DNA of 64,000 bases, taken from assembly GCA_041671225.1 (NCBI GenBank), contig JBAZBY010000001.1:827740-891739 (forward strand), in the 5' to 3' direction. Shown piece after piece: positions 1 through 64,000 of this stretch (the stretch's first letter is position 1; the number at the start of each line of letters is the position of its first letter). The position numbers and the translations under genes were made by a program. The notes under the pieces are model-generated. The model was given only the letters and a program-made list of their open reading frames with translations. It made no database searches and had not been told where the DNA came from. The DNA comes from Patescibacteria group bacterium (GTDB lineage: Bacteria > Patescibacteriota > Patescibacteriia > JBAZBY01).

Positions 1-458
1 TTGCGTTACTCGTTAATTCATTTCAGAATAATAATGACGACTCGCTGAATCTGAATATTACATCACCGGTTGAGGTCATTGCCGCTCAAACAAAGTTGCA
101 GCATGGGAGTCAAGAAGGGGATGAACAAGTCTACGCGCAGTATGTGGATCAGCTTGTGATCGGTCGCCTTGGTCTTGAACAACCAGGCAATGATGACGCT
201 GGGAATGTGCTTTACCGGCCTGAAGATCAAATTACCTTTACGCTCGTGACGCCCGATAGTATTACTGCCCCGTTCCGCGTGCATCATGAGATATATAATG
301 GAAACGAAGAAAGAATCTCCAAAAGTGAGCTTTTTGATATGAACCCCGGCGCAAATACTTCCTGCTGCATTCAAGCGCCTGATGATGCCGGTGAATATGC
401 CCTTCGTTTCTATATAGATGATGAACTTTTTGCAGCTCGCTACTTTGCGGTGAGGTAG
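1..458 (+). CDS. Hypothetical protein, C-terminal fragment; gene continues upstream of the window
   Basis: The frame of ORF 96..458 stays open back to nt 3 with no stop (ALLVNSFQNNNDDSLNLNITSPVEVIAAQTKLQHGSQ...). No recognisable domain. Confidence 0.4.
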   Translation, partial: ALLVNSFQNNNDDSLNLNITSPVEVIAAQTKLQHGSQEGDEQVYAQYVDQLVIGRLGLEQPGNDDAGNVLYRPEDQITFTLVTPDSITAPFRVHHEIYNGNEERISKSELFDMNPGANTSCCIQAPDDAGEYALRFYIDDELFAARYFAVR

Positions 459-459
459 C

Positions 460-759
460 ATGCCCGTTACGGAAAAAAGCGTCAGGGAGCGGTTAAGAAA
501 TATTCGCGATCCAGAAATCGGGCTTGATATTGTTACGCTTGGTCTTTTTTATGGCATGACTATTATGAAGACAAAAATAGTCATTCAGATGATGCTTACG
601 ACTCCAGGATGTCCGCTGACGGGCTATTTCACCCGAGAGATACAACGCGCGCTTCTGGTTGAGGAAGGTATTGATGATGTCGTTGTAGATTACATTCTGG
701 ATCCACCGTGGACGCCAGAAAGAATTGATAAAACAGCTCGGCTCATTGTTGGCATGTAA
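460..759 (+). CDS. DUF59/MIP18-family Fe-S cluster assembly protein (SufT-like)
   Basis: 99 aa. Motif IRDPEIGLDIVTLGL....TTPGCP is the hallmark of the DUF59 (MIP18/SufT/PaaD-like) family. Confidence 0.75.
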   Translation: MPVTEKSVRERLRNIRDPEIGLDIVTLGLFYGMTIMKTKIVIQMMLTTPGCPLTGYFTREIQRALLVEEGIDDVVVDYILDPPWTPERIDKTARLIVGM

Positions 760-760
760 T

Positions 761-2311
761 ATGGCACTCTCAGAATATAAACGATACCGACTCCTTGAAA
801 TGCTTCCCGGCATGATTGTTTGGAGCGTCTTTCTTGCTGCCGGCATGTTGATTTTTTTTCAACCGCTATGGGTTTTACTTTTTGTTATTGTCTACGATGT
901 TTTTTGGCTTGTACGCGCATTTTATATCGTGGTATTCGTGCTCATCGCGTTCTCACGATTTCGTAAAGCTGAACAAGTAGACTGGCGGGGAAAGCTTGCT
1001 GAAACACCAGCCATCGCCGCAAAGGTGCAAGCAACAAAACATCTCGTGGTTATCCCGACATATGAGGATCCTCTGGAACTCCTGCAGACAACCTTTCGGG
1101 CGTTAACAAAAGTTGACTACCCGATCAAAGGAAACATGGTCGTTGTGCTGGCGGGTGAAGAACGAGAAGGGGAAGCATTCACAAAAAAAGCAGAGGCACT
1201 CCAAAAGGAGTTTGACAGTTTGTTTTTGCATTTTCTTGTCACCGTGCATCCAAAGGATATTTCAGGTGAAATAGCCGGAAAGGGGTCTAATACGCACTGG
1301 GCAGGACGCAAGGCACAAGAATGGATAGATGTGCATGGATTTTCATACGACAATATTATCGTATCAAGCTTTGATTCTGATACTGTGACTCATCAGCAGT
1401 ATTTTTCTTATCTGACCTATATATACTGCACTATCGATAATCCTACGCGACGCAGCTACCAACCAATTCCATTATTCACGAATAATGTCTGGGATGCGCA
1501 TGCATTGATGCGCATTGTTTCAGCCGGAACCACATTTTGGCTTCTTGGTGAAACGCTGCGGCCAGAACGCATGCTGACGTTCTCGTCACACAGTATGAGT
1601 TTTCGCGCGCTTGTTGATGTGGGATTTTGGCAGAATGATATCGTCACAGAGGATTCGCGTATTGCCTTGCAGGGGATTATCCGTTATGACGGAGACTACG
1701 CTGTCACGCCACTCTATATTCCAATCACCATGGATGCCGTGCATGCGCAATCTTTTCTGCAATCTGCAAAGAATCAATACAAACAGATCCGACGTTGGGC
1801 ATATGGAGTTGAAAATTTTCCATTCATGGTGTGGCACTTTGTAGGCAATAAACGCATTTCCTTTGTCAAAAAATTTCGCTACGTGTTCAATTTATTGGAA
1901 GGTGTCGTTTCATGGGCAACCGCGCCTATTCTCATTCTTGCGCTTGGCCGTCTTCCATTTTTCTTTGCAACTGAAGCTGAAAAAGAAACCGCCATCTATC
2001 AAAACACTCCATTCATTCTCGGAGTACTTGTGAACGTTGCGCTTATTACACTTCTTGTAACAGCGGTGTTCAATATATTGTTGCTCCCACCACGACCAGA
2101 ATCACGCTCCTCTGCGCGTTATGGAATCATGATTCTCCAATGGCTCCTCTTTCCCATTAGCATCATTCTTTTTGGATCGATCCCCGCAATCGACGCACAA
2201 ACACGCCTTATGTTCGGCAAATACCTTGGATTCTTCCCAACACCAAAAATACGCCGACGTCTACCGAATGAGCCGGCTCCCGGTGAACCCGGCATTACCA
2301 TTCAGAAATGA
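761..2311 (+). CDS. Processive family-2 glycosyltransferase, membrane-embedded (cellulose/chitin-synthase-like)
   Basis: N-terminal and C-terminal TM helices. D-rich motifs (FDSDTV) and the Q(Q/R)xRW signature (QIRRWAYG) are typical of processive GT2 synthases. ATG at 761 lies in frame right after the stop of the upstream gene; the ORF-track start at 725 is probably an alternative-codon artefact. Confidence 0.65.
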   Translation: MALSEYKRYRLLEMLPGMIVWSVFLAAGMLIFFQPLWVLLFVIVYDVFWLVRAFYIVVFVLIAFSRFRKAEQVDWRGKLAETPAIAAKVQATKHLVVIPTYEDPLELLQTTFRALTKVDYPIKGNMVVVLAGEEREGEAFTKKAEALQKEFDSLFLHFLVTVHPKDISGEIAGKGSNTHWAGRKAQEWIDVHGFSYDNIIVSSFDSDTVTHQQYFSYLTYIYCTIDNPTRRSYQPIPLFTNNVWDAHALMRIVSAGTTFWLLGETLRPERMLTFSSHSMSFRALVDVGFWQNDIVTEDSRIALQGIIRYDGDYAVTPLYIPITMDAVHAQSFLQSAKNQYKQIRRWAYGVENFPFMVWHFVGNKRISFVKKFRYVFNLLEGVVSWATAPILILALGRLPFFFATEAEKETAIYQNTPFILGVLVNVALITLLVTAVFNILLLPPRPESRSSARYGIMILQWLLFPISIILFGSIPAIDAQTRLMFGKYLGFFPTPKIRRRLPNEPAPGEPGITIQK

Positions 2312-3196
2312 TGCGCCGTCTGTTTTTTGTTTTCCGGGCAGTTGCACTTCATCCAGTACCAATAGACCATCTCCTGTCTGAAGTGCGGGAAGATTCCCAA
2401 TGCGGATAGCAACTCCGACGTCATTCTTTTTTTCTGACTCTGCAATATGCGCCGTGATGATGCGTAACGGCTTGCCATTCCATTCAACAAATGTCCCGGG
2501 CCAACCAGTATAGGCACGGACCATACGCTCAAGAACCGAGGCTGGTTGCGTAAGGTCGAGCCTGCCATCCGCTTTTTGTAATGGCCGGGTTATTGATATG
2601 CCTTCAGCAGACTGCGGCACAGGCACCAAGGTGCCTTGTTGGTATTTCTTCAAAACATCAGGGAAACGCACTGCCGCCCGTTGAATGAGACGTTCGCGTA
2701 AAAGTGATTGTGTATCTTCAGGTGTTATGGCTACCTTTTCTTGGAGCAAAAGCGGGCCAGTATCCATTCCCTCATCAAGGAGCATATAAGAAATACCCGT
2801 CTCCTCGTCGCCATTCAACAAGGCCGCGGAGATAGGCGCCGCACCGCGATAGCGCGGGAGCAGGGAAGGATGAATATTCACCGTTCCCTTTGGCGGTAGT
2901 GCGAGGAGTGATCGTGGTATGAGGCTTCCATAGGCAAAAATCGCAAACATATCAGCATGAAAGGTTTTGAGTTGTTCTTCGATTGTATCGTCCCTAAGTG
3001 AAGAAGGCGTAAGCACGGGGATATTGTGTTTCTCGCCCCAAGACTGCAACGCAGAAGACACAACACGAAGACCGCGCCCTTTTGGTTTTGGCGGGCGCGT
3101 GACAATCGCCGCAACCTCGATTTCAGCCTCTTTGCGAAGACCCTCTGCAATAGGCAGTGCGTCGTCAGGCGTGGCAAAAAATATCAAACGGATCAT
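2261..3196 (-). CDS. fmt: Methionyl-tRNA formyltransferase
   Basis: IEVAAIVTRPPKPKGRG...VNIHPSLLPRYRGAAPI are the classic Fmt motifs. Lies downstream of def. Confidence 0.9.
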   Translation of the reverse strand: MIRLIFFATPDDALPIAEGLRKEAEIEVAAIVTRPPKPKGRGLRVVSSALQSWGEKHNIPVLTPSSLRDDTIEEQLKTFHADMFAIFAYGSLIPRSLLALPPKGTVNIHPSLLPRYRGAAPISAALLNGDEETGISYMLLDEGMDTGPLLLQEKVAITPEDTQSLLRERLIQRAAVRFPDVLKKYQQGTLVPVPQSAEGISITRPLQKADGRLDLTQPASVLERMVRAYTGWPGTFVEWNGKPLRIITAHIAESEKKNDVGVAIRIGNLPALQTGDGLLVLDEVQLPGKQKTDGASFLNGNAGFTGSRLIR

Positions 3197-3672
3197 TCCT
3201 TTGGAACCGTACCCGTAGTGATTTTTTTTGTACGATCCGCATACACGATACCGTTCAAATGATCGGTTTCATGTTGAAAGACCCTTGCAAGAAGGCCCTC
3301 AGCGTGCATACGCTGCGGATTGCCCATGCGGTCTACATATTCAACAGTTATGGTTTTATGCCGCTTCACAAGGCCAAAAACACCGCGAATGGAGAGACAT
3401 CCTTCCTCACTTTCCACTTTACGAAAGGATCTTTTGATGATCTTTGGATTACAAACAACAAGATCTCCATCCATATGCGACACAATTGCAAGCATGAGTG
3501 ATTCACCGATCTGTTGTGCAGCAAGACCAATGCCATCTTCTTTATGCATCGTTGCGATCATCACATCCATAAGTTGTTGCATGGATGGTGAGAGAATTTC
3601 CTCTTTTGAGAGCTTGCGGCCAGTTGTACGGAGAACGGTTTCACCAAGCTGCGTAATGCGTTTTGTCTTCAT
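3193..3672 (-). CDS. def: Peptide deformylase
   Basis: Motifs GLAAQQIG, EGCLS, HETDHLNG. Overlaps fmt by 4 nt. Confidence 0.9.
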   Translation of the reverse strand: MKTKRITQLGETVLRTTGRKLSKEEILSPSMQQLMDVMIATMHKEDGIGLAAQQIGESLMLAIVSHMDGDLVVCNPKIIKRSFRKVESEEGCLSIRGVFGLVKRHKTITVEYVDRMGNPQRMHAEGLLARVFQHETDHLNGIVYADRTKKITTGTVPKE

Positions 3673-3699
3673 TTTTGCAGTATACTCAAAATATGTTTT

Positions 3700-5352
3700 T
3701 CACTCAAGGTCAAGCGGGTCTACATCAATGGTCCATGTTGATGGGAGCAATGAACCAATACTACTCCCGAATCGCTGACCAGAAGGGGACTCCTTCAAAA
3801 GTACGGCGTATGGCAGTTTACCTCTAGCATGAAAAACAGGACTCAGTTCTGCGCCATCCGGAAGCTTATGTTTCAATGTTTCAAGCTGCGCAAGCGTTTC
3901 TGCGTTTTCTTCAGAAAAACGAAGCCGGGTTAGCGCTGCAAAAGGGGGATAGAAAAATTCATTTCTGTTTTTAAGCTCCTCTCGAAAAAAGTGTCCCCAA
4001 TTTTTTTCACGCAATGAAGAAAAAAGAGGATCGCTCGGCTCTCGCGTCTGTATAAAATACGTGCCATCCGCTGCAGTGCTGTTACGCAACCGGATAAGGC
4101 TCGCAAAGGCCTTTGTCCGCGCACGAAAGTAAGTGCGAAGTCGATCACGGTCCGCATCGATAGCCACAACCGTCTTCATGTAAAAATCATACGGCGCAAC
4201 ACTCCAGAAGCGCTCCGTTGCAAGAATAATATCAGCATGTTCAATCTGTGTGCGGTTTGGTAAAGCGCTATTTCCAGAAACCACGACAATGCGCTTTTCT
4301 GGAAACAACTCGCGAATCTCAAAGAGCAAAGTCTCGATGCCGCGGCTTTCCTCCTTCTCGCCATGTTCGATCTTGTTTAAGTATAAAAGTGCAGGAAAGA
4401 CATCAGGATCGCGCAGATGCTCGCGTAGCGGCGCGCTTAATAGCGTTTCATTCCCTTGATGCCGTTCAGTTCGAATATTCAGAATAGTCGGCGCTCTGTA
4501 TTGAGGGACCTTGCCAGCCCGTTCTTGCTTGAGTGTTTTTTCAGCAAGTGCGTGCCATGTTTCTGCGAGCGGCACTTGAGCGTAAGAAAGCAATGCCGAG
4601 CCACTTCTCATGGCAAGTTCATGCGCAAGCGTCCGAGAATCATAATAAGGCTGCTGGTCGTATTGCTTGTGTGCAGGATGTTCCGCGTCCTCTATAAGAA
4701 TCAGATCAAGACGGGGGAAAGGGGCAAAGAGTCCAAGTTTTGTTGTCAGCAGAACGGTATTTTTTTGAAAGCGCACAGCTTCGTAATTTTCCCGCCGCAC
4801 ATTGGCTGACTGACCATGCTCTATGATTGTCGGGTCAAATCCGGCCTTCGTCAGAAAAGCATAAAAACGCAATAATGCAGCATGTGTGGGAAAGATGCAA
4901 AGCGCCATGCCCCTTGCTGCTTGAATACGCTTTATGGCATCAGCGTCTTTTTCCGCATATGAGGCATAAAGAATAAGCGTATGCAGGGGCATCTTTTGTG
5001 TGCCGGGTTTGACATCATCTTCACGGGAAAATTCCTGCGGAGCGCGTATCGGAAAGAGTGGCAGCGTTGTTTTGAGAAGGGTGGTAATTGCGGCGCCATA
5101 ATAATTCCTTACAAATTGAAAAATCTTCTGTTGCAAGGGGGTCATCGCGCCACCAACTAATACTTTGTCGATTGATAATCTCGCCTCGGGAAGTTTTGCC
5201 GCGGTTTTCCAAACAATGCCGCGTACTTTTTTCTTTCGGAATGGAACAATGACCATATCACCAGACAGCACATTCATGCCTCTGGGAATATGATAATCAA
5301 ACCCCTCCTGACTTCGCGGCATGCGCAGTAAGGGAAGGACGCGCGCATCCAT
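3700..5352 (-). CDS. priA: Primosomal protein N' (replication restart helicase PriA), compact form
   Basis: N-terminal 3'-DNA-binding region (MVIVPFRKKKVRGIVW). DEAH-type helicase core (LILIEDAEHPAHKQ). Conserved priA-def-fmt gene order. Confidence 0.8.
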   Translation of the reverse strand: MDARVLPLLRMPRSQEGFDYHIPRGMNVLSGDMVIVPFRKKKVRGIVWKTAAKLPEARLSIDKVLVGGAMTPLQQKIFQFVRNYYGAAITTLLKTTLPLFPIRAPQEFSREDDVKPGTQKMPLHTLILYASYAEKDADAIKRIQAARGMALCIFPTHAALLRFYAFLTKAGFDPTIIEHGQSANVRRENYEAVRFQKNTVLLTTKLGLFAPFPRLDLILIEDAEHPAHKQYDQQPYYDSRTLAHELAMRSGSALLSYAQVPLAETWHALAEKTLKQERAGKVPQYRAPTILNIRTERHQGNETLLSAPLREHLRDPDVFPALLYLNKIEHGEKEESRGIETLLFEIRELFPEKRIVVVSGNSALPNRTQIEHADIILATERFWSVAPYDFYMKTVVAIDADRDRLRTYFRARTKAFASLIRLRNSTAADGTYFIQTREPSDPLFSSLREKNWGHFFREELKNRNEFFYPPFAALTRLRFSEENAETLAQLETLKHKLPDGAELSPVFHARGKLPYAVLLKESPSGQRFGSSIGSLLPSTWTIDVDPLDLE

Positions 5353-5355
5353 ACG

Positions 5356-6147
5356 CTATGCCGGGGTTATTTCTGACACAAGAAAACCAACACCTATCGG
5401 CGCTTCATATGAATGCACAGTCGCATGATAATTCATATGATCAAGCAATCCAAAAAGCATGAGAATCGAGTGAAAGCCGCATTCGTTTGCGTCCTGCGGA
5501 ATGGTTGGCGGCATTTCGAGTAGACTTCGACCGGCGTTATTCTTCAGTGCTTTAAGAACCGCAGCATCATATGGTTCCTGTTTCTCAGCAATCTCATAGG
5601 CTTTTCGTTTACCTCGGTTTGTCAGGTCAGCACTTGCAAGAACGGCAATGCGTGACGTGGATCCGTGAATTTCTTCGCGCAGTAGCTCACCAAAACGAAA
5701 ATGCGTTTCTGTGTCCAATGTGCTATCGCTGATAGGTATGATCTTTAGTTTAGGAAGATGATCTTCAAGAAAAAGAAGGGGCACAGTGCTGCCGTAATCA
5801 AGTTTATCATTATGTTGCAAAGCCGTAGGGATTTTATGCTCATCTGCGCGGCGCTGTATGCGATGCGCAAACGCGACATCTCCGGGAAAATGCACCTTGA
5901 GTGAAAAATCCCCGAATTGATCCATGCCTCCTTCAAAGGTCTGCGCAAGTACAACAGTGAACACGCCCGCTGTTGAGGCGACATGCGGCGTAAAGATGAT
6001 GAGTGTCTCTGGTTGCGCTGCATAAAGATGATGTGCAAACACCTCCATCTTGGCGCGAGTTTTTTTTACCGCATCAATGTATTCCGCCCCTATTGAAGGC
6101 AAGATAAGCGGCGTATGGGGGGTTATGCCTGCAAAAACAAGTGGCAT
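5356..6147 (-). CDS. LigB/DODA-superfamily protein (class III extradiol dioxygenase / MEMO1-like fold)
   Basis: 263 aa. N-terminal PLVFAGITPHTP resembles the His-containing N-terminal motif of the DODA/LigB family. Weak assignment. Confidence 0.45.
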   Translation of the reverse strand: MPLVFAGITPHTPLILPSIGAEYIDAVKKTRAKMEVFAHHLYAAQPETLIIFTPHVASTAGVFTVVLAQTFEGGMDQFGDFSLKVHFPGDVAFAHRIQRRADEHKIPTALQHNDKLDYGSTVPLLFLEDHLPKLKIIPISDSTLDTETHFRFGELLREEIHGSTSRIAVLASADLTNRGKRKAYEIAEKQEPYDAAVLKALKNNAGRSLLEMPPTIPQDANECGFHSILMLFGLLDHMNYHATVHSYEAPIGVGFLVSEITPA

Positions 6148-6155
6148 GGACTCTC

Positions 6156-7537
6156 CTAGTTACCACTGAAATCGATGGGCGCACCCTCTTTATGGGCGAA
6201 GAGTGCGTTATCCGTTGTATGAATGAGATTTTCCCAGCGCAGACCAAGTGTTTCAAACACAGAAGGGGAAGGAATACCGCGGCGCAGTCCATTGGAGATA
6301 TACCACACTCCATTCGCGTTTGGCGACGTCACAATTTCACCATCACGGAAGTGCACGGGTTCGCCTCGTGTGAATGCATCGATAACATCTTGTTCAACTT
6401 GATTCCAACGCTGCCCGCCAAATTGATTCTTTAAAATTTGCGGGGAATGGATAGCGTGTGCCACTCCATCTTGAACGTGATAAATAGCACCAGTCTGCCT
6501 GGACTGCATAAGCGTTCCACGCGGGTACACACTCTCAAGCGTGATCTTTGTACCATTTTTATATGCGTCAAGTTCTTCCCATGTTGCGCGCTGCAATTCC
6601 TCCGGGTTGAAACCAATATTGCGGAATACCTCGCCAGAAACAATGGCACGCTTGGTGTCATCAACGATCAAATAGACTCCATTGTTTGGCGCCTGCACCA
6701 GGCTGAAATTTGGGAACTTGATTGCTGAACCAAGATCATATTTCTGCAACTCATCTACTGGGACATCAACAACGCGGTTGATGCTGTAGTTAGAAAAGAA
6801 GGCAGACGCGGAGTGGAAAGGATGACGCATCCCATCCTTGATAAGCCAGATGCCGCCTTCACCGCGCGCACGAAGCAAGGCGCCATCAGGGAAGGTGATA
6901 GTGAACCAGCTGTTCCAGATACGCCAGAAGAGCTCATTGCCGTGGAGGTGGGGAGTATAGGTATAGAGCACGGCGGTTGCATTGTTCGCCGGCGTAACAG
7001 TAACACCGTCAACTTCTTTACTTACGCCAGGCTTCCAACCGCTGATGGTAAAACCGCCAGCTTCAAGCGGGTCAAGATACCGCGTGCGGATAGTCCTTGC
7101 CGCATTCCAAATTTGCGCATAGACCCCCGCGTATGCGGGATCACAAGGGCTTGAATCAGGACATCCATACCCCATTGCATAGTTTAAGGCCCGGACACTC
7201 GGCGACGAATCACTAATCAAGGATTGTTCCTTTTGCAGTGTTACCACAAAAAATTGTGGAGAAAGTCGCCATTCCTGCGCAACGGCATAAATAATCTCCG
7301 CAGCGGTCTTTTTACTACCATTAATGACCTGCGTGTAGGTATTTAATACTCCATTTTGAGAATCAAGAAACTGCTGAATACGCTTGATGCTCATGAGCTG
7401 AGTAGGGGAAAGATCCTGATCCTCAATAATGCGGTTTCTATTGAACCCCAAAGCTATACCCTGAAATGGGAATAACATAAGCAGGGTCGCAGTACATACC
7501 AGACCCATAGCGGTTCGTTTGAATCCTTTGTGAAGCA
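6156..7537 (-). CDS. Secreted protein with four ~50-aa internal repeats (possible cell-wall-binding repeats)
   Basis: Signal-peptide-like N-terminus (MGLVCTATLLMLFPFQGIALG). Four repeats of the pattern G-x-[IVW]-[YW]-[LHVI]-[IVH]-x-[DNQ]-G-x-[RA]-[HR]-x-I-x-S-x-x-[VI]-[FL]... in the C-terminal half. No catalytic motif recognised. Start chosen at internal Met 7537; the ORF track extends to 7559. Confidence 0.5.
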
Positions 7538-7612
7538 TTAGAATTATCTTAAGTTGCACACCATAGTATACCTGATTTTGTGCTATACTTCAAGGGTATG
7601 GGTCGCAAAGGA
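7538..7612. promoter_or_regulatory. Divergent promoter region between the secreted-protein gene (minus) and the GT26 gene (plus)
   Basis: Plus strand: extended -10 TGcTATACT at 7581-7589, about 24 nt before the ATG at 7613. Minus strand: TTGAAG-17nt-TATACT (plus coordinates about 7566-7600). Confidence 0.35.
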
Positions 7613-8362
7613 ATGAGCATAAATGGAGTATACATTGACGCGATAACGCGTCCTGATGTGCGCAATACACTGAGGGACTTCCTCCAGGGTACGCGTGCGC
7701 GTCATGTCGTAACAATTAACCCGGAATTTCTTGCCGCAGCAGCTGAGGATGATCAGTTCCGCGCGGATCTCAACAGCGCTGACCTCTCTCTTGCTGATGG
7801 TTTTGGTGTTGTTCTTGCAAGTTTTTTTCTAGGGAAGCGGCTTCCTGCTCGCACAACTGGTCATGATGTTATGCACATGCTTGCTGCACTTTCAGAAGAA
7901 CAAAACGCGAGTATTTTTCTCTATGGTGGATTTGGGAGCCGCGTACACCGCGCCGCTGCCGCGCTCAAAAAGGCATATCCAAAAATAACACTTGTGGGAG
8001 CTGATACGGAACATCGTTTTTGGGGATGGAAGCTACCCGAATGGGCAATACGTCATCGCATTCAACTGGCTGCGCCAGCGATTCTTATTGTGGGGCTTGG
8101 GGCAGGGAAGCAAGAACGTTGGATTCGTCGCAATCTTCCAGACCTGCCTTCGGTAAAAATTGCCGTTGGCGTTGGCGGGGTTTTTGATGTCTGGAGTGGA
8201 GCAGTAGCACGCGCACCACGTGCATTTCAGGTTTTGGGGCTCGAGTGGGCTTGGCGTGTTTTTAAGGAACCGCATCGTGTGCAGCGCATCATAACCGCAA
8301 CTTTACGCTTCCCACTCTCCGTGATACGATTACATTATCGAAAAACACCAGATTTCTTATGA
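7613..8362 (+). CDS. WecB/TagA/CpsF-family (GT26) glycosyltransferase
   Basis: Motifs TINPEF, ADGFGVV, LGAGKQERW, GVGGVFD, GLEWAWR are diagnostic of the WecG/TagA family. Start set at MSINGVYID (7613). Confidence 0.8.
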   Translation: MSINGVYIDAITRPDVRNTLRDFLQGTRARHVVTINPEFLAAAAEDDQFRADLNSADLSLADGFGVVLASFFLGKRLPARTTGHDVMHMLAALSEEQNASIFLYGGFGSRVHRAAAALKKAYPKITLVGADTEHRFWGWKLPEWAIRHRIQLAAPAILIVGLGAGKQERWIRRNLPDLPSVKIAVGVGGVFDVWSGAVARAPRAFQVLGLEWAWRVFKEPHRVQRIITATLRFPLSVIRLHYRKTPDFL

Positions 8363-8847
8363 AAGCTCTCATTATTACGCTCGTTGTTACGGTTGTCCTC
8401 ATCATGATTGGTGGGGCGGTGTATCTTCTGAGTGACGCATTGAATCCGGAGGAGCTTGCCATCAATACGACCATAATAGAAAACACAAATACCGCAGCAC
8501 CAGCAAACATCAATGCCGGTCCAGGCACAACTCCTACTACGTTGACTATGCCTGCGGACTACCCGGCAGATGTTTACCGCCCCTCATCAGTTGAAGTGCT
8601 GAGTGTCAATGTCGGCGCAGATTCTACGACCGTTGGTATGCTGGATATGCGCACTGGTAAAGTTGTTCTTGCAGAACTTCGCGCTGCTATGACGAGCAAT
8701 GCGTGGACTGAAGATTTTGCAGTGAGTGAGGATACCCGTACCTATACCGGAACCTGGACAAAGGGGGGGACGCGAATAACCTTCTTTATGCAGTTAGTGA
8801 ACGAGACGGATGACACGGCAAATACGTCCATTGAATTGACCTATTGA
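8359..8847 (+). CDS. Hypothetical membrane-anchored/secreted protein
   Basis: N-terminal TM or signal anchor (LIITLVVTVVLIMIGGAVYLL), then a T/N/A-rich linker. No recognised domain. Confidence 0.4.
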   Translation: MKALIITLVVTVVLIMIGGAVYLLSDALNPEELAINTTIIENTNTAAPANINAGPGTTPTTLTMPADYPADVYRPSSVEVLSVNVGADSTTVGMLDMRTGKVVLAELRAAMTSNAWTEDFAVSEDTRTYTGTWTKGGTRITFFMQLVNETDDTANTSIELTY

Positions 8848-9980
8848 TGTGGCGGGAAATTCAGGGCATTGCAATGCTCTCAGGCACCATCCTCGGTGTC
8901 GGCATTTTTAGTCTTCCATACCTCCTCCATGCCGTGGGGCTTATTCCTATGTTCGGCCTTTTTGCCGTGCTTGCAGGCCTTATTCTTTTTTTGCAACGCG
9001 CCGTAGGGCATATGGTAGCAAATACCGAAGGGACGCATCTCATTCCGGGATATATTGGCAAGTTTCTCGGTTCAGGTGGAAAGTTTCTTTCGTTCTTCAC
9101 GTCGCTCTTTGGACTTCTTTTTGCAATGGTCGCGTATCTGATCGTGGGCGGCGTGTTTCTTGCGGATCTTTTTCAAAACTCAATCGAGATTTCACCAATA
9201 TGGTGGGCCGGCGTCATGTTCATCCTTGGTGGGTATTTTATCCTTCGTGGAGCGCGCACTGTTGCGCGCGTCGAACTCCTCTTCCTTGGACTTTTTCTTA
9301 TCCTTTTTCTTTTACTCGGTGCATTCGGTTTCTCCGCATTTGACGCTTCGCGTTTGCCAGCGACATTCGTTGATAATCCCTTCCTTGCCTTTGGCGGAAT
9401 TTTATTTGCAATGTGGGGTATGGCGGTGATTCCTGAACTCAAGCGTATTCTGGGGTCTGATGAAAAGCGCATCAAACGTGTCATCACCATCAGTTTTTTG
9501 CTCACGCTTTTCATGAGCATTTCATTTATGGTGCTTATCGCCGGCATCACGGGAACAGAAACAACAGATGACTCGCTCACCGGCTTGCAGGGGATTCTCG
9601 ATTCTAAGGTCATCTCTCTCGTGTTCATCTTTGGTTTTATTGCCGTATTCACATCATATATGAGTCTTGGCGTGACCCTGCGCGATGCAATGCATTATGA
9701 TTTTCATATTCCATGGTCAGCAAGCTTCCTTATTGCTGCGGTGCTGCCTTTCTTCCTCTACTTCCTCGGTATTACGTCACTCATTGGGGTTATTTCACTT
9801 TCCGGAATCATCTTCTTGGCAGCAGAGGGTGTTCTCTTAAGTCTTACATTGATTCGTTATTATGGTGAGCACCGCGGGAGGTTCATGCACTTCCAGCAGT
9901 TCCTTTTGGTTGTCATCATGGTGGCATTATTGATAGGCGCTTCACTCGCATTACGAGATTATATGAGTATGGACGTATGA
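8844..9980 (+). CDS. Polytopic membrane transporter (amino-acid-permease-like)
   Basis: About 11 predicted TM helices. N-terminal GTILGVGIFSLPY resembles the G-x-G-I-L-x-LP motif of the aromatic/AAAP amino-acid permease families. Family assignment tentative. Confidence 0.45.
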   Translation: MMWREIQGIAMLSGTILGVGIFSLPYLLHAVGLIPMFGLFAVLAGLILFLQRAVGHMVANTEGTHLIPGYIGKFLGSGGKFLSFFTSLFGLLFAMVAYLIVGGVFLADLFQNSIEISPIWWAGVMFILGGYFILRGARTVARVELLFLGLFLILFLLLGAFGFSAFDASRLPATFVDNPFLAFGGILFAMWGMAVIPELKRILGSDEKRIKRVITISFLLTLFMSISFMVLIAGITGTETTDDSLTGLQGILDSKVISLVFIFGFIAVFTSYMSLGVTLRDAMHYDFHIPWSASFLIAAVLPFFLYFLGITSLIGVISLSGIIFLAAEGVLLSLTLIRYYGEHRGRFMHFQQFLLVVIMVALLIGASLALRDYMSMDV

Positions 9981-11431
9981 AGAAATATCGGGTGCGCTTT
10001 GCACCATCACCGACCGGAGAGCTGCATGTTGGGAGCGCGCGTACGGCCCTTTATGATTATCTTCTTGCAAAACAAAGTGGAGGCGCCTTTGTTCTGCGCA
10101 TAGAAGATACAGACCAGCAGCGGTTGGTTGAGGGCGCACAAGAACGTATTTTTGAATCACTGCATTGGCTTGATATTGATCCTGATGAAGGGCCAGAACA
10201 AGGCGGTCCTTATGCTCCCTATGTGCAATCAGAACGTAAAAAGCACTACCAACAGGCAGCACAGGAACTCATTAATAAAGGCGCCGCGTACAAGTGTTTT
10301 TGCACCACGGAGCATTTGGAGCAGTTGCGCGCGGAACAACAAAAAGCAAAACAACCGCCGCGTTATGACAAACACTGTCTCGCGCTTTCTCCGGATGAGG
10401 CTGCAAAAAAACAGAGGGCTGGCGAGTCGTTTGTTGTACGGCTCAACGTGCCAGAAGAGGGGAGTACCTCCTTTGTCGATAAAATCCGTGATGTCGTGGA
10501 ATTTCAAAACAAGGAAATTGATGATTCTATACTGCTGAAGTCTGACGGGTTCCCCACCTATCATCTCGCTGTTGTGGTTGACGACCATGCAATGGAAATC
10601 AATCTTGTTGTGCGTGGCGAAGAATGGATCCCCTCAACGCCAAAACATTTATTACTCTATAAAGCATTCGGCTGGAAGCCGCCAGAATACGCGCATGTGC
10701 CGCAGCTTCTTGCAAAGGATAGATCAAAACTTTCAAAGCGGCATGGCGCCGTTTCAGTGCAGGAGTTTCAAAGGCAGGGTATTCTTCCCGAGGCGCTCGT
10801 GAACTACATGGCATTTCTTGGTTGGAACCCAGGAGACGAACGAGAAATTTTTTCTCTGGAGGAACTCGTGAAGGAATTTTCACTCGATCGCGTCATGAAA
10901 GGTGGTGCGATTTTTGATGAAGAAAAACTGCATTGGATAAATGGACTCTACATACGCAAACTCTCCAGTGAAGAACTTGCAACGCTTGTTATGCCATACC
11001 TCACTGAAGTCTTTAAGGCAGGGGATATAGCACGGTGTGATATGCAGAAGGCGGTTATTGCCGTACAAGATAGACTTGAAAAGCTTTCTGACGCCCCACA
11101 GCTCATGGATTTCTTTTTTGTCGCGCCACGGGATATCCCGCAAGATCTCCTTATTCATAAGAAACTCGATAGCACACAAGCAGAAAGCGGTCTTCGCTTT
11201 GCGCACAAGACACTCGCAGGACAAACGAGCGTTACGAATGCGGCAGCGCTTAAAGAAATATTCATGGGCGCCATAGAGACAGCAGGGCTCACTGTTATGC
11301 AGGTACTTTGGCCGATGCGCGTTGCGCTCACGGGCAAAAAGGCTTCACCAGATGTTTTTGATGTTACAGCAGCGCTTGGCAAAGAAGAAAGTCTGGCGCG
11401 CATCACAAATGCGCTTGGGCTATTGCCTTAA
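9977..11431 (+). CDS. gltX: Glutamyl-tRNA synthetase
   Basis: RFAPSPTGELHVGSARTALYDY (HIGH region) and KLSKR (KMSKS) motifs. Confidence 0.95.
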   Translation: MKKYRVRFAPSPTGELHVGSARTALYDYLLAKQSGGAFVLRIEDTDQQRLVEGAQERIFESLHWLDIDPDEGPEQGGPYAPYVQSERKKHYQQAAQELINKGAAYKCFCTTEHLEQLRAEQQKAKQPPRYDKHCLALSPDEAAKKQRAGESFVVRLNVPEEGSTSFVDKIRDVVEFQNKEIDDSILLKSDGFPTYHLAVVVDDHAMEINLVVRGEEWIPSTPKHLLLYKAFGWKPPEYAHVPQLLAKDRSKLSKRHGAVSVQEFQRQGILPEALVNYMAFLGWNPGDEREIFSLEELVKEFSLDRVMKGGAIFDEEKLHWINGLYIRKLSSEELATLVMPYLTEVFKAGDIARCDMQKAVIAVQDRLEKLSDAPQLMDFFFVAPRDIPQDLLIHKKLDSTQAESGLRFAHKTLAGQTSVTNAAALKEIFMGAIETAGLTVMQVLWPMRVALTGKKASPDVFDVTAALGKEESLARITNALGLLP

Positions 11432-11483
11432 TGTCAAAAACATGGTATATTACGTGACTGCGTGATATACTCTATACACAGGC

Positions 11484-12788
11484 ATGAAACAAAAGCAGTA
11501 CAATCACATATTCAAACACCCCAGGGATTGGGCGCATCTCATGCTTTATGCTGGAGTTGTTTTTGCCGTGCTTGGCGGAATAACGCTTGGATCATTCACC
11601 AATGGAGCCGCAGAAGCGCAGTCAGTGGCAGAAGGCCTCCAAGAGCTCAATCGAGAACTTGCTGATAAACGAAGCGAAATTCAGAGTATTGAGGATCAGC
11701 AGAAGGTATACAAAAAAACCGTTGAGGCAAAGCAAAACGAACAGCGAACATTGAATAATGAAATCGAAATTCTTGAGAGTGAGATTGCTTCAACCGAACT
11801 TGAGACGCAGCGCACAAAGCTGGAAATTGATTCCCTGAAGCTGGAAATTGAGAAGACGCAGGAAGAAATCCGCGGCCTTGCAGATGAGATTCTCACGAAT
11901 AAGGAACAGCTTTCTGAATTTGTGCAGCTCGCATACCGCAACTCACAAAAAACATATCTTGAAATAGCATTGCTGAACGATTCCTTCTCTGAATTTGTCC
12001 GTCAGGCAAAATACACTGAGAGTATTGAGGGACAAATGAAAAAGAGCCTTGATCGCTATAAAACCCTCAAGGGTGAGCAAGAAGCAAAGCAAGCAAGTCT
12101 TGAGGCAGGGAAGCAGGATTTGGAAGCACAGCAAAAGGCCCTTGCTGCCCAGCAAATTGCGCTGGATGAACAGTCTCAATATAAAGAAGCATTACTTGAT
12201 GAATCTCTTGTAACCGAAGAGAAGTATCAGGAACTCCTTAATCAGCTGCAAACAGAGCAGAACCGTGTTAACTCAGAGATATTCACCATTGAGAACCGAG
12301 TTCGTCAGCGCCTTGAAGAAGAAGGCGGCGACCCGCTTGAATCACTCGGTGAGCCAATTTTTGCATGGCCGGTTATGGCACTGCGTGGCATTTCAGCATA
12401 TTTCCATGACCCAAGTTATCCGTATCGCAGTATTTTCGAACATCCAGCCATTGATATCCCAGCGCCGCATGGCACAGCACTCAAAGCCGCGGCAGACGGC
12501 GTTGTTGCTATTGCACGCAATCTTGATTGGAAATCCATCAACGGTGTGAAGGTTTCCGCATACAACTACGTTACTATTCTTCACGGGGATGGTTTTTCTA
12601 CGGTCTATGGTCATATGAGTCGTATTGATGTTGCAGAAGGACAATACGTCACGCAAGGGCAGGTCATTGGTACAATAGGTGGAACACCAGGCACCGCAGG
12701 GGCAGGCACGCTCACAACAGGACCACATCTTCACTTTGAAGTGCGCATCAATGGATTTCCTGATGATCCGTTGAAGTACTTGCCATAA
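11484..12788 (+). CDS. M23-family metallopeptidase with N-terminal coiled coil (EnvC-like murein hydrolase/activator)
   Basis: N-terminal TM helix, about 250 aa of heptad-rich coiled coil, C-terminal M23 domain (HGTALKAAADGVV...GTGPHLHFEVRING). Confidence 0.85.
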   Translation: MKQKQYNHIFKHPRDWAHLMLYAGVVFAVLGGITLGSFTNGAAEAQSVAEGLQELNRELADKRSEIQSIEDQQKVYKKTVEAKQNEQRTLNNEIEILESEIASTELETQRTKLEIDSLKLEIEKTQEEIRGLADEILTNKEQLSEFVQLAYRNSQKTYLEIALLNDSFSEFVRQAKYTESIEGQMKKSLDRYKTLKGEQEAKQASLEAGKQDLEAQQKALAAQQIALDEQSQYKEALLDESLVTEEKYQELLNQLQTEQNRVNSEIFTIENRVRQRLEEEGGDPLESLGEPIFAWPVMALRGISAYFHDPSYPYRSIFEHPAIDIPAPHGTALKAAADGVVAIARNLDWKSINGVKVSAYNYVTILHGDGFSTVYGHMSRIDVAEGQYVTQGQVIGTIGGTPGTAGAGTLTTGPHLHFEVRINGFPDDPLKYLP

Positions 12789-12793
12789 CTTGT

Positions 12794-12828
12794 CCGCCGA
12801 AGCTGTGAAGCGGCGGTGGAATATTTTG
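12794..12828 (+). terminator. Intrinsic terminator after the M23 peptidase gene
   Basis: CCGCCG-aagctgtgaag-CGGCGG hairpin followed by tggaaTATTTTG. Confidence 0.4.
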
Positions 12829-12842
12829 CGACACATAATTTC

Positions 12843-13098
12843 TTATCCCCCTGTGCGAGTAGGGGAGTTTTGACGATGATTGACAGGAAATATCATCTGC
12901 GTTTATATAGATGTGCCTGATGATGTTGGCCGTCAGGTGTCAGATGCGTGCCGCAACGGCAACAGCTGGCCCATAACGCCAACGCCAGGTCCCGGGACGG
13001 ATCGCAGTCTCCTAAGAGGAGTGTTCTACGGAAGCAGTAGAGATCGAAGCGTGAGGCTCACCGTCCCGGGCTCTACACTCCCTTACTAGAGGGGATAA
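12843..13098 (+). ncRNA. Candidate structured ncRNA of about 255 nt; family unresolved (RNase P RNA or SRP/other to be tested)
   Basis: No ORF. 5' UUAUCCCC (12843-50) pairs perfectly with 3' GGGGAUAA (13091-98). A nested second helix pairs UAGGGGAG with CUCCCUUA. Internal hairpins GAUGAU...AUCAUC and CUCCUaagAGGAG. A 10-bp long-range helix pairs GUCCCGGGACGG with CCGUCCCGGGCUC. An intrinsic terminator follows immediately. Confidence 0.4.
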
Positions 13099-13105
13099 AG
13101 AAAGA

Positions 13106-13130
13106 CCCGCATTCAGCGGGCTATTGTTTT
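13106..13130 (+). terminator. Intrinsic terminator immediately 3' of the candidate ncRNA
   Basis: CCCGC-auuca-GCGGG hairpin followed by CUAUUGUUUU. Confidence 0.5.
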
Positions 13131-13138
13131 GATATATA

Positions 13139-13242
13139 GGCGTCGCACAATATACCTTTAGCGACGCAAGGTTTCTGTATTATTTCAGAAAAGACCCTTT
13201 ATGCGTTTTATAGGTGCCGCCGTCTTTCGTCGCTAAAGGTAT
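13139..13242. repeat. Inverted repeat (14-15 bp arms, 61 bp spacer) plus a local 7-bp hairpin
   Basis: ATACCTTTAGCGACG (13152-13166) is the reverse complement of CGTCGCTAAAGGTAT (13228-13242). The first arm is also part of a local GCGTCGC...GCGACGC hairpin. A 12-mer GTCGCACAATAT occurs at 13142 and again at 13422, directly abutting the ridA -35 box. Confidence 0.4.
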
Positions 13243-13435
13243 GAAGATGGCAAGGTATAAGAAAAGATATCAGGAAAGCAAAGTCATTACAGCATCATAA
13301 GATTAAATTCTCGAGATAACCTATACCAAGTTACCCCCTCCTGCCGTATCTCAGGTATTGATACTTATCTTTTGATCCAAACTCTACCTCCCCTCTTCAA
13401 AGAAGACAAGCGAGTCTATGTGTCGCACAATATTA

Positions 13436-13464
13436 TTGACGAAAAGTAAAGAAACTCATAAAAT
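13436..13464 (+). promoter_or_regulatory. Sigma-70-type promoter for ridA
   Basis: TTGACG-17nt-TAAAAT. A strong SD (AAGGAGA at 13501-13507) sits 7 nt upstream of the ATG at 13515. Confidence 0.45.
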
Positions 13465-13514
13465 GCGCACGAGTCATCTCATTTTGTTGACCTTTTCGGC
13501 AAGGAGACAAGGCT

Positions 13515-13919
13515 ATGCCTAGGAAAGAGATCCCGCCGCAAGCAGCAAAGCTAAAGGTGGTGGGGCCGTACTCAACAGTCGTGAAGTTCGGGGATGAGTA
13601 CCAATTCTCCGGCATTCTTCCGGAGATCGACCCTCAGAACGGTCATCCGATGGCGTTGGACTTCGAGACGCAGGTTCGGCAGGTGCTCGAGAAAGCGCGC
13701 ACGATGCTCGAGATCTGCGGACTCACACCCAACGACCTCTGGAAGGTGGATATCCGCTACATCGGCGAGATGGAGGAGTTCGCCACGCTCAACGCACTCT
13801 ACCGGGAGTTTCTGGAGGGAGTTGAGATCGCGCCGGCGCGCGTGGCCCTTCCGAAGCGCTGGATTCTGTTCGACGCCAAGATCGAGATCTGGTTCACGGC
13901 CGTGAAACAGACCACCTGA
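13515..13919 (+). CDS. ridA: RidA/YjgF/TdcF-family reactive-enamine/imine deaminase
   Basis: 134 aa matching the Rid family over its full length (GPYSTVVKFGDEYQFSGILPEIDPQNG...PARVALPKRWILFDAKIEI). Noticeably higher GC and different codon preference than neighbouring genes. Confidence 0.85.
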   Translation: MPRKEIPPQAAKLKVVGPYSTVVKFGDEYQFSGILPEIDPQNGHPMALDFETQVRQVLEKARTMLEICGLTPNDLWKVDIRYIGEMEEFATLNALYREFLEGVEIAPARVALPKRWILFDAKIEIWFTAVKQTT

Positions 13920-13954
13920 TTCGGTGGTGCCGGCCTGATCTGGCAACGTTCGTA

Positions 13955-13994
13955 CACCCTCCCTGGTTCCTCGGGGAGGGTGCTTTATTTATAT
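13955..13994 (+). terminator. Strong intrinsic terminator after ridA (possibly bidirectional)
   Basis: CACCCUCCC-ugguuccuc-GGGGAGGGUG followed by CUUUAUUUAUAU. An A-rich tract on the other side could serve the convergent minus-strand operon. Confidence 0.6.
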
Positions 13995-13998
13995 ATGC

Positions 13999-14337
13999 CT
14001 ATACAAAAGGGTTTGGAATGAATGGAAACGTCAGCGAGACAAGGTAGAGAAAAATGAGAATGCCAACAACAAGTGACGCAGCAGATGGGCCATTGTCCGG
14101 CTGCATCACAGAATTGCCGCGCTTGAGATGTGAAAGACTTTTTGAGCCTAAACTTAAACTAAGAAGAAAAATGAACCCGAAAAAAACGAGCCCAAAAACA
14201 ATGAAAAGATAATCACCATGCTTTGCTTCTTCCAGGTAACCGGAAATGATGAGATAAAGCGAAAGAATGCTCGACCCAAGCCATGAAACAGTGGAAATAA
14301 TGCGAATATTTCGTACTGATGAGGAAGATGTAAGCAT
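13999..14337 (-). CDS. Small hypothetical membrane protein (2-3 TM)
   Basis: 112 aa, hydrophobic segments, no recognised motif. Starts 12 nt downstream of ftsQ. Confidence 0.4.
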   Translation of the reverse strand: MLTSSSSVRNIRIISTVSWLGSSILSLYLIISGYLEEAKHGDYLFIVFGLVFFGFIFLLSLSLGSKSLSHLKRGNSVMQPDNGPSAASLVVGILIFLYLVSLTFPFIPNPFV

Positions 14338-14348
14338 ATAGAGCGTAT

Positions 14349-15407
14349 TTACTGATAATATACTCTCTCTCCAAAACGAATATCGACGTACGTCAGGTTG
14401 CGGCCGGTAAAGAAGCCCTCATGCACAAGCCGCTCTAGCTTTGCGAGTTGTTGATCCAGATTCTGATTTGAAAAGCGTATTTGGAAACTTTCTGTCTGTG
14501 CATACACTGTGCGGGTATTACGCGCAAGCTCTTCTTCACTGCACTCTGGCTCAGGCGGCGTAATGTTGACGTTCACGCGTGCATTGGTATTCATATTCGT
14601 TTCCTTATCAGTTGTTTCTTCCTCATTTTCCACCGTGGCATCGGCAGTTACTGATTCAGCATCTTCTTCTGGCACTTCCTCAAGCAATATCGCACACGAA
14701 ACCTCAGGGATCTGATACGCAGACGCAGACAAACTAAGCTCAGTGAACTTCGCATCCGCAGTAAGCACGGTTTGTGGCGTTTCTTGAATGATCGCAACTT
14801 GCCCAATTTCCACCGGGAAATCGTTGAGGTCAATGATATTCGGCTTGCTTGCCAGCTCTGCAGGAGGGTTTGCTGTGTCAAAAATGAGTTCCTGCACAAT
14901 AACGCCTTCTGCGTCGAGCAGATATGTTGTACCCGCAGTTGTCCAAAGCAATTCCGGTTCACGCTCCACAATCGTCACAATAAGTTCATTGGGGAACTTC
15001 TTTTGCACCTGCACATCCTCAAGCGCAATGGTCTCCCCTACTCGGGCGAGTAATTCTTCCGCCAAATATTTTTTGTTCAGTGTGAGATATTTATCCCGCT
15101 TCAAAAACAACCATGTGCGGCTTGAGAGGATATCCTGCGCAGTGCCTTCAATGAATTCCGGGTTTGCGCGGTTAATCCCCTGCACCGTGAGTTCCAGCTG
15201 AAATGAACGGTCATACGAAAACAAATAAAAAAGCCCAAGCGCAATAACAAACATTCCTGCCCCAACAAACAAACGAGATGAGACAACGCGCTCCTCGCCA
15301 CTATGCTCACGGTGAAAATACGGGTTCTCTTCCGGAGCCGGGGTGGAGGTGAAGCGTCGCTGCGTGTGCACACGGCGCCGCGGTCTGCGGTTAAACGGCC
15401 ACGTCAT
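14349..15407 (-). CDS. ftsQ: Cell division protein FtsQ/DivIB (POTRA domain)
   Basis: Basic cytoplasmic N-terminus, single TM (LFVGAGMFVIALGLFYLF), POTRA-like region (LTLNKKYLAEELLARVGETIALEDVQVQKKFPNELIVTIVEREPELLW). Conserved ddl-ftsQ order. Confidence 0.65.
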   Translation of the reverse strand: MTWPFNRRPRRRVHTQRRFTSTPAPEENPYFHREHSGEERVVSSRLFVGAGMFVIALGLFYLFSYDRSFQLELTVQGINRANPEFIEGTAQDILSSRTWLFLKRDKYLTLNKKYLAEELLARVGETIALEDVQVQKKFPNELIVTIVEREPELLWTTAGTTYLLDAEGVIVQELIFDTANPPAELASKPNIIDLNDFPVEIGQVAIIQETPQTVLTADAKFTELSLSASAYQIPEVSCAILLEEVPEEDAESVTADATVENEEETTDKETNMNTNARVNVNITPPEPECSEEELARNTRTVYAQTESFQIRFSNQNLDQQLAKLERLVHEGFFTGRNLTYVDIRFGERVYYQ

Positions 15408-15409
15408 TA

Positions 15410-16522
15410 TTATGCTTTATGCCAGTCGGTCTTAGGATTATACAACGTATATTTGCGCTGGCGCATTTTTGCGTCTTCTTCCGCATAGCGAATCAGCTCA
15501 TCAAGCAGTTTTGCATAGGGCATGCCCGCATACGCGCAAAGCTTTGCGTACATACTGATACTCGTAAAGCCTGGCATGGTATTGAGCTCATTGATATACA
15601 CGCGCTGCTTCTGCACAAGAAAATCCACGCGTGCGAGTCCGCGGCATTCGGTGATGAGAAATGCCTCGCGGGCAAGTTCCTGAATCTGTTTTTTCAGCTT
15701 TGCGTTGAGTTTTGCCGGAATGATCTCTTGCGACGCACCATCAACATATTTTGCATCGTAATCATAAAACTCATTACTGGGGATGATCTCGCCCGGTGGC
15801 GTGACATAAGGATGCATATTCCCAAGCACAGCTACCTCGATCTCCCGCGCGTTTTCAACACCCTGCTCAATAATGATCTTGGTATCAAATTTAAACGCTT
15901 CCTTAATGGCAAGGGTAAGCTCTGTGCTGTTGTGCGCCTTGGTGATGCCGACGGACGAACCCATGGCTGCGGGCTTCACAAAAACCGGAAAGGCGAGATG
16001 TGTGCGGAGAAGACGCTCGCTTTGTGCGGCGTTCTTCTTCCAGTGATACTCACGCAGCACCATAAAGTCCACCACCGGAAATCCTGCTTCAAGAAAAATT
16101 TGCTTTTCAACAACTTTATCAATATTAATCGCTGAACCGAGAATCCCCGATCCCACAAACGGTATGCCAGAAAGCTCCATAAGTCCCTGGAGCGCGCCAT
16201 CTTCTCCCGTGGTGCCATGTACAACAGGAAACACAACATCAAGCAGCACCTTGCGTCGTGCTGGACCAATATATATCCCGTGAAAACCCGGGTCATGCGA
16301 GAAGTGAACGCGATCCGTGTGACGCAGCGTTGCTTTTTTCCCGGCAAAAAGTTCATCAGCGGTTTTTCCTGTGTACCAATCCCCTGCTTGTGTAATCACA
16401 ATGGGATGTACAATATACTTTTTCTGAGAAAGCCCGGTCAAAATACTCCGCCCGGAAACAAGCGAGACATGATGCTCACCTGAACGGCCACCGGCAATAA
16501 CGGCTACGCGTTTTTTCTTCAT
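15410..16522 (-). CDS. ddl: D-alanine--D-alanine ligase
   Basis: MKKKRVAVIAGGRSGEHHVSLVSG and ATP-grasp motifs. Confidence 0.95.
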   Translation of the reverse strand: MKKKRVAVIAGGRSGEHHVSLVSGRSILTGLSQKKYIVHPIVITQAGDWYTGKTADELFAGKKATLRHTDRVHFSHDPGFHGIYIGPARRKVLLDVVFPVVHGTTGEDGALQGLMELSGIPFVGSGILGSAINIDKVVEKQIFLEAGFPVVDFMVLREYHWKKNAAQSERLLRTHLAFPVFVKPAAMGSSVGITKAHNSTELTLAIKEAFKFDTKIIIEQGVENAREIEVAVLGNMHPYVTPPGEIIPSNEFYDYDAKYVDGASQEIIPAKLNAKLKKQIQELAREAFLITECRGLARVDFLVQKQRVYINELNTMPGFTSISMYAKLCAYAGMPYAKLLDELIRYAEEDAKMRQRKYTLYNPKTDWHKA

Positions 16523-17616
16523 ACGATAATGCGTGGAAGTGATTCGCGAATACGCGTTGTTATTTCATAATTGATGGTGCCAGCATGTTTTGCCATTTCC
16601 TCTACGCTCACTTCTTCTTTTCCCTGCTTCCCGATGAGAACAACCTCATCTCCCGTTTTTACTCCAGGGATATGGGAAACATCAATCATCGTAACATTCA
16701 TGCAAACGCGTCCGGCAACCTTAGCGCGCTTGCCGCGCACAAGCACCTCTGCAGTATTTGAGAGCGCGCGATCAAAACCATCACCATAACCTATAGGAAG
16801 AACCGCCACCTTTCCTTTCCTCTTCATGGCGTAGGTCCTTCCGTAACCAATAGTGGTACCCGCAGGAACTGCCTTGGTCTGCAGCACTCTCGCCTTCCAT
16901 TCTAGCACAGGTTTTAGAGCAAGTGCACTAGCTGCCTTTTTTGTGGATTCTGAAGGCCAAAGACCATAAAGTGCGATTCCTGGACGAATGGCTCCAAAAT
17001 GGGCCTTAGAATAGCGCAGAGAGGCAGCTGAACACGCGATATGGCTTATTTCTGGCCTTGGAAGCTCGGTAAGTGCTTTTTTAAATCTGTGGATTTGCGT
17101 TGTCGTAAAAGCGCTCTTTGAGCCCTCAGAATCAGCAAAGTGACTGAACACCCCCGCAAGCGCTATATCCTTATGCTGTTGCAAAAATCGAGCAACGAGC
17201 TTAAGGTCGCGCGGCAGGAACCCGGTGCGCGTTGTGCCTGTGTCCACCTTAACGTGTATGTGTGCATGCTGCGCGCGACGCAGTTGTGGCAATTGCGCTT
17301 CGGTATACACAGCGAGATCAATCTGTTTTGCGGCAAGGTCAGGTATATCCTCAAAGGCGAAGTTTGAAAGTAACAAAATGCGTTCTCGCGGATAGACGCG
17401 CCGTAAAAGCAGTGCTTCATCTGTTTCTGCAACAACAAAACCCCAGCGTCTCTTTTTTGGGAGAGCGCGCGCAACCTGCAATAAGCCATGGCCATACGCA
17501 TTGCTCTTGATCACTGGCATCAGCAATATGTTCTCTGAAACAGCAGAAAGCAACGCTTCATAGTTCGCCTTGAGCGCTGCGCGAGAAACCTCCACCCACG
17601 TCACGGCATTGCTCAT
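16519..17616 (-). CDS. alr: Alanine racemase
   Basis: PLP-lysine motif VIKSNAYGHG. Overlaps ddl by 4 nt. Confidence 0.9.
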   Translation of the reverse strand: MSNAVTWVEVSRAALKANYEALLSAVSENILLMPVIKSNAYGHGLLQVARALPKKRRWGFVVAETDEALLLRRVYPRERILLLSNFAFEDIPDLAAKQIDLAVYTEAQLPQLRRAQHAHIHVKVDTGTTRTGFLPRDLKLVARFLQQHKDIALAGVFSHFADSEGSKSAFTTTQIHRFKKALTELPRPEISHIACSAASLRYSKAHFGAIRPGIALYGLWPSESTKKAASALALKPVLEWKARVLQTKAVPAGTTIGYGRTYAMKRKGKVAVLPIGYGDGFDRALSNTAEVLVRGKRAKVAGRVCMNVTMIDVSHIPGVKTGDEVVLIGKQGKEEVSVEEMAKHAGTINYEITTRIRESLPRIIV

Positions 17617-18920
17617 GCGACCTTGGGTTTGATGATCTTCGCACCAACGAACTTCTGCAAAGCCTTTGGGATCTTCACCGAGCCGTCTTTCTGTTGGTGA
17701 TTCTCGAGCAAAGCAATCAACATGCGCGGGCTGGCGATGGCCGTGTTATTCAAGGTATGCGCAAAATGCTTTTTACCTTCTGCATCTTTATATGAAATAT
17801 TCATGCGTCGCGCCTGCCAATCCAAAAGCATGGAATTCGAATGCGTCTCACCATACCCTTTTCGTGATGGCATCCAAGTGTTGATGTCATACATGCGGTG
17901 TTTGCCTGCGCCCATGTCTTCGGTGCACACATTCACCACTTGGTATGGCAACTCCAGCTTTTTCAAAATGCTTTTTGCAACTTCGAGCAACAGCAAAAAT
18001 TGCTTTTCTGATTCCTCAATATTCGCTTCACAAATAACAACCTGCTCTACCTTCCAGAATTCATGCAGGCGATACAAACCTTTTGTGTCTTTGCCGTAGC
18101 TGCCTGCTTCAGAACGATAACATGGCGTCATGGCACCAACGCGAATCGGGAGGTCAGCTGCAGTGAGTTTTTTGTCGGCAAAGTATGCCAGCAATGCCGG
18201 CTCTGATGTGCCGCCGAGGAACATATCTTCCTTCTCTTTCTTGCCACCAAATGCAGCAGCATTAGCAACTTGATACGTTTCTTCGCGGCCAAAGGGGAAC
18301 TGCCCGCTCCCCTGCAAAGCGAATTCGCGCAAAATTGTTGGCGGAATAATAAAATCAAAACCATGCGCGCGGAGTTCTTCCACGCCCAGCATCATGAGCC
18401 CAAGATGCAAAAGCGCGCCTTCATTCTTCAAATAGTACCCACGAAATCCGGATGTCTTCACACCTTGCTCAATATCCACGATATCCAAACTCACGCCAAG
18501 TTCAATATGGTCTTTTGGCGTGAAGGAGAATGTTGTCGGCTTGCCAACCTCTTCAACGATTGCATTCATCTCGTCCCCCCTGCCCACGGGCGTGTCGTCC
18601 GCAGGAATTTGCGGAACCAGCAGCATGAGCGCGTGAAACTCCTCCTCAAGCTTCAAAAGTTCATCCTCGCCGCGACCTCCATGCTCCTTGAGATTCTGCA
18701 TTGCCTCAATGGCTTTCTTGCGTTTTGTTTCGTCCTTTTCACTACCGATCAGTTTGGATGCTTCGTTGCGCTTGCTACGATACTCCTCAACACTCTGAAT
18801 AAGCATCCTGCGCTGCTCATCAAGCTTCAGGAGTTTCTCAACATCAAGTTTAATCGCCTTCTTTTTGACGGCGTCGTTGACCTTCTCTTTGTTTTCTCGA
18901 ATAAAAGCTATATCCAACAT
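17613..18920 (-). CDS. serS: Seryl-tRNA synthetase
   Basis: N-terminal coiled-coil arm and class II core motifs. Confidence 0.95.
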   Translation of the reverse strand: MLDIAFIRENKEKVNDAVKKKAIKLDVEKLLKLDEQRRMLIQSVEEYRSKRNEASKLIGSEKDETKRKKAIEAMQNLKEHGGRGEDELLKLEEEFHALMLLVPQIPADDTPVGRGDEMNAIVEEVGKPTTFSFTPKDHIELGVSLDIVDIEQGVKTSGFRGYYLKNEGALLHLGLMMLGVEELRAHGFDFIIPPTILREFALQGSGQFPFGREETYQVANAAAFGGKKEKEDMFLGGTSEPALLAYFADKKLTAADLPIRVGAMTPCYRSEAGSYGKDTKGLYRLHEFWKVEQVVICEANIEESEKQFLLLLEVAKSILKKLELPYQVVNVCTEDMGAGKHRMYDINTWMPSRKGYGETHSNSMLLDWQARRMNISYKDAEGKKHFAHTLNNTAIASPRMLIALLENHQQKDGSVKIPKALQKFVGAKIIKPKVA

Positions 18921-18921
18921 A

Positions 18922-19473
18922 CTAAAGTCCTAATTCCTCATGAATACTTTGCATTGCTTGCAAGCAATTTCCAATATGCTCCTCAAGTGTCACACCCAAA
19001 AGCGCCGCGCCCTGCGCAATGTTCTCGCGATTGACGTTGCGCGAGAATCCAGGATCTTTGTACTTTTTTAACACGGATTCCGTCGTCACCTCTTCAAGTT
19101 TTTTGTTTGGGCGCACCAGAGCAACCGCAACAATAAGCCCCGTGATCGTATCCGTGGCATAACATGCCTTTTCCATCATTGTTTCGCGTACAAAGCCCGG
19201 ATCATCATCATGTGCAAGAATAGCGCGCACGATATTTTCTGGCACACCCTTTTGGCGCAAAATTGGTGCGCCGTCCTTGGGATGATGGTGTTGCTCACCA
19301 TTCAATTCATAATCAAAATCATGAAGGAGGCCGGTAACGCCCCACAACTCCTCATCCTCGCCAAACTTCCTTGCATAAGAGCGCATGCAAGCCTCTACGG
19401 CACGGCAATGGCTGCGAAGGTTTTTATTCTGCAGGTATTCATCCAAAATAGCTACTGCTTCATCCCGTGTCAT
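18922..19473 (-). CDS. HD-domain phosphohydrolase
   Basis: H..H....LLHD motif (RSHCRAVEAC...GLLHDFDYE). Confidence 0.7.
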   Translation of the reverse strand: MTRDEAVAILDEYLQNKNLRSHCRAVEACMRSYARKFGEDEELWGVTGLLHDFDYELNGEQHHHPKDGAPILRQKGVPENIVRAILAHDDDPGFVRETMMEKACYATDTITGLIVAVALVRPNKKLEEVTTESVLKKYKDPGFSRNVNRENIAQGAALLGVTLEEHIGNCLQAMQSIHEELGL

Positions 19474-20936
19474 GATTGTTCCGGTTTAAGTGTTGGGAAG
19501 AGAATAACTTCCTTAAGATTCTGCGTGTCAGCGAGCATCATCATGAATCGATCAACGCCAAGGCCGAATCCTGCAGTTGGCGGCATGCCTGTTTCGAGCG
19601 TCTGCACATAATCCAAATCCATTTCATGCGCCTCAGCATCTCCTTTTGCTTTTTGTGCAGCCTGGTCCGTAAAGCGCTGTTCCTGATCAATCGGGTCATT
19701 CAATTCCGAAAATGCCTTCACAAGTTCCATGCCGCCGGCAATGAGCTGAAAACTTTCCACAAGCATGGGGTCGTCTTCTCTTCGCTTTGCGAGTGGCAAA
19801 AGTTCAACCGGATGGTCGATGAGGAAGGTTGGTTCGATAAGATTTTTGCGAACGCGTTCCTTGTAGAGTTCATCTGCGATTTTGCCTACCCCTGCAGTGT
19901 CAGGTATATCCAATGTAAACTGTGCAATGATATCCTTTGCTTTTGCCGCGCGAATCTCCGCAAGCGTAACGCCCGCGTGCTCCTTCAGCAGTGAATCAAA
20001 TGTTTTGCGCTGGAATGGCTTTTTAAATGATATCTTCTGTTTTTGATACGTAAGCTCCAGTTTACCAAGAACATCCTTTACAAGCGTGGCAATAAAATCC
20101 TCGGTAAGATCCATCAGTTCCTCGTAGTTCGCATACGCCATGTAGAACTCAAGCATCGTGAACTCCGGCGAATGTGATTGGTCGATGCCCTCATTGCGAA
20201 ACGACTTGCCTATTTCATAGACGCGATCAAAACCACCGGCAATGAGCCGCTTTAAATAAAGTTCAGGCGCGATGCGAAGATAAAAATCCGTGTCGTGTGC
20301 GTTATGATGCGTCACGAACGGACGCGCAACCGCGCCGCCGGCTATACTCTGCAGTATCGGCGTTTCCACTTCAAGAAAATCATGGGCATCAAGAAATGTT
20401 CTGATGCTCGTAAGTAGCACTGCGCGTTTGCGAAAAATCTCCCGCACTTCAAGATTGGAAAGCAGGTCAAGATGGCGTTTGCGATAACGCACTTCAATAT
20501 CAGCAAGTCCGTGCCATTTCTCTGGCAGCGGTGCAAGTGCCTTTGCAAGGAATAAAAAGGATTTTGCCTCAAGTGTCTTCTCACCCTTCTTGGTGGTAAA
20601 CAGTGTACCGGTACAGGAAACAACATCACCAATATCTGCGCCATCTTGCCAAAGTGTATATGCTTCATCCCCAAGAGTATCTTTCTTCAAGTAGGCTTGA
20701 AAACTCCCTGAGCCATCCTCAAGCGTAATAAAAGAAGAGCCGCCATGCCCCCGAATGGCACGCACGCGCCCGGCAATGGTCAGTGCCTTTTTTCCCTTGA
20801 GCGCATCAAACTGTTCTACAGCTTCCGCGAGTGTTACATCCCGATGCCCACGTGATGGGTATGGATTCACGCCCTTGGAGCGGAGCACTTCAAGTTTATC
20901 CCTCCGAATCTGTTCCTGTTCAGAAAACTTCCGCAT
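19470..20936 (-). CDS. lysS: Lysyl-tRNA synthetase (class II)
   Basis: OB-fold anticodon-binding N-terminus and class II motifs (FRNEGID, GGMELV...GLGIDR). Confidence 0.95.
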   Translation of the reverse strand: MRKFSEQEQIRRDKLEVLRSKGVNPYPSRGHRDVTLAEAVEQFDALKGKKALTIAGRVRAIRGHGGSSFITLEDGSGSFQAYLKKDTLGDEAYTLWQDGADIGDVVSCTGTLFTTKKGEKTLEAKSFLFLAKALAPLPEKWHGLADIEVRYRKRHLDLLSNLEVREIFRKRAVLLTSIRTFLDAHDFLEVETPILQSIAGGAVARPFVTHHNAHDTDFYLRIAPELYLKRLIAGGFDRVYEIGKSFRNEGIDQSHSPEFTMLEFYMAYANYEELMDLTEDFIATLVKDVLGKLELTYQKQKISFKKPFQRKTFDSLLKEHAGVTLAEIRAAKAKDIIAQFTLDIPDTAGVGKIADELYKERVRKNLIEPTFLIDHPVELLPLAKRREDDPMLVESFQLIAGGMELVKAFSELNDPIDQEQRFTDQAAQKAKGDAEAHEMDLDYVQTLETGMPPTAGFGLGVDRFMMMLADTQNLKEVILFPTLKPEQS

Positions 20937-21017
20937 ACCTTATGAGTATAGCATTCCTTTTGCTTTACGAAAACGCCCGAGCGATGCCGGGTGTACCCTC
21001 AAAAGATCCCACCGCAA

Positions 21018-21485
21018 CTAGTGAATCTTCTTGATCTGGAAGCTTAGTTTGCCCTTTGGAACTTCAATTTCAATACTTTCGCCAACCTTCTTGCCGAGGA
21101 ATGCCTGACCAAGTGGCGACTCATTAGAAATAAAGCCTTCCGTCGGATCTGCTTCATTACTCCCAACAATAGAATAGGTATGTTGGAGACCGTCGCTCTC
21201 AACCTCAACTTTTGAACCGACTTGTATATGATCCTTCGTCGCTTCCTGATTTTCTATAAGCTCGGCATTTTTAACAATGACCTCAAGCTCCGCAATACGG
21301 CCTTCAGTAAATGACTGCTGCTCTTTTGCCTCAGCATACTCCGCATTCTCCGAAAGATCGCCAAGTTCTTTGGCATCCTGAATACGATCGGAAATTTCCT
21401 TCCGTTTCACTGTTTTGAGCTCAAGGAGTTCAGCACTGAGTTTCTCAAGGCCTTCCTTGGTGAGATATGTCTTTTTTTCTGCCAT
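21018..21485 (-). CDS. greA: Transcription elongation factor GreA
   Basis: Full-length match (LTKEGLEKLSAEL...DLSENAEY...). Confidence 0.95.
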   Translation of the reverse strand: MAEKKTYLTKEGLEKLSAELLELKTVKRKEISDRIQDAKELGDLSENAEYAEAKEQQSFTEGRIAELEVIVKNAELIENQEATKDHIQVGSKVEVESDGLQHTYSIVGSNEADPTEGFISNESPLGQAFLGKKVGESIEIEVPKGKLSFQIKKIH

Positions 21486-21563
21486 ACAATAGTATGCGGC
21501 CGAGTTACCCCTGAGGGTGGCTCGTTTAACCGTACAACCAATAATTTAGGCTTACGGTGAAGC

Positions 21564-21591
21564 ATCATACCTTATATGCAGAATCTGTCAA
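21564..21591 (-). promoter_or_regulatory. Promoter for greA
   Basis: Minus strand: TTGACA-16nt-TATGAT. A small CCCUGAGGG hairpin sits in the leader. Confidence 0.4.
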
Positions 21592-21612
21592 TATCCCCTT
21601 TTTTGGCGATAA

Positions 21613-23520
21613 TTAAAGCTCAAAATAACTCTCCAACATAGCGCGAACAACCGGCAAAGCAGTGCTGCTCCCCTCGCCTCCTGCTTCCACAATGACCGCA
21701 ATGGCCAGTTCTGGATTATCAAAAGGCGCATATGCCGTAAACCATGCATGAGTCTTTGTGCCGTCCCCAAATTGTGCCGTCCCTGTTTTTGCAGCCACCT
21801 CGATGGGGAGCGTATTCAGTGAACGGGCACTCCCTGCGGTAACCGTTTGACGCAATGCATCCTGCACAATGTCAATGGCACTGGCATCTTCAACCTGAAA
21901 ATTCAACACTGTTTCCTCTGGAAAAATTTCGATGCCGTCAGCATATTTTGTGTGCTCCACGATGTGTGGACGATACAATGTACCTCCATTTGCAATCGTT
22001 GCCATCATATTTGCCATCTGTAACGGCGTAACAAGAAGATCTCCCTGGCCAATTGAAAGGTTATAGGTGTCTCCGATGTACCAACGCTCTCCTTTTGTTT
22101 CTTCTTTCCACTCCTTGCTTGGAAGAAAACCATTTTGCTCACCGGGAAGATCAATTCCTAATACACTATTCAATCCGAATTTTTGAAGGTGGTCTGTAAT
22201 ACGCGCAACGCCAAGGCCAGTAAAGTCCTCATACCCGCCTCCGATGGTATAAAAAAACGTATTCACGGAATCTGCAATGGCATGGTACACATCAGTAACG
22301 CCATGCCCGCCTGCTCGCCAATCAGGAAAAAACCACTGCCCAATACGTAAGCCACCCGTACTTTCAACTGTCGTGCGTGACGTTATCACGCCCTCGGCAA
22401 GTGCCGCTGCAGCAATGGCCGGCTTGATAATGGAACCCGAGGGATACTCGCCCGAGACGGCACGATCAAAAAGTGGACGCTCTTCAGAAGTGAGGTATTC
22501 TTCACCCTGTTCTGTGGTAAGACCCTGAATAAACGCATTCGGATCAAAAGACGGCATACTCACGAGTGCGCGCACTTCACCATTACGTGGATCAATGGCA
22601 ACCACGGCACCGGCATGCACATTGGTGCGCTCAATAACGTCTTTGAGAGCGCTGTAGGCACGCTCCTGAAGTCCGGCATCAATAGTAAGATGCAGATCTG
22701 CTCCGGCAACAGGATCTTTGCGTGCGACGGTGCGTTTACGATTATTAAGAAAATCTCGCTCTATCTGCTGCTCGCCAGCGTCACCATGCAAGGGGCGCTC
22801 ATACACCGTCTCGAGTCCGCTTTTGCCAACAATGTCGATCTTGCCATATTCAGGGTACTGCTCCTCTTCCAGTTCTGAAATTTTTCCAACATACCCAAGA
22901 AGATGTGCAAAACTCTCACCCTTCAAATAATGACGCTCGGCAATGGATTGCACCACTGTACCACGAATACCGCTAAGTTTGATTTCTGCGGCTATTGCCT
23001 CGTCATACGTAAGACGCGCCTTCACTACCACCGGGACTGAACTGATCGATTCTGTATCGGCAAGTTCTGCATCTAATGCTTCTTTGTTTATTGCCAGGAT
23101 TTCTGCAAGTGAGGAGATGTCTTCATCTGTATATGAAAATTCAGCTGGAATAACATGTACTTCAAAATTTGGAACATTTTCAACAAGTGGCTCGCCATTT
23201 CTATCAAAAAAAAGTCCTCGTGTAGGCAGTATCCGCTCCAGCTTAATACGATTCTGCTCTGCTTCTTCACGATAAAATCCACCGCGCGCAATTTGAAGAT
23301 AAAAAAGTCTTCCAAAAAGAAGAAAGAAGCCAGCGCCAACAAGCAACACAACGAGTAAAAAAACAGAACGTGAAAAACGCGTTGAAAACGGAAAAGCCCC
23401 CGCATTCTCGTCTGCCAATGATTCAGAAATATCATGCGCGCGATGATCGCGTCGAATAGAGCGATCATGAATCTCGCCGCCTTCAAACTTCACGCTAAAT
23501 GGATCACCTCCCTGTACCAT
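21613..23520 (-). CDS. mrdA: Penicillin-binding protein 2 (peptidoglycan D,D-transpeptidase)
   Basis: SGSIIKP (SxxK), SVN and KTGTAQF motifs. Start placed at MVQGGDPF (23520), 16 nt downstream of the mreD stop; the ORF track extends to 23622. Confidence 0.85.
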   Translation of the reverse strand: MVQGGDPFSVKFEGGEIHDRSIRRDHRAHDISESLADENAGAFPFSTRFSRSVFLLVVLLVGAGFFLLFGRLFYLQIARGGFYREEAEQNRIKLERILPTRGLFFDRNGEPLVENVPNFEVHVIPAEFSYTDEDISSLAEILAINKEALDAELADTESISSVPVVVKARLTYDEAIAAEIKLSGIRGTVVQSIAERHYLKGESFAHLLGYVGKISELEEEQYPEYGKIDIVGKSGLETVYERPLHGDAGEQQIERDFLNNRKRTVARKDPVAGADLHLTIDAGLQERAYSALKDVIERTNVHAGAVVAIDPRNGEVRALVSMPSFDPNAFIQGLTTEQGEEYLTSEERPLFDRAVSGEYPSGSIIKPAIAAAALAEGVITSRTTVESTGGLRIGQWFFPDWRAGGHGVTDVYHAIADSVNTFFYTIGGGYEDFTGLGVARITDHLQKFGLNSVLGIDLPGEQNGFLPSKEWKEETKGERWYIGDTYNLSIGQGDLLVTPLQMANMMATIANGGTLYRPHIVEHTKYADGIEIFPEETVLNFQVEDASAIDIVQDALRQTVTAGSARSLNTLPIEVAAKTGTAQFGDGTKTHAWFTAYAPFDNPELAIAVIVEAGGEGSSTALPVVRAMLESYFEL

Positions 23521-24054
23521 GGTTTGGTGCCATAAAAAGTCGGGTGATGATTGGTTGGAGCACGACGCGCCAAAAAAGCAGAACAAGAAGATAAAGACCG
23601 AGCCCCACAAACATCCGCTCAATAAAAAGCACAGAAAGGTTACGCGTCATGCTTAAAACGTCACCCTCTCCGCCAAAAAAGAGAAGGACATGCATAAGCA
23701 ACCAGGCAAGAAAATCAGAGAGCAGGATGCCGCTCGCAATAGTAAGAACCGCAGAGAAACTTGTCTCCCGTGTGAAAACGGTACGAAAAAGAAAAAACAA
23801 TGCGATCACTGCTGCGGGATATGCAAGGAGAAAAGTTCCAAATGGAAAGGGAAGGTAGAGGTCCAAGCCAAGTCCAATCAGAGCAGCGCTAACAATGCCA
23901 AATCCGATGCCTTGGTTCACAAGTAAGACAAAGGTGAGCAATGATGATAGCGGCAAAAAAAGCCACAATCCACCTAATGCAGACTGCAGCGCAAAGAGAG
24001 CAAGTGCAACATACCATGCAAAAATCGCAGCAAAAACCAGAAGAACGTTCTTCA
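23504..24054 (-). CDS. mreD: Rod shape-determining protein MreD
   Basis: Small polytopic membrane protein directly after mreC. ATG at 24054 overlaps the mreC stop. Confidence 0.65.
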
Positions 24055-24855
24055 TAAGGTAATAACCGCGACGGTTATGAGCTCTTGCAACTCCCATGGT
24101 GGAGCAACCTGTGCCCTTTTAAAAAGCTCACTGCCTAGTTCTTCAACGCTCAGAACCTCACCAATCACGAGACCGGGGGGTATGGCCTCCTCAATGCCAG
24201 CCGTAAGCACCACTGTGCGCTCCCCTACCTCTGTGTCGCGCGGGATAAGCTCCATTGTCAGTGAAAGTCCCAATTGTCCGCTCACAATGCCTTGTGGTGC
24301 ACCATTACCGGCAAATGTCGCTGAAAGTTGCGTGTCATTATCAAAAAGAAGTTGAACACGAGCAGAATGTGAAAAAACCTCTCGCACAACACCAACGAGA
24401 AATCCTTCACGAAAAACAACCGCCTGTCCAATTGCAACACCATCAGCTTCGCCTTTGTCTAAAAGAAGGGATGATGCGTCTTGATAACTAAAAACATTTG
24501 TTGTTCTCGCGAGCAAGAACGGCAAGTCGCGTTCGGCAAGAAAATCTGCCGCTGGCGAAGCTGCCTGCAATTCTGTGAGCCGCGTGGTGAGTCTTGCATT
24601 ATCAATGATAAGATCCTCCACCTGGAGGCGGAGTTCCTTATTCTCTGCTGTAAGTGCTTCCACCGATTTTGCGTCTCCACTCCCTATCTGTTTCTGTCCA
24701 AGCCGAGAAAACGCGCCGGTTACGGGTTGTGTGACCCGTAGCAAAAGATCCTCGAAGGGTTTGAGCACGCCAACACCATGCAGTAAGACAAGAAGAAAAA
24801 CAACAATAAAGACCCAAAGGACGAGTTTTGTCTGTGGACGGTCAGCTTTTTTCAT
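24052..24855 (-). CDS. mreC: Rod shape-determining protein MreC
   Basis: N-terminal TM, coiled coil, beta-rich C-terminal domain. Follows mreB. Confidence 0.8.
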   Translation of the reverse strand: MKKADRPQTKLVLWVFIVVFLLVLLHGVGVLKPFEDLLLRVTQPVTGAFSRLGQKQIGSGDAKSVEALTAENKELRLQVEDLIIDNARLTTRLTELQAASPAADFLAERDLPFLLARTTNVFSYQDASSLLLDKGEADGVAIGQAVVFREGFLVGVVREVFSHSARVQLLFDNDTQLSATFAGNGAPQGIVSGQLGLSLTMELIPRDTEVGERTVVLTAGIEEAIPPGLVIGEVLSVEELGSELFKRAQVAPPWELQELITVAVITL

Positions 24856-24858
24856 GGA

Positions 24859-25914
24859 CTACGAAAGAAGTGATTCACTATCACTGGTCAGTACCAGCAC
24901 ATTGCGGAGCGAGTCCAACTCATCCAGAACAATTCCTGTACCGCGTACGACCGCTGTTAATGGATCGTCAACGACGTGTACAGGAATTTGTGTTGCCTCG
25001 TGAATAAGCGTATCAAGCCCACGGAGCAGCGCACCACCGCCAGAAAGCACAATGCCTCGTTCAAAAATATCTGCAACGAGTTCCGGGGGAGTATCCTCAA
25101 TGGTCGTTTTGACGTTTTCCACAATGGTCTTCAGTGAACGTGCGAATGACTCACGCACTTGCTCGCTGGTAATGAGAACCTCCTTTGGTAATCCGGTAAT
25201 GAGATCACGGCCTCGCATTTTTGTTTCACGCAATTCAACGCTTGGGTGGGCTGAGCCAATTTGAATCTTGATATCTTCCGCAGTGCGCTCACCAAGAAGA
25301 AGATTAAAATGATCACGCGCATACTGAATAATATTGTGATTCATCTCATCTCCTGCAGCGTGGAGTGTCCGCCATGCGACAATACCTCCAAGAGAGATAA
25401 CAGCAATATCTGTGGTGCCACCACCGATATCAATGAGCATATTGCCCGTTGCTTCTTGAATAGGAAGTCGCGCTCCAATTGCAGATGCCATTGGCTGTTC
25501 AATAAGATACACTTCTCGCGCGCCAGCATGAAGCGCCGCGTCTTCCACGGCCTTACGCTCCACTTCTGTGATACCGAGTGGGATACCAATCACAATACGC
25601 GGGCGCGGCATAAATGCCGCACTCTCGCGATGCACTTTGCTAATAAAATATTTAAGCATGCGCTCCGTTACCTCGAAATCAGAAATGACGCCATGAACAA
25701 GTGGCCGCGTTGCTGTGATATGCGCAGGAGTTTTCCCCACCATACGACGGGCGTCCTCCCCAACAGCAAGAATCTGGTCTGTACGGGTATTTACCGCAAC
25801 CACAGATGGTTCATTCATCACCACACCCTTGTCTTTCACATACACAAGCGTGTTCGCGGTGCCGAGATCCACCCCCATATCCCGGGAAAATTTTCCCAAT
25901 ATTCTATTGATCAT
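24859..25914 (-). CDS. mreB: Rod shape-determining protein MreB (copy 1, in the mreBCD-PBP2 operon)
   Basis: GVDLGTANTLVYVKDKGVVMNEPSVVAV and actin-fold motifs. Confidence 0.95.
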   Translation of the reverse strand: MINRILGKFSRDMGVDLGTANTLVYVKDKGVVMNEPSVVAVNTRTDQILAVGEDARRMVGKTPAHITATRPLVHGVISDFEVTERMLKYFISKVHRESAAFMPRPRIVIGIPLGITEVERKAVEDAALHAGAREVYLIEQPMASAIGARLPIQEATGNMLIDIGGGTTDIAVISLGGIVAWRTLHAAGDEMNHNIIQYARDHFNLLLGERTAEDIKIQIGSAHPSVELRETKMRGRDLITGLPKEVLITSEQVRESFARSLKTIVENVKTTIEDTPPELVADIFERGIVLSGGGALLRGLDTLIHEATQIPVHVVDDPLTAVVRGTGIVLDELDSLRNVLVLTSDSESLLS

Positions 25915-27635
25915 GACAGCTCAGAATAGTACGCTTTCAGTTCATTTGCAAGTCCTGTCTTCGTAAGCATCTTTTTCTCTCTTTCAGTGCGCAACTTCCA
26001 CTCAATCTTGCCTTTTGTCTTTTCAGAGATCACCAGGCGCACAGGAATACCGATTAAATCAGCATCATTAAACTTCTCTCCTGGTGAGGCTTTGCGATCA
26101 TCCAATAAGACCTCATATCCTTTTTTTGTAAGATCCTTTTCCAGCGCTTCCGCCTCCTTGCTCCCATCCTTTGTAAGATCAAGGATGTGGACATGAAATG
26201 GCGCGACTTGCTTTGGCCAGATGATGCCGTGCTCATCATGAAATTTCTCCACAAGCACGCCCATTGTTCGGGATGTTCCAATGCCATATGACGCCATATA
26301 GACGTGCTGCTGCCCGCCATGTGCATCGGTATACAGATACTTGAATGCTTTTGAAAACTTTGTTTCCAGTGGAAAAATATTTCCGACCTCAGATGTTTTA
26401 ATCATTCGATATGCTGCGCCTGTTTCCGGATTCTCATCGCCTTCCTTCGCAAGTTTAATATCATAGAATGTCTTGGGCTTTGGAATGTCTCTCCCCCAAT
26501 TCGCATTTATCGTATGATAATTCGTTCTATTTGCACCAACCTCAAAATTCACGCGGTGCTCAAGCGCATCATCCACGAACATACGCACGTTTTTCTTTAA
26601 ATCCAAAATACCAGCATACCCAACCGCAGCGCCAGTGACCTCCTCGACGATTTTTTCGTCTGCAAGAAACACTTTTGCAGTTCCTGCTGCTTTTGCAAGT
26701 TTAATCTCATTCATTTCGTAGTCACCGCGCACCGCTGCAACTATCGGCTCATGCTCTGCAGTGACATAAATAAGCGTCTTGGTTGTCTGCTCCGGCTTTA
26801 CCTTCAAAAAAGCAGCAAGTTCAGCTACGCCGATGATCCCCTCACCCTTCACGTCTTTTCGCGGTAAGAGTTCCTTCTCCTGAAAAATCTCCAAAGCTCG
26901 CGAAGGTGCAATTTCCTTGTTGTATGCCGCCTTTGTTTTTGTATCAACAAAGATCCAATCCTCACCGGTTTCGCATTCTGTTTGAAATTCGTGTGAAAAA
27001 TTTTCAGTAAAATCACCGCCAGAGGCCGCAACGTAGTGTGTTGCATCGCCAATACCAAGGCGATCAAAAATACGATGATACACCTCTTTTACACGTGCGT
27101 AGAATGCCAACATGTCCTTTTCATCTGTATGAAAGCTATACAAATCTTTCATGCGGAATTCGCGCGTGCGAAGCAAGCCGCTCTTTGGTCTCTCCTCATT
27201 GCGAAATTTTGTCTGAATCTGGTACACAGCGAATGGAAAATCTTTATGGCTCACCTTCACGTGTTTTGCGATCGGCGTGATGATATCTTCATGCGTTGGA
27301 TTCAGAATATATTCGGCATTATTACGTGCAGCAGAATACGTATTTGCCGGAACAACCTTAAGTAACACATCCACTGTCTCGAGTCGTTTACTTATTTCCC
27401 AATTTTCCAAGGGAGAGAGAGAGGGCATAAGGAGCTCTTGGCCAACCGTATCTACTTCATTGCGTATGATATTTTCAATCTTATTCAATACACGCCAACC
27501 CAATGGTAGGAAGGTATACACCCCGGCCATGGTCTTATGAATAAACCCCCCCTGCGTCAGGAAGCGCGCATTAACGCTTGCCTCGTTTGCAGGAGTGTTC
27601 TTTGACGTTTGACTAAAAAAAATGGATTGACGCAT
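25911..27635 (-). CDS. proS: Prolyl-tRNA synthetase
   Basis: Class II ProRS motifs and anticodon-binding domain. Confidence 0.9.
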   Translation of the reverse strand: MRQSIFFSQTSKNTPANEASVNARFLTQGGFIHKTMAGVYTFLPLGWRVLNKIENIIRNEVDTVGQELLMPSLSPLENWEISKRLETVDVLLKVVPANTYSAARNNAEYILNPTHEDIITPIAKHVKVSHKDFPFAVYQIQTKFRNEERPKSGLLRTREFRMKDLYSFHTDEKDMLAFYARVKEVYHRIFDRLGIGDATHYVAASGGDFTENFSHEFQTECETGEDWIFVDTKTKAAYNKEIAPSRALEIFQEKELLPRKDVKGEGIIGVAELAAFLKVKPEQTTKTLIYVTAEHEPIVAAVRGDYEMNEIKLAKAAGTAKVFLADEKIVEEVTGAAVGYAGILDLKKNVRMFVDDALEHRVNFEVGANRTNYHTINANWGRDIPKPKTFYDIKLAKEGDENPETGAAYRMIKTSEVGNIFPLETKFSKAFKYLYTDAHGGQQHVYMASYGIGTSRTMGVLVEKFHDEHGIIWPKQVAPFHVHILDLTKDGSKEAEALEKDLTKKGYEVLLDDRKASPGEKFNDADLIGIPVRLVISEKTKGKIEWKLRTEREKKMLTKTGLANELKAYYSELS

Positions 27636-28744
27636 TAGAAGATTCGACCAAAGAATGTTGCAATCGCTTCACCAATGCCAAAGCGCGAAAAATCACGAAC
27701 GGAGATGACAAGAATCAACAAGATCAGTGCATAGAAACCAACGCCATGGATCCATCCTTCTGCCTTCTGGCTAATGGCGCGACCGCGTATCTTTTCAAGA
27801 AACAAAAAGAATAAACGGCCTCCATCAAGTGCCGGGATAGGAAGAACATTAATGACGGCAAGGCTCAATGAAAGAATTGCCACGAACTGTAAGAGATACT
27901 GCGGTCCGAGCTCTGCGATCTGGCCGGTCATTGCCGCGATGCCAATCGGCCCAGCAACATCAGACGAAATGGTCTGACTCACAACAAGATCACGAACAAG
28001 ACGGCCAAATGAGACAAGAATCTGCCACGTGAAATCTGCTGTTGCAGCAACGCCTCGCCAAATAGCTTCAAAAAAAGGATATGAGACAAGCCCTGATTCC
28101 AACAAACCAATGCCAATCTGCGCCTGGCCATTGACCTCTGCGATGCTCGTTTGAATAGCGAATATTTCATTATCACGTTCAATACTGAGCGTTACTTCAT
28201 CCCCAATATGCGCCGCGGTATAGGCGCGAAGATCTGTGGCGCGAACAATCTCTACATCATCAATCATACGCAGTGTATCCCCTGCTTCAAGCGTCGTCTC
28301 TGCGGCTGGAGAATTCTCCTCAATATTCACTATCTGTACGCGCGCATCAGCAATACGTGCTGTCTCCGGCAAAGTATCATTGAGGACACTCGGCAATCCC
28401 GTCCAAAAACCAATCACCAATAATATCGCGGCGAGTACAAAATTAACACTGACACCAGCGGCAATAATAATGGCACGGCGCCCGATGCTCTTATGCACAA
28501 AACTATCTTCATCCTCTGCAGCGTCACCACCTTCACCTTTAAGGCGAACAAAACCGCCAAAAGGGATCCAATTAATCGTATAAACAGTCTCGCTGTTTTT
28601 TGGACGCCAACCCCAAATACGTGGAGGGAACCCAAAACCAAACTCCTCAGCGCGCACTCCTAAACGGCGCGCGGAAATGAAGTGTCCAAGTTCATGAAGA
28701 CAGACGATACCGGAAAGGATGAAAATAAAGAGAAGGACGCTCAT
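27635..28744 (-). CDS. rseP: Site-2 protease RseP (M50 zinc metalloprotease with PDZ)
   Basis: HELGHF zinc motif in the first TM, internal PDZ-like region, C-terminal LDGG motif. Confidence 0.9.
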   Translation of the reverse strand: MSVLLFIFILSGIVCLHELGHFISARRLGVRAEEFGFGFPPRIWGWRPKNSETVYTINWIPFGGFVRLKGEGGDAAEDEDSFVHKSIGRRAIIIAAGVSVNFVLAAILLVIGFWTGLPSVLNDTLPETARIADARVQIVNIEENSPAAETTLEAGDTLRMIDDVEIVRATDLRAYTAAHIGDEVTLSIERDNEIFAIQTSIAEVNGQAQIGIGLLESGLVSYPFFEAIWRGVAATADFTWQILVSFGRLVRDLVVSQTISSDVAGPIGIAAMTGQIAELGPQYLLQFVAILSLSLAVINVLPIPALDGGRLFFLFLEKIRGRAISQKAEGWIHGVGFYALILLILVISVRDFSRFGIGEAIATFFGRIF

Positions 28745-29280
28745 GTGATAGAAGTTATTTCTTTTTCCTTATCATCCGCCACTGTGGTGAATGCCTTTTG
28801 ATATTTTTGCACAAGCTCTTGCAGACTTTTTTCTCCGCGCTCCCGCACATCCTCTGAGGATTCATTCACTTTCAATTCCTTCAAAAAATCCTCCCGCAAA
28901 CTCTTCAGTGCGATTTTGGCATCCTCATGTTTTGCATGAACCACCTTCACAAACTCAAGACGTCGCTCTTCTGTAAGTGGCGGGATATTCACACGTACAA
29001 CGTCACCATCATTATTTGCAGGAAGTTGCAGGTCAGATTGCTGCACCGCAGCCTCAACTGCCTTCAGTTGGGTTTTATCCCATGGCTGTATGACAATCAT
29101 GCGAGGCTCAGGCGTGGTGATTGTTGCCATTTGTAACAATGGAGTTGGTGCGCCATAGTAGTCCACAAGTATACCCTCAACAAGTGAAGGATTTGCGCGT
29201 CCTGTGCGTATACTCGAGATACTCTCCTTGAGATGGACAAGCGTCTTTTCTGCCTTTTCTGTAAAAGTTTCGACGGTCAT
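28741..29280 (-). CDS. frr: Ribosome recycling factor
   Basis: Full-length Frr match (RTGRANPSLVEGILVDYYG...). Confidence 0.95.
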   Translation of the reverse strand: MTVETFTEKAEKTLVHLKESISSIRTGRANPSLVEGILVDYYGAPTPLLQMATITTPEPRMIVIQPWDKTQLKAVEAAVQQSDLQLPANNDGDVVRVNIPPLTEERRLEFVKVVHAKHEDAKIALKSLREDFLKELKVNESSEDVRERGEKSLQELVQKYQKAFTTVADDKEKEITSIT

Positions 29281-29281
29281 G

Positions 29282-30337
29282 TTATTTCTTTATTAATTGC
29301 GTACCAAAGAAAAGACTATTTGGATCTGATGGGTGTAGTCTGAATGAGGTGATCTCACGCGAGGTTGGTATGGAGCGCACTGCCCATTCTTCGCCACCAT
29401 CAAACGAGCGGTGAAGCGTTCTCCCTGCGACAAAATACATCGTAAGAGGATCCGATGGATGCAAGCCGATATGTTTGATAGCGACCGTTTTCGATTTAAC
29501 AAGTGTATTCTGTAATACCCAGGAATCACCGGAATCAATACTCTTCAATATGCCATATGATGTTGCAAGATAAAGAAGATCTGGTGCCGATTCCCGGAAA
29601 ACAAGGTCATATAATTTCACTCGGCCTTGCACAATTTCTTCCCAGTTCTCATTGAGGTCCGCAAAACGCTCGCCGCCATCGCGTGTTCGCAGAAGATGGT
29701 GATCGGTTGTCAGAAGGTAAAAAGTATCACTATTGGTGGGATGATAAAAAATCTTTGCAATACCACGACTGATCCACTGCTGCACATCCCATGTCCCGGC
29801 AAAATCACTGCTCACAAGTACACCGCCCGTGCTGGTGGTTGCAATCACACGACCTGGCGTCTGCGGGTCAAGCGCAAGGTCGGTAATTGATTGGTCGCTA
29901 CGTGTTTCAATATAGACCTCGCTCCAATTTTCTCCGGCATCCACGCTTTTCAAAATGCTGCGATTATTTGTCGCATAGAGTGTCGATGGAGTTACGCGAT
30001 CAATAATCAAGCGGCCATAAGAACCTCGGGCAAGACCGGTCTTTGTCCACTGTTTACCCCCATCCAACGTTTTATAAATGCCAGCACCAAGCGATGGTGC
30101 ATAGATTATGTCAGGATCGACGGGATGAAAAACAATATCAAAAATATTGGTAAAATTGAGCGTGACAACATCCTCGCCTTGCTGTGCAACAAAATTACGT
30201 TGCTTAAATGTTTCACCGCGATCTGTGCTTGCAAAGATGCCGCCATCTGGCGGCGTATCTGCAATAAAACCACATGCAGCACCGGTAAACAGCAATGCAG
30301 AAAAAAACGCAACGAGCAAAAGTGTCTTACGTCTCAT
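29282..30337 (-). CDS. BNR/Asp-box repeat beta-propeller lipoprotein
   Basis: Signal peptide with a Cys lipobox (LLFTGAAC). Seven S-x-D-x-G-x-x-W/F Asp-box repeats (STDRGETF, TLDGGKQW, SVDAGENW, TRDGGERF, SIDSGDSW, SFDGGEEW...). Confidence 0.65.
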   Translation of the reverse strand: MRRKTLLLVAFFSALLFTGAACGFIADTPPDGGIFASTDRGETFKQRNFVAQQGEDVVTLNFTNIFDIVFHPVDPDIIYAPSLGAGIYKTLDGGKQWTKTGLARGSYGRLIIDRVTPSTLYATNNRSILKSVDAGENWSEVYIETRSDQSITDLALDPQTPGRVIATTSTGGVLVSSDFAGTWDVQQWISRGIAKIFYHPTNSDTFYLLTTDHHLLRTRDGGERFADLNENWEEIVQGRVKLYDLVFRESAPDLLYLATSYGILKSIDSGDSWVLQNTLVKSKTVAIKHIGLHPSDPLTMYFVAGRTLHRSFDGGEEWAVRSIPTSREITSFRLHPSDPNSLFFGTQLIKK

Positions 30338-31344
30338 AGTGTTACGAGTAATTGCTCATACACGCCCTGGGGTGAAACGTTTGCCGCAAGCAGCTTTCGT
30401 GCATGACGAATAAATCGCGCAAGAATACCCATGCGCCGTAAACTTAAACGACGCGAAAGACTTATAAAAACCGTCCTCAGTGCAGTGGATCGAATCGCGC
30501 TCGCTCCAAAAAGATGACCAGTGAGTAAATCTGAAAGAAGGATCTCAAGAATATCAAGCTGCTGCCGCACAGCTTCTGCATCCTGCATACGACTACGCAT
30601 TTCACGGCTTGCAGTGCGCTGTTCTAATATAGCAATGGTTTCCTGCATATAAAGACTGTGCTGCTCGCGTAATTCTGATGACATGACAAATGCTGCGCCA
30701 AGACGCAAACGACCATGCGCGAGTTCAAGTGTTAAGCGATCCTCCTCATTTTCTGTGGTGATCTGCAGAATCTCAGCAAGTGTATCATCGGCAAGTCGCG
30801 GCATGCGCAATACTTGGCAACGGGAAAGAATCGTTTTAGGAAAAGCTGATTCCGACTCACCAAGCAATATAAGTACCGCCTTTCCCGGCGGCTCCTCCAA
30901 AAGTTTTAGTATGCTTGCCATGGCTTCATGTGTCAGCATTTCTGCATGCACAATCACGCCCACGCGTCTCGAACCAATGAATGGCTTTTCGTGCATCGTA
31001 TGTTGAAAACTTCTCGCTGCATCAATGCCAATATGTGCTGCACCATCTTCAGGACGTAAAAAAACAATATCGGGATGAAGGTTGCTCATCCAGTCACGCG
31101 CAAGGTCTATAGTAAAATAGTGTGACGCTCCACTTCCTCGTGGTTCAAGCTCAACAAGTGCATTAGCAAAACCTTCAGCAAGCGAGGCCTTGCCGATTCC
31201 GCGTCGCCCGATAAATGCATAAGCATGTGCCGCACTTTCCTGCTTTCGTTGTCGAAGCAAAAGCTGAGTTAGTGCAGGATACGCCTTTGAAAAATCAACA
31301 GTCACAAAACAATGATAAACTTTTGTTCCATAAAAATATACCAA
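30334..31344 (-). CDS. holB: DNA polymerase III delta' subunit
   Basis: AAA+ clamp-loader motifs (GRRGIGKASLAEGFANAL, LKLLEEPP, SRCQ). Confidence 0.75.
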   Translation of the reverse strand: MVYFYGTKVYHCFVTVDFSKAYPALTQLLLRQRKQESAAHAYAFIGRRGIGKASLAEGFANALVELEPRGSGASHYFTIDLARDWMSNLHPDIVFLRPEDGAAHIGIDAARSFQHTMHEKPFIGSRRVGVIVHAEMLTHEAMASILKLLEEPPGKAVLILLGESESAFPKTILSRCQVLRMPRLADDTLAEILQITTENEEDRLTLELAHGRLRLGAAFVMSSELREQHSLYMQETIAILEQRTASREMRSRMQDAEAVRQQLDILEILLSDLLTGHLFGASAIRSTALRTVFISLSRRLSLRRMGILARFIRHARKLLAANVSPQGVYEQLLVTL

Positions 31345-31363
31345 AAATCAGCGCTTTTTGCAA

Positions 31364-32479
31364 CTATTCTTGAAGGAGAACGTTTCGAGTTTTTAAAGCA
31401 GCACTTTTCCATGAAAAGCCCGCCAATTGTTTGTGTCCCTTCTCCCGCAGCGAGACATTCTGTGCGTCATTTGTTGCAAGCGCGTACAGGCCTGCGGCAA
31501 TATCTTGGACGTTTTTTGGATCTGCAGAAAGTGCTGCCTCACCGGCAATTTCTGGAAGTGAGCCGGCACGTGAGATCAAAACTGGCGTTCCCGCAGCAAA
31601 TGCCTCAAGAACCGGAAAACCGAAACCTTCATAATTCGATACAAATGCAAATCCTTTTGCCATGTGCATAAGCACACGCAGATAACCGGCATCAGTATAC
31701 CCGAGCCGGTGAACTGTGCCATGCAAGTTATTCTCGCGAATAATCTTTTCTACCACATCTGCACCAAAACCATCGCCGCCAGCAAGAACAAGATCAACAT
31801 CATGCACGCCTTGACGCTGCACCTCCGCAAAGGCGCGGACAAGATTTGGCACATTCTTTTTCTGCTCAATGCGCCCGATAAAAAGCAAAAATGGTTTATG
31901 GAGCCCGTATTTTTTCCTGACGAAAGATTTTTCTTCTTCTGTTGGTTTCTCAGAATACCGCTCAAGATGAAAACCATGGTGAATGACGACAAAACGCTTC
32001 ACATCGACAGAAAAATGATGCTGAATGCGTTGTAATGTGAAGTGGGAAGGAACAATGACTCTTTCTGCGGTTCGCAGGGCATGCCGCAATGCAAACGCAT
32101 GATAGCGGCGTTCCCATGTTGGGTACAGTTCCGGAAAATCTTCAAATCCAATATCATGAATTGTTGTTACTGAGCGTGTTGTCTGAATCAGAGGAAGTGC
32201 GTGCGCTGGCGCAAAAAAGACATCAGGCTTCTTTGTCAGCATCTCAACCGAAAGTCGCCCCTGATGCCAAAAACGCTTCAGCGGCCAATGAAGCTCCCGT
32301 GTGGTGAAGCCAGAACCGAGATCTTTGAGGTCATCACGAAGTGGATTCTCAATATAGAGAATATACTCTTCGCTTTGTCGGATCTCAGCAAGCGCATGCA
32401 ATAAATCAAAAGCATACCACTCAGTGCCCGTACGGTTTGCGGCGTTCGCCTGACTCGCATCAACCCCAACACGTATCAT
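31364..32479 (-). CDS. GT4-family glycosyltransferase
   Basis: E-x7-E region with GFPVLEAFAAGTPV. Start placed at MIRVGVDAS (32479), overlapping the stop of the upstream mreB paralog. Confidence 0.8.
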   Translation of the reverse strand: MIRVGVDASQANAANRTGTEWYAFDLLHALAEIRQSEEYILYIENPLRDDLKDLGSGFTTRELHWPLKRFWHQGRLSVEMLTKKPDVFFAPAHALPLIQTTRSVTTIHDIGFEDFPELYPTWERRYHAFALRHALRTAERVIVPSHFTLQRIQHHFSVDVKRFVVIHHGFHLERYSEKPTEEEKSFVRKKYGLHKPFLLFIGRIEQKKNVPNLVRAFAEVQRQGVHDVDLVLAGGDGFGADVVEKIIRENNLHGTVHRLGYTDAGYLRVLMHMAKGFAFVSNYEGFGFPVLEAFAAGTPVLISRAGSLPEIAGEAALSADPKNVQDIAAGLYALATNDAQNVSLREKGHKQLAGFSWKSAALKTRNVLLQE

Positions 32480-33486
32480 GAGGTTGCGAGAATGCTTCGT
32501 TTGTATGAGTCCAAATTCTCCAACGCAATACCCGTACCACGAACAACACACAAATGTGCATCTTCTGCAACATACGCCGGTACCCCTGTTGCCTGTGCAA
32601 GGAGCCGATCAATATTCCGTAGCAATGAAGACCCGCCAGAAAGCATCATGCCTTTGTCCATAACATCCGCAGAAAGTTCCGGGGGCGTGATTTGCAACAC
32701 AGATTTCACTGCCTGAATAATCCCAGAAAGCTCATCCTGCAACGCCTCGGTAATATCATCGCTTGTCACAACAGTTGTGCGCGGGAGCCCGGAAATCATG
32801 TCACGGCCACGAACCTCAGATGAAAGCTGCTCCTCCATGAGCATAGCAGAGCCAATATCAATTTTTATCTGCTCTGCGCTTCGCTCACCAATAGCTATAC
32901 CGTATTTTTTGCGAATAAATTCCTGAATTGCAGTATCAAACTTATTTCCCCCGATGCGAATAGAGGTATTCGCAACGATCCCTCCAAGAGAAATAACCGC
33001 AATTTCTGCAGTACCCCCACCAATGTCAACAATCATGTGCCCAGATGCCGACCCAATAGGAATATCCGCTCCAATCGCGGCAGCAATAGGCTCTTTAATG
33101 ATATACGCGGCTTTTGCGCCGGCGGCAATGGTTGCATCAATAACGGCGCGACGTTCTGTTGAGGTAATACCAGCCGGGACGGCGATCATCACTTCGGGAC
33201 GCATGAGGCGTATCGCACCAACGGCCTTATTGATAAAATACCGGATCATCGCTTCGGTGGATTTATAATCTGCAATCACACCATCCCTCAATGGTCGGGA
33301 TGCAACAATGGTATCTGGGGTGCGTCCGATCATCTCTTTTGCCTCATCGCCAACGGCAAGAATTTTTTTGTCGATTTTAGACATCGCAACAACAGAAGGC
33401 TCGTTGATCACGATCCCCTTACCTGGAAGATGCACCAGTGTGTAGGTTGTCCCCAGGTCTATACCAATGCGTTTGTTGAACATCAT
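32476..33486 (-). CDS. MreB/Mbl-like actin homologue (copy 2, embedded in the glycosyltransferase cluster)
   Basis: IGIDLGTTYTLVHLPGKGIVINEPSVVAM; full-length actin fold. Roughly 50-55% identical to copy 1 by eye. Confidence 0.9.
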   Translation of the reverse strand: MMFNKRIGIDLGTTYTLVHLPGKGIVINEPSVVAMSKIDKKILAVGDEAKEMIGRTPDTIVASRPLRDGVIADYKSTEAMIRYFINKAVGAIRLMRPEVMIAVPAGITSTERRAVIDATIAAGAKAAYIIKEPIAAAIGADIPIGSASGHMIVDIGGGTAEIAVISLGGIVANTSIRIGGNKFDTAIQEFIRKKYGIAIGERSAEQIKIDIGSAMLMEEQLSSEVRGRDMISGLPRTTVVTSDDITEALQDELSGIIQAVKSVLQITPPELSADVMDKGMMLSGGSSLLRNIDRLLAQATGVPAYVAEDAHLCVVRGTGIALENLDSYKRSILATS

Positions 33487-35441
33487 TACTGTGTACGGAA
33501 GAACTGATCTTCATCGAATGCGGTGGAAAAAGTAACAGTGTCATTTTCCTTGGATTCCACTGCATTGCTCGGCGTGGCGTGCGCAATGGTTTTACCAAGC
33601 TTTATGGTACTCGTCAAGGTGGTTCGTTCCAAACCAGCTTGTTTCTGAACAGTAAGCTCATAGCCATCTTTACGCATTCGCCTGACAAGCTCATCCGGCA
33701 ATGCATAACGCAGAGTGGTCGTAATGGACTCACCAGGCTCTATACTGACAAATCCTGAAAATACCGTATACCCATGCGCGGCTCCAGTAGTTGCTTCCGT
33801 GGGCTGACCGTTGTGCAACTTGTCATTTGTTGCAAAACCACTTGATTCTAGAAGCTCACTACCAAATGGAACATAGGTACGAACATACGTTCGATAGCGC
33901 GAAATCAGTGAGGTGAATTCGCCGGTATGATGATATGTCATCGACACCGTTGCCTCGCCCGAATCAAGATCAACGTTATGTACAATGTTACGCTCCATCA
34001 CACTATCGGTTTTAAGGCTGGCAAGATTTGCATCAACAATATGCAAATAATCATTCGCCGTTGCCCGGAGAGATCCATCCCACGTGCGATCATGAAGCAC
34101 CGCCTGCACTTTTGGATCCTTTACATACAACAAGATATGACGCTCCTCGATGTTCTTGATAAAAACGCTCCAAAGACCTGGCCACTCTGCTTGTGGAAGA
34201 TTCTCCAATTTTGTAACAAGCTCCTGCCCAAGACTGCCAATAATACCCTTTCGCTCATTCCCCACTTCTCCACGCGCCACAAATCCCTTATCCACCTGAA
34301 ATCGCAACTCTTCAAGCGCATTTTCCTCAGTGAACTCAACACCATCCACGGTAATTGGACCAGTAATACCAAGGAGGTCTTTGAGGAGTACTGGAGTGAT
34401 TGCAATAACGCCATCAATATCGGGGGCATTCAAATCCTCCTCAGCATAGAGCGCCAACGCATCCTGGGCAGTCGTTGGAAAATCCGGAGACCAGTTTACA
34501 TCGCGGAAAAACCACTTATCAGCCGCGAGATACGCCTGGAGTGGCTCTGGTGCCTCACGGGTCACGCGAGGTTGTGCCGCTTCATCTAGATTGTAAACAT
34601 TGTCAGTACTAAATTCATTAACCTGACCGCTTGCAATATCAAGAATGCCATAGGTACCAATGAATCCGCCGGTTGGGCGAAGCTCCTGATTGTTCTGTAA
34701 AAGGAAAAGGTATGTTATTCCATCTGGATACCCAACGATATGTGGAAGAATACGCGTGAACGGCAATGCATTGTCGATGACATCTTCAATAAGCGGAAAT
34801 TGTTCGGCCAACTCAGCTGAAATATCTGCCAAAGGCCCAATGAGCCCAGAATCTGGAATATCATTAAAGGCCTTTTGCGCAATACTAAGGTGGTATTCAG
34901 CAGTTGCAAGGCTTTCCTCTCCGGCATCTAATGCGCCCAAAATCTGACGCCGTTCTTCATTCGTCAGTGAATCTGGCGTCAACTCCGTATTCTCCGTCAG
35001 TGTTGTGAGCGCTGCATCTGCAATATTGAGAATCTCTCGTATTGCGATACCTGTCTCCTGTGCGAGAAGAAGAAGATTATCTGCCGCAGAAACCTGCGTT
35101 CCCAAAAAAGGAACGAAGGTGAATAATCGGAAGGGGCCCATATCGTCGTGAGCCTCCGTGAATAGCGCGACGGCAGCATCGGTAGAATCTTTTGCGGCAA
35201 CAAAATCAAAAGCCAATGCTTCAATTTGTGCATCTTTAAAATACCGCTCACCTTCTCGTGCGCGTTGCTCAATATTCTTGGCGCGCACATATCCAGCAAA
35301 GCCAAGCGCGCAAAGAAGGATAACTGCAGCTCCAATAACACCCAGCAATTGCCAGCGAATGCGTCGTTGCGTTTTCTTTTTACCTGGCTTCAAGAAGTCG
35401 ACGTGCTTGTTAGCACTTTTCTTTCGTATGCTCCCCCTCAT
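33486..35441 (-). CDS. DUF4012-family membrane-anchored protein
   Basis: N-terminal TM. ELRPTGGFIGTYG matches the DUF4012 signature. This family co-occurs with polysaccharide biosynthesis loci. Confidence 0.65.
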   Translation of the reverse strand: MRGSIRKKSANKHVDFLKPGKKKTQRRIRWQLLGVIGAAVILLCALGFAGYVRAKNIEQRAREGERYFKDAQIEALAFDFVAAKDSTDAAVALFTEAHDDMGPFRLFTFVPFLGTQVSAADNLLLLAQETGIAIREILNIADAALTTLTENTELTPDSLTNEERRQILGALDAGEESLATAEYHLSIAQKAFNDIPDSGLIGPLADISAELAEQFPLIEDVIDNALPFTRILPHIVGYPDGITYLFLLQNNQELRPTGGFIGTYGILDIASGQVNEFSTDNVYNLDEAAQPRVTREAPEPLQAYLAADKWFFRDVNWSPDFPTTAQDALALYAEEDLNAPDIDGVIAITPVLLKDLLGITGPITVDGVEFTEENALEELRFQVDKGFVARGEVGNERKGIIGSLGQELVTKLENLPQAEWPGLWSVFIKNIEERHILLYVKDPKVQAVLHDRTWDGSLRATANDYLHIVDANLASLKTDSVMERNIVHNVDLDSGEATVSMTYHHTGEFTSLISRYRTYVRTYVPFGSELLESSGFATNDKLHNGQPTEATTGAAHGYTVFSGFVSIEPGESITTTLRYALPDELVRRMRKDGYELTVQKQAGLERTTLTSTIKLGKTIAHATPSNAVESKENDTVTFSTAFDEDQFFRTQ

Positions 35442-36259
35442 GTTGCGTCCTGCGCTGCTTCTTTTTTTTTCCGCTGATCAAAATACTTCATGAAATATTT
35501 GATGCCACTCAAAATATGAATACGCGTCGCTTTGGAAAAAATACCAGAAAGTCCGGGAGATTCCGCCGAGAGTCGTTGATGATAATGCACCATCTTTGCA
35601 TCCGCAATGTAATGAACCTCCCACTGTTGCTCCCAAAATCTACGACACCAATCAACATCCTCAAAATAGAGAAAAAACCGTTCATCCATTAATCCCACCT
35701 GATCGATGGCGGATTTGCGAATCAGCATCGATGCGCCAAGTACCCAATCAACGGTTCTGTTATTATTGTGATCCCAATCAAGCATAAGATATTCCTGAAG
35801 TGAGTTACGTGCCCATGGCAATCGCCCAAGTGGTGTACGCCGATACACAGGAACCATTCGTGATGGGAATTTGTAACAAGAAAGCTGCGTTGTACCGTCT
35901 GGGTTCACAAGACGCGGAGCAACTAAGGCGGCCTTTGGATTTTCCTGCAAAAAGTTGTAGAGTTTTTCAACTGCGCCATCAAGTACAGCAATGTCAGGGT
36001 TCACGATCAGTATAAAATCACCCTGCGATTTTTTGATACCAGCATTGATGGCTTTTGCTAAACCCACATTACTCGGCGAGCTGATATATGTGACGTTAGG
36101 AAAATGCTCCGCGATCATGTCTTTGCTTCCATCACCTGAATTATTATCGATGACAATAATCTCATAAGAGAGCTTGATATGAACCAAATCAAAACCACGA
36201 ATACACTGCTTGAGCAATCCTGGCGTCCTATAGTTTACGATAATAACGGAAATATCCAC
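35438..36259 (-). CDS. GT2-family glycosyltransferase
   Basis: ISVIIVNYRT...VIDNNSGDGS; DxD region. Confidence 0.8.
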   Translation of the reverse strand: MDISVIIVNYRTPGLLKQCIRGFDLVHIKLSYEIIVIDNNSGDGSKDMIAEHFPNVTYISSPSNVGLAKAINAGIKKSQGDFILIVNPDIAVLDGAVEKLYNFLQENPKAALVAPRLVNPDGTTQLSCYKFPSRMVPVYRRTPLGRLPWARNSLQEYLMLDWDHNNNRTVDWVLGASMLIRKSAIDQVGLMDERFFLYFEDVDWCRRFWEQQWEVHYIADAKMVHYHQRLSAESPGLSGIFSKATRIHILSGIKYFMKYFDQRKKKEAAQDAT

Positions 36260-36262
36260 GTG

Positions 36263-37276
36263 TTATGAAAAGTAATGATTGAGAGAGGCGGGATCAACTT
36301 TTTGATGCCGCTGAATCATGCGGCGTTTCTGAAGATAACGCGGTAAAAGTCTTAAAAACCGGCTATACCCTGCAATGACCTTTGGCTCACGGAATAGACG
36401 GTATAGCATTTTTGCTGCTTCTCGTCCAATAATGCGCGGACTGTTCTTCCAAAAAGTTCGTGCATCGAGATTCTTTACCAGGACCGCCGGAGCATTTGCC
36501 GCTGCAAGTTTGCGAAGATACAGAGGCCGCCCGTGCCGAGCAGAAATACTTTCACGAAGTGATGTGCCACCTTTAACATTGCGATAGTGCCAGGCGAGTG
36601 CATCCGGAAAAAATACGGACTTCCAACCTGCGCGCTGCAATCGCCACGCAAGATCACTGTCATCGGCATACGCAAAGAAATCTTCATCAAAATACTCACG
36701 CCCGTGCTTCACGCTTTCCAATGCCTCGCGGCGATACAATGCACAGGCGCCGCTCGGTCCAAAAATATCCTGCAGGGAGTCATACTGACCTTCATCCTTT
36801 TCTCCCTCTCCGCGGTTTACAAAATTTCTTGCGAGAGTACCCCGAAGACCCGTGGTATCCAGTATATCAGAGCGAATTGGCTCTCTCAAGTCATCGCCAG
36901 ATTCCCAAGAAAAACGCAAAAGCTTCCCTTGCACGCTCCCGAGTTCAGGATTTTTTTCTAACATGGTAATCGCCTGCTCAAGAAAATTTGGCGATAAGAG
37001 CACATCCGGATTAAGCACAAGAATGTATGGTGTCTGCGCCAGTGCAATAGTAAAATTTTGTGCTCGTGAAAATCCAAGATTATTTGAAAGTCGCATTATT
37101 TTGAAATGTGGGTACTCCTCACTCAGGAGCGTAAGCGTTTCATCTCGTGAGGCATTATCAACGATCCGAATGGCGATGTCCTTCCGTGTCTGAATCTCCA
37201 GTGCTTTGATGCACGGCAAAATAAACACACCGCTATTCCATGTAACAATGCTAATTGTGACGCTCGGCGATGTCAT
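36263..37276 (-). CDS. GT2-family glycosyltransferase
   Basis: ISIVTWNSG...VDNASRDET; DxD region. Confidence 0.8.
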   Translation of the reverse strand: MTSPSVTISIVTWNSGVFILPCIKALEIQTRKDIAIRIVDNASRDETLTLLSEEYPHFKIMRLSNNLGFSRAQNFTIALAQTPYILVLNPDVLLSPNFLEQAITMLEKNPELGSVQGKLLRFSWESGDDLREPIRSDILDTTGLRGTLARNFVNRGEGEKDEGQYDSLQDIFGPSGACALYRREALESVKHGREYFDEDFFAYADDSDLAWRLQRAGWKSVFFPDALAWHYRNVKGGTSLRESISARHGRPLYLRKLAAANAPAVLVKNLDARTFWKNSPRIIGREAAKMLYRLFREPKVIAGYSRFLRLLPRYLQKRRMIQRHQKVDPASLNHYFS

Positions 37277-38831
37277 GGTGTTGTGTGATAAAAAGTGCGC
37301 CGGAAAATAGAATCAGGAGTGCGCCGATGCCGAGTGGATGGTTAAGATACGGTGTGGTGAAGTGCGTCACCGCAAGAAAAAGAATTCCTGCAAGTAGAGT
37401 TATTGTTTCGGCATTATGCTGCATTCGGAATGCACGCAGCGCTTCACGAAAACCCGCAACAAGAAAGAAAAGAAAGATACAAAGACCAACGATGCCCGTT
37501 TTGACCATAAGATCCAAATATGACCACTCAAAAAGATACACCTTGATGGTCTCTACTATTTCTGTACCAGGAACAGGCGCGAGAAAAGAAACCGTTGTCC
37601 CAAATCCCCAACCAAAAAATGGGCGCTCTTGAATGCGCTCCCAAATCGGTTCCAGAAGAGATAACCTCGTTGATGCAGCGAGTTCTTGCGTTGGCCGTAA
37701 AAGGCTCATAAACCGATCAACAAAAATTTGCCCAACATTTGGAAACAAAAATACCAATACAAGCACACCAACCAGCCCCGTTATGCCCACTGCGCTTGCA
37801 GCGCGTACCCGAGCACGGCCAGACAAAAGAAAAACTGCAAAAAGAATGGCAAGTGCTATTCCAAGCCAAAGACTACGGGAAAAGCTTACCGCCATTGTTA
37901 TGCCATAGAGTAACAAGAGTACAAGGAGGTAACGTTTTCCTTTTGCAAACATCTTTTCTTGTTGCGCAACACGAACAAAAAGCCAAAGAAAGGCGAGAAA
38001 CAAAAAAACATGGCTTGAAAGAAAAACCCGAAAAAATGCACTCCCTACAAAAGAAACTTCTGCATTACCCGTGTCTCTCAGCCAACGATAGACCGCCGTC
38101 ATGCCTCCTCCCTCATTTTCATCCAAATATATTTTATCGGCGCTGCGCGTCGTGGTCTGAGCAAGGATCCCCTCTTCATTCGTCTCTCCTCGCAATGCAA
38201 TACGCTGCTCTTCAGTAATGGAAGTTGCTGCGGTAAAATCTCCTGTATCAAAAAAAAGTGTAAAGCTAAGAGAGATGAAAATGGTGAGAATTGCAATCGC
38301 AGTGGTAGCGCCAAGAAGTACCGGGAAAAAATTTTTCCACCACACTCTATCAAAAAGGACAAGTGTTAATGGCAGGAGGGCAAGATAAAAAATATAACCA
38401 TTTGCATCAAAATATACCAACGATGATGGGTCGCGAAAATAACCATAGAGCGCACCTCCAATAAAAAGAAGTATAAGCAACAGCCACGGCATACCATAGG
38501 GAGTACTCTGAAGCACAAAAATCCTTTTTTCCCGTCGTGCATGAACAAACCATGTAAACATAACAATGACAAACAATGCAAGTCGAATACCAATGACTTC
38601 GTCGCCGACGGGCACACTAAAAAGTGCACCTTTATTGCCAATCACCAGTTCAAAAAAGAAAATCACGAGTGCCCAAGAATAGGAACGAAAAGCGAGGAAT
38701 GTAAACCCAACGAGAAAGACAACGACAAGAAAAACGTGAAGCATTGGATATGCGAATACAATGAAAGAAAGAAGCCAAAGCACAAGCGTGCCGGCGAATC
38801 CTCCAATGGCAAGATATTTACTTTGCAGCAT
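37251..38831 (-). CDS. O-antigen ligase/polymerase-like (Wzy_C) polytopic membrane protein
   Basis: At least 10 TM helices and a large periplasmic loop with the SFSRSLWLG motif typical of O-antigen ligase/polymerase domains. Start uncertain (38831 vs 38903). Confidence 0.55.
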   Translation of the reverse strand: MLQSKYLAIGGFAGTLVLWLLSFIVFAYPMLHVFLVVVFLVGFTFLAFRSYSWALVIFFFELVIGNKGALFSVPVGDEVIGIRLALFVIVMFTWFVHARREKRIFVLQSTPYGMPWLLLILLFIGGALYGYFRDPSSLVYFDANGYIFYLALLPLTLVLFDRVWWKNFFPVLLGATTAIAILTIFISLSFTLFFDTGDFTAATSITEEQRIALRGETNEEGILAQTTTRSADKIYLDENEGGGMTAVYRWLRDTGNAEVSFVGSAFFRVFLSSHVFLFLAFLWLFVRVAQQEKMFAKGKRYLLVLLLLYGITMAVSFSRSLWLGIALAILFAVFLLSGRARVRAASAVGITGLVGVLVLVFLFPNVGQIFVDRFMSLLRPTQELAASTRLSLLEPIWERIQERPFFGWGFGTTVSFLAPVPGTEIVETIKVYLFEWSYLDLMVKTGIVGLCIFLFFLVAGFREALRAFRMQHNAETITLLAGILFLAVTHFTTPYLNHPLGIGALLILFSGALFITQHHDIAERHN

Positions 38832-39714
38832 ATGTTGGGCGAACAAAACGCCTAAAAAGCTTCTGGGGAAGCAGCGTAACAAGGAGTGCAATACCTGTCC
38901 CAAGAATTGCAGACGGCAAAAGGAGAAGATGTGCTGGGCTGTGAAATTTCTTGAAGTATCGCAGCATTGAGGTTTGATAAAGCAAGTGCCGGCGGAGTGG
39001 CCATAGTTGAATAGTACTCAGTCCTCCAAGGTGCATAGCACAAAAATTTGGATTATACACAATGCGCAACTTTCGCTCGCTCGCTCGTTTACAAAAATCT
39101 ACTTCCTCAAACCACAAGAAATACGTTCGGTCAAAACCACCAAGCTGGTCATATATTTTTCTTCTGAAAGCAAAAAGGGCGCCTTCTACTTGTTCAACGT
39201 CAGCGGCATCATCATAGGAAAAATCAATTGCACGATACTTTTGCAGAGGCTCTGCATCAAAGAAAAACGTACTGAGTTTTGAAAGAATAATTGCCTGGTC
39301 GCTAAGGCCAGGAAAACGATGAACGGATCGCTGAATCGTGCCGTCTTCGTTAAGTACCTTACCGCCAAGTACGCCGATCGAACCATCCGCATCAAGTATC
39401 TCCGAAGCATGGCGCAGTGTGTCTTGATACACAACGACATCCGGATTAATGAGAATGATATTACGTCCTTTTGCACGTGCAACTCCTTGAGTAACCGCTG
39501 TTGCAAACCCAAGATTTTTTCTATTTAACACGTACATGCTATTGGGGAGGCTCGCAAGACTTGCTTGCGTCCCATCATGTGACGCATTATCAATAACAAT
39601 CACCTCAAACGAAATACCCTCTGACTTGGAAAGTGCATGCAAACAACGCTCAAGTGCGGTACGCACATTCCAGGAAACGACAATGGCAGATATATCTGGA
39701 TTTGTACCACTCAT
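38818..39714 (-). CDS. GT2-family glycosyltransferase
   Basis: ISAIVVSWNV...VIDNASHDGT. Confidence 0.8.
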   Translation of the reverse strand: MSGTNPDISAIVVSWNVRTALERCLHALSKSEGISFEVIVIDNASHDGTQASLASLPNSMYVLNRKNLGFATAVTQGVARAKGRNIILINPDVVVYQDTLRHASEILDADGSIGVLGGKVLNEDGTIQRSVHRFPGLSDQAIILSKLSTFFFDAEPLQKYRAIDFSYDDAADVEQVEGALFAFRRKIYDQLGGFDRTYFLWFEEVDFCKRASERKLRIVYNPNFCAMHLGGLSTIQLWPLRRHLLYQTSMLRYFKKFHSPAHLLLLPSAILGTGIALLVTLLPQKLFRRFVRPTYAAK

Positions 39715-39715
39715 A

Positions 39716-40435
39716 TCAAAGAGGCAAACGAAGATAAAGTTTGAAAAGAAAACGCTTGATCGCTGAGCTGCCTGGCAGTTGAAAGCGCTTTCGAAAATCC
39801 TCCTCTAGTATACCAGAGGTTGCAGCACTGATGGAGTGCTCGCGAATTGGAGTGGAATAAAGACTTCCCTTCACCCGAATCCCCTGCTTTCCAGCACGTG
39901 CAAGTCGCAACCAAATCTCCCAATCCTGAAACCTAGGTAGTGATTCATCAAAACCAGTAAAATCTCGTGCGCGGAGTAATGCCATCGTTGGTATGTAATT
40001 CTGGATCTCCAAAAGTCGAAGGGAAAAGCGGGGCACATGAAAAAATCGATCCCCAAAAATAAACGGGCCATATGCAAAACTCATGTATGGATGCATGTCC
40101 AATGCATTGCTGAGTCGCTCAAGAGTATCCGGTTCCAAGATGGTGTCGGCATCACAAAAAAACAGGTACCCATCATGTATGCCCGACGCGCCAACATTAC
40201 GCGCTATTGATGCGCCACGTGAATCCGCACTCTCTGGTTTTGGATTCCTGATGATCGTCAGAGGAAGGCGATCCTTCCATACTTCTACGAGAGCTACTGT
40301 TTTATCTGTCGAATAATCATCAACAAGAATAATACGCTCTGCTGTTCTCGTTTGCAGAGCAATACTTTTAAGGCAACCATCGATACTCTCGGCGGCATTC
40401 TTTGCCGGAATGATGAGTGTTATTCGTTCTCCCAT
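39716..40435 (-). CDS. GT2-family glycosyltransferase
   Basis: ITLIIPAKNAAESI...LVDDYSTDKT. Confidence 0.8.
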   Translation of the reverse strand: MGERITLIIPAKNAAESIDGCLKSIALQTRTAERIILVDDYSTDKTVALVEVWKDRLPLTIIRNPKPESADSRGASIARNVGASGIHDGYLFFCDADTILEPDTLERLSNALDMHPYMSFAYGPFIFGDRFFHVPRFSLRLLEIQNYIPTMALLRARDFTGFDESLPRFQDWEIWLRLARAGKQGIRVKGSLYSTPIREHSISAATSGILEEDFRKRFQLPGSSAIKRFLFKLYLRLPL

Positions 40436-41547
40436 AGCAACATAAGTTCACGAAATTGATGCCCCCATGTAAAATGAGGCACGACGCTATCACGCGCAGC
40501 ACGACGGAACTGCTCCCGCGGCTCATCTGTCTGCAGGAGTGCGCGCAACCGATCTGCAATGACTTCAACGTTCGTACCATCACCAACAAGATAGCCTGTT
40601 TTATTGTTGCGGACAATTTCTCGCACGCCGCCAAGTTCTGAGGCAATAACAGGGGTGCCGCATGCAAGCGCTTCCACATACACAATGCCAAAACTTTCTG
40701 TATCCGATTTCCCGATCATTCGTGTTGGCATCACAAAGCAATCCGCAGCGGAATACCAATGTCGCTTTTCAGCTACATCGGTCACGTTCCCCAAAAAGCG
40801 AACATGCTGGGCGACGCCCATCTGTTCCGCTAATTGTTCAAGATGCTGGTGTTCTGGACCTTCCCCAAGAAGTATCAGTTCTGCATTTGGAATGTCGCGA
40901 TGTACTGCAGCAAAAGCGCGAATGGTTGTGTCAAAACCTTTGCGAGGTATCAGTCGCCCAATGGAAAGCACAATATGTTTATTGAGCAAATCATTCTCCG
41001 TATAAAAGCGCTTTGGGCGCTCAGGATAATATTCCTCCGAATCAATACCCGGAGAAATGATGTGTATATGCTCGCGTTCAACTCCGGCGCGCTGCGCCGC
41101 TCCCGCAAGGAAGCTGCCATTTGCAATACAATATTCAGCGCGACGTAGGATCTTTTTACGCAGAAAAGACTTGAAGGGATATCTGCTCCACTGAAAAAAA
41201 TCAACCCCGTGCAAAAATGTCGACCAAGGAATATGCAACAGCATTGCAACCAAGGCAATGCCTGGTGCATAAGGAGCAAAATGCCCAAGAACGATATGTT
41301 CTACTCCTTCGTTACGAAGTATTTTTTTTAACTTCCAAACAAACGGTAACCATGCTGGAAACATCGGGCGAGCCGAAAAAAACGGAATCGTGTAAACCTG
41401 TACATTTTTTGGAAGTTGTCCGCTTGGTTTTTTTGGAGTAATAAGAACAAGCTCGCCCGGATACGCCTGCACGAACTTCTGAAGATACAATTCAATACCT
41501 CCAACTTGCGGAGGAAAAAAAGCCGTGATGAGCGCGATTTTTTTCAT
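40420..41547 (-). CDS. GT4-family glycosyltransferase
   Basis: MKKIALITAFFPPQVGGIE and a C-terminal GT4 nucleotide-sugar-binding region. ATG at 41547 overlaps the flippase stop (ATGA). Confidence 0.8.
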   Translation of the reverse strand: MKKIALITAFFPPQVGGIELYLQKFVQAYPGELVLITPKKPSGQLPKNVQVYTIPFFSARPMFPAWLPFVWKLKKILRNEGVEHIVLGHFAPYAPGIALVAMLLHIPWSTFLHGVDFFQWSRYPFKSFLRKKILRRAEYCIANGSFLAGAAQRAGVEREHIHIISPGIDSEEYYPERPKRFYTENDLLNKHIVLSIGRLIPRKGFDTTIRAFAAVHRDIPNAELILLGEGPEHQHLEQLAEQMGVAQHVRFLGNVTDVAEKRHWYSAADCFVMPTRMIGKSDTESFGIVYVEALACGTPVIASELGGVREIVRNNKTGYLVGDGTNVEVIADRLRALLQTDEPREQFRRAARDSVVPHFTWGHQFRELMLLWENE

Positions 41548-43013
41548 AAAGACTTCCGCATAAAAAGTCTTCGAAAAAGTGCAACAGACTCGCGTGCTTC
41601 CTGCCCACCAAACAACAACCACAGCATCGCATAACTCACGATGCCCACCAAAACAACAAATGGGAAGCTCAAAAATGACTTCACAAGAAGTATGATAAGC
41701 GCCATGCCTGCACCGGCGAATGCTGTGCGTAGAAAGCCAGAAAGCAGTCTCATGCGCTGCAAGGGCATAACCTTATGCGCTGAATAAGCATTGAGGAGAA
41801 ACAACGCTATAGCGGTTGCAAGCAGTGCAATGCTGGTGCCAATATGCTGATACAAAGGAACAAGAATGAGATTTAAAGTAACATTGATAACAACAATGAT
41901 GCCGAGATTGAATGTATTTCTTTTTTGTGCATTCGCCGCATTGAGGTATGAAGAAAAAATGACATTCACGAACATAAAGAACAATGCAAAAGCGATGATT
42001 TGCAGCGCAAAAATTGATTCATTGTACGCGTCAGAGAGTATGGGAATGATCCTATCCGCCAACACAACAATTCCAGCTGTAAGTGGAAATGCGATACTTG
42101 CGAGAAAGAACATGACGCGCGCAAAGAGACGCCGAAATTGTCCAGGATCAGAAACAAAAAATGTACTAAGGGCTGGGTAGACGCTGTTATTAAACGCAAT
42201 GGGAATGAACTGAATTGCAAGAAGTATTTTGTTTGCCGCGGAGTACCACCCGACATGCACATCGGTGGCAAAAAGAGAGAGAATCACGACATCAATAAAA
42301 GCATAAATACGCGTGAATATGCCGGCAATAAGAAACGGCCAGAGCAATTGAATGAGAAACGTGAGTGTCTTCGTTTGATGAGCAAGTGAAAAAGTAATTT
42401 TATGCTTTTTCCATAATGCGATAAGTGCATAAAGAAAATTTACTCCAGCACCAAACAATAATGAAAGAGCGGGTATGTAAACACTCTGCGTAATTTGCAT
42501 TGCAATAACACCAAAGGCAACAGCAAAAAATTGAAATAACGTGGAACCAATTGCTTCATGTTTCAAATTCTGAAAACCGCGAAACACTCCATAGAGTGAC
42601 AGTGTCAGTGATTCAAGGATCGTAATACCACCAGCAAAAAAAATGAGTTGACGCGTAAGTGCATTATAGTTACCTGAGAGTACGTAGACAAAAATGACCA
42701 GCGCAAGATAGGTAATGATTGAGAAAAAAATCTTTATCCAGAGAATATTCGAAAGTAATTCCTGTGCCCGTTCCTTTGCGCGGGATACCTCTCGAATAAG
42801 AATCGGTGAGAAACCAAGGTCAATAAAAATGCCAAACAACGTCGCCAGTGAGATTGCGGTCACGAGTTTCCCTGTATCCCCTGGTCCAAGTACGCGCGCG
42901 TAGTAAATAAAAAAACCAAAAGAGAGCGCCTTCTGTATGATAAAGGCTACCGTGAGATACCCCGTGTTCCTCGCGATCCGAACGCCCCCCTGGTCAGCCG
43001 CGTCGGTAGGCAT
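41544..43013 (-). CDS. Polysaccharide flippase (Wzx/MOP-superfamily)
   Basis: About 14 TM helices, 489 aa. Composition matches polysaccharide-biosynthesis PF01943-type proteins. Confidence 0.7.
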   Translation of the reverse strand: MPTDAADQGGVRIARNTGYLTVAFIIQKALSFGFFIYYARVLGPGDTGKLVTAISLATLFGIFIDLGFSPILIREVSRAKERAQELLSNILWIKIFFSIITYLALVIFVYVLSGNYNALTRQLIFFAGGITILESLTLSLYGVFRGFQNLKHEAIGSTLFQFFAVAFGVIAMQITQSVYIPALSLLFGAGVNFLYALIALWKKHKITFSLAHQTKTLTFLIQLLWPFLIAGIFTRIYAFIDVVILSLFATDVHVGWYSAANKILLAIQFIPIAFNNSVYPALSTFFVSDPGQFRRLFARVMFFLASIAFPLTAGIVVLADRIIPILSDAYNESIFALQIIAFALFFMFVNVIFSSYLNAANAQKRNTFNLGIIVVINVTLNLILVPLYQHIGTSIALLATAIALFLLNAYSAHKVMPLQRMRLLSGFLRTAFAGAGMALIILLVKSFLSFPFVVLVGIVSYAMLWLLFGGQEARESVALFRRLFMRKSL

Positions 43014-43016
43014 ACC

Positions 43017-43460
43017 CTAACGCTTCTGCCATTGTGGCGCGCGTCGCGCCCGCTTCAATCCGTATTTCTTCCGTTCCTTGACGCGTGCGTCTCGGGTAAG
43101 ATATCCGACTTTTTTGAGTGTCGGCCGCGCTTCTGGATCCACGCCAATAAGTGCGCGGGCAATGCCATGGCGAATGCACTCTGCCTGTCCCCTTACGCCA
43201 CCACCAACGACGCGGACGGTGATTTTCCCTTTTTTATGACCACCCATTGCTTCCAGTGATCCCAATACAATCTGCTGATATCGTTCAAATGGAAAATACT
43301 CCGCGAGCGGCTTGTTATTAACAATAATCTCCGCCGGCTCCTTTTCATAAATACGCACTCGAGCAACTGCCGACTTGCGGCGACCAACGGCATAAACATA
43401 CCCGCGGCGCGAACGCTTTGCTGGTGCAATGGATTCTTTGATTGATTTTGCAGCTGTCAT
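43017..43460 (-). CDS. rpsI: 30S ribosomal protein S9
   Basis: GRRKSAVARV...KKYGLKRARRAPQ..KR. Confidence 0.95.
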   Translation of the reverse strand: MTAAKSIKESIAPAKRSRRGYVYAVGRRKSAVARVRIYEKEPAEIIVNNKPLAEYFPFERYQQIVLGSLEAMGGHKKGKITVRVVGGGVRGQAECIRHGIARALIGVDPEARPTLKKVGYLTRDARVKERKKYGLKRARRAPQWQKR

Positions 43461-43825
43461 TATTTCACGATCAAATTCTTGATAAGTTCCGCCCGCAAAC
43501 GATTTACAGGAAGCATTTTACGAACAGCATCACGCAATACCCGTTCCGGATTCTTCGCCCATCGATCCTTTAACTGCGTCTTCTTAAGACCGCCAGGATA
43601 ACCAGAATAGCGTGTGTATATTTTCTGCTCCATTTTTTTCCCGGTGAACCGGATCTGATCAAGGTTCACTACCTCAACCTTCACGCGGGGGTTCGTATTC
43701 GGTGAAAAAGAAGTAAGATGTTTGCCACGCAGATGATGTGCAACCTCAGTTGCCACACGTCCAAAAGAACGTTTTGCTGCATCAATGGTGATAAGTTCTT
43801 GCTGTGCCATGTTATACAAATTCAA
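43460..43825 (-). CDS. rplM: 50S ribosomal protein L13
   Basis: Full-length L13 match. Confidence 0.95.
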   Translation of the reverse strand: MNLYNMAQQELITIDAAKRSFGRVATEVAHHLRGKHLTSFSPNTNPRVKVEVVNLDQIRFTGKKMEQKIYTRYSGYPGGLKKTQLKDRWAKNPERVLRDAVRKMLPVNRLRAELIKNLIVK

Positions 43826-44162
43826 GTTTTACCTGCCCCGCACCGTCGCCCTTGCGTGATGTCAATTTTGTCATGCGGGTATAGCCTCCCTTACGCTCTT
43901 TATACTGCGGTGAAAGTTTTTCAAGGAGTATATCAACTGGTTTTTTTGTCGGGAGAAAAGCGAGAAGCTGGCGTCGATTGTGAAGACTTGGATCACGGCC
44001 AATCGTAATCAGACGCTCTGTCTTGCTCCGCACCAGTTTTGCCTTTGCCGGTGTTGTCACAATAGATCCATGCACGATAAAAGATTGCACTAAATTCTTC
44101 AGCAAAGCCCTGCGAGGGCCTGATTTCCGAGAAAGGGCTTTCTTTGTGCTTCGGTGACGCAT
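43812..44162 (-). CDS. rplQ: 50S ribosomal protein L17
   Basis: MRHRSTKKALSRKSGPRRALLKNL. Confidence 0.95.
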   Translation of the reverse strand: MRHRSTKKALSRKSGPRRALLKNLVQSFIVHGSIVTTPAKAKLVRSKTERLITIGRDPSLHNRRQLLAFLPTKKPVDILLEKLSPQYKERKGGYTRMTKLTSRKGDGAGQVKLEFV

Positions 44163-44164
44163 TG

Positions 44165-44947
44165 TTAGGCTTTCTTTACTTCAGGGGCTTCGTCCGCAGC
44201 GATATCCGCAGAAACGTCAGAAGAAGCGGATTTTTTTTGTGTACTCTGCTTCTTTGGGCCTTTCTTCACAATCATGAAATGATCAACAAGCATACTCGAT
44301 GCCTCCTCCATTGCCTCTTTTGGTGAAAGAGAACCATCTGTGGTAACAGAAATGGTGAGACGATCAAAGTTTGTTATCTTGCCAACACGAACGTGCTCAA
44401 CGTCATAGTTAACGGTACGAATTGGTGTAAAAATTGAATCAATAGCAATGCGTCCGATCTCGTTTGATTCTTCATCATCCTCTTCGCGCGCCTCAACAGG
44501 AACATACCCGCGCCCCATACCAACCGTCACTTCCATAATGAATTCCTTTGCATCACTGGTCAGTGTCGCAATAGGCTGATCGGCATTCATAACCTCAACC
44601 TGCGAATTCTTCTCAAAATCCTTTGCTGTCACAATTTTTTTGCCCTTTGCTTTAAGCGTAAGGGTTGCACTATCCGTATCATTCAATTTGAGACGAACTG
44701 ACTTCAAGTTCAGAAGAATGTTGACCGCGTCTTCCTTCACGCCCTCTATGGCTGTGAATTCGTGATCAACACCTTCAATCTTCACTGAGGTGATTGCCGC
44801 ACCGGGCAATGAAGAAAGTAAAACGCGCCGAAGGGCATTGCCGATCGTAACCCCGTAACCAGGGTAGCATGGCTCGAGTACAAAAGTACCCTCGCTCTTG
44901 GTGCTCTTCTCTTCGATGAAATTTTGTGGGAGTGGGAATGAGTCCAT
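44165..44947 (-). CDS. rpoA: DNA-directed RNA polymerase alpha subunit, N-terminal domain only (no alpha-CTD)
   Basis: Alpha-NTD motifs (LEPCYPGYGVTIGNALRRVLLSSLPGAAI). The 260-aa protein ends in a K/S/A-rich tail and lacks the HhH alpha-CTD. Confidence 0.9.
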   Translation of the reverse strand: MDSFPLPQNFIEEKSTKSEGTFVLEPCYPGYGVTIGNALRRVLLSSLPGAAITSVKIEGVDHEFTAIEGVKEDAVNILLNLKSVRLKLNDTDSATLTLKAKGKKIVTAKDFEKNSQVEVMNADQPIATLTSDAKEFIMEVTVGMGRGYVPVEAREEDDEESNEIGRIAIDSIFTPIRTVNYDVEHVRVGKITNFDRLTISVTTDGSLSPKEAMEEASSMLVDHFMIVKKGPKKQSTQKKSASSDVSADIAADEAPEVKKA

Positions 44948-44967
44948 ATAACGTGACGTATTCTTGT

Positions 44968-45573
44968 TTAGCGGGAATAAAATTCCACAATCCGCTGCGC
45001 TTCGATCTCCCTAGGAAGATCGTCCTGCTGCGGAACCGCGGTGACCTCCGCGGTATAACCGTCTTTTAATTGAATCCAACTTGGCGTCTTTTGTTCTTCA
45101 AGTGCTTTTGCGCGATCGACAAATTCCGGGCGTTGCTGCACTTTTTCCTTAAGGGTAATGGTATCACCTGGCCGTAATGTGTATGAAGGGACATCAACCT
45201 TGCGGCCATTGACCTTCACTTGTCCATGATTGACCATCTGACGGGCATGTGCCCGTGTCTTTGCCCACCCGGCACGATACACGCCATTATCAAGACGTTG
45301 CTCAAGTAAACGCAAAAGATTTGTTCCTGTCTCACCTTCTTGAACAAGCGCCTTACCATAATAAGAACGGAACTGGCGCTCTAATATGCCATAGATATAA
45401 CGCGTCTTCTGCTTCTCGCGAAGTTGCATGCCATATTCAGACTGACGTCGTTGCCGCTTCTGACCATGCTGTCCAGGCGGATAGTTGCGTCGTGAAAATG
45501 CTTTATCATTGCCGAAGAGCGGTTCTCCGAACCGGCGGCTAATTTTTGTGCGTGGCCCTGTATATCGTCCCAT
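44968..45573 (-). CDS. rpsD: 30S ribosomal protein S4
   Basis: MGRYTGPRTKISRRFGEPL. Confidence 0.95.
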   Translation of the reverse strand: MGRYTGPRTKISRRFGEPLFGNDKAFSRRNYPPGQHGQKRQRRQSEYGMQLREKQKTRYIYGILERQFRSYYGKALVQEGETGTNLLRLLEQRLDNGVYRAGWAKTRAHARQMVNHGQVKVNGRKVDVPSYTLRPGDTITLKEKVQQRPEFVDRAKALEEQKTPSWIQLKDGYTAEVTAVPQQDDLPREIEAQRIVEFYSR

Positions 45574-45576
45574 AAG

Positions 45577-46086
45577 CTAAACGCGACGTACTTTCTTTGG
45601 ACGGGGCCCATTGTGTGGCATGGGCGTGATGTCCTTAATAAGATTAATCGTAACTCCGTTAACATGAAGCGCGCGTATCGCAGCTTCACGTCCAGAACCC
45701 ACTCCTTGTACAAAAACATCGACTTCCTTCAGTCCTGTATCAGCAAGCTTTTCCATAACGTCGCGAACAACAACACCAGCGGCATACGGAGTTGATTTTT
45801 TTGGACCCTTAAAGCCAACCTTGCCCGCAGAAGACCACGCAAGTACGTCACCATTCGGATCAGTAATGCTTACGATGGTATTATTATAGCTTGCAAGAAT
45901 ATGTGCATGTCCCAACGGAACCACGCGACGCTTCTTCTTGCCCTTCTTACTGCGGCGACGATCAGAACTTGCAACCTCTGCTGCCGACTTTGTCGTCGAA
46001 GCAGATCCGGCTTTACCGGGCTTCTGCTTCGTAACAGCTTCTGTTACTTCTGGCTTTGTTGCTTTTTCCTGTGCTTCTTCGGTCAT
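45577..46086 (-). CDS. rpsK: 30S ribosomal protein S11 with ~45-aa basic N-terminal extension
   Basis: S11 core GHAHILASYNNTIVSITDPNGDVLAWSSAG, preceded by a K/A/T-rich extension. Confidence 0.9.
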   Translation of the reverse strand: MTEEAQEKATKPEVTEAVTKQKPGKAGSASTTKSAAEVASSDRRRSKKGKKKRRVVPLGHAHILASYNNTIVSITDPNGDVLAWSSAGKVGFKGPKKSTPYAAGVVVRDVMEKLADTGLKEVDVFVQGVGSGREAAIRALHVNGVTINLIKDITPMPHNGPRPKKVRRV

Positions 46087-46089
46087 AGA

Positions 46090-46482
46090 TTATGTCTTCT
46101 CAGCAGCCTTACGTTTCCCAGATCCCATTGTGTGGCGAGTATTACCACGTACGGTGCGAGAGTTAGTGCGAGTACGCTGTCCATGCGAAGGAAGTCCCTT
46201 TGTGTGGCGCGTACCGCGATAGCTATTAATTTCCTTCAAACGTTTAATATTTGTCAGTACTTCACGCTTCAAATCACCTTCAACGCGAAAATTCTTTTCA
46301 ATATAGGTGCGGAGATCATTGACTTCTTTTTCAGAAAGATCTTTCGTCCTCGTGTCCGCATGAATCTTTGTTTCTGCGAGAACATGCTGCGCGCGAGTAA
46401 GACCAATACCAAAAATTGCTCGTAGTGCTGCCTCAATGCGCTTTTCTTGTGGGAGTGTTACTCCAGAAATACGAACTGCCAT
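46090..46482 (-). CDS. rpsM: 30S ribosomal protein S13
   Basis: MAVRISGVTLPQEKRIEAALRAIFGIG. Confidence 0.95.
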   Translation of the reverse strand: MAVRISGVTLPQEKRIEAALRAIFGIGLTRAQHVLAETKIHADTRTKDLSEKEVNDLRTYIEKNFRVEGDLKREVLTNIKRLKEINSYRGTRHTKGLPSHGQRTRTNSRTVRGNTRHTMGSGKRKAAEKT

Positions 46483-46485
46483 ATA

Positions 46486-46602
46486 TTAACCTTGGCGCTG
46501 CTTATGTTTTGGATTGGCCGGACAAATAACCCATACACGACCCTTCCGTCGTATAACCTTACAACTTTTGCAAATGGGTTTTGCGGATGCACGAACTTTC
46601 AT
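46486..46602 (-). CDS. rpmJ: 50S ribosomal protein L36
   Basis: Not in the ORF track because it is under 60 aa. Hand translation of the minus strand gives [38 protein letters not shown], a textbook L36 with the C-x2-C...C-x4-H zinc ribbon. Confidence 0.85.
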
Positions 46603-46607
46603 AGTGT

Positions 46608-46913
46608 TTATTGACGATACGTAATGCGGCCCTTCGTGAGGTCATAGGGTGAAAACTCCACGGTAACGCCATCCTCTGGAAGAATACGGATACGAAACAT
46701 ACGCATTTTTCCGGAAAGATGACACAAAACCTCATGACCATTTTCTAGCTCCACTTTGAACGTTGTGTTCGGCAGAAGCTCTTTTACGACCCCCTGCATT
46801 TCAATGAAACCCTTTTTATTGGTCCGAGGACCAGACGGCTCCGGGGCTGCCTTTGGTTCCTCGTTGTTTTGTTGCTGTTGATTATGTCGCTTGCGACGGT
46901 AAAATTGAGCCAT
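46608..46913 (-). CDS. infA: Translation initiation factor IF-1 with ~30-aa Q/K-rich N-terminal extension
   Basis: [35 protein letters not shown]...[12 protein letters not shown] matches IF-1. ATG at 46913 chosen; the track's TTG start at 46934 falls inside the upstream hairpin. Confidence 0.85.
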
Positions 46914-46950
46914 AAAAAACCGATGCGTTCTCAAGAACGTGTACGCATCG
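46914..46950 (-). terminator. Terminator-like hairpin plus U-tract abutting the infA start codon (alaS terminator and/or leader attenuator)
   Basis: Minus strand: CGAUGCGU-acacguucuugaga-ACGCAUCG GUUUUUU, followed directly by AUG. Confidence 0.45.
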
Positions 46951-47009
46951 CGTGCGATAAATAAAGCTGCTGCGTACCGATTCTAGACAAAGTCTTGAGG
47001 TGCCTGAGC

Positions 47010-47037
47010 AGTATACCAAAAGCCATTTCCCTGTCAA
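47010..47037 (-). promoter_or_regulatory. Strong sigma-70-type promoter heading infA-rpmJ-rpsM-rpsK-rpsD-rpoA-rplQ
   Basis: Minus strand: TTGACA-17nt-TATACT. The -35 box overlaps the alaS stop codon. Confidence 0.5.
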
Positions 47038-48911
47038 GTTGGCAAGTCCTCTGGAATGGCACTTTCGATCGTATCTTCTACAATCGCCTTAATTCTGCGA
47101 ATTCCTGCAGCATTTGACTTCTCTGAAAGCAAAACAAACTTTCCAATCTGCGCAGTATGTGCAACATGCGGACCACCACAGAGCTCCTTCGAAAAATCCC
47201 CAATTGAATACACGCTTGAGGTTTCTCCATACTTCTCTCGAAAGAAGGAAAGTGCCCCTGATGCAAGAGCCTTTTCTGTCTCTAGTGTTTCCTTTTGGAC
47301 CTCAAGATCTTCCTGTATCTTCTCATTAACAAGGGATTCAACTTGCTGGCGTTCCTCATCAGTTAATTTCTTTGGATGTGTAAAATCAAAGCGTAAGCGT
47401 TCCGGTGTGATGTCTGAACCACTTTGGCGCACATGATCACCAAGTATGGCGCGCAACGCCTGGTGCAAAAGATGCGTTGCGGTATGCTGCCGCGTAATGC
47501 GCCACACATCTTCTTTTGACCGGTCATCTAGGCTAAAGCCTCCATGAAGACCATGCCCACCAAATTTTTTCTCTTGACCTTTTTTTGAAATCTCTTTGTG
47601 CTCATCAACAAGCTTCTGCACGGCAGACATATCAAAGATATAGCCCTTGCGCGTCAATCGCTCTAGCGAAAAACCATATGTCGTATAAAGTTGAAAAACT
47701 TTTTCTGGCGTTAGCTTGCGTGGCGCCGGCTCATGATGACCTTCTATTGCAGCGGGCACGCCTTCTGCGGAATCCAATTTCCTAAGTAGCTTCTCAATAT
47801 CAGTATTCAAAATTTTTGTATAGGCTGCCAGCTCTTGTTTTGCGCGCTCAAAAACATTCCGTTGCGTATTTTTTAGGTGTGGGTAAACCTCACTGTATGT
47901 TGCAAAAACTTCACGAAAAAGTGCGGGGATCGTTTGCGTAGCATTATCGCACTGATCCAAAGCGCGACGATAAATGCGACGTAAGATATACCCCTGATCC
48001 TTGTTGGAAAAATCCACTCCATCGGCAAGAAGAAAAACCGTTCCACGCATATGATCCATGATAATCCGTTCGGATGTTTCCTTCTCTGCATGGGAAAGTC
48101 CTTCGAATGTCTCATGCTTATGAATGGCACCATGCAATGTGTGATAAAGGTCAGTCTCATAGACTGAATTTTTTCCCTGCATTACCATGACCAAGCGCTC
48201 CAACCCCATGCCGGTATCGATATTCTTTGTCTTCATCTCTGTGAATACGCCTTTTGTGTCCTGTTCATATTCAGTAAAGACCAAATTCCATAATTCAAGA
48301 AAACGACCGGTATCACTATTTGGCCCATCATCCTTCTTCTCATCAACAACTCTACCAGTGAGATCATAATGGAGCTCGCTCGATGGCCCGCATGGGCCAG
48401 AATCTCCGGTGGGGCCCCACCAATTCTCAGCGCGTCCAAAGGCAAGAATGCGCTTCTTTGGGAGATGCTTCAGCCAGGCTTTTTCGGCGACTTCATCGCG
48501 TGGGGCATTTGCATCACCTTCAAAAATCGTCGCCCAAAATCTCTCCTTTGGTAATTTCATGATTTTTGTCATGAACTCCCACGCAAAATCGATCGCCTCT
48601 TCCTTGAAGTAATCATTCACGGAAAAATTTCCAAGCATTTCAAAGAATGTCAGGTGGCTTTCATCTCCGACGGAATCAAGATCGGCGGTACGGAAGCAGC
48701 GCTGTACGCTTGTTAATGCTTTACTTCCAAAATCCTTCTCTGCATCTTTGATGCCAAGAAAATATGACTTAAACTGCTGCATACCCGCCGAAGTCAACAA
48801 AACGCTCGGGTCATCATGTGCCGGCACAAGGGATGAAGACGGCACGCGTCTGTGCTTCTTTTCTTCAAAATAAGTGAGGAATGCCTCGCGAATCTCGGTT
48901 GCTTTCTTCAT
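47034..48911 (-). CDS. alaS: Alanyl-tRNA synthetase, compact form (catalytic + editing domains; no C-Ala domain)
   Basis: N-terminal AlaRS motifs (FLTYFEEKKHRRVPSSSLVP, DPSVLLTSAGM). Editing-domain HTATHLLHQAL and CGGPHV motifs. 625 aa. Confidence 0.9.
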   Translation of the reverse strand: MKKATEIREAFLTYFEEKKHRRVPSSSLVPAHDDPSVLLTSAGMQQFKSYFLGIKDAEKDFGSKALTSVQRCFRTADLDSVGDESHLTFFEMLGNFSVNDYFKEEAIDFAWEFMTKIMKLPKERFWATIFEGDANAPRDEVAEKAWLKHLPKKRILAFGRAENWWGPTGDSGPCGPSSELHYDLTGRVVDEKKDDGPNSDTGRFLELWNLVFTEYEQDTKGVFTEMKTKNIDTGMGLERLVMVMQGKNSVYETDLYHTLHGAIHKHETFEGLSHAEKETSERIIMDHMRGTVFLLADGVDFSNKDQGYILRRIYRRALDQCDNATQTIPALFREVFATYSEVYPHLKNTQRNVFERAKQELAAYTKILNTDIEKLLRKLDSAEGVPAAIEGHHEPAPRKLTPEKVFQLYTTYGFSLERLTRKGYIFDMSAVQKLVDEHKEISKKGQEKKFGGHGLHGGFSLDDRSKEDVWRITRQHTATHLLHQALRAILGDHVRQSGSDITPERLRFDFTHPKKLTDEERQQVESLVNEKIQEDLEVQKETLETEKALASGALSFFREKYGETSSVYSIGDFSKELCGGPHVAHTAQIGKFVLLSEKSNAAGIRRIKAIVEDTIESAIPEDLPT

Positions 48912-49981
48912 TGTATTGTCATTATACCACTTCCAATCAGTTCTGTGCCATCATAAAGCGCGAGAAATTGTCCTGGAGTCGCAGCGCGCTGCGGATGCAA
49001 AAACTGTACGCGTACATCACCTGCCGCCATGTGCTGCACGGTGCACGGCACAAGTTCTTGTCGGTACCGTAAACGCGCATGCAGTGCCACGCCATCTTTT
49101 GGCACAGGGCCAATCCAGTGCATTGCTTCCGCATGTACTTCCTTTGTGAAGAGTTCTGGAGCATGTGGACCTTCTGCGACTGTGACAGTATTTGCGTTGA
49201 CATCTGTTTTTACGACGTACTGCGGTACTCCGTTATGTGCTATCCCCAGGCCAGCCCGCTGACCAATGGTATAAAAATGTGCGCCGTCATGCATGCCAAG
49301 TTTTTCACCTTTTGTAGAAAGAACAACGCCCTGCTTTTTTGCAAGACGAGATTCTAAAAATTCCTTCAGCGGCACTTCCCCCACAAAACAAATACCTTGG
49401 CTATCTGGCCGATCTGCGCTGGGCAAACCGCGTTCTTTGGCAAAAATGCGCACCTCATCCTTTGTCATATCCGCAAGTGGAAACTCCACAAAAGGCAACA
49501 CCGCAGCGGAAACTTGGCTCAAGAAATACGTCTGATCTTTTATTGTGTCATGAGGGATATATAATGCGCTTCGATCTTTTGCATGAACCACGCGTGCATA
49601 ATGTCCTGTAGCCACGGCATCCGCACCAAAGCTCCGTGCACGCTCAACAAACGCATCAAACTTTACGATGCGGTTGCACATAATATCAGGATTCGGAGTA
49701 CGGCCAGCAGCGTATTCATCGAAGAAATATCTCATGACGCCCTCCGCATACTCTTTCTCAAAATTCCATGTAAGCAATGGGATGCCAAGATGAGCAGCTA
49801 CTCTTAAAGCTGCCCGACGATCTTCACGCCATGGACACACCCCCTGAAAACTTTCAGTCCAATTCTTCATAAAAACGCCGATCACGTCATGACCAGCATC
49901 AACAAGACGCGTCGCAGCAACTGCGGAGTCAACGCCCCCTGAAATACCAACAATAATTCGACGATGTTTTCCCATAGTCAA
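48908..49981 (-). CDS. mnmA: tRNA-specific 2-thiouridylase
   Basis: PP-loop (IVGISGGVDSAVAA) and catalytic Cys motifs. Confidence 0.9.
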   Translation of the reverse strand: MTMGKHRRIIVGISGGVDSAVAATRLVDAGHDVIGVFMKNWTESFQGVCPWREDRRAALRVAAHLGIPLLTWNFEKEYAEGVMRYFFDEYAAGRTPNPDIMCNRIVKFDAFVERARSFGADAVATGHYARVVHAKDRSALYIPHDTIKDQTYFLSQVSAAVLPFVEFPLADMTKDEVRIFAKERGLPSADRPDSQGICFVGEVPLKEFLESRLAKKQGVVLSTKGEKLGMHDGAHFYTIGQRAGLGIAHNGVPQYVVKTDVNANTVTVAEGPHAPELFTKEVHAEAMHWIGPVPKDGVALHARLRYRQELVPCTVQHMAAGDVRVQFLHPQRAATPGQFLALYDGTELIGSGIMTIQ

Positions 49982-50092
49982 GCACGAGTGTACGAAGTAT
50001 GGAGCAGCGCGTCAACAGATACTCCCCCAACCCCGCAAAAATGAAGCATACCCCGCCAAAAAGCCACAGCGACTGCTGCGCGGTCAACGCTT

Positions 50093-51880
50093 CTAAAGAT
50101 GCGCAACCTCACCCGGATGCAGCATGTGCTCGGCCGGAGGGTGTTGCCTTGTATGATTCTTATTGCGTCGTGAGCGATTATTCCGATCCTCATTACGGCC
50201 ATCGCTTTGTTGGCGAATATTCTGCTGCTGTGGACGCTCTTGTGATTGCCGACCCTGTTGTTCATGCCCACGCTGCTGCGACGCTTGTTGATTTGGCTCT
50301 CGCCTCTTTTGGTCATGCCGCGGCGGCCTATTGCTGCCCTTGAATGAAACCGTGTGGGAACCCAGTGCATCCGCGAGACTCACTGCCGGACCAGTATCCA
50401 CCACTACGGGTTGCTCCTCATGCGCTCTCTGTGTGAAGTCCGGTTGTTCACGCTTCTCTTCTCTTTTTGGGCGGTCATTATGATTTGATCTGCTCGCGTT
50501 GCTTGACCAAGGGGTACGTTGCTGCTCACGGGGCCGCTCAGTACTGCGGTCACCGCCAGCAGTGACACCTTGTTCTTTCATCATCTCCTGCAATCCTGAC
50601 CAACGTATGATTTTATCTTCAACAACACTGCGTGGTTGTCCATAGCGTTCTCGAGAGACCTTAATCACCTTATCTGCATGTCCGGACTTGTTGTGCAGTG
50701 GTGGCAAGGTTAACGCAGAAAAAGGAGAAGATGAAACTCCATCGATCATCAACTTCAGATAAACATTATATTTGGTAAGGTTCACAAGATCATCTTCTGT
50801 AAACGTTGGAGTGAATTCCTTCACAAGTTCCTCGGCATCGTTCGCTCCAACACGAAACACCACCATAGAACCAACGTTACCGAATACTGCCGCTGAAACT
50901 GTTTCATCCAGCTGTTCAATATACTGATGCGCAATGATAAGATTCAAACGATACTTACGTGCTTCTGAGAGAATCGCAGCAAAGCTTTCTGTGGCAAAGT
51001 TCTGAAATTCATCAACATAAAGATAAAAATCTTTTCGCTCCTCTTCAGGAGTATCAATTCGACTCATGGCAGCGAGCTGCAATTTTGTGATAAGCATCGC
51101 ACCAAGCAATGATGAGTTATCCTCGCCAACACGCCCCTTTGAAAGGTTAATGAGAATGATCTTTCTATTGTCCATCGCCTCGCGTAAGTCAATAGAGCTC
51201 TTTGATTGCCCAACAATATTCCTAATAATTGCGGAGGAAAGAAATTGACCAACCTTATTCTGAATTGGGGAGATTGCTTCTGTTCGAAATTTATCTGAGT
51301 ATGCGGCATATTCATCCACCCAGAAAGACCTCACAATAGGATCGGAAATATGGGAGACAATTTTCTCGCGATACTTCTTGTCTACAAGCAAGCGAGTCAC
51401 ACCAAGAAGCGTGGAACCGGGATTTTCCAAGAGTGCAAGAATCGTATTGCGCAAAACATATTCGAGTCGTGGTCCCCAGGAGTCCACCCATATTTTCTTG
51501 AAGACGCCGATGAGTCCTGAAGCAATAAGATATCGATGTGTTTCATCAACTGCTTCAAGTACGTTAAACGCAAACGGATAATCAATATCTGCAGGGTTAA
51601 AGTAGACAACATCATTAATGCGATTTTGGGGAATGTAATTCAGTAAACGCTCAACAGTATCACCATGAGGATCAACAATAGCAATCCCTTCACCATTATG
51701 AATATCCTGCACCATCATATTCTCCAGCACAGTGGACTTACCCATACCCGTCTTCCCGATAAGGTACATATGACGGCGACGGTCATCACGTTTAATACCG
51801 AACAACCTCCACATATTGCGGAAGTTTGTTCGTCCAAAAGTGACGATAGAATCCTGTGCTGGTTCAAAATCTACTGCCAT
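50093..51880 (-). CDS. HerA/FtsK-superfamily P-loop ATPase (DUF87-like) with ~180-aa disordered Q/R/E-rich C-terminal tail
   Basis: Walker A (RRRHMYLIGKTGMGKST), then IAIVDPHGD as in HerA/DUF87. Walker B (FYLYVDEFQNF). ARKYRLNLIIAHQYIEQL resembles the R-K-x-G...ATQ motif of VirB4/TraG/HerA ATPases. No TM segments. Start at MAVDFEP (51880). Confidence 0.65.
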   Translation of the reverse strand: MAVDFEPAQDSIVTFGRTNFRNMWRLFGIKRDDRRRHMYLIGKTGMGKSTVLENMMVQDIHNGEGIAIVDPHGDTVERLLNYIPQNRINDVVYFNPADIDYPFAFNVLEAVDETHRYLIASGLIGVFKKIWVDSWGPRLEYVLRNTILALLENPGSTLLGVTRLLVDKKYREKIVSHISDPIVRSFWVDEYAAYSDKFRTEAISPIQNKVGQFLSSAIIRNIVGQSKSSIDLREAMDNRKIILINLSKGRVGEDNSSLLGAMLITKLQLAAMSRIDTPEEERKDFYLYVDEFQNFATESFAAILSEARKYRLNLIIAHQYIEQLDETVSAAVFGNVGSMVVFRVGANDAEELVKEFTPTFTEDDLVNLTKYNVYLKLMIDGVSSSPFSALTLPPLHNKSGHADKVIKVSRERYGQPRSVVEDKIIRWSGLQEMMKEQGVTAGGDRSTERPREQQRTPWSSNASRSNHNDRPKREEKREQPDFTQRAHEEQPVVVDTGPAVSLADALGSHTVSFKGSNRPPRHDQKRREPNQQASQQRGHEQQGRQSQERPQQQNIRQQSDGRNEDRNNRSRRNKNHTRQHPPAEHMLHPGEVAHL

Positions 51881-51881
51881 G

Positions 51882-53321
51882 TTATGCGATAGGGAGATTA
51901 TCTGGCGGTGCCGCCGATGTATCTTCTGAAGGAACGCTGTGCTCACTCGCGGCTGCCGCTCGTTCTTCAAGGGTTGCTGGAAGTACCGTACCTTCAAACT
52001 GCTCTTCTTCTGTTAGATCTTCTTCAACCGTTGGAAGTGAAACAGGCGGCTCTGATTTCTTTGCATCTGTCTTCTTCACGAGAGGCGCCTTCACGGTCAT
52101 TACTGGGAAATGAAATATACTTGCAAGCTCTTCTGTATTCAGCACAAAAGGATATGGACCTACATCCATATCACGATCACGATATGCACTGATGAGTTTA
52201 TTCTTCTTCACTGTTTTGCGCGCATCGGCGCGCCAATATTTCGCCGATGTCTTGGTCTTCTTATCAGTTTTAAAACCGTTGGACTCTAATGTATTGTACT
52301 GCAGCATGCCCCCAATAACGGTAGCAGGACGGTCATCTTGAAAAACCTTTTTTTTGGCAGCATACACAAGACGGATCTTTGTCTCATATGCATACTTGGA
52401 AAGCTTAATGCCAATCTGCTCAACGATACGCCGCTCATGCGGCGGAAGGTGTTGCATGAGGGATTCAGGTCCGCTATCTTTGCTTGAACTTGAATCCTGA
52501 TCAGGCGGAATAATGGATGCAATAAGCGTCTGCCATGTTCCAGAGGCTATATCCTGCCCGGCAGTCAGAATACCTCCACCACCGCTACTACTCTTTGCAC
52601 CGATGAGCTTCTTGATGGCGCGAAGGCCATTTTCGCGCCATGTTTCATCTTCTGGCGGACGGATGACAAACTGAAGCCAAAACTGCTCTCCCCGGCGAAG
52701 ACGAGAAAGAATTTCAAGCAATGAAGCGAGTGGATCTAAAAATGTCTGTGTCAATGTGTGTTCAAAGACAGGGTACGTCACAATAGGAAAGTACTCTTTG
52801 TTATCCAATTTTAATTCTGTTCCCCAGATATCCCATTCACGATCCGGAAAACGACGAGGGATATCATCAACATAATCCTCTACTTCGGTGATCTCCGCAT
52901 TCGGGTACTGCGCGTAAAAAACTGCCTCAACCATATCACGGAACTTACTCGGAACTCGAACAATGAACTGCACATAGCCGCCAAGACTCACTATCTCAAA
53001 TGAAAGCGGCTGCTGTGTGTATCCCTTCCACCAGCGATCAATAAGATCGCCATTCTTCTTGATGGTGGCGAGATGGTTAAAAATATGCTCCACGGCCTTG
53101 GGTGTCTGTTCATTATCCTTTGGAATATCAATGGCAAGGAGAACCCACTTAATGCTCTGTCGATATGTTTCCTGGCGGTTACGAACAAAAATCACAGCAG
53201 CGCCAACGGCAGCAAGAACGACAAAAAACGCCCAGCCTCCACGCGCAATGAGGAGCCAAGTGATCGAAAAGGGATTGAAGTCCCCTGTATTTAGAAATGT
53301 TGAGAGACCCCCGGTTTCCAT
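51882..53321 (-). CDS. Single-pass membrane protein of unknown function (partner of the HerA-like ATPase)
   Basis: N-terminal TM (WAFFVVLAAVGAAVIFV). About 430-aa soluble part with S/G-rich and K-rich low-complexity linkers and an acidic C-terminal tail. No recognised domain. One nucleotide separates it from the ATPase gene. Confidence 0.45.
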   Translation of the reverse strand: METGGLSTFLNTGDFNPFSITWLLIARGGWAFFVVLAAVGAAVIFVRNRQETYRQSIKWVLLAIDIPKDNEQTPKAVEHIFNHLATIKKNGDLIDRWWKGYTQQPLSFEIVSLGGYVQFIVRVPSKFRDMVEAVFYAQYPNAEITEVEDYVDDIPRRFPDREWDIWGTELKLDNKEYFPIVTYPVFEHTLTQTFLDPLASLLEILSRLRRGEQFWLQFVIRPPEDETWRENGLRAIKKLIGAKSSSGGGGILTAGQDIASGTWQTLIASIIPPDQDSSSSKDSGPESLMQHLPPHERRIVEQIGIKLSKYAYETKIRLVYAAKKKVFQDDRPATVIGGMLQYNTLESNGFKTDKKTKTSAKYWRADARKTVKKNKLISAYRDRDMDVGPYPFVLNTEELASIFHFPVMTVKAPLVKKTDAKKSEPPVSLPTVEEDLTEEEQFEGTVLPATLEERAAAASEHSVPSEDTSAAPPDNLPIA

Positions 53322-53329
53322 GAGGATAT

Positions 53330-54460
53330 TTATGTTGGTGTTTCGTTTTGACTAACGGCAACAATATAGGTGCCATTAGCAGTTTTTTCAAAATGCTTTT
53401 TATTGGTCAACGCAAGATGTACGGTATTTTTTTTCACCATCCGTTGCTCCATGACCTTTTTAACGATTTCATCACGCGTGAGGCCCTCATCAGTCTCACG
53501 CAAAATCTCCTTAATAACATCAAGCACAACGCCTGGCTTGTAGCCCCACTCCTTAAGCCCATAAATACCACGACCGACCAAAACATAGCGGTCGTTAAGA
53601 ATGAGTTCATTATGCACTGTTGGTGGGTATGCCTTACGCTTATCAAACTGCGCCTCATTAATGCGACGCGTGATATCTGTAAAGTGCAACGGCTCGCCGT
53701 GCTTCTTTAAAATGAGGAAGATTTTATCGTTCATGCGACGTGGTTTTACAGATCCCCACTCCGCAAGTCCATACTCATTAAACGGATTACTTGCAACCTT
53801 TTTGCTCAATACCAAATAACTCCGAACAACTTCTGGGGCAAGACGATCACGATGCTCTTGATGAAATGGCCTCTCAGTAAAACTTTTATGAATAACATCA
53901 AATTCTTTTGGTGCGCCGTGCTCTTGAATGGTTTTATAAATCTCATCCATTACTTGATGCACAAAATCCAAAGAAATATCGGAAAGCTTCCAAGAACGAC
54001 GGAGTACCTCAGATTCTGGAACAGCATGAAATTGATCCTTCAAGAGTTCACCCATGAAGAAACGAATAACATTACGCTGCGCTGCATTTTCACCAAGGTA
54101 TGCCAAAAGTGAATCATGCATATGATCCTCTTCCATAATGCCCCCATGCTCTGCAAGGAGGCCTGTGAGCGTCTTTTCAATAGGACGGGCGTGCGTATCA
54201 AACTCACTTGACTCGCGCATCTTCGCGATGGCCGCATTCTCGATCTGGCGAATGCGTTCTCGCGTAACATCATACGAGGTGCCAATTTCCTCTAGTGTTT
54301 CCTTTTTTCCACCCTGAAGACCATAACGCCGTGCAAGGACATCTTCTTCTTTTTTACCAAGTACCTTAAGCAAAAGCTGCAAGGATTCCTGCGGATTAAA
54401 CTGCTCCAGCTTACTGGTTTGGCTCCGATCAAGGATGCGATCAAGGATTGAATCTTCCAT
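53330..54460 (-). CDS. Sigma-70 region-4 HTH protein fused to tandem HARE-HTH-like winged-helix repeats (putative transcription factor)
   Basis: Residues about 35-85 (LARRYGLQGGKKETLEEIGTSYDVTRERIRQIENAAIAKMR) are a textbook sigma-70 region 4.2; no region 2 is present. The C-terminal ~290 aa has at least three repeats ending in the HARE-HTH signature (FNEYGLAEWGS; YVLVGRGIYGLKEWGY; a third, degenerate copy). Confidence 0.6.
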   Translation of the reverse strand: MEDSILDRILDRSQTSKLEQFNPQESLQLLLKVLGKKEEDVLARRYGLQGGKKETLEEIGTSYDVTRERIRQIENAAIAKMRESSEFDTHARPIEKTLTGLLAEHGGIMEEDHMHDSLLAYLGENAAQRNVIRFFMGELLKDQFHAVPESEVLRRSWKLSDISLDFVHQVMDEIYKTIQEHGAPKEFDVIHKSFTERPFHQEHRDRLAPEVVRSYLVLSKKVASNPFNEYGLAEWGSVKPRRMNDKIFLILKKHGEPLHFTDITRRINEAQFDKRKAYPPTVHNELILNDRYVLVGRGIYGLKEWGYKPGVVLDVIKEILRETDEGLTRDEIVKKVMEQRMVKKNTVHLALTNKKHFEKTANGTYIVAVSQNETPT

Positions 54461-54503
54461 ATAATCTTATAATAGGCTTCGATTAGCCCCTGCTAACATA
54501 TTG

Positions 54504-54532
54504 AATATAACATAAGTAAAAAAATCTGTCAA
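54504..54532 (-). promoter_or_regulatory. Sigma-70-type promoter for the three-gene operon (53330-54460, 51882-53321, 50093-51880)
   Basis: Minus strand: TTGACA-17nt-TATATT within the 170-nt AT-rich gap after secF. A second weaker TTGACT box lies upstream. Confidence 0.5.
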
Positions 54533-54631
54533 CCCTGTGATACCATTTATATTAAAATCAGTCAAGTTCCTTCGAAAAAACTAAAAAAATTGCCCAGTAA
54601 ACCGAGCCTACTACACTACTTTAGTTTCTCC

Positions 54632-55528
54632 TTATGCTGTCCCTTTTCTACGCGCCCAAATTACAAGTAACGGCCCCGCAATGTAAATAGATGAATATGT
54701 ACCAACGGCAATACCAATACCTAAAACGAGAACAAAATATCGAATACTTTCCCCCCCAAAAAGAAACAACGCACCCAAAACAAGTAAGGCTGTTAGTGAA
54801 GTATTGATGGATCGGATAAGTGTTTCATTTAATGAAATATTCATAACTGAAGAGAATGTTTCATTTCCATACTTTCGAAGATTTTCACGAACACGATCAT
54901 AAACAACAATAGTGTCATGCACTGAAAATCCTAAGATTGTCAAAAGTGCAGTGATAAATAATGTATCCGCCTCTAACCCTATATATGCACCGAGTACCGC
55001 ATACAATCCAAGTGGTATGAGAATATCATGTATAAGCGCGATAATCGCACCAACACCATAAAACCACGCAGGTACCGGTCCAGCAGATACTTTTCGAAAT
55101 GCCCACGTTATATAAAGGATAATACCCGTAAGCACTGCACCAATTGCAATGAGAGCTTTTTTCTGCAATTCACCTCCAATTGTTGATCCAATCGAAGAAA
55201 AACTTTTTTCATCAATTTGACCATATGATTCGCGTAGTGATTCAATCAGTATTTCCTTTTCATTATTTGAGAGTGATGTCAACCGAATGAAAACATCATT
55301 ATCACCAGAAGGTTGCACGCGTACCTCAGTAATATCTTGCGCTATAATTACCTGTTCAAGAATTCCCACATCAGGTCGCTCATCTAAAAAACGTATGTGT
55401 AATAGACTTCCCCCCGTAAAATCAATACCCGGGGTAATGCCCCAAATGATCAATGCGAGGATTGCGAGAAGTACAAGGCTCGCTGAGAATCCAAGAGTAA
55501 ATTTTTGCCAACGAATAAAATCAATCAT
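54632..55528 (-). CDS. secF: Protein translocase subunit SecF
   Basis: GIDFTGGSLL and SecF TM topology. Confidence 0.9.
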   Translation of the reverse strand: MIDFIRWQKFTLGFSASLVLLAILALIIWGITPGIDFTGGSLLHIRFLDERPDVGILEQVIIAQDITEVRVQPSGDNDVFIRLTSLSNNEKEILIESLRESYGQIDEKSFSSIGSTIGGELQKKALIAIGAVLTGIILYITWAFRKVSAGPVPAWFYGVGAIIALIHDILIPLGLYAVLGAYIGLEADTLFITALLTILGFSVHDTIVVYDRVRENLRKYGNETFSSVMNISLNETLIRSINTSLTALLVLGALFLFGGESIRYFVLVLGIGIAVGTYSSIYIAGPLLVIWARRKGTA

Positions 55529-57195
55529 TGTGTTTTCTCTGTATCTTTAACTCCAAGTAACCAGCGCGCGGCTCGCGAATCACTGGTTAAAACAAAACGC
55601 ATAAAGGTTCTCGTGACCGTAATTGCTGAAAACATACTCACAAAAATACCGATGGAAAGCGTTATCGCAAATCCCTTAATGAGTGATGTACCAAACCAAA
55701 TAAGTATCAGTGTCGTGATCAGACTAGAAATATTTGAATCACGGATGGATGTCCACGCGCGACGAAAGCCCTCTTCAATGGCAAAGGACACCTCCTGCCC
55801 GCCACGAAGTTCTTCTTTGAGTCGTTCAAAAATAAGAATATTCGCATCAACCGCAATACCAATGGAAAAAATAAAACCAGCAACCCCAGCAAGTGTGAGA
55901 GTTACTGAAAAAAGCTTAAAAATTGCAAATGTTACGAGGGTATAAATAGTAAGTGCAAAAACAGAAAGGAGGCCAGGCAAACGGTAAAAAAGGATCATAA
56001 AAATAATAACCGCAAGGAGCCCAATCACCCCAGCGATAATGCTTTTTTGGACACTTTCCGTCCCTAAACTCGCACCAACATTCTGTTGCGTAATGAGTGA
56101 AACGGGCACTGGCAACGCACCAGCATTTAATCGTTGCGCAAGGTCTTTTGCTTCCTGAAGCGTAAATGTTCCCGTAATGGTCGCGACACCATCCGGAATG
56201 ACCGCTTGCACAACCGGAGTGCTAATGGGAGCATCATCAAGAAAAATACCCACAGGTTGGTTAAGATTACGCTCAGTAATCTCCCCAAAAAGAACCTTGC
56301 CTTCATCATTGAATGTCAACTGAACGGCTGGAGCGCCTGTTTGTTGATCAAAAATAACATCTGCCCGCTGGAGCTGCTTGCCAGAAAGCGCTGTGCGCAC
56401 AAAATTGCTTTGAGTATTCTCAACTTCCTGTGTCGCGACGCGCTTAATGATATGAAAACCGAATTGTGTTTCAACGAGTTCAGGGAATACCCCGCCGTCT
56501 GACAACTTATCAAATAAAACATCATCAAACTCGGTGACAAAAGATCCGCGCGGGGCAAAGCCCAGATCCCCGCCTGCGTTTGTGCCATCTGGCAGCTGAT
56601 TCCCTGGATCATCGGTAAACTCATTCGCAAGCGCAGAAAAATCCTCCCCTGCTACTGCTCGATCAAGCACGCTACGTGCCTCTGCGCGGATTGCATCGCT
56701 ATCTACCGCCGCTCCGTCTGTGGGCTGGGTTGAAAAAAGAATATGTTGTCCTTGAACCTCTTCATGTGTTCCAGCTTCTTCACTGAGCTGCAACTCGCGA
56801 AAATCAAGCGTTGGCGTCTCACCGATCAATGCAATAGCCTCAGAAATATCTGTGATACCCGCAAGGTCAGCAATCACGCGATAGTCATCACCCACGACCT
56901 GTGTTTGCACAATAGGCTCAGCAACTCCAAGACTATTCACGCGACGCTCAATAACATCTCGCACGCCTTCAAGGGCATTCGTATGTTCATCGGATGGAAT
57001 ATCCTGCATGTTTGCTGAATAGACAAGATGCGTTCCGCCTTGCAAATCTAAGCCAAGGCGCAGCGGCACCTTGAAGGACCAGTTACCAATGCGAACCTCA
57101 TTGCGCCGGGGATCCGCTATAAAGCCGGAAACCACCGCCAGCACGAGAATGCCGATAATAAGGAGAAATACCCGTTTACGGTTTTGCATAAACAT
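55525..57195 (-). CDS. secD: Protein translocase subunit SecD
   Basis: GLDLQGGTHLVY and the SecD periplasmic and TM regions. Confidence 0.9.
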   Translation of the reverse strand: MFMQNRKRVFLLIIGILVLAVVSGFIADPRRNEVRIGNWSFKVPLRLGLDLQGGTHLVYSANMQDIPSDEHTNALEGVRDVIERRVNSLGVAEPIVQTQVVGDDYRVIADLAGITDISEAIALIGETPTLDFRELQLSEEAGTHEEVQGQHILFSTQPTDGAAVDSDAIRAEARSVLDRAVAGEDFSALANEFTDDPGNQLPDGTNAGGDLGFAPRGSFVTEFDDVLFDKLSDGGVFPELVETQFGFHIIKRVATQEVENTQSNFVRTALSGKQLQRADVIFDQQTGAPAVQLTFNDEGKVLFGEITERNLNQPVGIFLDDAPISTPVVQAVIPDGVATITGTFTLQEAKDLAQRLNAGALPVPVSLITQQNVGASLGTESVQKSIIAGVIGLLAVIIFMILFYRLPGLLSVFALTIYTLVTFAIFKLFSVTLTLAGVAGFIFSIGIAVDANILIFERLKEELRGGQEVSFAIEEGFRRAWTSIRDSNISSLITTLILIWFGTSLIKGFAITLSIGIFVSMFSAITVTRTFMRFVLTSDSRAARWLLGVKDTEKTQ

Positions 57196-57240
57196 CAGTA
57201 TACCAAAACAGGAGGATTATGCGAGAGCGGGCTTTGAGTA

Positions 57241-58668
57241 TTAATCCTGCACCCTTACTGGAGTGCCAATCTCTGCCCAGTTATAGATCCACTCGGCATT
57301 ATCATAATGGATGTTGATACATCCATGCGACATTTTATGGCCAAAATTGTTGTGCCAATATGCGCCATGCAAAAGCCGCGGCCCATCAAAACGAAGATTC
57401 CACTTTGTTCCTGGGAGGTCAAAGTTGCTGGGATTACCTGGACCAAAATATCCAAAGTAATGCTTCACTGGAATTTTTTGTGAAATTGCAAAATCTCCTC
57501 GTGGCGTTTCAGAGGCGCCGGGCAACCCCGAGGAAATAAGAAACGTATTTACTTGCTGACCATTTTCATACGCATAGAGGCGCTGCTCACTAATGTCAAC
57601 AACTATACGCTGACCCTGCTCACCAAATGTTGCGCGTGTTGCGGGACCTGTAATAATATGCGGGCTTTCTTTGTCCACTGAAGCGGCAACATAGATGCCG
57701 CCACGAAAATCGAGTTCATAGGCAAAAGTCCATGCCGGCTTTGGTGTGCCATCTGCGGTGAAGGTACGAACCTGAGGGCCGCCACCCGCACCTGCACCAG
57801 TGATGATCTCTGCTTTCCCATCAGTATTGATGTCTACAGCCGCAAGACTTGCGCCACCTTTAAATGAAGATGGATAGGCATAAAATTCAGAATAAATAGG
57901 TCGATCAACATGATAACCATACACTTTTACAATGGCGGGACCGCCACTCAGAATTGTTGTGATCACTTCTGATTTTCCGTCATTATTTGTGTCAGCTGCC
58001 GCAACAGCAACTCCGCCGCGATCCCATGATGCATATGGAAAGTAATCAAGCCCCAGCCATGTCCCATCCCCATCAAAGACACGAACATGCGGCGAGCCGC
58101 CAGGACCAGAGCCGGTAACAATCTCATCACGATGATCTCCGTCAACGTCCCCAGCGGCAACTAATACATCACCAGTAAAAACACCGTCATAGGGATAAAA
58201 ATTTTCAAGTAGTACGCCGTGCATCGTAAATACTTTCACCTCTGAACCATCAGCGGATGCGGCGCCAGTAATAATTTCATCTTTTCCATCACCATTGATA
58301 TCCCCTGTGGCAATATAAAGACCTTTGCGAAAACTTTCATCATAAACAAAGAAGGAGCTCAAACGCTCCCCATCCTGTGCAAGTATCCGCACATGTGGCC
58401 CACCGCCTGGGCCGGCTGCAACAACAAGTTCATCAACGCCATCACCATTCACGTCACCCAATGCCGTGCGCACGCCCCCGGCAAAACCATCATCAAATAC
58501 GGAAAATGTTTTCGGCTTCTCAAGGCGTGAAATAATTTTTGCAGTATAAAGGTGCGCCTCGGGCGCGCGCGTGTCCGCTGCGTAAACGGCATTGGCAGAC
58601 AAAAACAACCCAATAAGAATTGAGATGGGCAGTGCAAAGCCAAGATACCGGAGCACTATCTGTGCCAT
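57241..58668 (-). CDS. FG-GAP/VCBS-repeat beta-propeller fused to a C-terminal L,D-transpeptidase (YkuD) domain, secreted
   Basis: Signal peptide (MAQIVLRYLGFALPISILIGLFLSANAVYA). Five or six FG-GAP repeats (GDVNGDGVDELVVAAGPGGGPHVRI, etc.). C-terminal YkuD catalytic motif (HGAYWHNNFGHKMSHGCINI). Start placed at Met 58668; the ORF-track start at 58875 would overlap secA and looks non-coding. Confidence 0.75.
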   Translation of the reverse strand: MAQIVLRYLGFALPISILIGLFLSANAVYAADTRAPEAHLYTAKIISRLEKPKTFSVFDDGFAGGVRTALGDVNGDGVDELVVAAGPGGGPHVRILAQDGERLSSFFVYDESFRKGLYIATGDINGDGKDEIITGAASADGSEVKVFTMHGVLLENFYPYDGVFTGDVLVAAGDVDGDHRDEIVTGSGPGGSPHVRVFDGDGTWLGLDYFPYASWDRGGVAVAAADTNNDGKSEVITTILSGGPAIVKVYGYHVDRPIYSEFYAYPSSFKGGASLAAVDINTDGKAEIITGAGAGGGPQVRTFTADGTPKPAWTFAYELDFRGGIYVAASVDKESPHIITGPATRATFGEQGQRIVVDISEQRLYAYENGQQVNTFLISSGLPGASETPRGDFAISQKIPVKHYFGYFGPGNPSNFDLPGTKWNLRFDGPRLLHGAYWHNNFGHKMSHGCINIHYDNAEWIYNWAEIGTPVRVQD

Positions 58669-58693
58669 GTATTTTTCTTTTTGTATGAAAACG

Positions 58694-58783
58694 CCCGGTT
58701 GTCCGGGGATAGAGAGGTGAGGGTTGGAAATCAGTATCGCTGCCCGTTGTAGTGTCAGGAAGCCATATTGATTCCCAACCCTC
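58694..58783 (-). promoter_or_regulatory. Structured leader/terminator region between secA and the L,D-transpeptidase gene
   Basis: Imperfect 15-bp inverted repeat (58719-58733 and 58769-58783, one mismatch) around a 35-nt loop. Adjacent CCCCGGacaaCCGGG hairpin plus a short U-run just upstream of the start codon. Confidence 0.35.
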
Positions 58784-58858
58784 GAAAGACTCTTTTGCTT
58801 TTTATTTTTGTTTGAAAAGAGCTTACAGCAGTAAGGATAGCAGAAAAATAGCCTCTTG

Positions 58859-61585
58859 TCAACGTTTTGCTGCACTCAGCTGCTGATGTTCCTCGCTATT
58901 GATCAACCCGCACTTTTTGTACTTCTTGCCCGACCCGCATGGACACAAATCATTACGCCCGATTTTTTCTGCCGTTACAGACTGAGCTGCTTGCGGTGCA
59001 GATGTTGAAACAGTGCTTGCACTGCCCATGATCTGCTGTGGCGATGTCAAATCCGATGATGACTTTGCTGCACCAAGTTCTATGGTCTGACGACCCGCAA
59101 GTGGTGAATGTTCAACGTGTTGTGCAATCACTACTTTGTAAACAGATGTCGCTGTTTGTGATTGGAAGCTATTCAAGAATTGTGTGTAGAGCGTATGCGC
59201 TTCACGTTTATACTCTATAAGCGGATCCTTCTGACCATAACCCCGCAATCCAATCCCCTGCCGAAGATAATCCATCTGTTCCAGATGTTCGATCCACAGT
59301 GTATCCAACGTGCGAAGCAAAACGCCGCGAAGAATTTGTTCGAGCCGCTCTGGATTTTCAAAACTCGCAGTGAGCTCGGCATAACGGTCTTCAGCAAGCT
59401 TGATAAGATACTCAGTAAGCTTTGTGCGGCGTTCAACAAGGCTCGCCTTCTTCCTTTCTTCACCAAGAACATCATCCATCATTAACCGCTCCTGCAACGA
59501 AACGGGAAAGATCGTATCAACAACTTCATACACCTCTTCTATATTCCACTCTTGAGGATTCTCACTGCTCGTGTGAAAAGAAATGACTGACTCAATTTCT
59601 TGTTCAAGAATCGCTTGTATGCGGTCATGAAGTGCCTCACCTTTTTGCTCGAGCAATTCGCGACGTAAACGATAAATGGCCTCCCGATGCTTGTTCATCA
59701 CGTCGTCATACTCAACAAGGTGTTTGCGAATATCAAAGTTGTTTCCTTCTACTTTCTTCTGCGCCTGTTCTATTGAACGGGTGATGAAGCGATTCTCTAT
59801 TGGCATATCTTCTGGCATACCAAGGCGATTCATCATGCTCTTCATGCGCTCGTTCGCAAAGATGCGCATAAGATCATCTTCAAGAGAAAGATAAAATTGT
59901 GAAGATCCGGGATCACCCTGACGTCCGGCGCGGCCGCGCAGCTGATTATCTATACGACGGCTTTCATGGCGTTCAGTACCAATCACATGCAAACCACCCA
60001 ATTCCACTACTTCTTTCTGCGCCTCTTTGTTCAATGGAACACCTCCAAGAATAATGTCCACGCCGCGACCAGCCATATTGGTTGCAACGGTTACGCCACC
60101 CTTTTTTCCTGCCTGCTCAATAATGTGCGCTTCACGCTCATGATTCTTTGCATTGAGCACTTCATGAGGAATCCCCTCCTCGGTGAGTAGCTGACTCAGT
60201 ACTTCATTCTTTTTGATTGAAACCGTACCAACAAGAACTGGCTGTCCTAATTCATGTCGCTTGCGAATTTCCTTTGCAACAGCAATATACTTGCCGCGCT
60301 CTGATTTATAGATTCGATCAGTTCTATCATCACGCTGCAGCGGCTTATTTGATGGAATAATAGAAACGTCAAGTCCATAAATCTTAAAGAACTCCTCAGC
60401 CTCCGTTGCTGCGGTACCCGTCATTCCAGCAAGTTTTGGATACATCCGGAACAAATTCTGGATACTAATGGTCGCGAGTGTCTGGGATTCCTGCTTAATA
60501 TCAAGCTGCTCCTTTGCCTCAATTGCCTGATGAAGCCCTTCAGAAAACCGACGGCCTTCCATCATGCGACCGGTGAATTCATCCACAATAATCACTTCCC
60601 CATTTTTGACGACGTATTCGCGATCTTTCTTGTAGAGAACTTCTGCGCGCAAAGCCTGCTCAAGGTGATGCACCATCTCAATGCCACCAGCAACATAAAT
60701 ATTCTCAACCCCAAGCGCCTTCTCCATTTTTGCAATACCTTGCTCGGTGAGCGATGCAGCGCGCATTTTTTCGTCAATATTGAAATCCGGCCCTTCCTCA
60801 AGCCGCGTGACAAGCTGCGCATATTTACGGTAAAGGTCCGTTGCCTGCTGCGCTGGCGCAGAAATAATAAGTGGCGTGCGAGCCTCATCAATAAGAATAC
60901 TGTCTACTTCATCGATAATGGCAAAGTTAAGGTCCTGCTGAACGCGGAGTGCCATCTCTGGCGCCATATTGTCGCGAAGATAATCAAAACCAAATTCTGA
61001 ATTCGTGCCATACACAATATCTGCTTGATATGCCGCTTGTCGCGTTACAGGCTTCAAGTGCTGCATTGGACCCTCTTCACTCACCCCCGCATCAAACTGA
61101 TACGCCTGCTCGTGTTGCAAACATGAAACGGTCAGGCCAAGCGCGTCATATACCTGCCCCATCCATTGCACATCGCGTTTTGCAAGGTAATCATTGACCG
61201 TCACAAGGTGCACTCCTTTTTTAGAAAGCGCATTTAATGCCAATGCCAATGTTGCGACAAGTGTTTTTCCTTCACCTGTCTTCATTTCAGCAATCTTACC
61301 CTGATGAAGAACAACGCCACCCATCAGCTGCACATCAAAGTGCCGCATGTTCAGTACGCGCCTTGCTGTTTCGCGCACCATGGCAAAAACTTCCACAAGG
61401 TGGTCATCAAGCGTTGCCTCCTCCTTCTGTATCGCAACGCGCATTTCAGCAATGCGTTTCTTGATTTCCTCTTCTGAGCGCTTTGCTATTTCTTTTTCGC
61501 GTGCGTTGATCTGCTCAACGTATGGCTCCAACTTCTGGACAGCCCGTTCATTCGGGTCCCCAAAAAGCGAACTGAAAATACTCAT
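58859..61585 (-). CDS. secA: Preprotein translocase ATPase SecA
   Basis: DEAD motor motifs and C-terminal zinc finger CPCGSGKKYKKC. Confidence 0.95.
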   Translation of the reverse strand: MSIFSSLFGDPNERAVQKLEPYVEQINAREKEIAKRSEEEIKKRIAEMRVAIQKEEATLDDHLVEVFAMVRETARRVLNMRHFDVQLMGGVVLHQGKIAEMKTGEGKTLVATLALALNALSKKGVHLVTVNDYLAKRDVQWMGQVYDALGLTVSCLQHEQAYQFDAGVSEEGPMQHLKPVTRQAAYQADIVYGTNSEFGFDYLRDNMAPEMALRVQQDLNFAIIDEVDSILIDEARTPLIISAPAQQATDLYRKYAQLVTRLEEGPDFNIDEKMRAASLTEQGIAKMEKALGVENIYVAGGIEMVHHLEQALRAEVLYKKDREYVVKNGEVIIVDEFTGRMMEGRRFSEGLHQAIEAKEQLDIKQESQTLATISIQNLFRMYPKLAGMTGTAATEAEEFFKIYGLDVSIIPSNKPLQRDDRTDRIYKSERGKYIAVAKEIRKRHELGQPVLVGTVSIKKNEVLSQLLTEEGIPHEVLNAKNHEREAHIIEQAGKKGGVTVATNMAGRGVDIILGGVPLNKEAQKEVVELGGLHVIGTERHESRRIDNQLRGRAGRQGDPGSSQFYLSLEDDLMRIFANERMKSMMNRLGMPEDMPIENRFITRSIEQAQKKVEGNNFDIRKHLVEYDDVMNKHREAIYRLRRELLEQKGEALHDRIQAILEQEIESVISFHTSSENPQEWNIEEVYEVVDTIFPVSLQERLMMDDVLGEERKKASLVERRTKLTEYLIKLAEDRYAELTASFENPERLEQILRGVLLRTLDTLWIEHLEQMDYLRQGIGLRGYGQKDPLIEYKREAHTLYTQFLNSFQSQTATSVYKVVIAQHVEHSPLAGRQTIELGAAKSSSDLTSPQQIMGSASTVSTSAPQAAQSVTAEKIGRNDLCPCGSGKKYKKCGLINSEEHQQLSAAKR

Positions 61586-62028
61586 GTGTTCTGTTCTTCG
61601 TCCTCTCTCCCCCTCCTACGAAACACTCTTCCAAATATTCGGCGTGAACCGCCCCCAAAGCGCGTAAGACCCCGTCTGCTTGTTGCATACATATTCCGCG
61701 GGGAAAGTATGCGTTTAAAGCGTCGGCGCACAGAACGCCGCTTACCCTGCTCATGTTCAAGCTGATTCTCAAGCTTGCTCATAAGCATATCAACGCCCGT
61801 ATAAGGATCCTCAGCAATGACATGAGCATTCAGATGTTCACGCGATCCGCGAGAAAGCGCATTCACGCTGAAAACCTCACCTTTTGTGTGATGCTGGTCG
61901 CGGGTAATATTGAGCCGGACATCCTGCAAATCAGGCACGAGCTTTTCAAGCACGCTAAGCTTTTGCTCGGCATATGCCTTCAACTGATCAGGAATATCGT
62001 ACTTTTTTCCGTAGAAAGAAAGATGCAT
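61582..62028 (-). CDS. hpf: Ribosome hibernation-promoting factor (RaiA/HPF family) with basic C-terminal tail
   Basis: N-terminal RaiA fold sequence (MHLSFYGKKYDIPDQLKAYAEQKL). R/G-rich C-terminal tail. Confidence 0.8.
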   Translation of the reverse strand: MHLSFYGKKYDIPDQLKAYAEQKLSVLEKLVPDLQDVRLNITRDQHHTKGEVFSVNALSRGSREHLNAHVIAEDPYTGVDMLMSKLENQLEHEQGKRRSVRRRFKRILSPRNMYATSRRGLTRFGGGSRRIFGRVFRRRGREDEEQNT

Positions 62029-62071
62029 ACTTCGCTCTATGGTATATCACGCAGACTCCTTGCTGTCGAGG

Positions 62072-62965
62072 TCAAAAACCGAGGTATTGAACCTCCTCCT
62101 GCAACTGCACGCCGTAGGCGTCTCTAATCTGCTGTTTTATGTAGCTAACGAGCTGCAAAACATGATCTGCCGTTGCATCTCCGGTATTGATGATAAAATT
62201 TGCATGCAAAGGAGAAACTTCTGCACCTCCAATACGCTTCCCCTTCAGGCCGGCTGCATCAATAAGCCGAGCAGCATAATCACCCGTTGGATTCTTAAAC
62301 ATACACCCAGAACAAGCCGCCCCTATCGGCTGCACGCCTCGCTTATATGTAGCAATAAGTCGACGGATTTCTGCGGCAATAACCTTTGTATCTTTTGGAT
62401 AGAGTAGAAATGATGCCTCAATGATTACTTCTTTTGTTCGTTTGAAGCGACTTGTACGATAGCCTAGTGCACAATCCTGCTTCGAAAATTCTTGTTCCTC
62501 TCCCGCCTCATTGACGATACGCACATGAGAAAGTACCGGCTCAATGCCTGAGGGGAACATGCCGCCATTTCCATACACCGTGCCCCCGATCGTCCCCGGA
62601 ACGCCGGCGATGTTCTCAAGCCCGGCGAGACCTTCTGTGGTTGCAAAACCAAGCAGTTGACCATTGGTTGTTCCTGCGCCAGCGGTAATGACGTTTTCTG
62701 CGCGCGTATACTGACGATTTTCTGGATGAATAACCAGCCCACGAATTCCCTTATCAGCAATAAGAACATTCCCTCCCCCTCCAAGAATCGTTATAGGAAT
62801 CTGCATTTCTTGTGCAAGCCTTACCACTGTAATAAACTCCTCGTTTGTTTTTGGTTGAGAAAGAAAATCAGCAGGACCGCCAATTTTAAAATAGGTAAAA
62901 GGAGCGAGCACTGCCTGTTCTCGAATAATGAGACCTTTTTCATGTGCACGCACAATGAAATTCAT
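62072..62965 (-). CDS. murB: UDP-N-acetylenolpyruvoylglucosamine reductase
   Basis: FAD-binding motifs (FKIGGPADF, GGGGNVL). Confidence 0.9.
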   Translation of the reverse strand: MNFIVRAHEKGLIIREQAVLAPFTYFKIGGPADFLSQPKTNEEFITVVRLAQEMQIPITILGGGGNVLIADKGIRGLVIHPENRQYTRAENVITAGAGTTNGQLLGFATTEGLAGLENIAGVPGTIGGTVYGNGGMFPSGIEPVLSHVRIVNEAGEEQEFSKQDCALGYRTSRFKRTKEVIIEASFLLYPKDTKVIAAEIRRLIATYKRGVQPIGAACSGCMFKNPTGDYAARLIDAAGLKGKRIGGAEVSPLHANFIINTGDATADHVLQLVSYIKQQIRDAYGVQLQEEVQYLGF

Positions 62966-64000
62966 GACGGTATATGAATAAATTTACGTGCAAAGGCATC
63001 AATATCACCCGCACCCAGAAAAAAAACGACCGTGCTTCGATCAATGGCCTTGGTCAAGAATGGCGCAAGTTCTTCAAGTGAAACATCCGCCTGAACATTT
63101 CCACCAATAGAACGCACGGTGTCTGCCAATGTGTGAATGTCAATGTCAATAGCATCCTGCTCACGCCCGGCAACGTGATAAATATCCGTGAGATACAGTT
63201 CATCAGCAACTTTTAGTTCTCGCGCAAAATCATTCAAAAAGTGTTTTGTGCGCAATGCGTGATGTGGTTGAAAAACCACCACCAACTTCTTTTTTGGGAA
63301 TACTTCACGAGCTGTTTGAAGTACTGCGTGCACCTCGTGTGGATGATGTGCATAGTCAGAAAAAATACGCGCGTCCTTAAATGCGCCTATCTCCTCAAAG
63401 CGGCGCCAAAGACCCGGAAAGGTACGCAATACCTTACGTGCAGCATCCATGTCATGTCCCAGCGCGGCAAGCGCGGCAAGCGCGGCCAAACCATTCCGTT
63501 GGTTATGTGCGCCTGGAATTTTAAGTTTTATTTCAGTATTCAGCAGATTTAAATCTCCCTGCGTGTCGCCAAAAGTAATCACCGTTCGGGATCCAGCGGC
63601 AGCCTTCAATGCATCCGTATAATGCTCTCCTTCTGGAAGTACCACAAAACCATCTTCATGCACCTGCCCAATGAATTGAATAAACGCTGCAAGCACATCC
63701 TCAAGGCCGCTATAGGTATCAACATGATCATAATCAACATTGGTAATAACCGCGCCAAACGGCCTGTACGCCAAAAAACTGCGATTATACTCATCCGCTT
63801 CAACAAGTGCGAGATTTGATGCACCAATACGGATATTCCCATCCCATGCTCGAACCTGCGAACCAATAAGAATCGTTGGATCGGCATGGAGCTTTTCCAA
63901 GCCCCAACCAATGAGTCCCGTGGTCGTTGACTTACCATGAGTGCCGCTCACGGCAATCAGCTGCTTCTCATCCATAAAAGCAGCGAGGGCCTCGGCGTAC
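62962..64000 (-). CDS. murC: UDP-N-acetylmuramate--L-alanine ligase, 5'-partial (N-terminus beyond window edge)
   Basis: IAVSGTHGKSTTTGLI P-loop and Mur ligase central/C-terminal domains. The reading frame stays open beyond nt 64000 (...YAEALAAFMDEKQL). Confidence 0.85.
   Translation of the reverse strand, partial: YAEALAAFMDEKQLIAVSGTHGKSTTTGLIGWGLEKLHADPTILIGSQVRAWDGNIRIGASNLALVEADEYNRSFLAYRPFGAVITNVDYDHVDTYSGLEDVLAAFIQFIGQVHEDGFVVLPEGEHYTDALKAAAGSRTVITFGDTQGDLNLLNTEIKLKIPGAHNQRNGLAALAALAALGHDMDAARKVLRTFPGLWRRFEEIGAFKDARIFSDYAHHPHEVHAVLQTAREVFPKKKLVVVFQPHHALRTKHFLNDFARELKVADELYLTDIYHVAGREQDAIDIDIHTLADTVRSIGGNVQADVSLEELAPFLTKAIDRSTVVFFLGAGDIDAFARKFIHIPS

Follow-up and report, generated by a model that had tools for sequence, protein, structure and literature searches.

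The window, i.e., the whole stretch of 64,000 nucleotides (64 kb) that was analysed, harbors on its minus strand a three-gene operon. The first gene encodes a protein in which a sigma-70 region 4 is joined to four winged helices, referred to here as sigma4-wH; the other two encode a membrane protein and a P-loop ATPase. The features of the locus, in the order in which they are read, are the following:

54592..54607 (-): terminator-like hairpin and T-run after secF, GCTCGG-TTTA-CTGGGC then AATTTTTTTA, the upstream boundary of the operon (consensus scan only)
54504..54532 (-): promoter of the three-gene operon, TTGACA at 54532-54527, a 17-nt spacer and TATATT at 54509-54504, with an upstream TG (extended -10)
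53330..54460 (-): gene for sigma region 4 plus four winged helices, ATG start, 376 aa (Pfam, NCBIfam, structure model)
51882..53321 (-): gene for a DUF8128 membrane protein, 479 aa, with an N-terminal transmembrane helix and then a region like the N-terminal domain of VirB4/TrwK
50093..51880 (-): gene for a T4CP/TrwB-like P-loop ATPase, 595 aa from the ATG at 51880 (TrwB_AAD_bind, E 1.1e-12; DUF87; T4SS-DNA_transf; TraG-D_C)
50065..50080 (-): terminator-like hairpin after the ATPase gene, possibly the 3' end of the operon (a weak call, consensus scan only)

The three genes are very close to one another, the DUF8128 gene starting 8 nt past the stop codon of sigma4-wH and the ATPase gene just 1 nt past that of DUF8128. 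The neighbouring ykuD-secDF operon also uses a TTGACA box with an extended -10. Scans for Rfam families and tRNAs found no match in the window. The product of the first gene is identical to a 376-aa sigma4-wH protein present in NCBI (P0001), on a Patescibacteria contig, and it can be divided into six parts:

54395..54460 (-): aa 1-22, N-terminal segment with a SILD motif, aligning to the second half of the linker, sigma region 3.2
54203..54394 (-): aa 23-86, sigma-70 region 4 (4.1 and 4.2) helix-turn-helix, with the -35-contacting residues of primary sigma factors kept
53975..54202 (-): aa 87-162, wH1, a divergent, acidic and poorly conserved winged helix (H-b-H-H-b-b, pLDDT above 88)
53741..53974 (-): aa 163-240, wH2, a HARE-type winged helix with the C-terminal end FNEYGLAEWG (fold from the model)
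53531..53740 (-): aa 241-310, wH3, a bona fide HARE-HTH (PF05066, 27.0 bits when scanned alone, above the cut-off)
53333..53530 (-): aa 311-376, wH4, HARE-type and basic (charge +4.2), then a short variable tail (PF05066, 21.2 bits, below the cut-off)

Both Pfam models named in the preliminary description of this DNA, Sigma70_r4 (PF04545) and HARE-HTH (PF05066), matched the whole 376-aa protein above their cut-offs. The former covers amino acids 30-83 with 49.3 bits against a cut-off of 24.1 (E 3.6e-13), in agreement with the assignment of the N-terminal ~90 aa to sigma-70 region 4.2; region 2 had been said to be absent, and the Pfam models Sigma70_r2 and Sigma70_r3 indeed gave no match at E≤1. 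The NCBIfam models of RpoD, RpoS and RpoH align to amino acids 3-88 through their C-terminal ends only, at 40-64 bits against cut-offs of 240-800, and among the NCBIfam sigma models RpoD scores best. An ordinary full-length sigma factor is ruled out, since regions 2 and 3 are lacking and the sigma models match only via their C-terminal ends. In a BLASTP comparison with the C-terminus of E. coli sigma70, amino acids 1-85 showed 40% identity (E 5e-16), the identity to primary sigma factors being 40-48%. The alignment begins at the sigma70 motif 'IEDTT', i.e., within the second half of region 3.2, and the RpoS model likewise includes the linker segment, matching amino acids 3-84. In this segment, whose pLDDT is low in the AlphaFold model (aa 1-22), S4, I5 and L6 do not vary among 20 sequences of close relatives, and D7 hardly does (≥90%); across the wider family the SILD motif is not conserved. 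On the contrary, the residues that in primary sigma factors contact the -35 element (K37, E38, R45, T55, L56, T66, R67, E68, R69, R71 and Q72) are kept, they vary little or not at all among representatives of the family, and the TRERxRQ motif is conserved as well. Hence, sigma4-wH shares with domain 4 of the primary sigma factors (sigmaA/sigma70) the -35-contact residues, but it lacks regions 1.1 to 3.1, and with them -10 recognition and the main core-binding surface, and its region 4 is N-terminal and followed by four winged helices. Judging from its sequence, the protein appears to be a sigma region 4 reused outside a sigma factor, with the -35-reading residues kept.

An intact sigma4 with its DNA-contact residues in a protein lacking region 2 might recall split sigma factors such as B. 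subtilis SigO-RsoA, the region 4 half working in trans with a separate region 2 protein. This is highly improbable, given that no region 2-only ORF occurs in the window or in ~1.08 Mb of related loci, that known split sigma factors contain nothing comparable to the ~290 aa of winged helices, and that the operon partners are secretion-type proteins rather than sigma fragments. A search of the window and of the 1.08 Mb of loci for rpoD, a gene with region 2 only, a delta subunit and an alpha C-terminal domain returned none but sigma4-wH itself.

In the AlphaFold model (pLDDT 81), four H-b-H-H-b-b winged helices, at amino acids 87-160, 164-232, 243-306 and 312-367, follow sigma4, which bears out the winged-helix fold proposed for the C-terminal repeats. 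PF05066 scored 41.3 bits on the whole protein (cut-off 25.9), over two stretches; when the domains were scanned singly, only wH3 passed, so that wH2 and wH4 were tied to the HARE group by profile-profile comparison (wH2-wH3: P 92%, E 7e-7; wH2-wH4: P 93.5%, E 2e-7). Neither wH1 nor wH2 has a Pfam match alone, and wH1 is weakly related to wH2 (E 3e-3). The at least three HARE-type repeats of the preliminary description are thus right in substance, wH2, wH3 and wH4 being homologous to one another, but the strict signature on which they had been based, [FYL]xx[FYLV]G[LI][AK]EWG, matches just once (aa 227-236); the looser GLxEWG matches twice (231-236 and 301-306). The domains also differ in charge and conservation: wH1 (mean charge -3.0, conservation 0.32) and the near-neutral to acidic wH2 (-1.9, 0.36) are acidic and variable, whereas sigma4, wH3 and wH4 combine a basic charge with conservation. 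Within the protein, conservation peaks in wH3 (PTVHNELILN...LVGRGIYGLKEWGY; charge +4.4, conservation 0.69), which has many invariant columns and a low pLDDT at 281-299.

The likeness of one winged helix to the N-terminal domain of the Firmicutes RNA polymerase delta subunit (RpoE), claimed previously, holds for wH3: delta is among the structural neighbours, and the delta-subunit model TIGR04567 matches wH3 over 63 residues with 36 bits, under its cut-off of 42. Apart from this score, sigma4-wH differs from delta in having three to four winged helices in tandem where delta has one, in its fusion to sigma4, in its phylum and genomic context, and in lacking the polyacidic C-terminal tail; its HARE domains lie in the C-terminal half, and the protein ends 6-20 residues past wH4 with no acidic tract. 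Membership of the delta subunit is ruled out by the score below the cut-off, the missing acidic tail and the presence of several winged helices.

The homologues, of which more than 4,600 were found, form a Patescibacteria family of uniform architecture (469 clusters at 50% identity, E≤1e-30). Sigma70_r4 was present in 72/72 sampled representatives and HARE-HTH in 71/72; similarly, 120 homologues listed are 365-429 aa long, all but two of them 365-391 aa, and carry the same Pfam pair, the HARE-HTH entry missing in three. The statement that this combination is not a standard family is therefore to be split: no curated Pfam or NCBIfam model spans the whole protein, but the family is large and uniform within Patescibacteria and is labelled by NCBI, generically, as 'sigma factor-like helix-turn-helix DNA-binding protein'. 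A literature search for Patescibacteria together with HARE-HTH found no paper. The 2012 abstract of Aravind and Iyer on HARE-HTH is said to mention bacterial proteins combining alpha-subunit and sigma-factor features, so that the combination of sigma4 with HARE may already have been noted there.

Other proteins share only part of this architecture. MzaA (NF041931) matches the sigma4 part only (aa 18-88 against model positions 638-708; 64 bits against a cut-off of 800), and the PADLOC match to MzaA covers the same region. A plasmid 'RpoD' of Abditibacteriota (AP024153) has sigma4 and a wH3-wH4-like region, at 27% identity (E 2e-8), and in DndH variants a sigma-related helix-turn-helix is fused to a HerA/FtsK ATPase (PMC10853773). 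These relatives stand beside methylases and nucleases on mobile or defence islands, whereas the sigma4-wH family has a uniform architecture and is chromosomal, among housekeeping genes (secDF, secA, mnmA, alaS and genes for ribosomal proteins). A defence-island or mobile-element protein is ruled out: there is no phage match, the plasmid match differs in architecture and in its methylase context, the PADLOC matches cover the sigma4 and P-loop parts only, and the locus lies among housekeeping genes.

The two downstream genes had been described as encoding a membrane protein and a HerA-like ATPase. The former is such a protein, and its structure model matches the N-terminal region of VirB4/TrwK, so that it is better described as VirB4 N-terminal-domain-like; the latter is better described as T4CP/TrwB-like. 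Its NCBIfam matches are to TraD and VirD4-like models and, weakly, to CedD and CedB; it has no transmembrane segment and ends in a low-complexity, charged tail. One relative (L090) has DUF8128 and the ATPase joined in a single protein of 864 aa, which indicates that the two genes form one unit; together, they are a membrane-anchored split VirB4-like ATPase. A full-text literature search found no paper mentioning DUF8128. By its TrwB/VirD4-type matches, the ATPase belongs to the class of orphan VirD4-like T4CP homologues; according to a survey of 2025 (PMC12102498), such homologues in Patescibacteria (5,713 in 2,918 genomes) are mostly not next to virB4 and mostly outside any type IV secretion cluster, may have been exapted and have a function that is left open. 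A term search of that paper gave no occurrence of 'sigma' or 'helix-turn-helix'.

The linkage between sigma4-wH and the two downstream genes, suggested for survey by the preliminary description, proved to be essentially universal in the loci examined. The order sigma4-wH, DUF8128, ATPase was found in all 89 loci of other genomes with enough downstream sequence, down to ~32% identity. This includes the 84 other-genome loci within L001-L085 (relatives 44-53% identical; L001 is the window's own genome), where the one-strand gene order is kept wherever the flank suffices, and four out of four remote relatives (~32-35% identity), which keep the three genes in order though the flanking genes differ. 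Among the three proteins, conservation is highest in the ATPase, at 53-74% identity (57-74% when three of the other-genome loci are set aside). Sigma4-wH and DUF8128 are spaced less tightly and less regularly (gaps of 14-383 nt) than DUF8128 and the ATPase. A mirror-tree analysis of the three proteins, in which SecD and SecF served as controls, gave sigma4-wH and the ATPase a partial correlation of 0.16; sigma4-wH correlated best with SecD (0.785), shared phylogeny dominating.

The constancy of this arrangement has to be compared with what a role in transcription would predict. The protein might be a general RNA-polymerase-associated factor, whose sigma4 and region 3.2 remnant would sit on the beta flap/RNA exit channel or on the -35 element and whose delta-like HARE-HTH would contact beta-prime in the manner of Firmicutes delta, acting genome-wide in initiation or recycling; it might also make up for the alpha C-terminal domain missing in this clade. 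The nearness of sigma4 to primary sigma factors, the start of the alignment within region 3.2, the wide distribution of the family in the clade with its uniform architecture, and its strong promoter are all consistent with such a role. Moreover, the RpoA encoded in the window has no alpha C-terminal domain, like those of 99/119 closest database relatives; the rpoA loci of three genomes (two with this domain and one without) had no copy of the module within 10 kb on either side, a result uninformative on a link between the two. On the other hand, a general factor leaves the constant co-location with the VirB4-like ATPase pair unexplained, the delta-subunit score is below its cut-off and no acidic tail is present, the N-terminal linker motif is not kept in the wider family, and a free sigma4 on the beta flap would be expected to compete with sigmaA. 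On balance, we regard this role as unlikely.

A more local role in transcription was also considered. The promoter matches the consensus at 11/12 positions, and the pattern TTGACA-N14-TGNTANNNT occurs twice in the 64-kb window against 0.05 expected occurrences. An equivalent 11/12 promoter was found 55-130 nt 5' of the start codon in 65/83 related loci, while shuffled sequences reached 10/12 at most, in 1/83; the conserved form is TTGACA-17-TATAnT with an extended -10. It can be concluded that the gene heads its own operon under a consensus-like promoter, as originally proposed. The further proposal of a dedicated promoter-specific regulator did not fare equally well: an alignment of the promoter regions anchored on the -35 element revealed no conserved operator outside the -35 and the extended -10, which counts against a local regulator. 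Such a regulator, i.e., an operon-specific transcription factor or autoregulator, would place sigma4 on its own TTGACA and the winged helices on nearby DNA or on RNA polymerase, controlling the expression of DUF8128 and the ATPase. The position of the gene at the head of the operon (conserved first-gene autoregulators being established, e.g., hrcA), the perfect conservation of the TTGACA and the retention of the DNA-contact residues speak in its favor, as does a second forward TTGAC, 33-40 or 49-52 nt from the first, in 18/71 intergenic regions. Nevertheless, the excess of these elements is small (~19 extra ones observed against ~11 expected per shuffle in total) and would be explained by tandem promoters. 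The nearly invariant recognition helix of wH3 predicts an invariant target, yet nothing is conserved outside the promoter elements; the TTGACA with extended -10 is shared by the ykuD-secDF operon and confers no specificity, and a five-domain protein of 376 aa expressed from a near-consensus promoter would be atypical for a local repressor. Autoregulation seems, on the whole, rather doubtful.

The invariant linkage to a split VirB4/T4CP-like ATPase makes the role of DNA-binding partner at least as well supported as that of regulator, and we tentatively favor the possibility that sigma4-wH is a multi-helix-turn-helix DNA-recognition or adaptor subunit of the DUF8128-ATPase module. The function proposed, which is read from the genes, would be that of a cytoplasmic DNA reader serving the machine encoded by the next two genes. 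The N-terminal sigma4, with its kept -35-reading residues, might bind TTGACA-like DNA, the basic and nearly invariant wH3-wH4 pair might bind a second DNA site or else the ATPase, and the acidic and variable wH1-wH2 pair might be a spacer. Double-stranded DNA would in this way be brought to the membrane ATPase for uptake, transfer or segregation. It is in this sense that we infer that the protein binds DNA, that it associates physically with the ATPase, and in which direction and in what form anything might be translocated. The fusion seen in DndH variants and the many VirD4-like homologues that lie away from virB4 in Patescibacteria also lend this reading some support. FtsK and Streptomyces TraB are motors whose loading at particular DNA sites depends on winged-helix domains, and in conjugation TraM couples oriT DNA to the coupling protein TraD. 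The gamma domain of FtsK, the winged helix at the C-terminus of TraB and the TraM-TraD pair of F-like conjugation offer a working analogy only, in that a helix-turn-helix or winged helix reads DNA sites and passes the DNA to a membrane-associated hexameric P-loop motor of one ATPase superfamily; here, the putative DNA reader shares an operon with a motor of this kind. No homology in sequence was detected between sigma4-wH and these modules, and sigma4-wH is a polypeptide of its own that carries a sigma4.

Some observations weigh against the adaptor role. The mirror-tree analysis gave no signal of specific co-evolution between sigma4-wH and the ATPase, and first-gene regulators can stay linked to their operon over long evolutionary distances. 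Furthermore, the likeness of sigma4 to primary sigma factors, the region 3.2 remnant and the delta-like wH3 fit a role at the RNA polymerase at least as well, the spacing between sigma4-wH and DUF8128 is the looser one, and no conserved DNA target emerged.

It can also be imagined, although it appears improbable, that the protein bridges the transcription machinery or promoter DNA and the membrane-anchored VirB4/T4CP-type motor. In such a case, sigma4 and the linker would dock on the beta flap or on -35 DNA, the delta-like HARE domain would contact RNA polymerase, and the rest of the protein would contact the ATPase. If this were true, Patescibacteria would possess a lineage-specific accessory subunit of RNA polymerase, in a clade that has lost the alpha C-terminal domain, and transcription or promoter-marked DNA would be coupled to the translocation of DNA or protein at the membrane.

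Patescibacteria account for much of bacterial diversity; most of them are uncultured, and their biology has to be read from their genes. In this context, sigma4-wH is a real and unstudied protein family, found widely in these ultra-small bacteria, in which the promoter-reading end of a sigma factor is attached to four winged helices, and it offers what looks like a clean case, in nature, of region 4 put to use outside a sigma factor with the residues that read the -35 element still in place. For at least one large lineage of the orphan ATPases, DUF8128 and the ATPase are the N-terminal and the C-terminal half, respectively, of a split VirB4-like protein, and in that lineage the pair is invariably preceded by a putative DNA-binding protein made of a primary-sigma-type region 4 and HARE winged helices. 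Three 'hypothetical' gene families thereby become one testable module, which provides a first handle on the role of the orphan ATPases and puts forward DNA as the substrate, together with a candidate subunit to recognise it. A further question is whether this machine might serve DNA uptake, transfer or segregation in organisms that rely on scavenged nucleic acids.

The open reading frame at 53330-54460 on the reverse strand of the window was confirmed with exactly these coordinates; it starts with ATG and encodes 376 aa, forming a sigma-70 region 4 followed by four winged helices, wH1 to wH4 (hereafter, the sigma4-wH protein). The preliminary description of a sigma region 4 without region 2 is borne out by the Pfam scan, in which Sigma70_r4 covers aa 30-83 (E 3.6e-13) and neither region 2 nor region 3 of sigma-70 was found. 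The NCBIfam sigma models (RpoD, RpoS, RpoH, SigK, and others) matched with their C-terminal ends alone, at aa 3-88 and with 40-64 bits, far under the family cut-offs, and the solved structures matched by the family profile were sigma region 4 chains only. In a BLASTP comparison with the C-terminus of E. coli sigma70, aa 1-85 aligned (40% identity, E 5e-16), and the alignment opened at 'IEDTT' of sigma70; the start of the sigma4-wH protein thus falls within the latter half of region 3.2, and regions 4.1 and 4.2 are complete. That it might be half of a split sigma is very improbable. The counterparts of R554, E555, R562, T572, L573, T583, R584, E585, R586, R588, and Q589 (in presumed E. coli numbering) are all kept, and these positions are established sigma-promoter contacts. 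L56, E68, R69, R71, and Q72 of the sigma4 domain do not vary, and T66 and R67 come close to this.

The entire protein passes the HARE-HTH model PF05066 (41.3 bits, gathering score 25.9). The AlphaFold model (pLDDT 81, pTM 0.66), whose input alignment consisted of 20 homologues, resolves the following domains.

Domains of the sigma4-wH protein in the AlphaFold model, with mean charge and conservation computed across 72 family representatives
aa 23-83: sigma4 helices; mean charge +3.8, conservation 0.53
aa 87-160: wH1, H-b-H-H-b-b; mean charge -3.0, conservation 0.32
aa 164-232: wH2, H-b-H-H-b-b; mean charge -1.9, conservation 0.36
aa 243-306: wH3, H-b-H-H-b-b; mean charge +4.4, conservation 0.69
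aa 312-367: wH4, H-b-H-H-b-b; mean charge +4.2, conservation 0.53

When each winged helix was scanned alone, wH3 was over the HARE-HTH cut-off (27.0 bits), wH4 was under it (21.2 bits), and wH1 and wH2 gave no Pfam match; the profile-profile comparison of aligned segments linked wH2 to both wH3 (P 92%) and wH4 (P 93.5%); wH1 is at best a distant relative. The three HARE-type repeats initially proposed hold in substance, though not by the motif, whose strict form occurs once (the looser GLxEWG twice). The picture is that of two conserved, basic ends predicted to bind nucleic acids, with an acidic, variable spacer of ~150 residues between them. The unusually high similarity of sigma4 to the region 4 of primary sigmas, what is left of the region 3.2 linker, and the resemblance of wH3 to delta would all suit a general RNA-polymerase-associated factor, a role that we nevertheless consider unlikely.

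NCBI has an identical sequence within a Patescibacteria contig of 1.03 Mb. The scored homologues number more than 4,600; the 120 best are 365-429 aa long (all but two 365-391 aa) and carry the same Pfam pair, with the HARE-HTH entry missing in three; the names among the best homologues are 'sigma factor-like helix-turn-helix DNA-binding protein', 'hypothetical protein', and, once, 'delta subunit'. A search with the winged-helix part alone (aa 88-376) against 1.84 billion cluster representatives retrieved 469 clusters with E<=1e-30; relaxing the threshold to 1e-10 and 1e-3 raised this number to 813 and 1,410, respectively. Most of them are 340-410 aa long, and the match begins near residue 80-110. 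Sigma70_r4 was present in 72/72 sampled representatives and HARE-HTH in 71/72, and the named sources are Patescibacteria (Kerfeldbacteria, Komeilibacteria, Nomurabacteria, and 'Patescibacteria group'). No curated NCBIfam model spans the full protein, and Pfam has no model for wH1 or wH2.

Two representatives, P0242 (552 aa) and P0261 (659 aa), carry one additional domain each, i.e., a DnaA domain IV (Bac_DnaA_C, E 1e-22) C-terminal to wH4 in one and an N-terminally fused SecF in the other. These fusions could be either real or gene-calling artefacts; the DnaA-box-binding one hints at a possible sequence-specific reading of DNA near origins. The Patescibacteria-type block is also present, at ~50% identity, in many MAG records (L006, L009-L011, L018, and others) from binchicken and SRP co-assemblies that bear the title 'uncultured Gammaproteobacteria bacterium'; this label is evidently either a placeholder or mistaken.

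The gene heads its own operon under a consensus-like promoter, as had been described:

after secF, upstream of the sigma4-wH gene: terminator-like hairpin
upstream of the sigma4-wH gene: promoter TTGACA-17-TATATT with upstream TG
8 nt after the sigma4-wH gene: DUF8128 membrane protein, 479 aa
1 nt after the DUF8128 gene: P-loop ATPase

A total of 85 loci were fetched, comprising the window's own genome (L001) and 84 relatives sharing 44-53% identity. The order secD-secF-sigma4-wH-DUF8128-ATPase, on a single strand, is found in all of them wherever the contig reaches far enough, and the genes beyond this block vary. The three-gene core is kept in 4/4 remote relatives (~32-35% identity), two of which have no same-strand secDF upstream, while the contig of a third (L092) stops just upstream of the sigma4-wH gene; the invariant unit is thus the triplet sigma4-wH-DUF8128-ATPase, and the adjacency of secDF is a trait of the closer clade. 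A promoter that matches 11/12 positions and combines 17-nt spacing with an extended -10 lies 55-130 nt upstream of the start codon in 65/83 loci, whereas shuffled controls reached 10/12 at most, in 1/83. Within the window, this form is shared by the sigma4-wH and ykuD-secDF operons only.

The second of these promoters (TTGACA-N14-TG-extended -10; 58834-58862, reverse strand) is strong and lies at the extreme 3' end of secA, ahead of an FG-GAP + YkuD (L,D-transpeptidase) gene (57241-58875, reverse strand) that precedes secDF; the longest ORF of this gene starts with GTG and, at 544 aa, is overextended relative to the 475 aa called in L001. A second forward TTGAC occurs in the intergenic regions of 18/71 related loci, its distance to the main -35 being 33-40 or 49-52 nt (in the window, TTGACT within 54533-54570, reverse strand, 33 nt upstream of the main -35). 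The excess over shuffles is mild, and these elements may be tandem promoters. SecD (55525-57195, reverse strand) bears an inserted PpiC/Rotamase (peptidyl-prolyl isomerase) domain, kept in close relatives (L002-L005) and missing from the SecD of L090 and L091. Two separate contigs of MAG SO_2017_LW4_136 (L012 and L020) each contain a secF/sigma4-wH/DUF8128 block with 50% identity to the window protein, reflecting either a duplication or a mixed bin.

As to the partners, the conserved synteny with a membrane protein and an ATPase was confirmed, but the latter, previously called HerA-like, best matches the models of T4SS coupling proteins, with E 1e-12 for TrwB_AAD_bind and further hits to TraD and VirD4-like NCBIfam models; its matches to DUF87/HerA are weaker. 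The AlphaFold model of DUF8128 (pLDDT 75) starts with a long membrane helix at the N-terminus and continues with alpha/beta domains, and, independently, the top 11 Foldseek hits are TrwK/VirB4 chains; DUF8128 has no P-loop and is probably the counterpart of the non-ATPase N-terminal part of VirB4. In the remote locus L090, DUF8128 and the TrwB-like ATPase form, in that order, a single polypeptide of 864 aa, which shows that the two genes of the window make up a single functional unit: a VirB4/T4CP-type ATPase that is split and anchored in the membrane. The same locus harbors two paralogous fusions (4812-7325 and 9521-12115; 837 and 864 aa) around a single sigma4-wH gene, and L091 has an additional TrwB-like ATPase without DUF8128, ~5 kb away. 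A 2025 survey of Patescibacteria gives 5,713 VirD4-like T4CP homologues in 2,918 genomes, only 148 of them near virB4, and reports the gene as non-essential in Southlakia, its authors raising a possible exaptation (PMC12102498); a term search of that paper did not find 'sigma' or 'helix-turn-helix', and a full-text literature search for 'DUF8128' found no paper.

The analysis has established the domain content, the predicted folds, the kept -35-contact residues, and the conserved basic ends, as well as the operon, the promoter, the deep conservation, and the VirB4-like partners with their fusion. As the best, though tentative, reading, we propose that the sigma4-wH protein serves the ATPase module as its DNA-recognition or adaptor subunit: sigma4 would bind TTGACA-like DNA, and wH3-wH4 would bind either another DNA site or the motor. 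Possible analogies are FtsK-gamma with KOPS sites, the winged helix of Streptomyces TraB with clt repeats, and TraM with TraD. The dedicated promoter-specific regulator first proposed is one of several live options; an autoregulator of the operon is unlikely. Two points favor an adaptor over a local regulator: the triplet is retained where the neighboring genes differ, and no conserved operator was found at the promoter region of related loci, although the wH3 recognition helix is nearly invariant. The features noted above that would suit an RNA-polymerase-associated factor speak against the adaptor. In a mirror-tree comparison, whose signal was mostly that of shared phylogeny, the sigma4-wH protein correlated best with SecD (0.785), and its partial correlation with the ATPase was 0.16.

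The protein contains a bona fide HARE-HTH domain (wH3, over the cut-off) and a primary-sigma-type region 4 (PF04545, contact residues kept). It is not a sigma factor (region 2 is absent), nor a delta subunit (score under the cut-off, no acidic tail), nor MzaA (64 vs 800 bits). The domain combination alone is probably already known, since the abstract of Aravind & Iyer 2012 reportedly mentions bacterial proteins with alpha-subunit and sigma features and HARE-HTH, and since proteins with sigma-like HTH and HARE-like parts also occur in restriction/defence contexts. In DndH variants, sigma-related HTH domains are fused to HerA/FtsK ATPases (PMC10853773). An Abditibacteriota plasmid (L086, AP024153.1, 26-5931) encodes a 568-aa 'RpoD' with sigma region 4 only (aa 227-274) and a C-terminus resembling wH3-wH4; behind it come an Eco57I/MmeI-like methylase of 1,119 aa and a DUF4007 protein, an arrangement reminiscent of BREX- or Dnd-like defence. 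The searchable literature does not appear to describe either this uniform Patescibacteria family or the invariant linkage between it and a split VirB4-like ATPase.

A separate observation concerns the RNA polymerase alpha gene of the window (44165-44947, reverse strand), whose 260-aa product has the RNA_pol_A_bac and RNA_pol_L domains and a short, low-complexity, lysine-rich tail in place of the alpha C-terminal domain. The loss looks like a clade trait, because PF03118 is likewise missing from 99 of the 119 closest database relatives (232-292 aa); it is kept by the remaining 20 (309-361 aa), e.g., from Doudnabacteria. A literature search for this loss in the clade found no paper.

On the whole, the finding is real and the preliminary description was largely right. 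The module brings no new fold and no new chemistry; it is abundant, deeply conserved, and unstudied in a major bacterial radiation, and it makes the question of the orphan coupling-protein ATPases of Patescibacteria directly testable.
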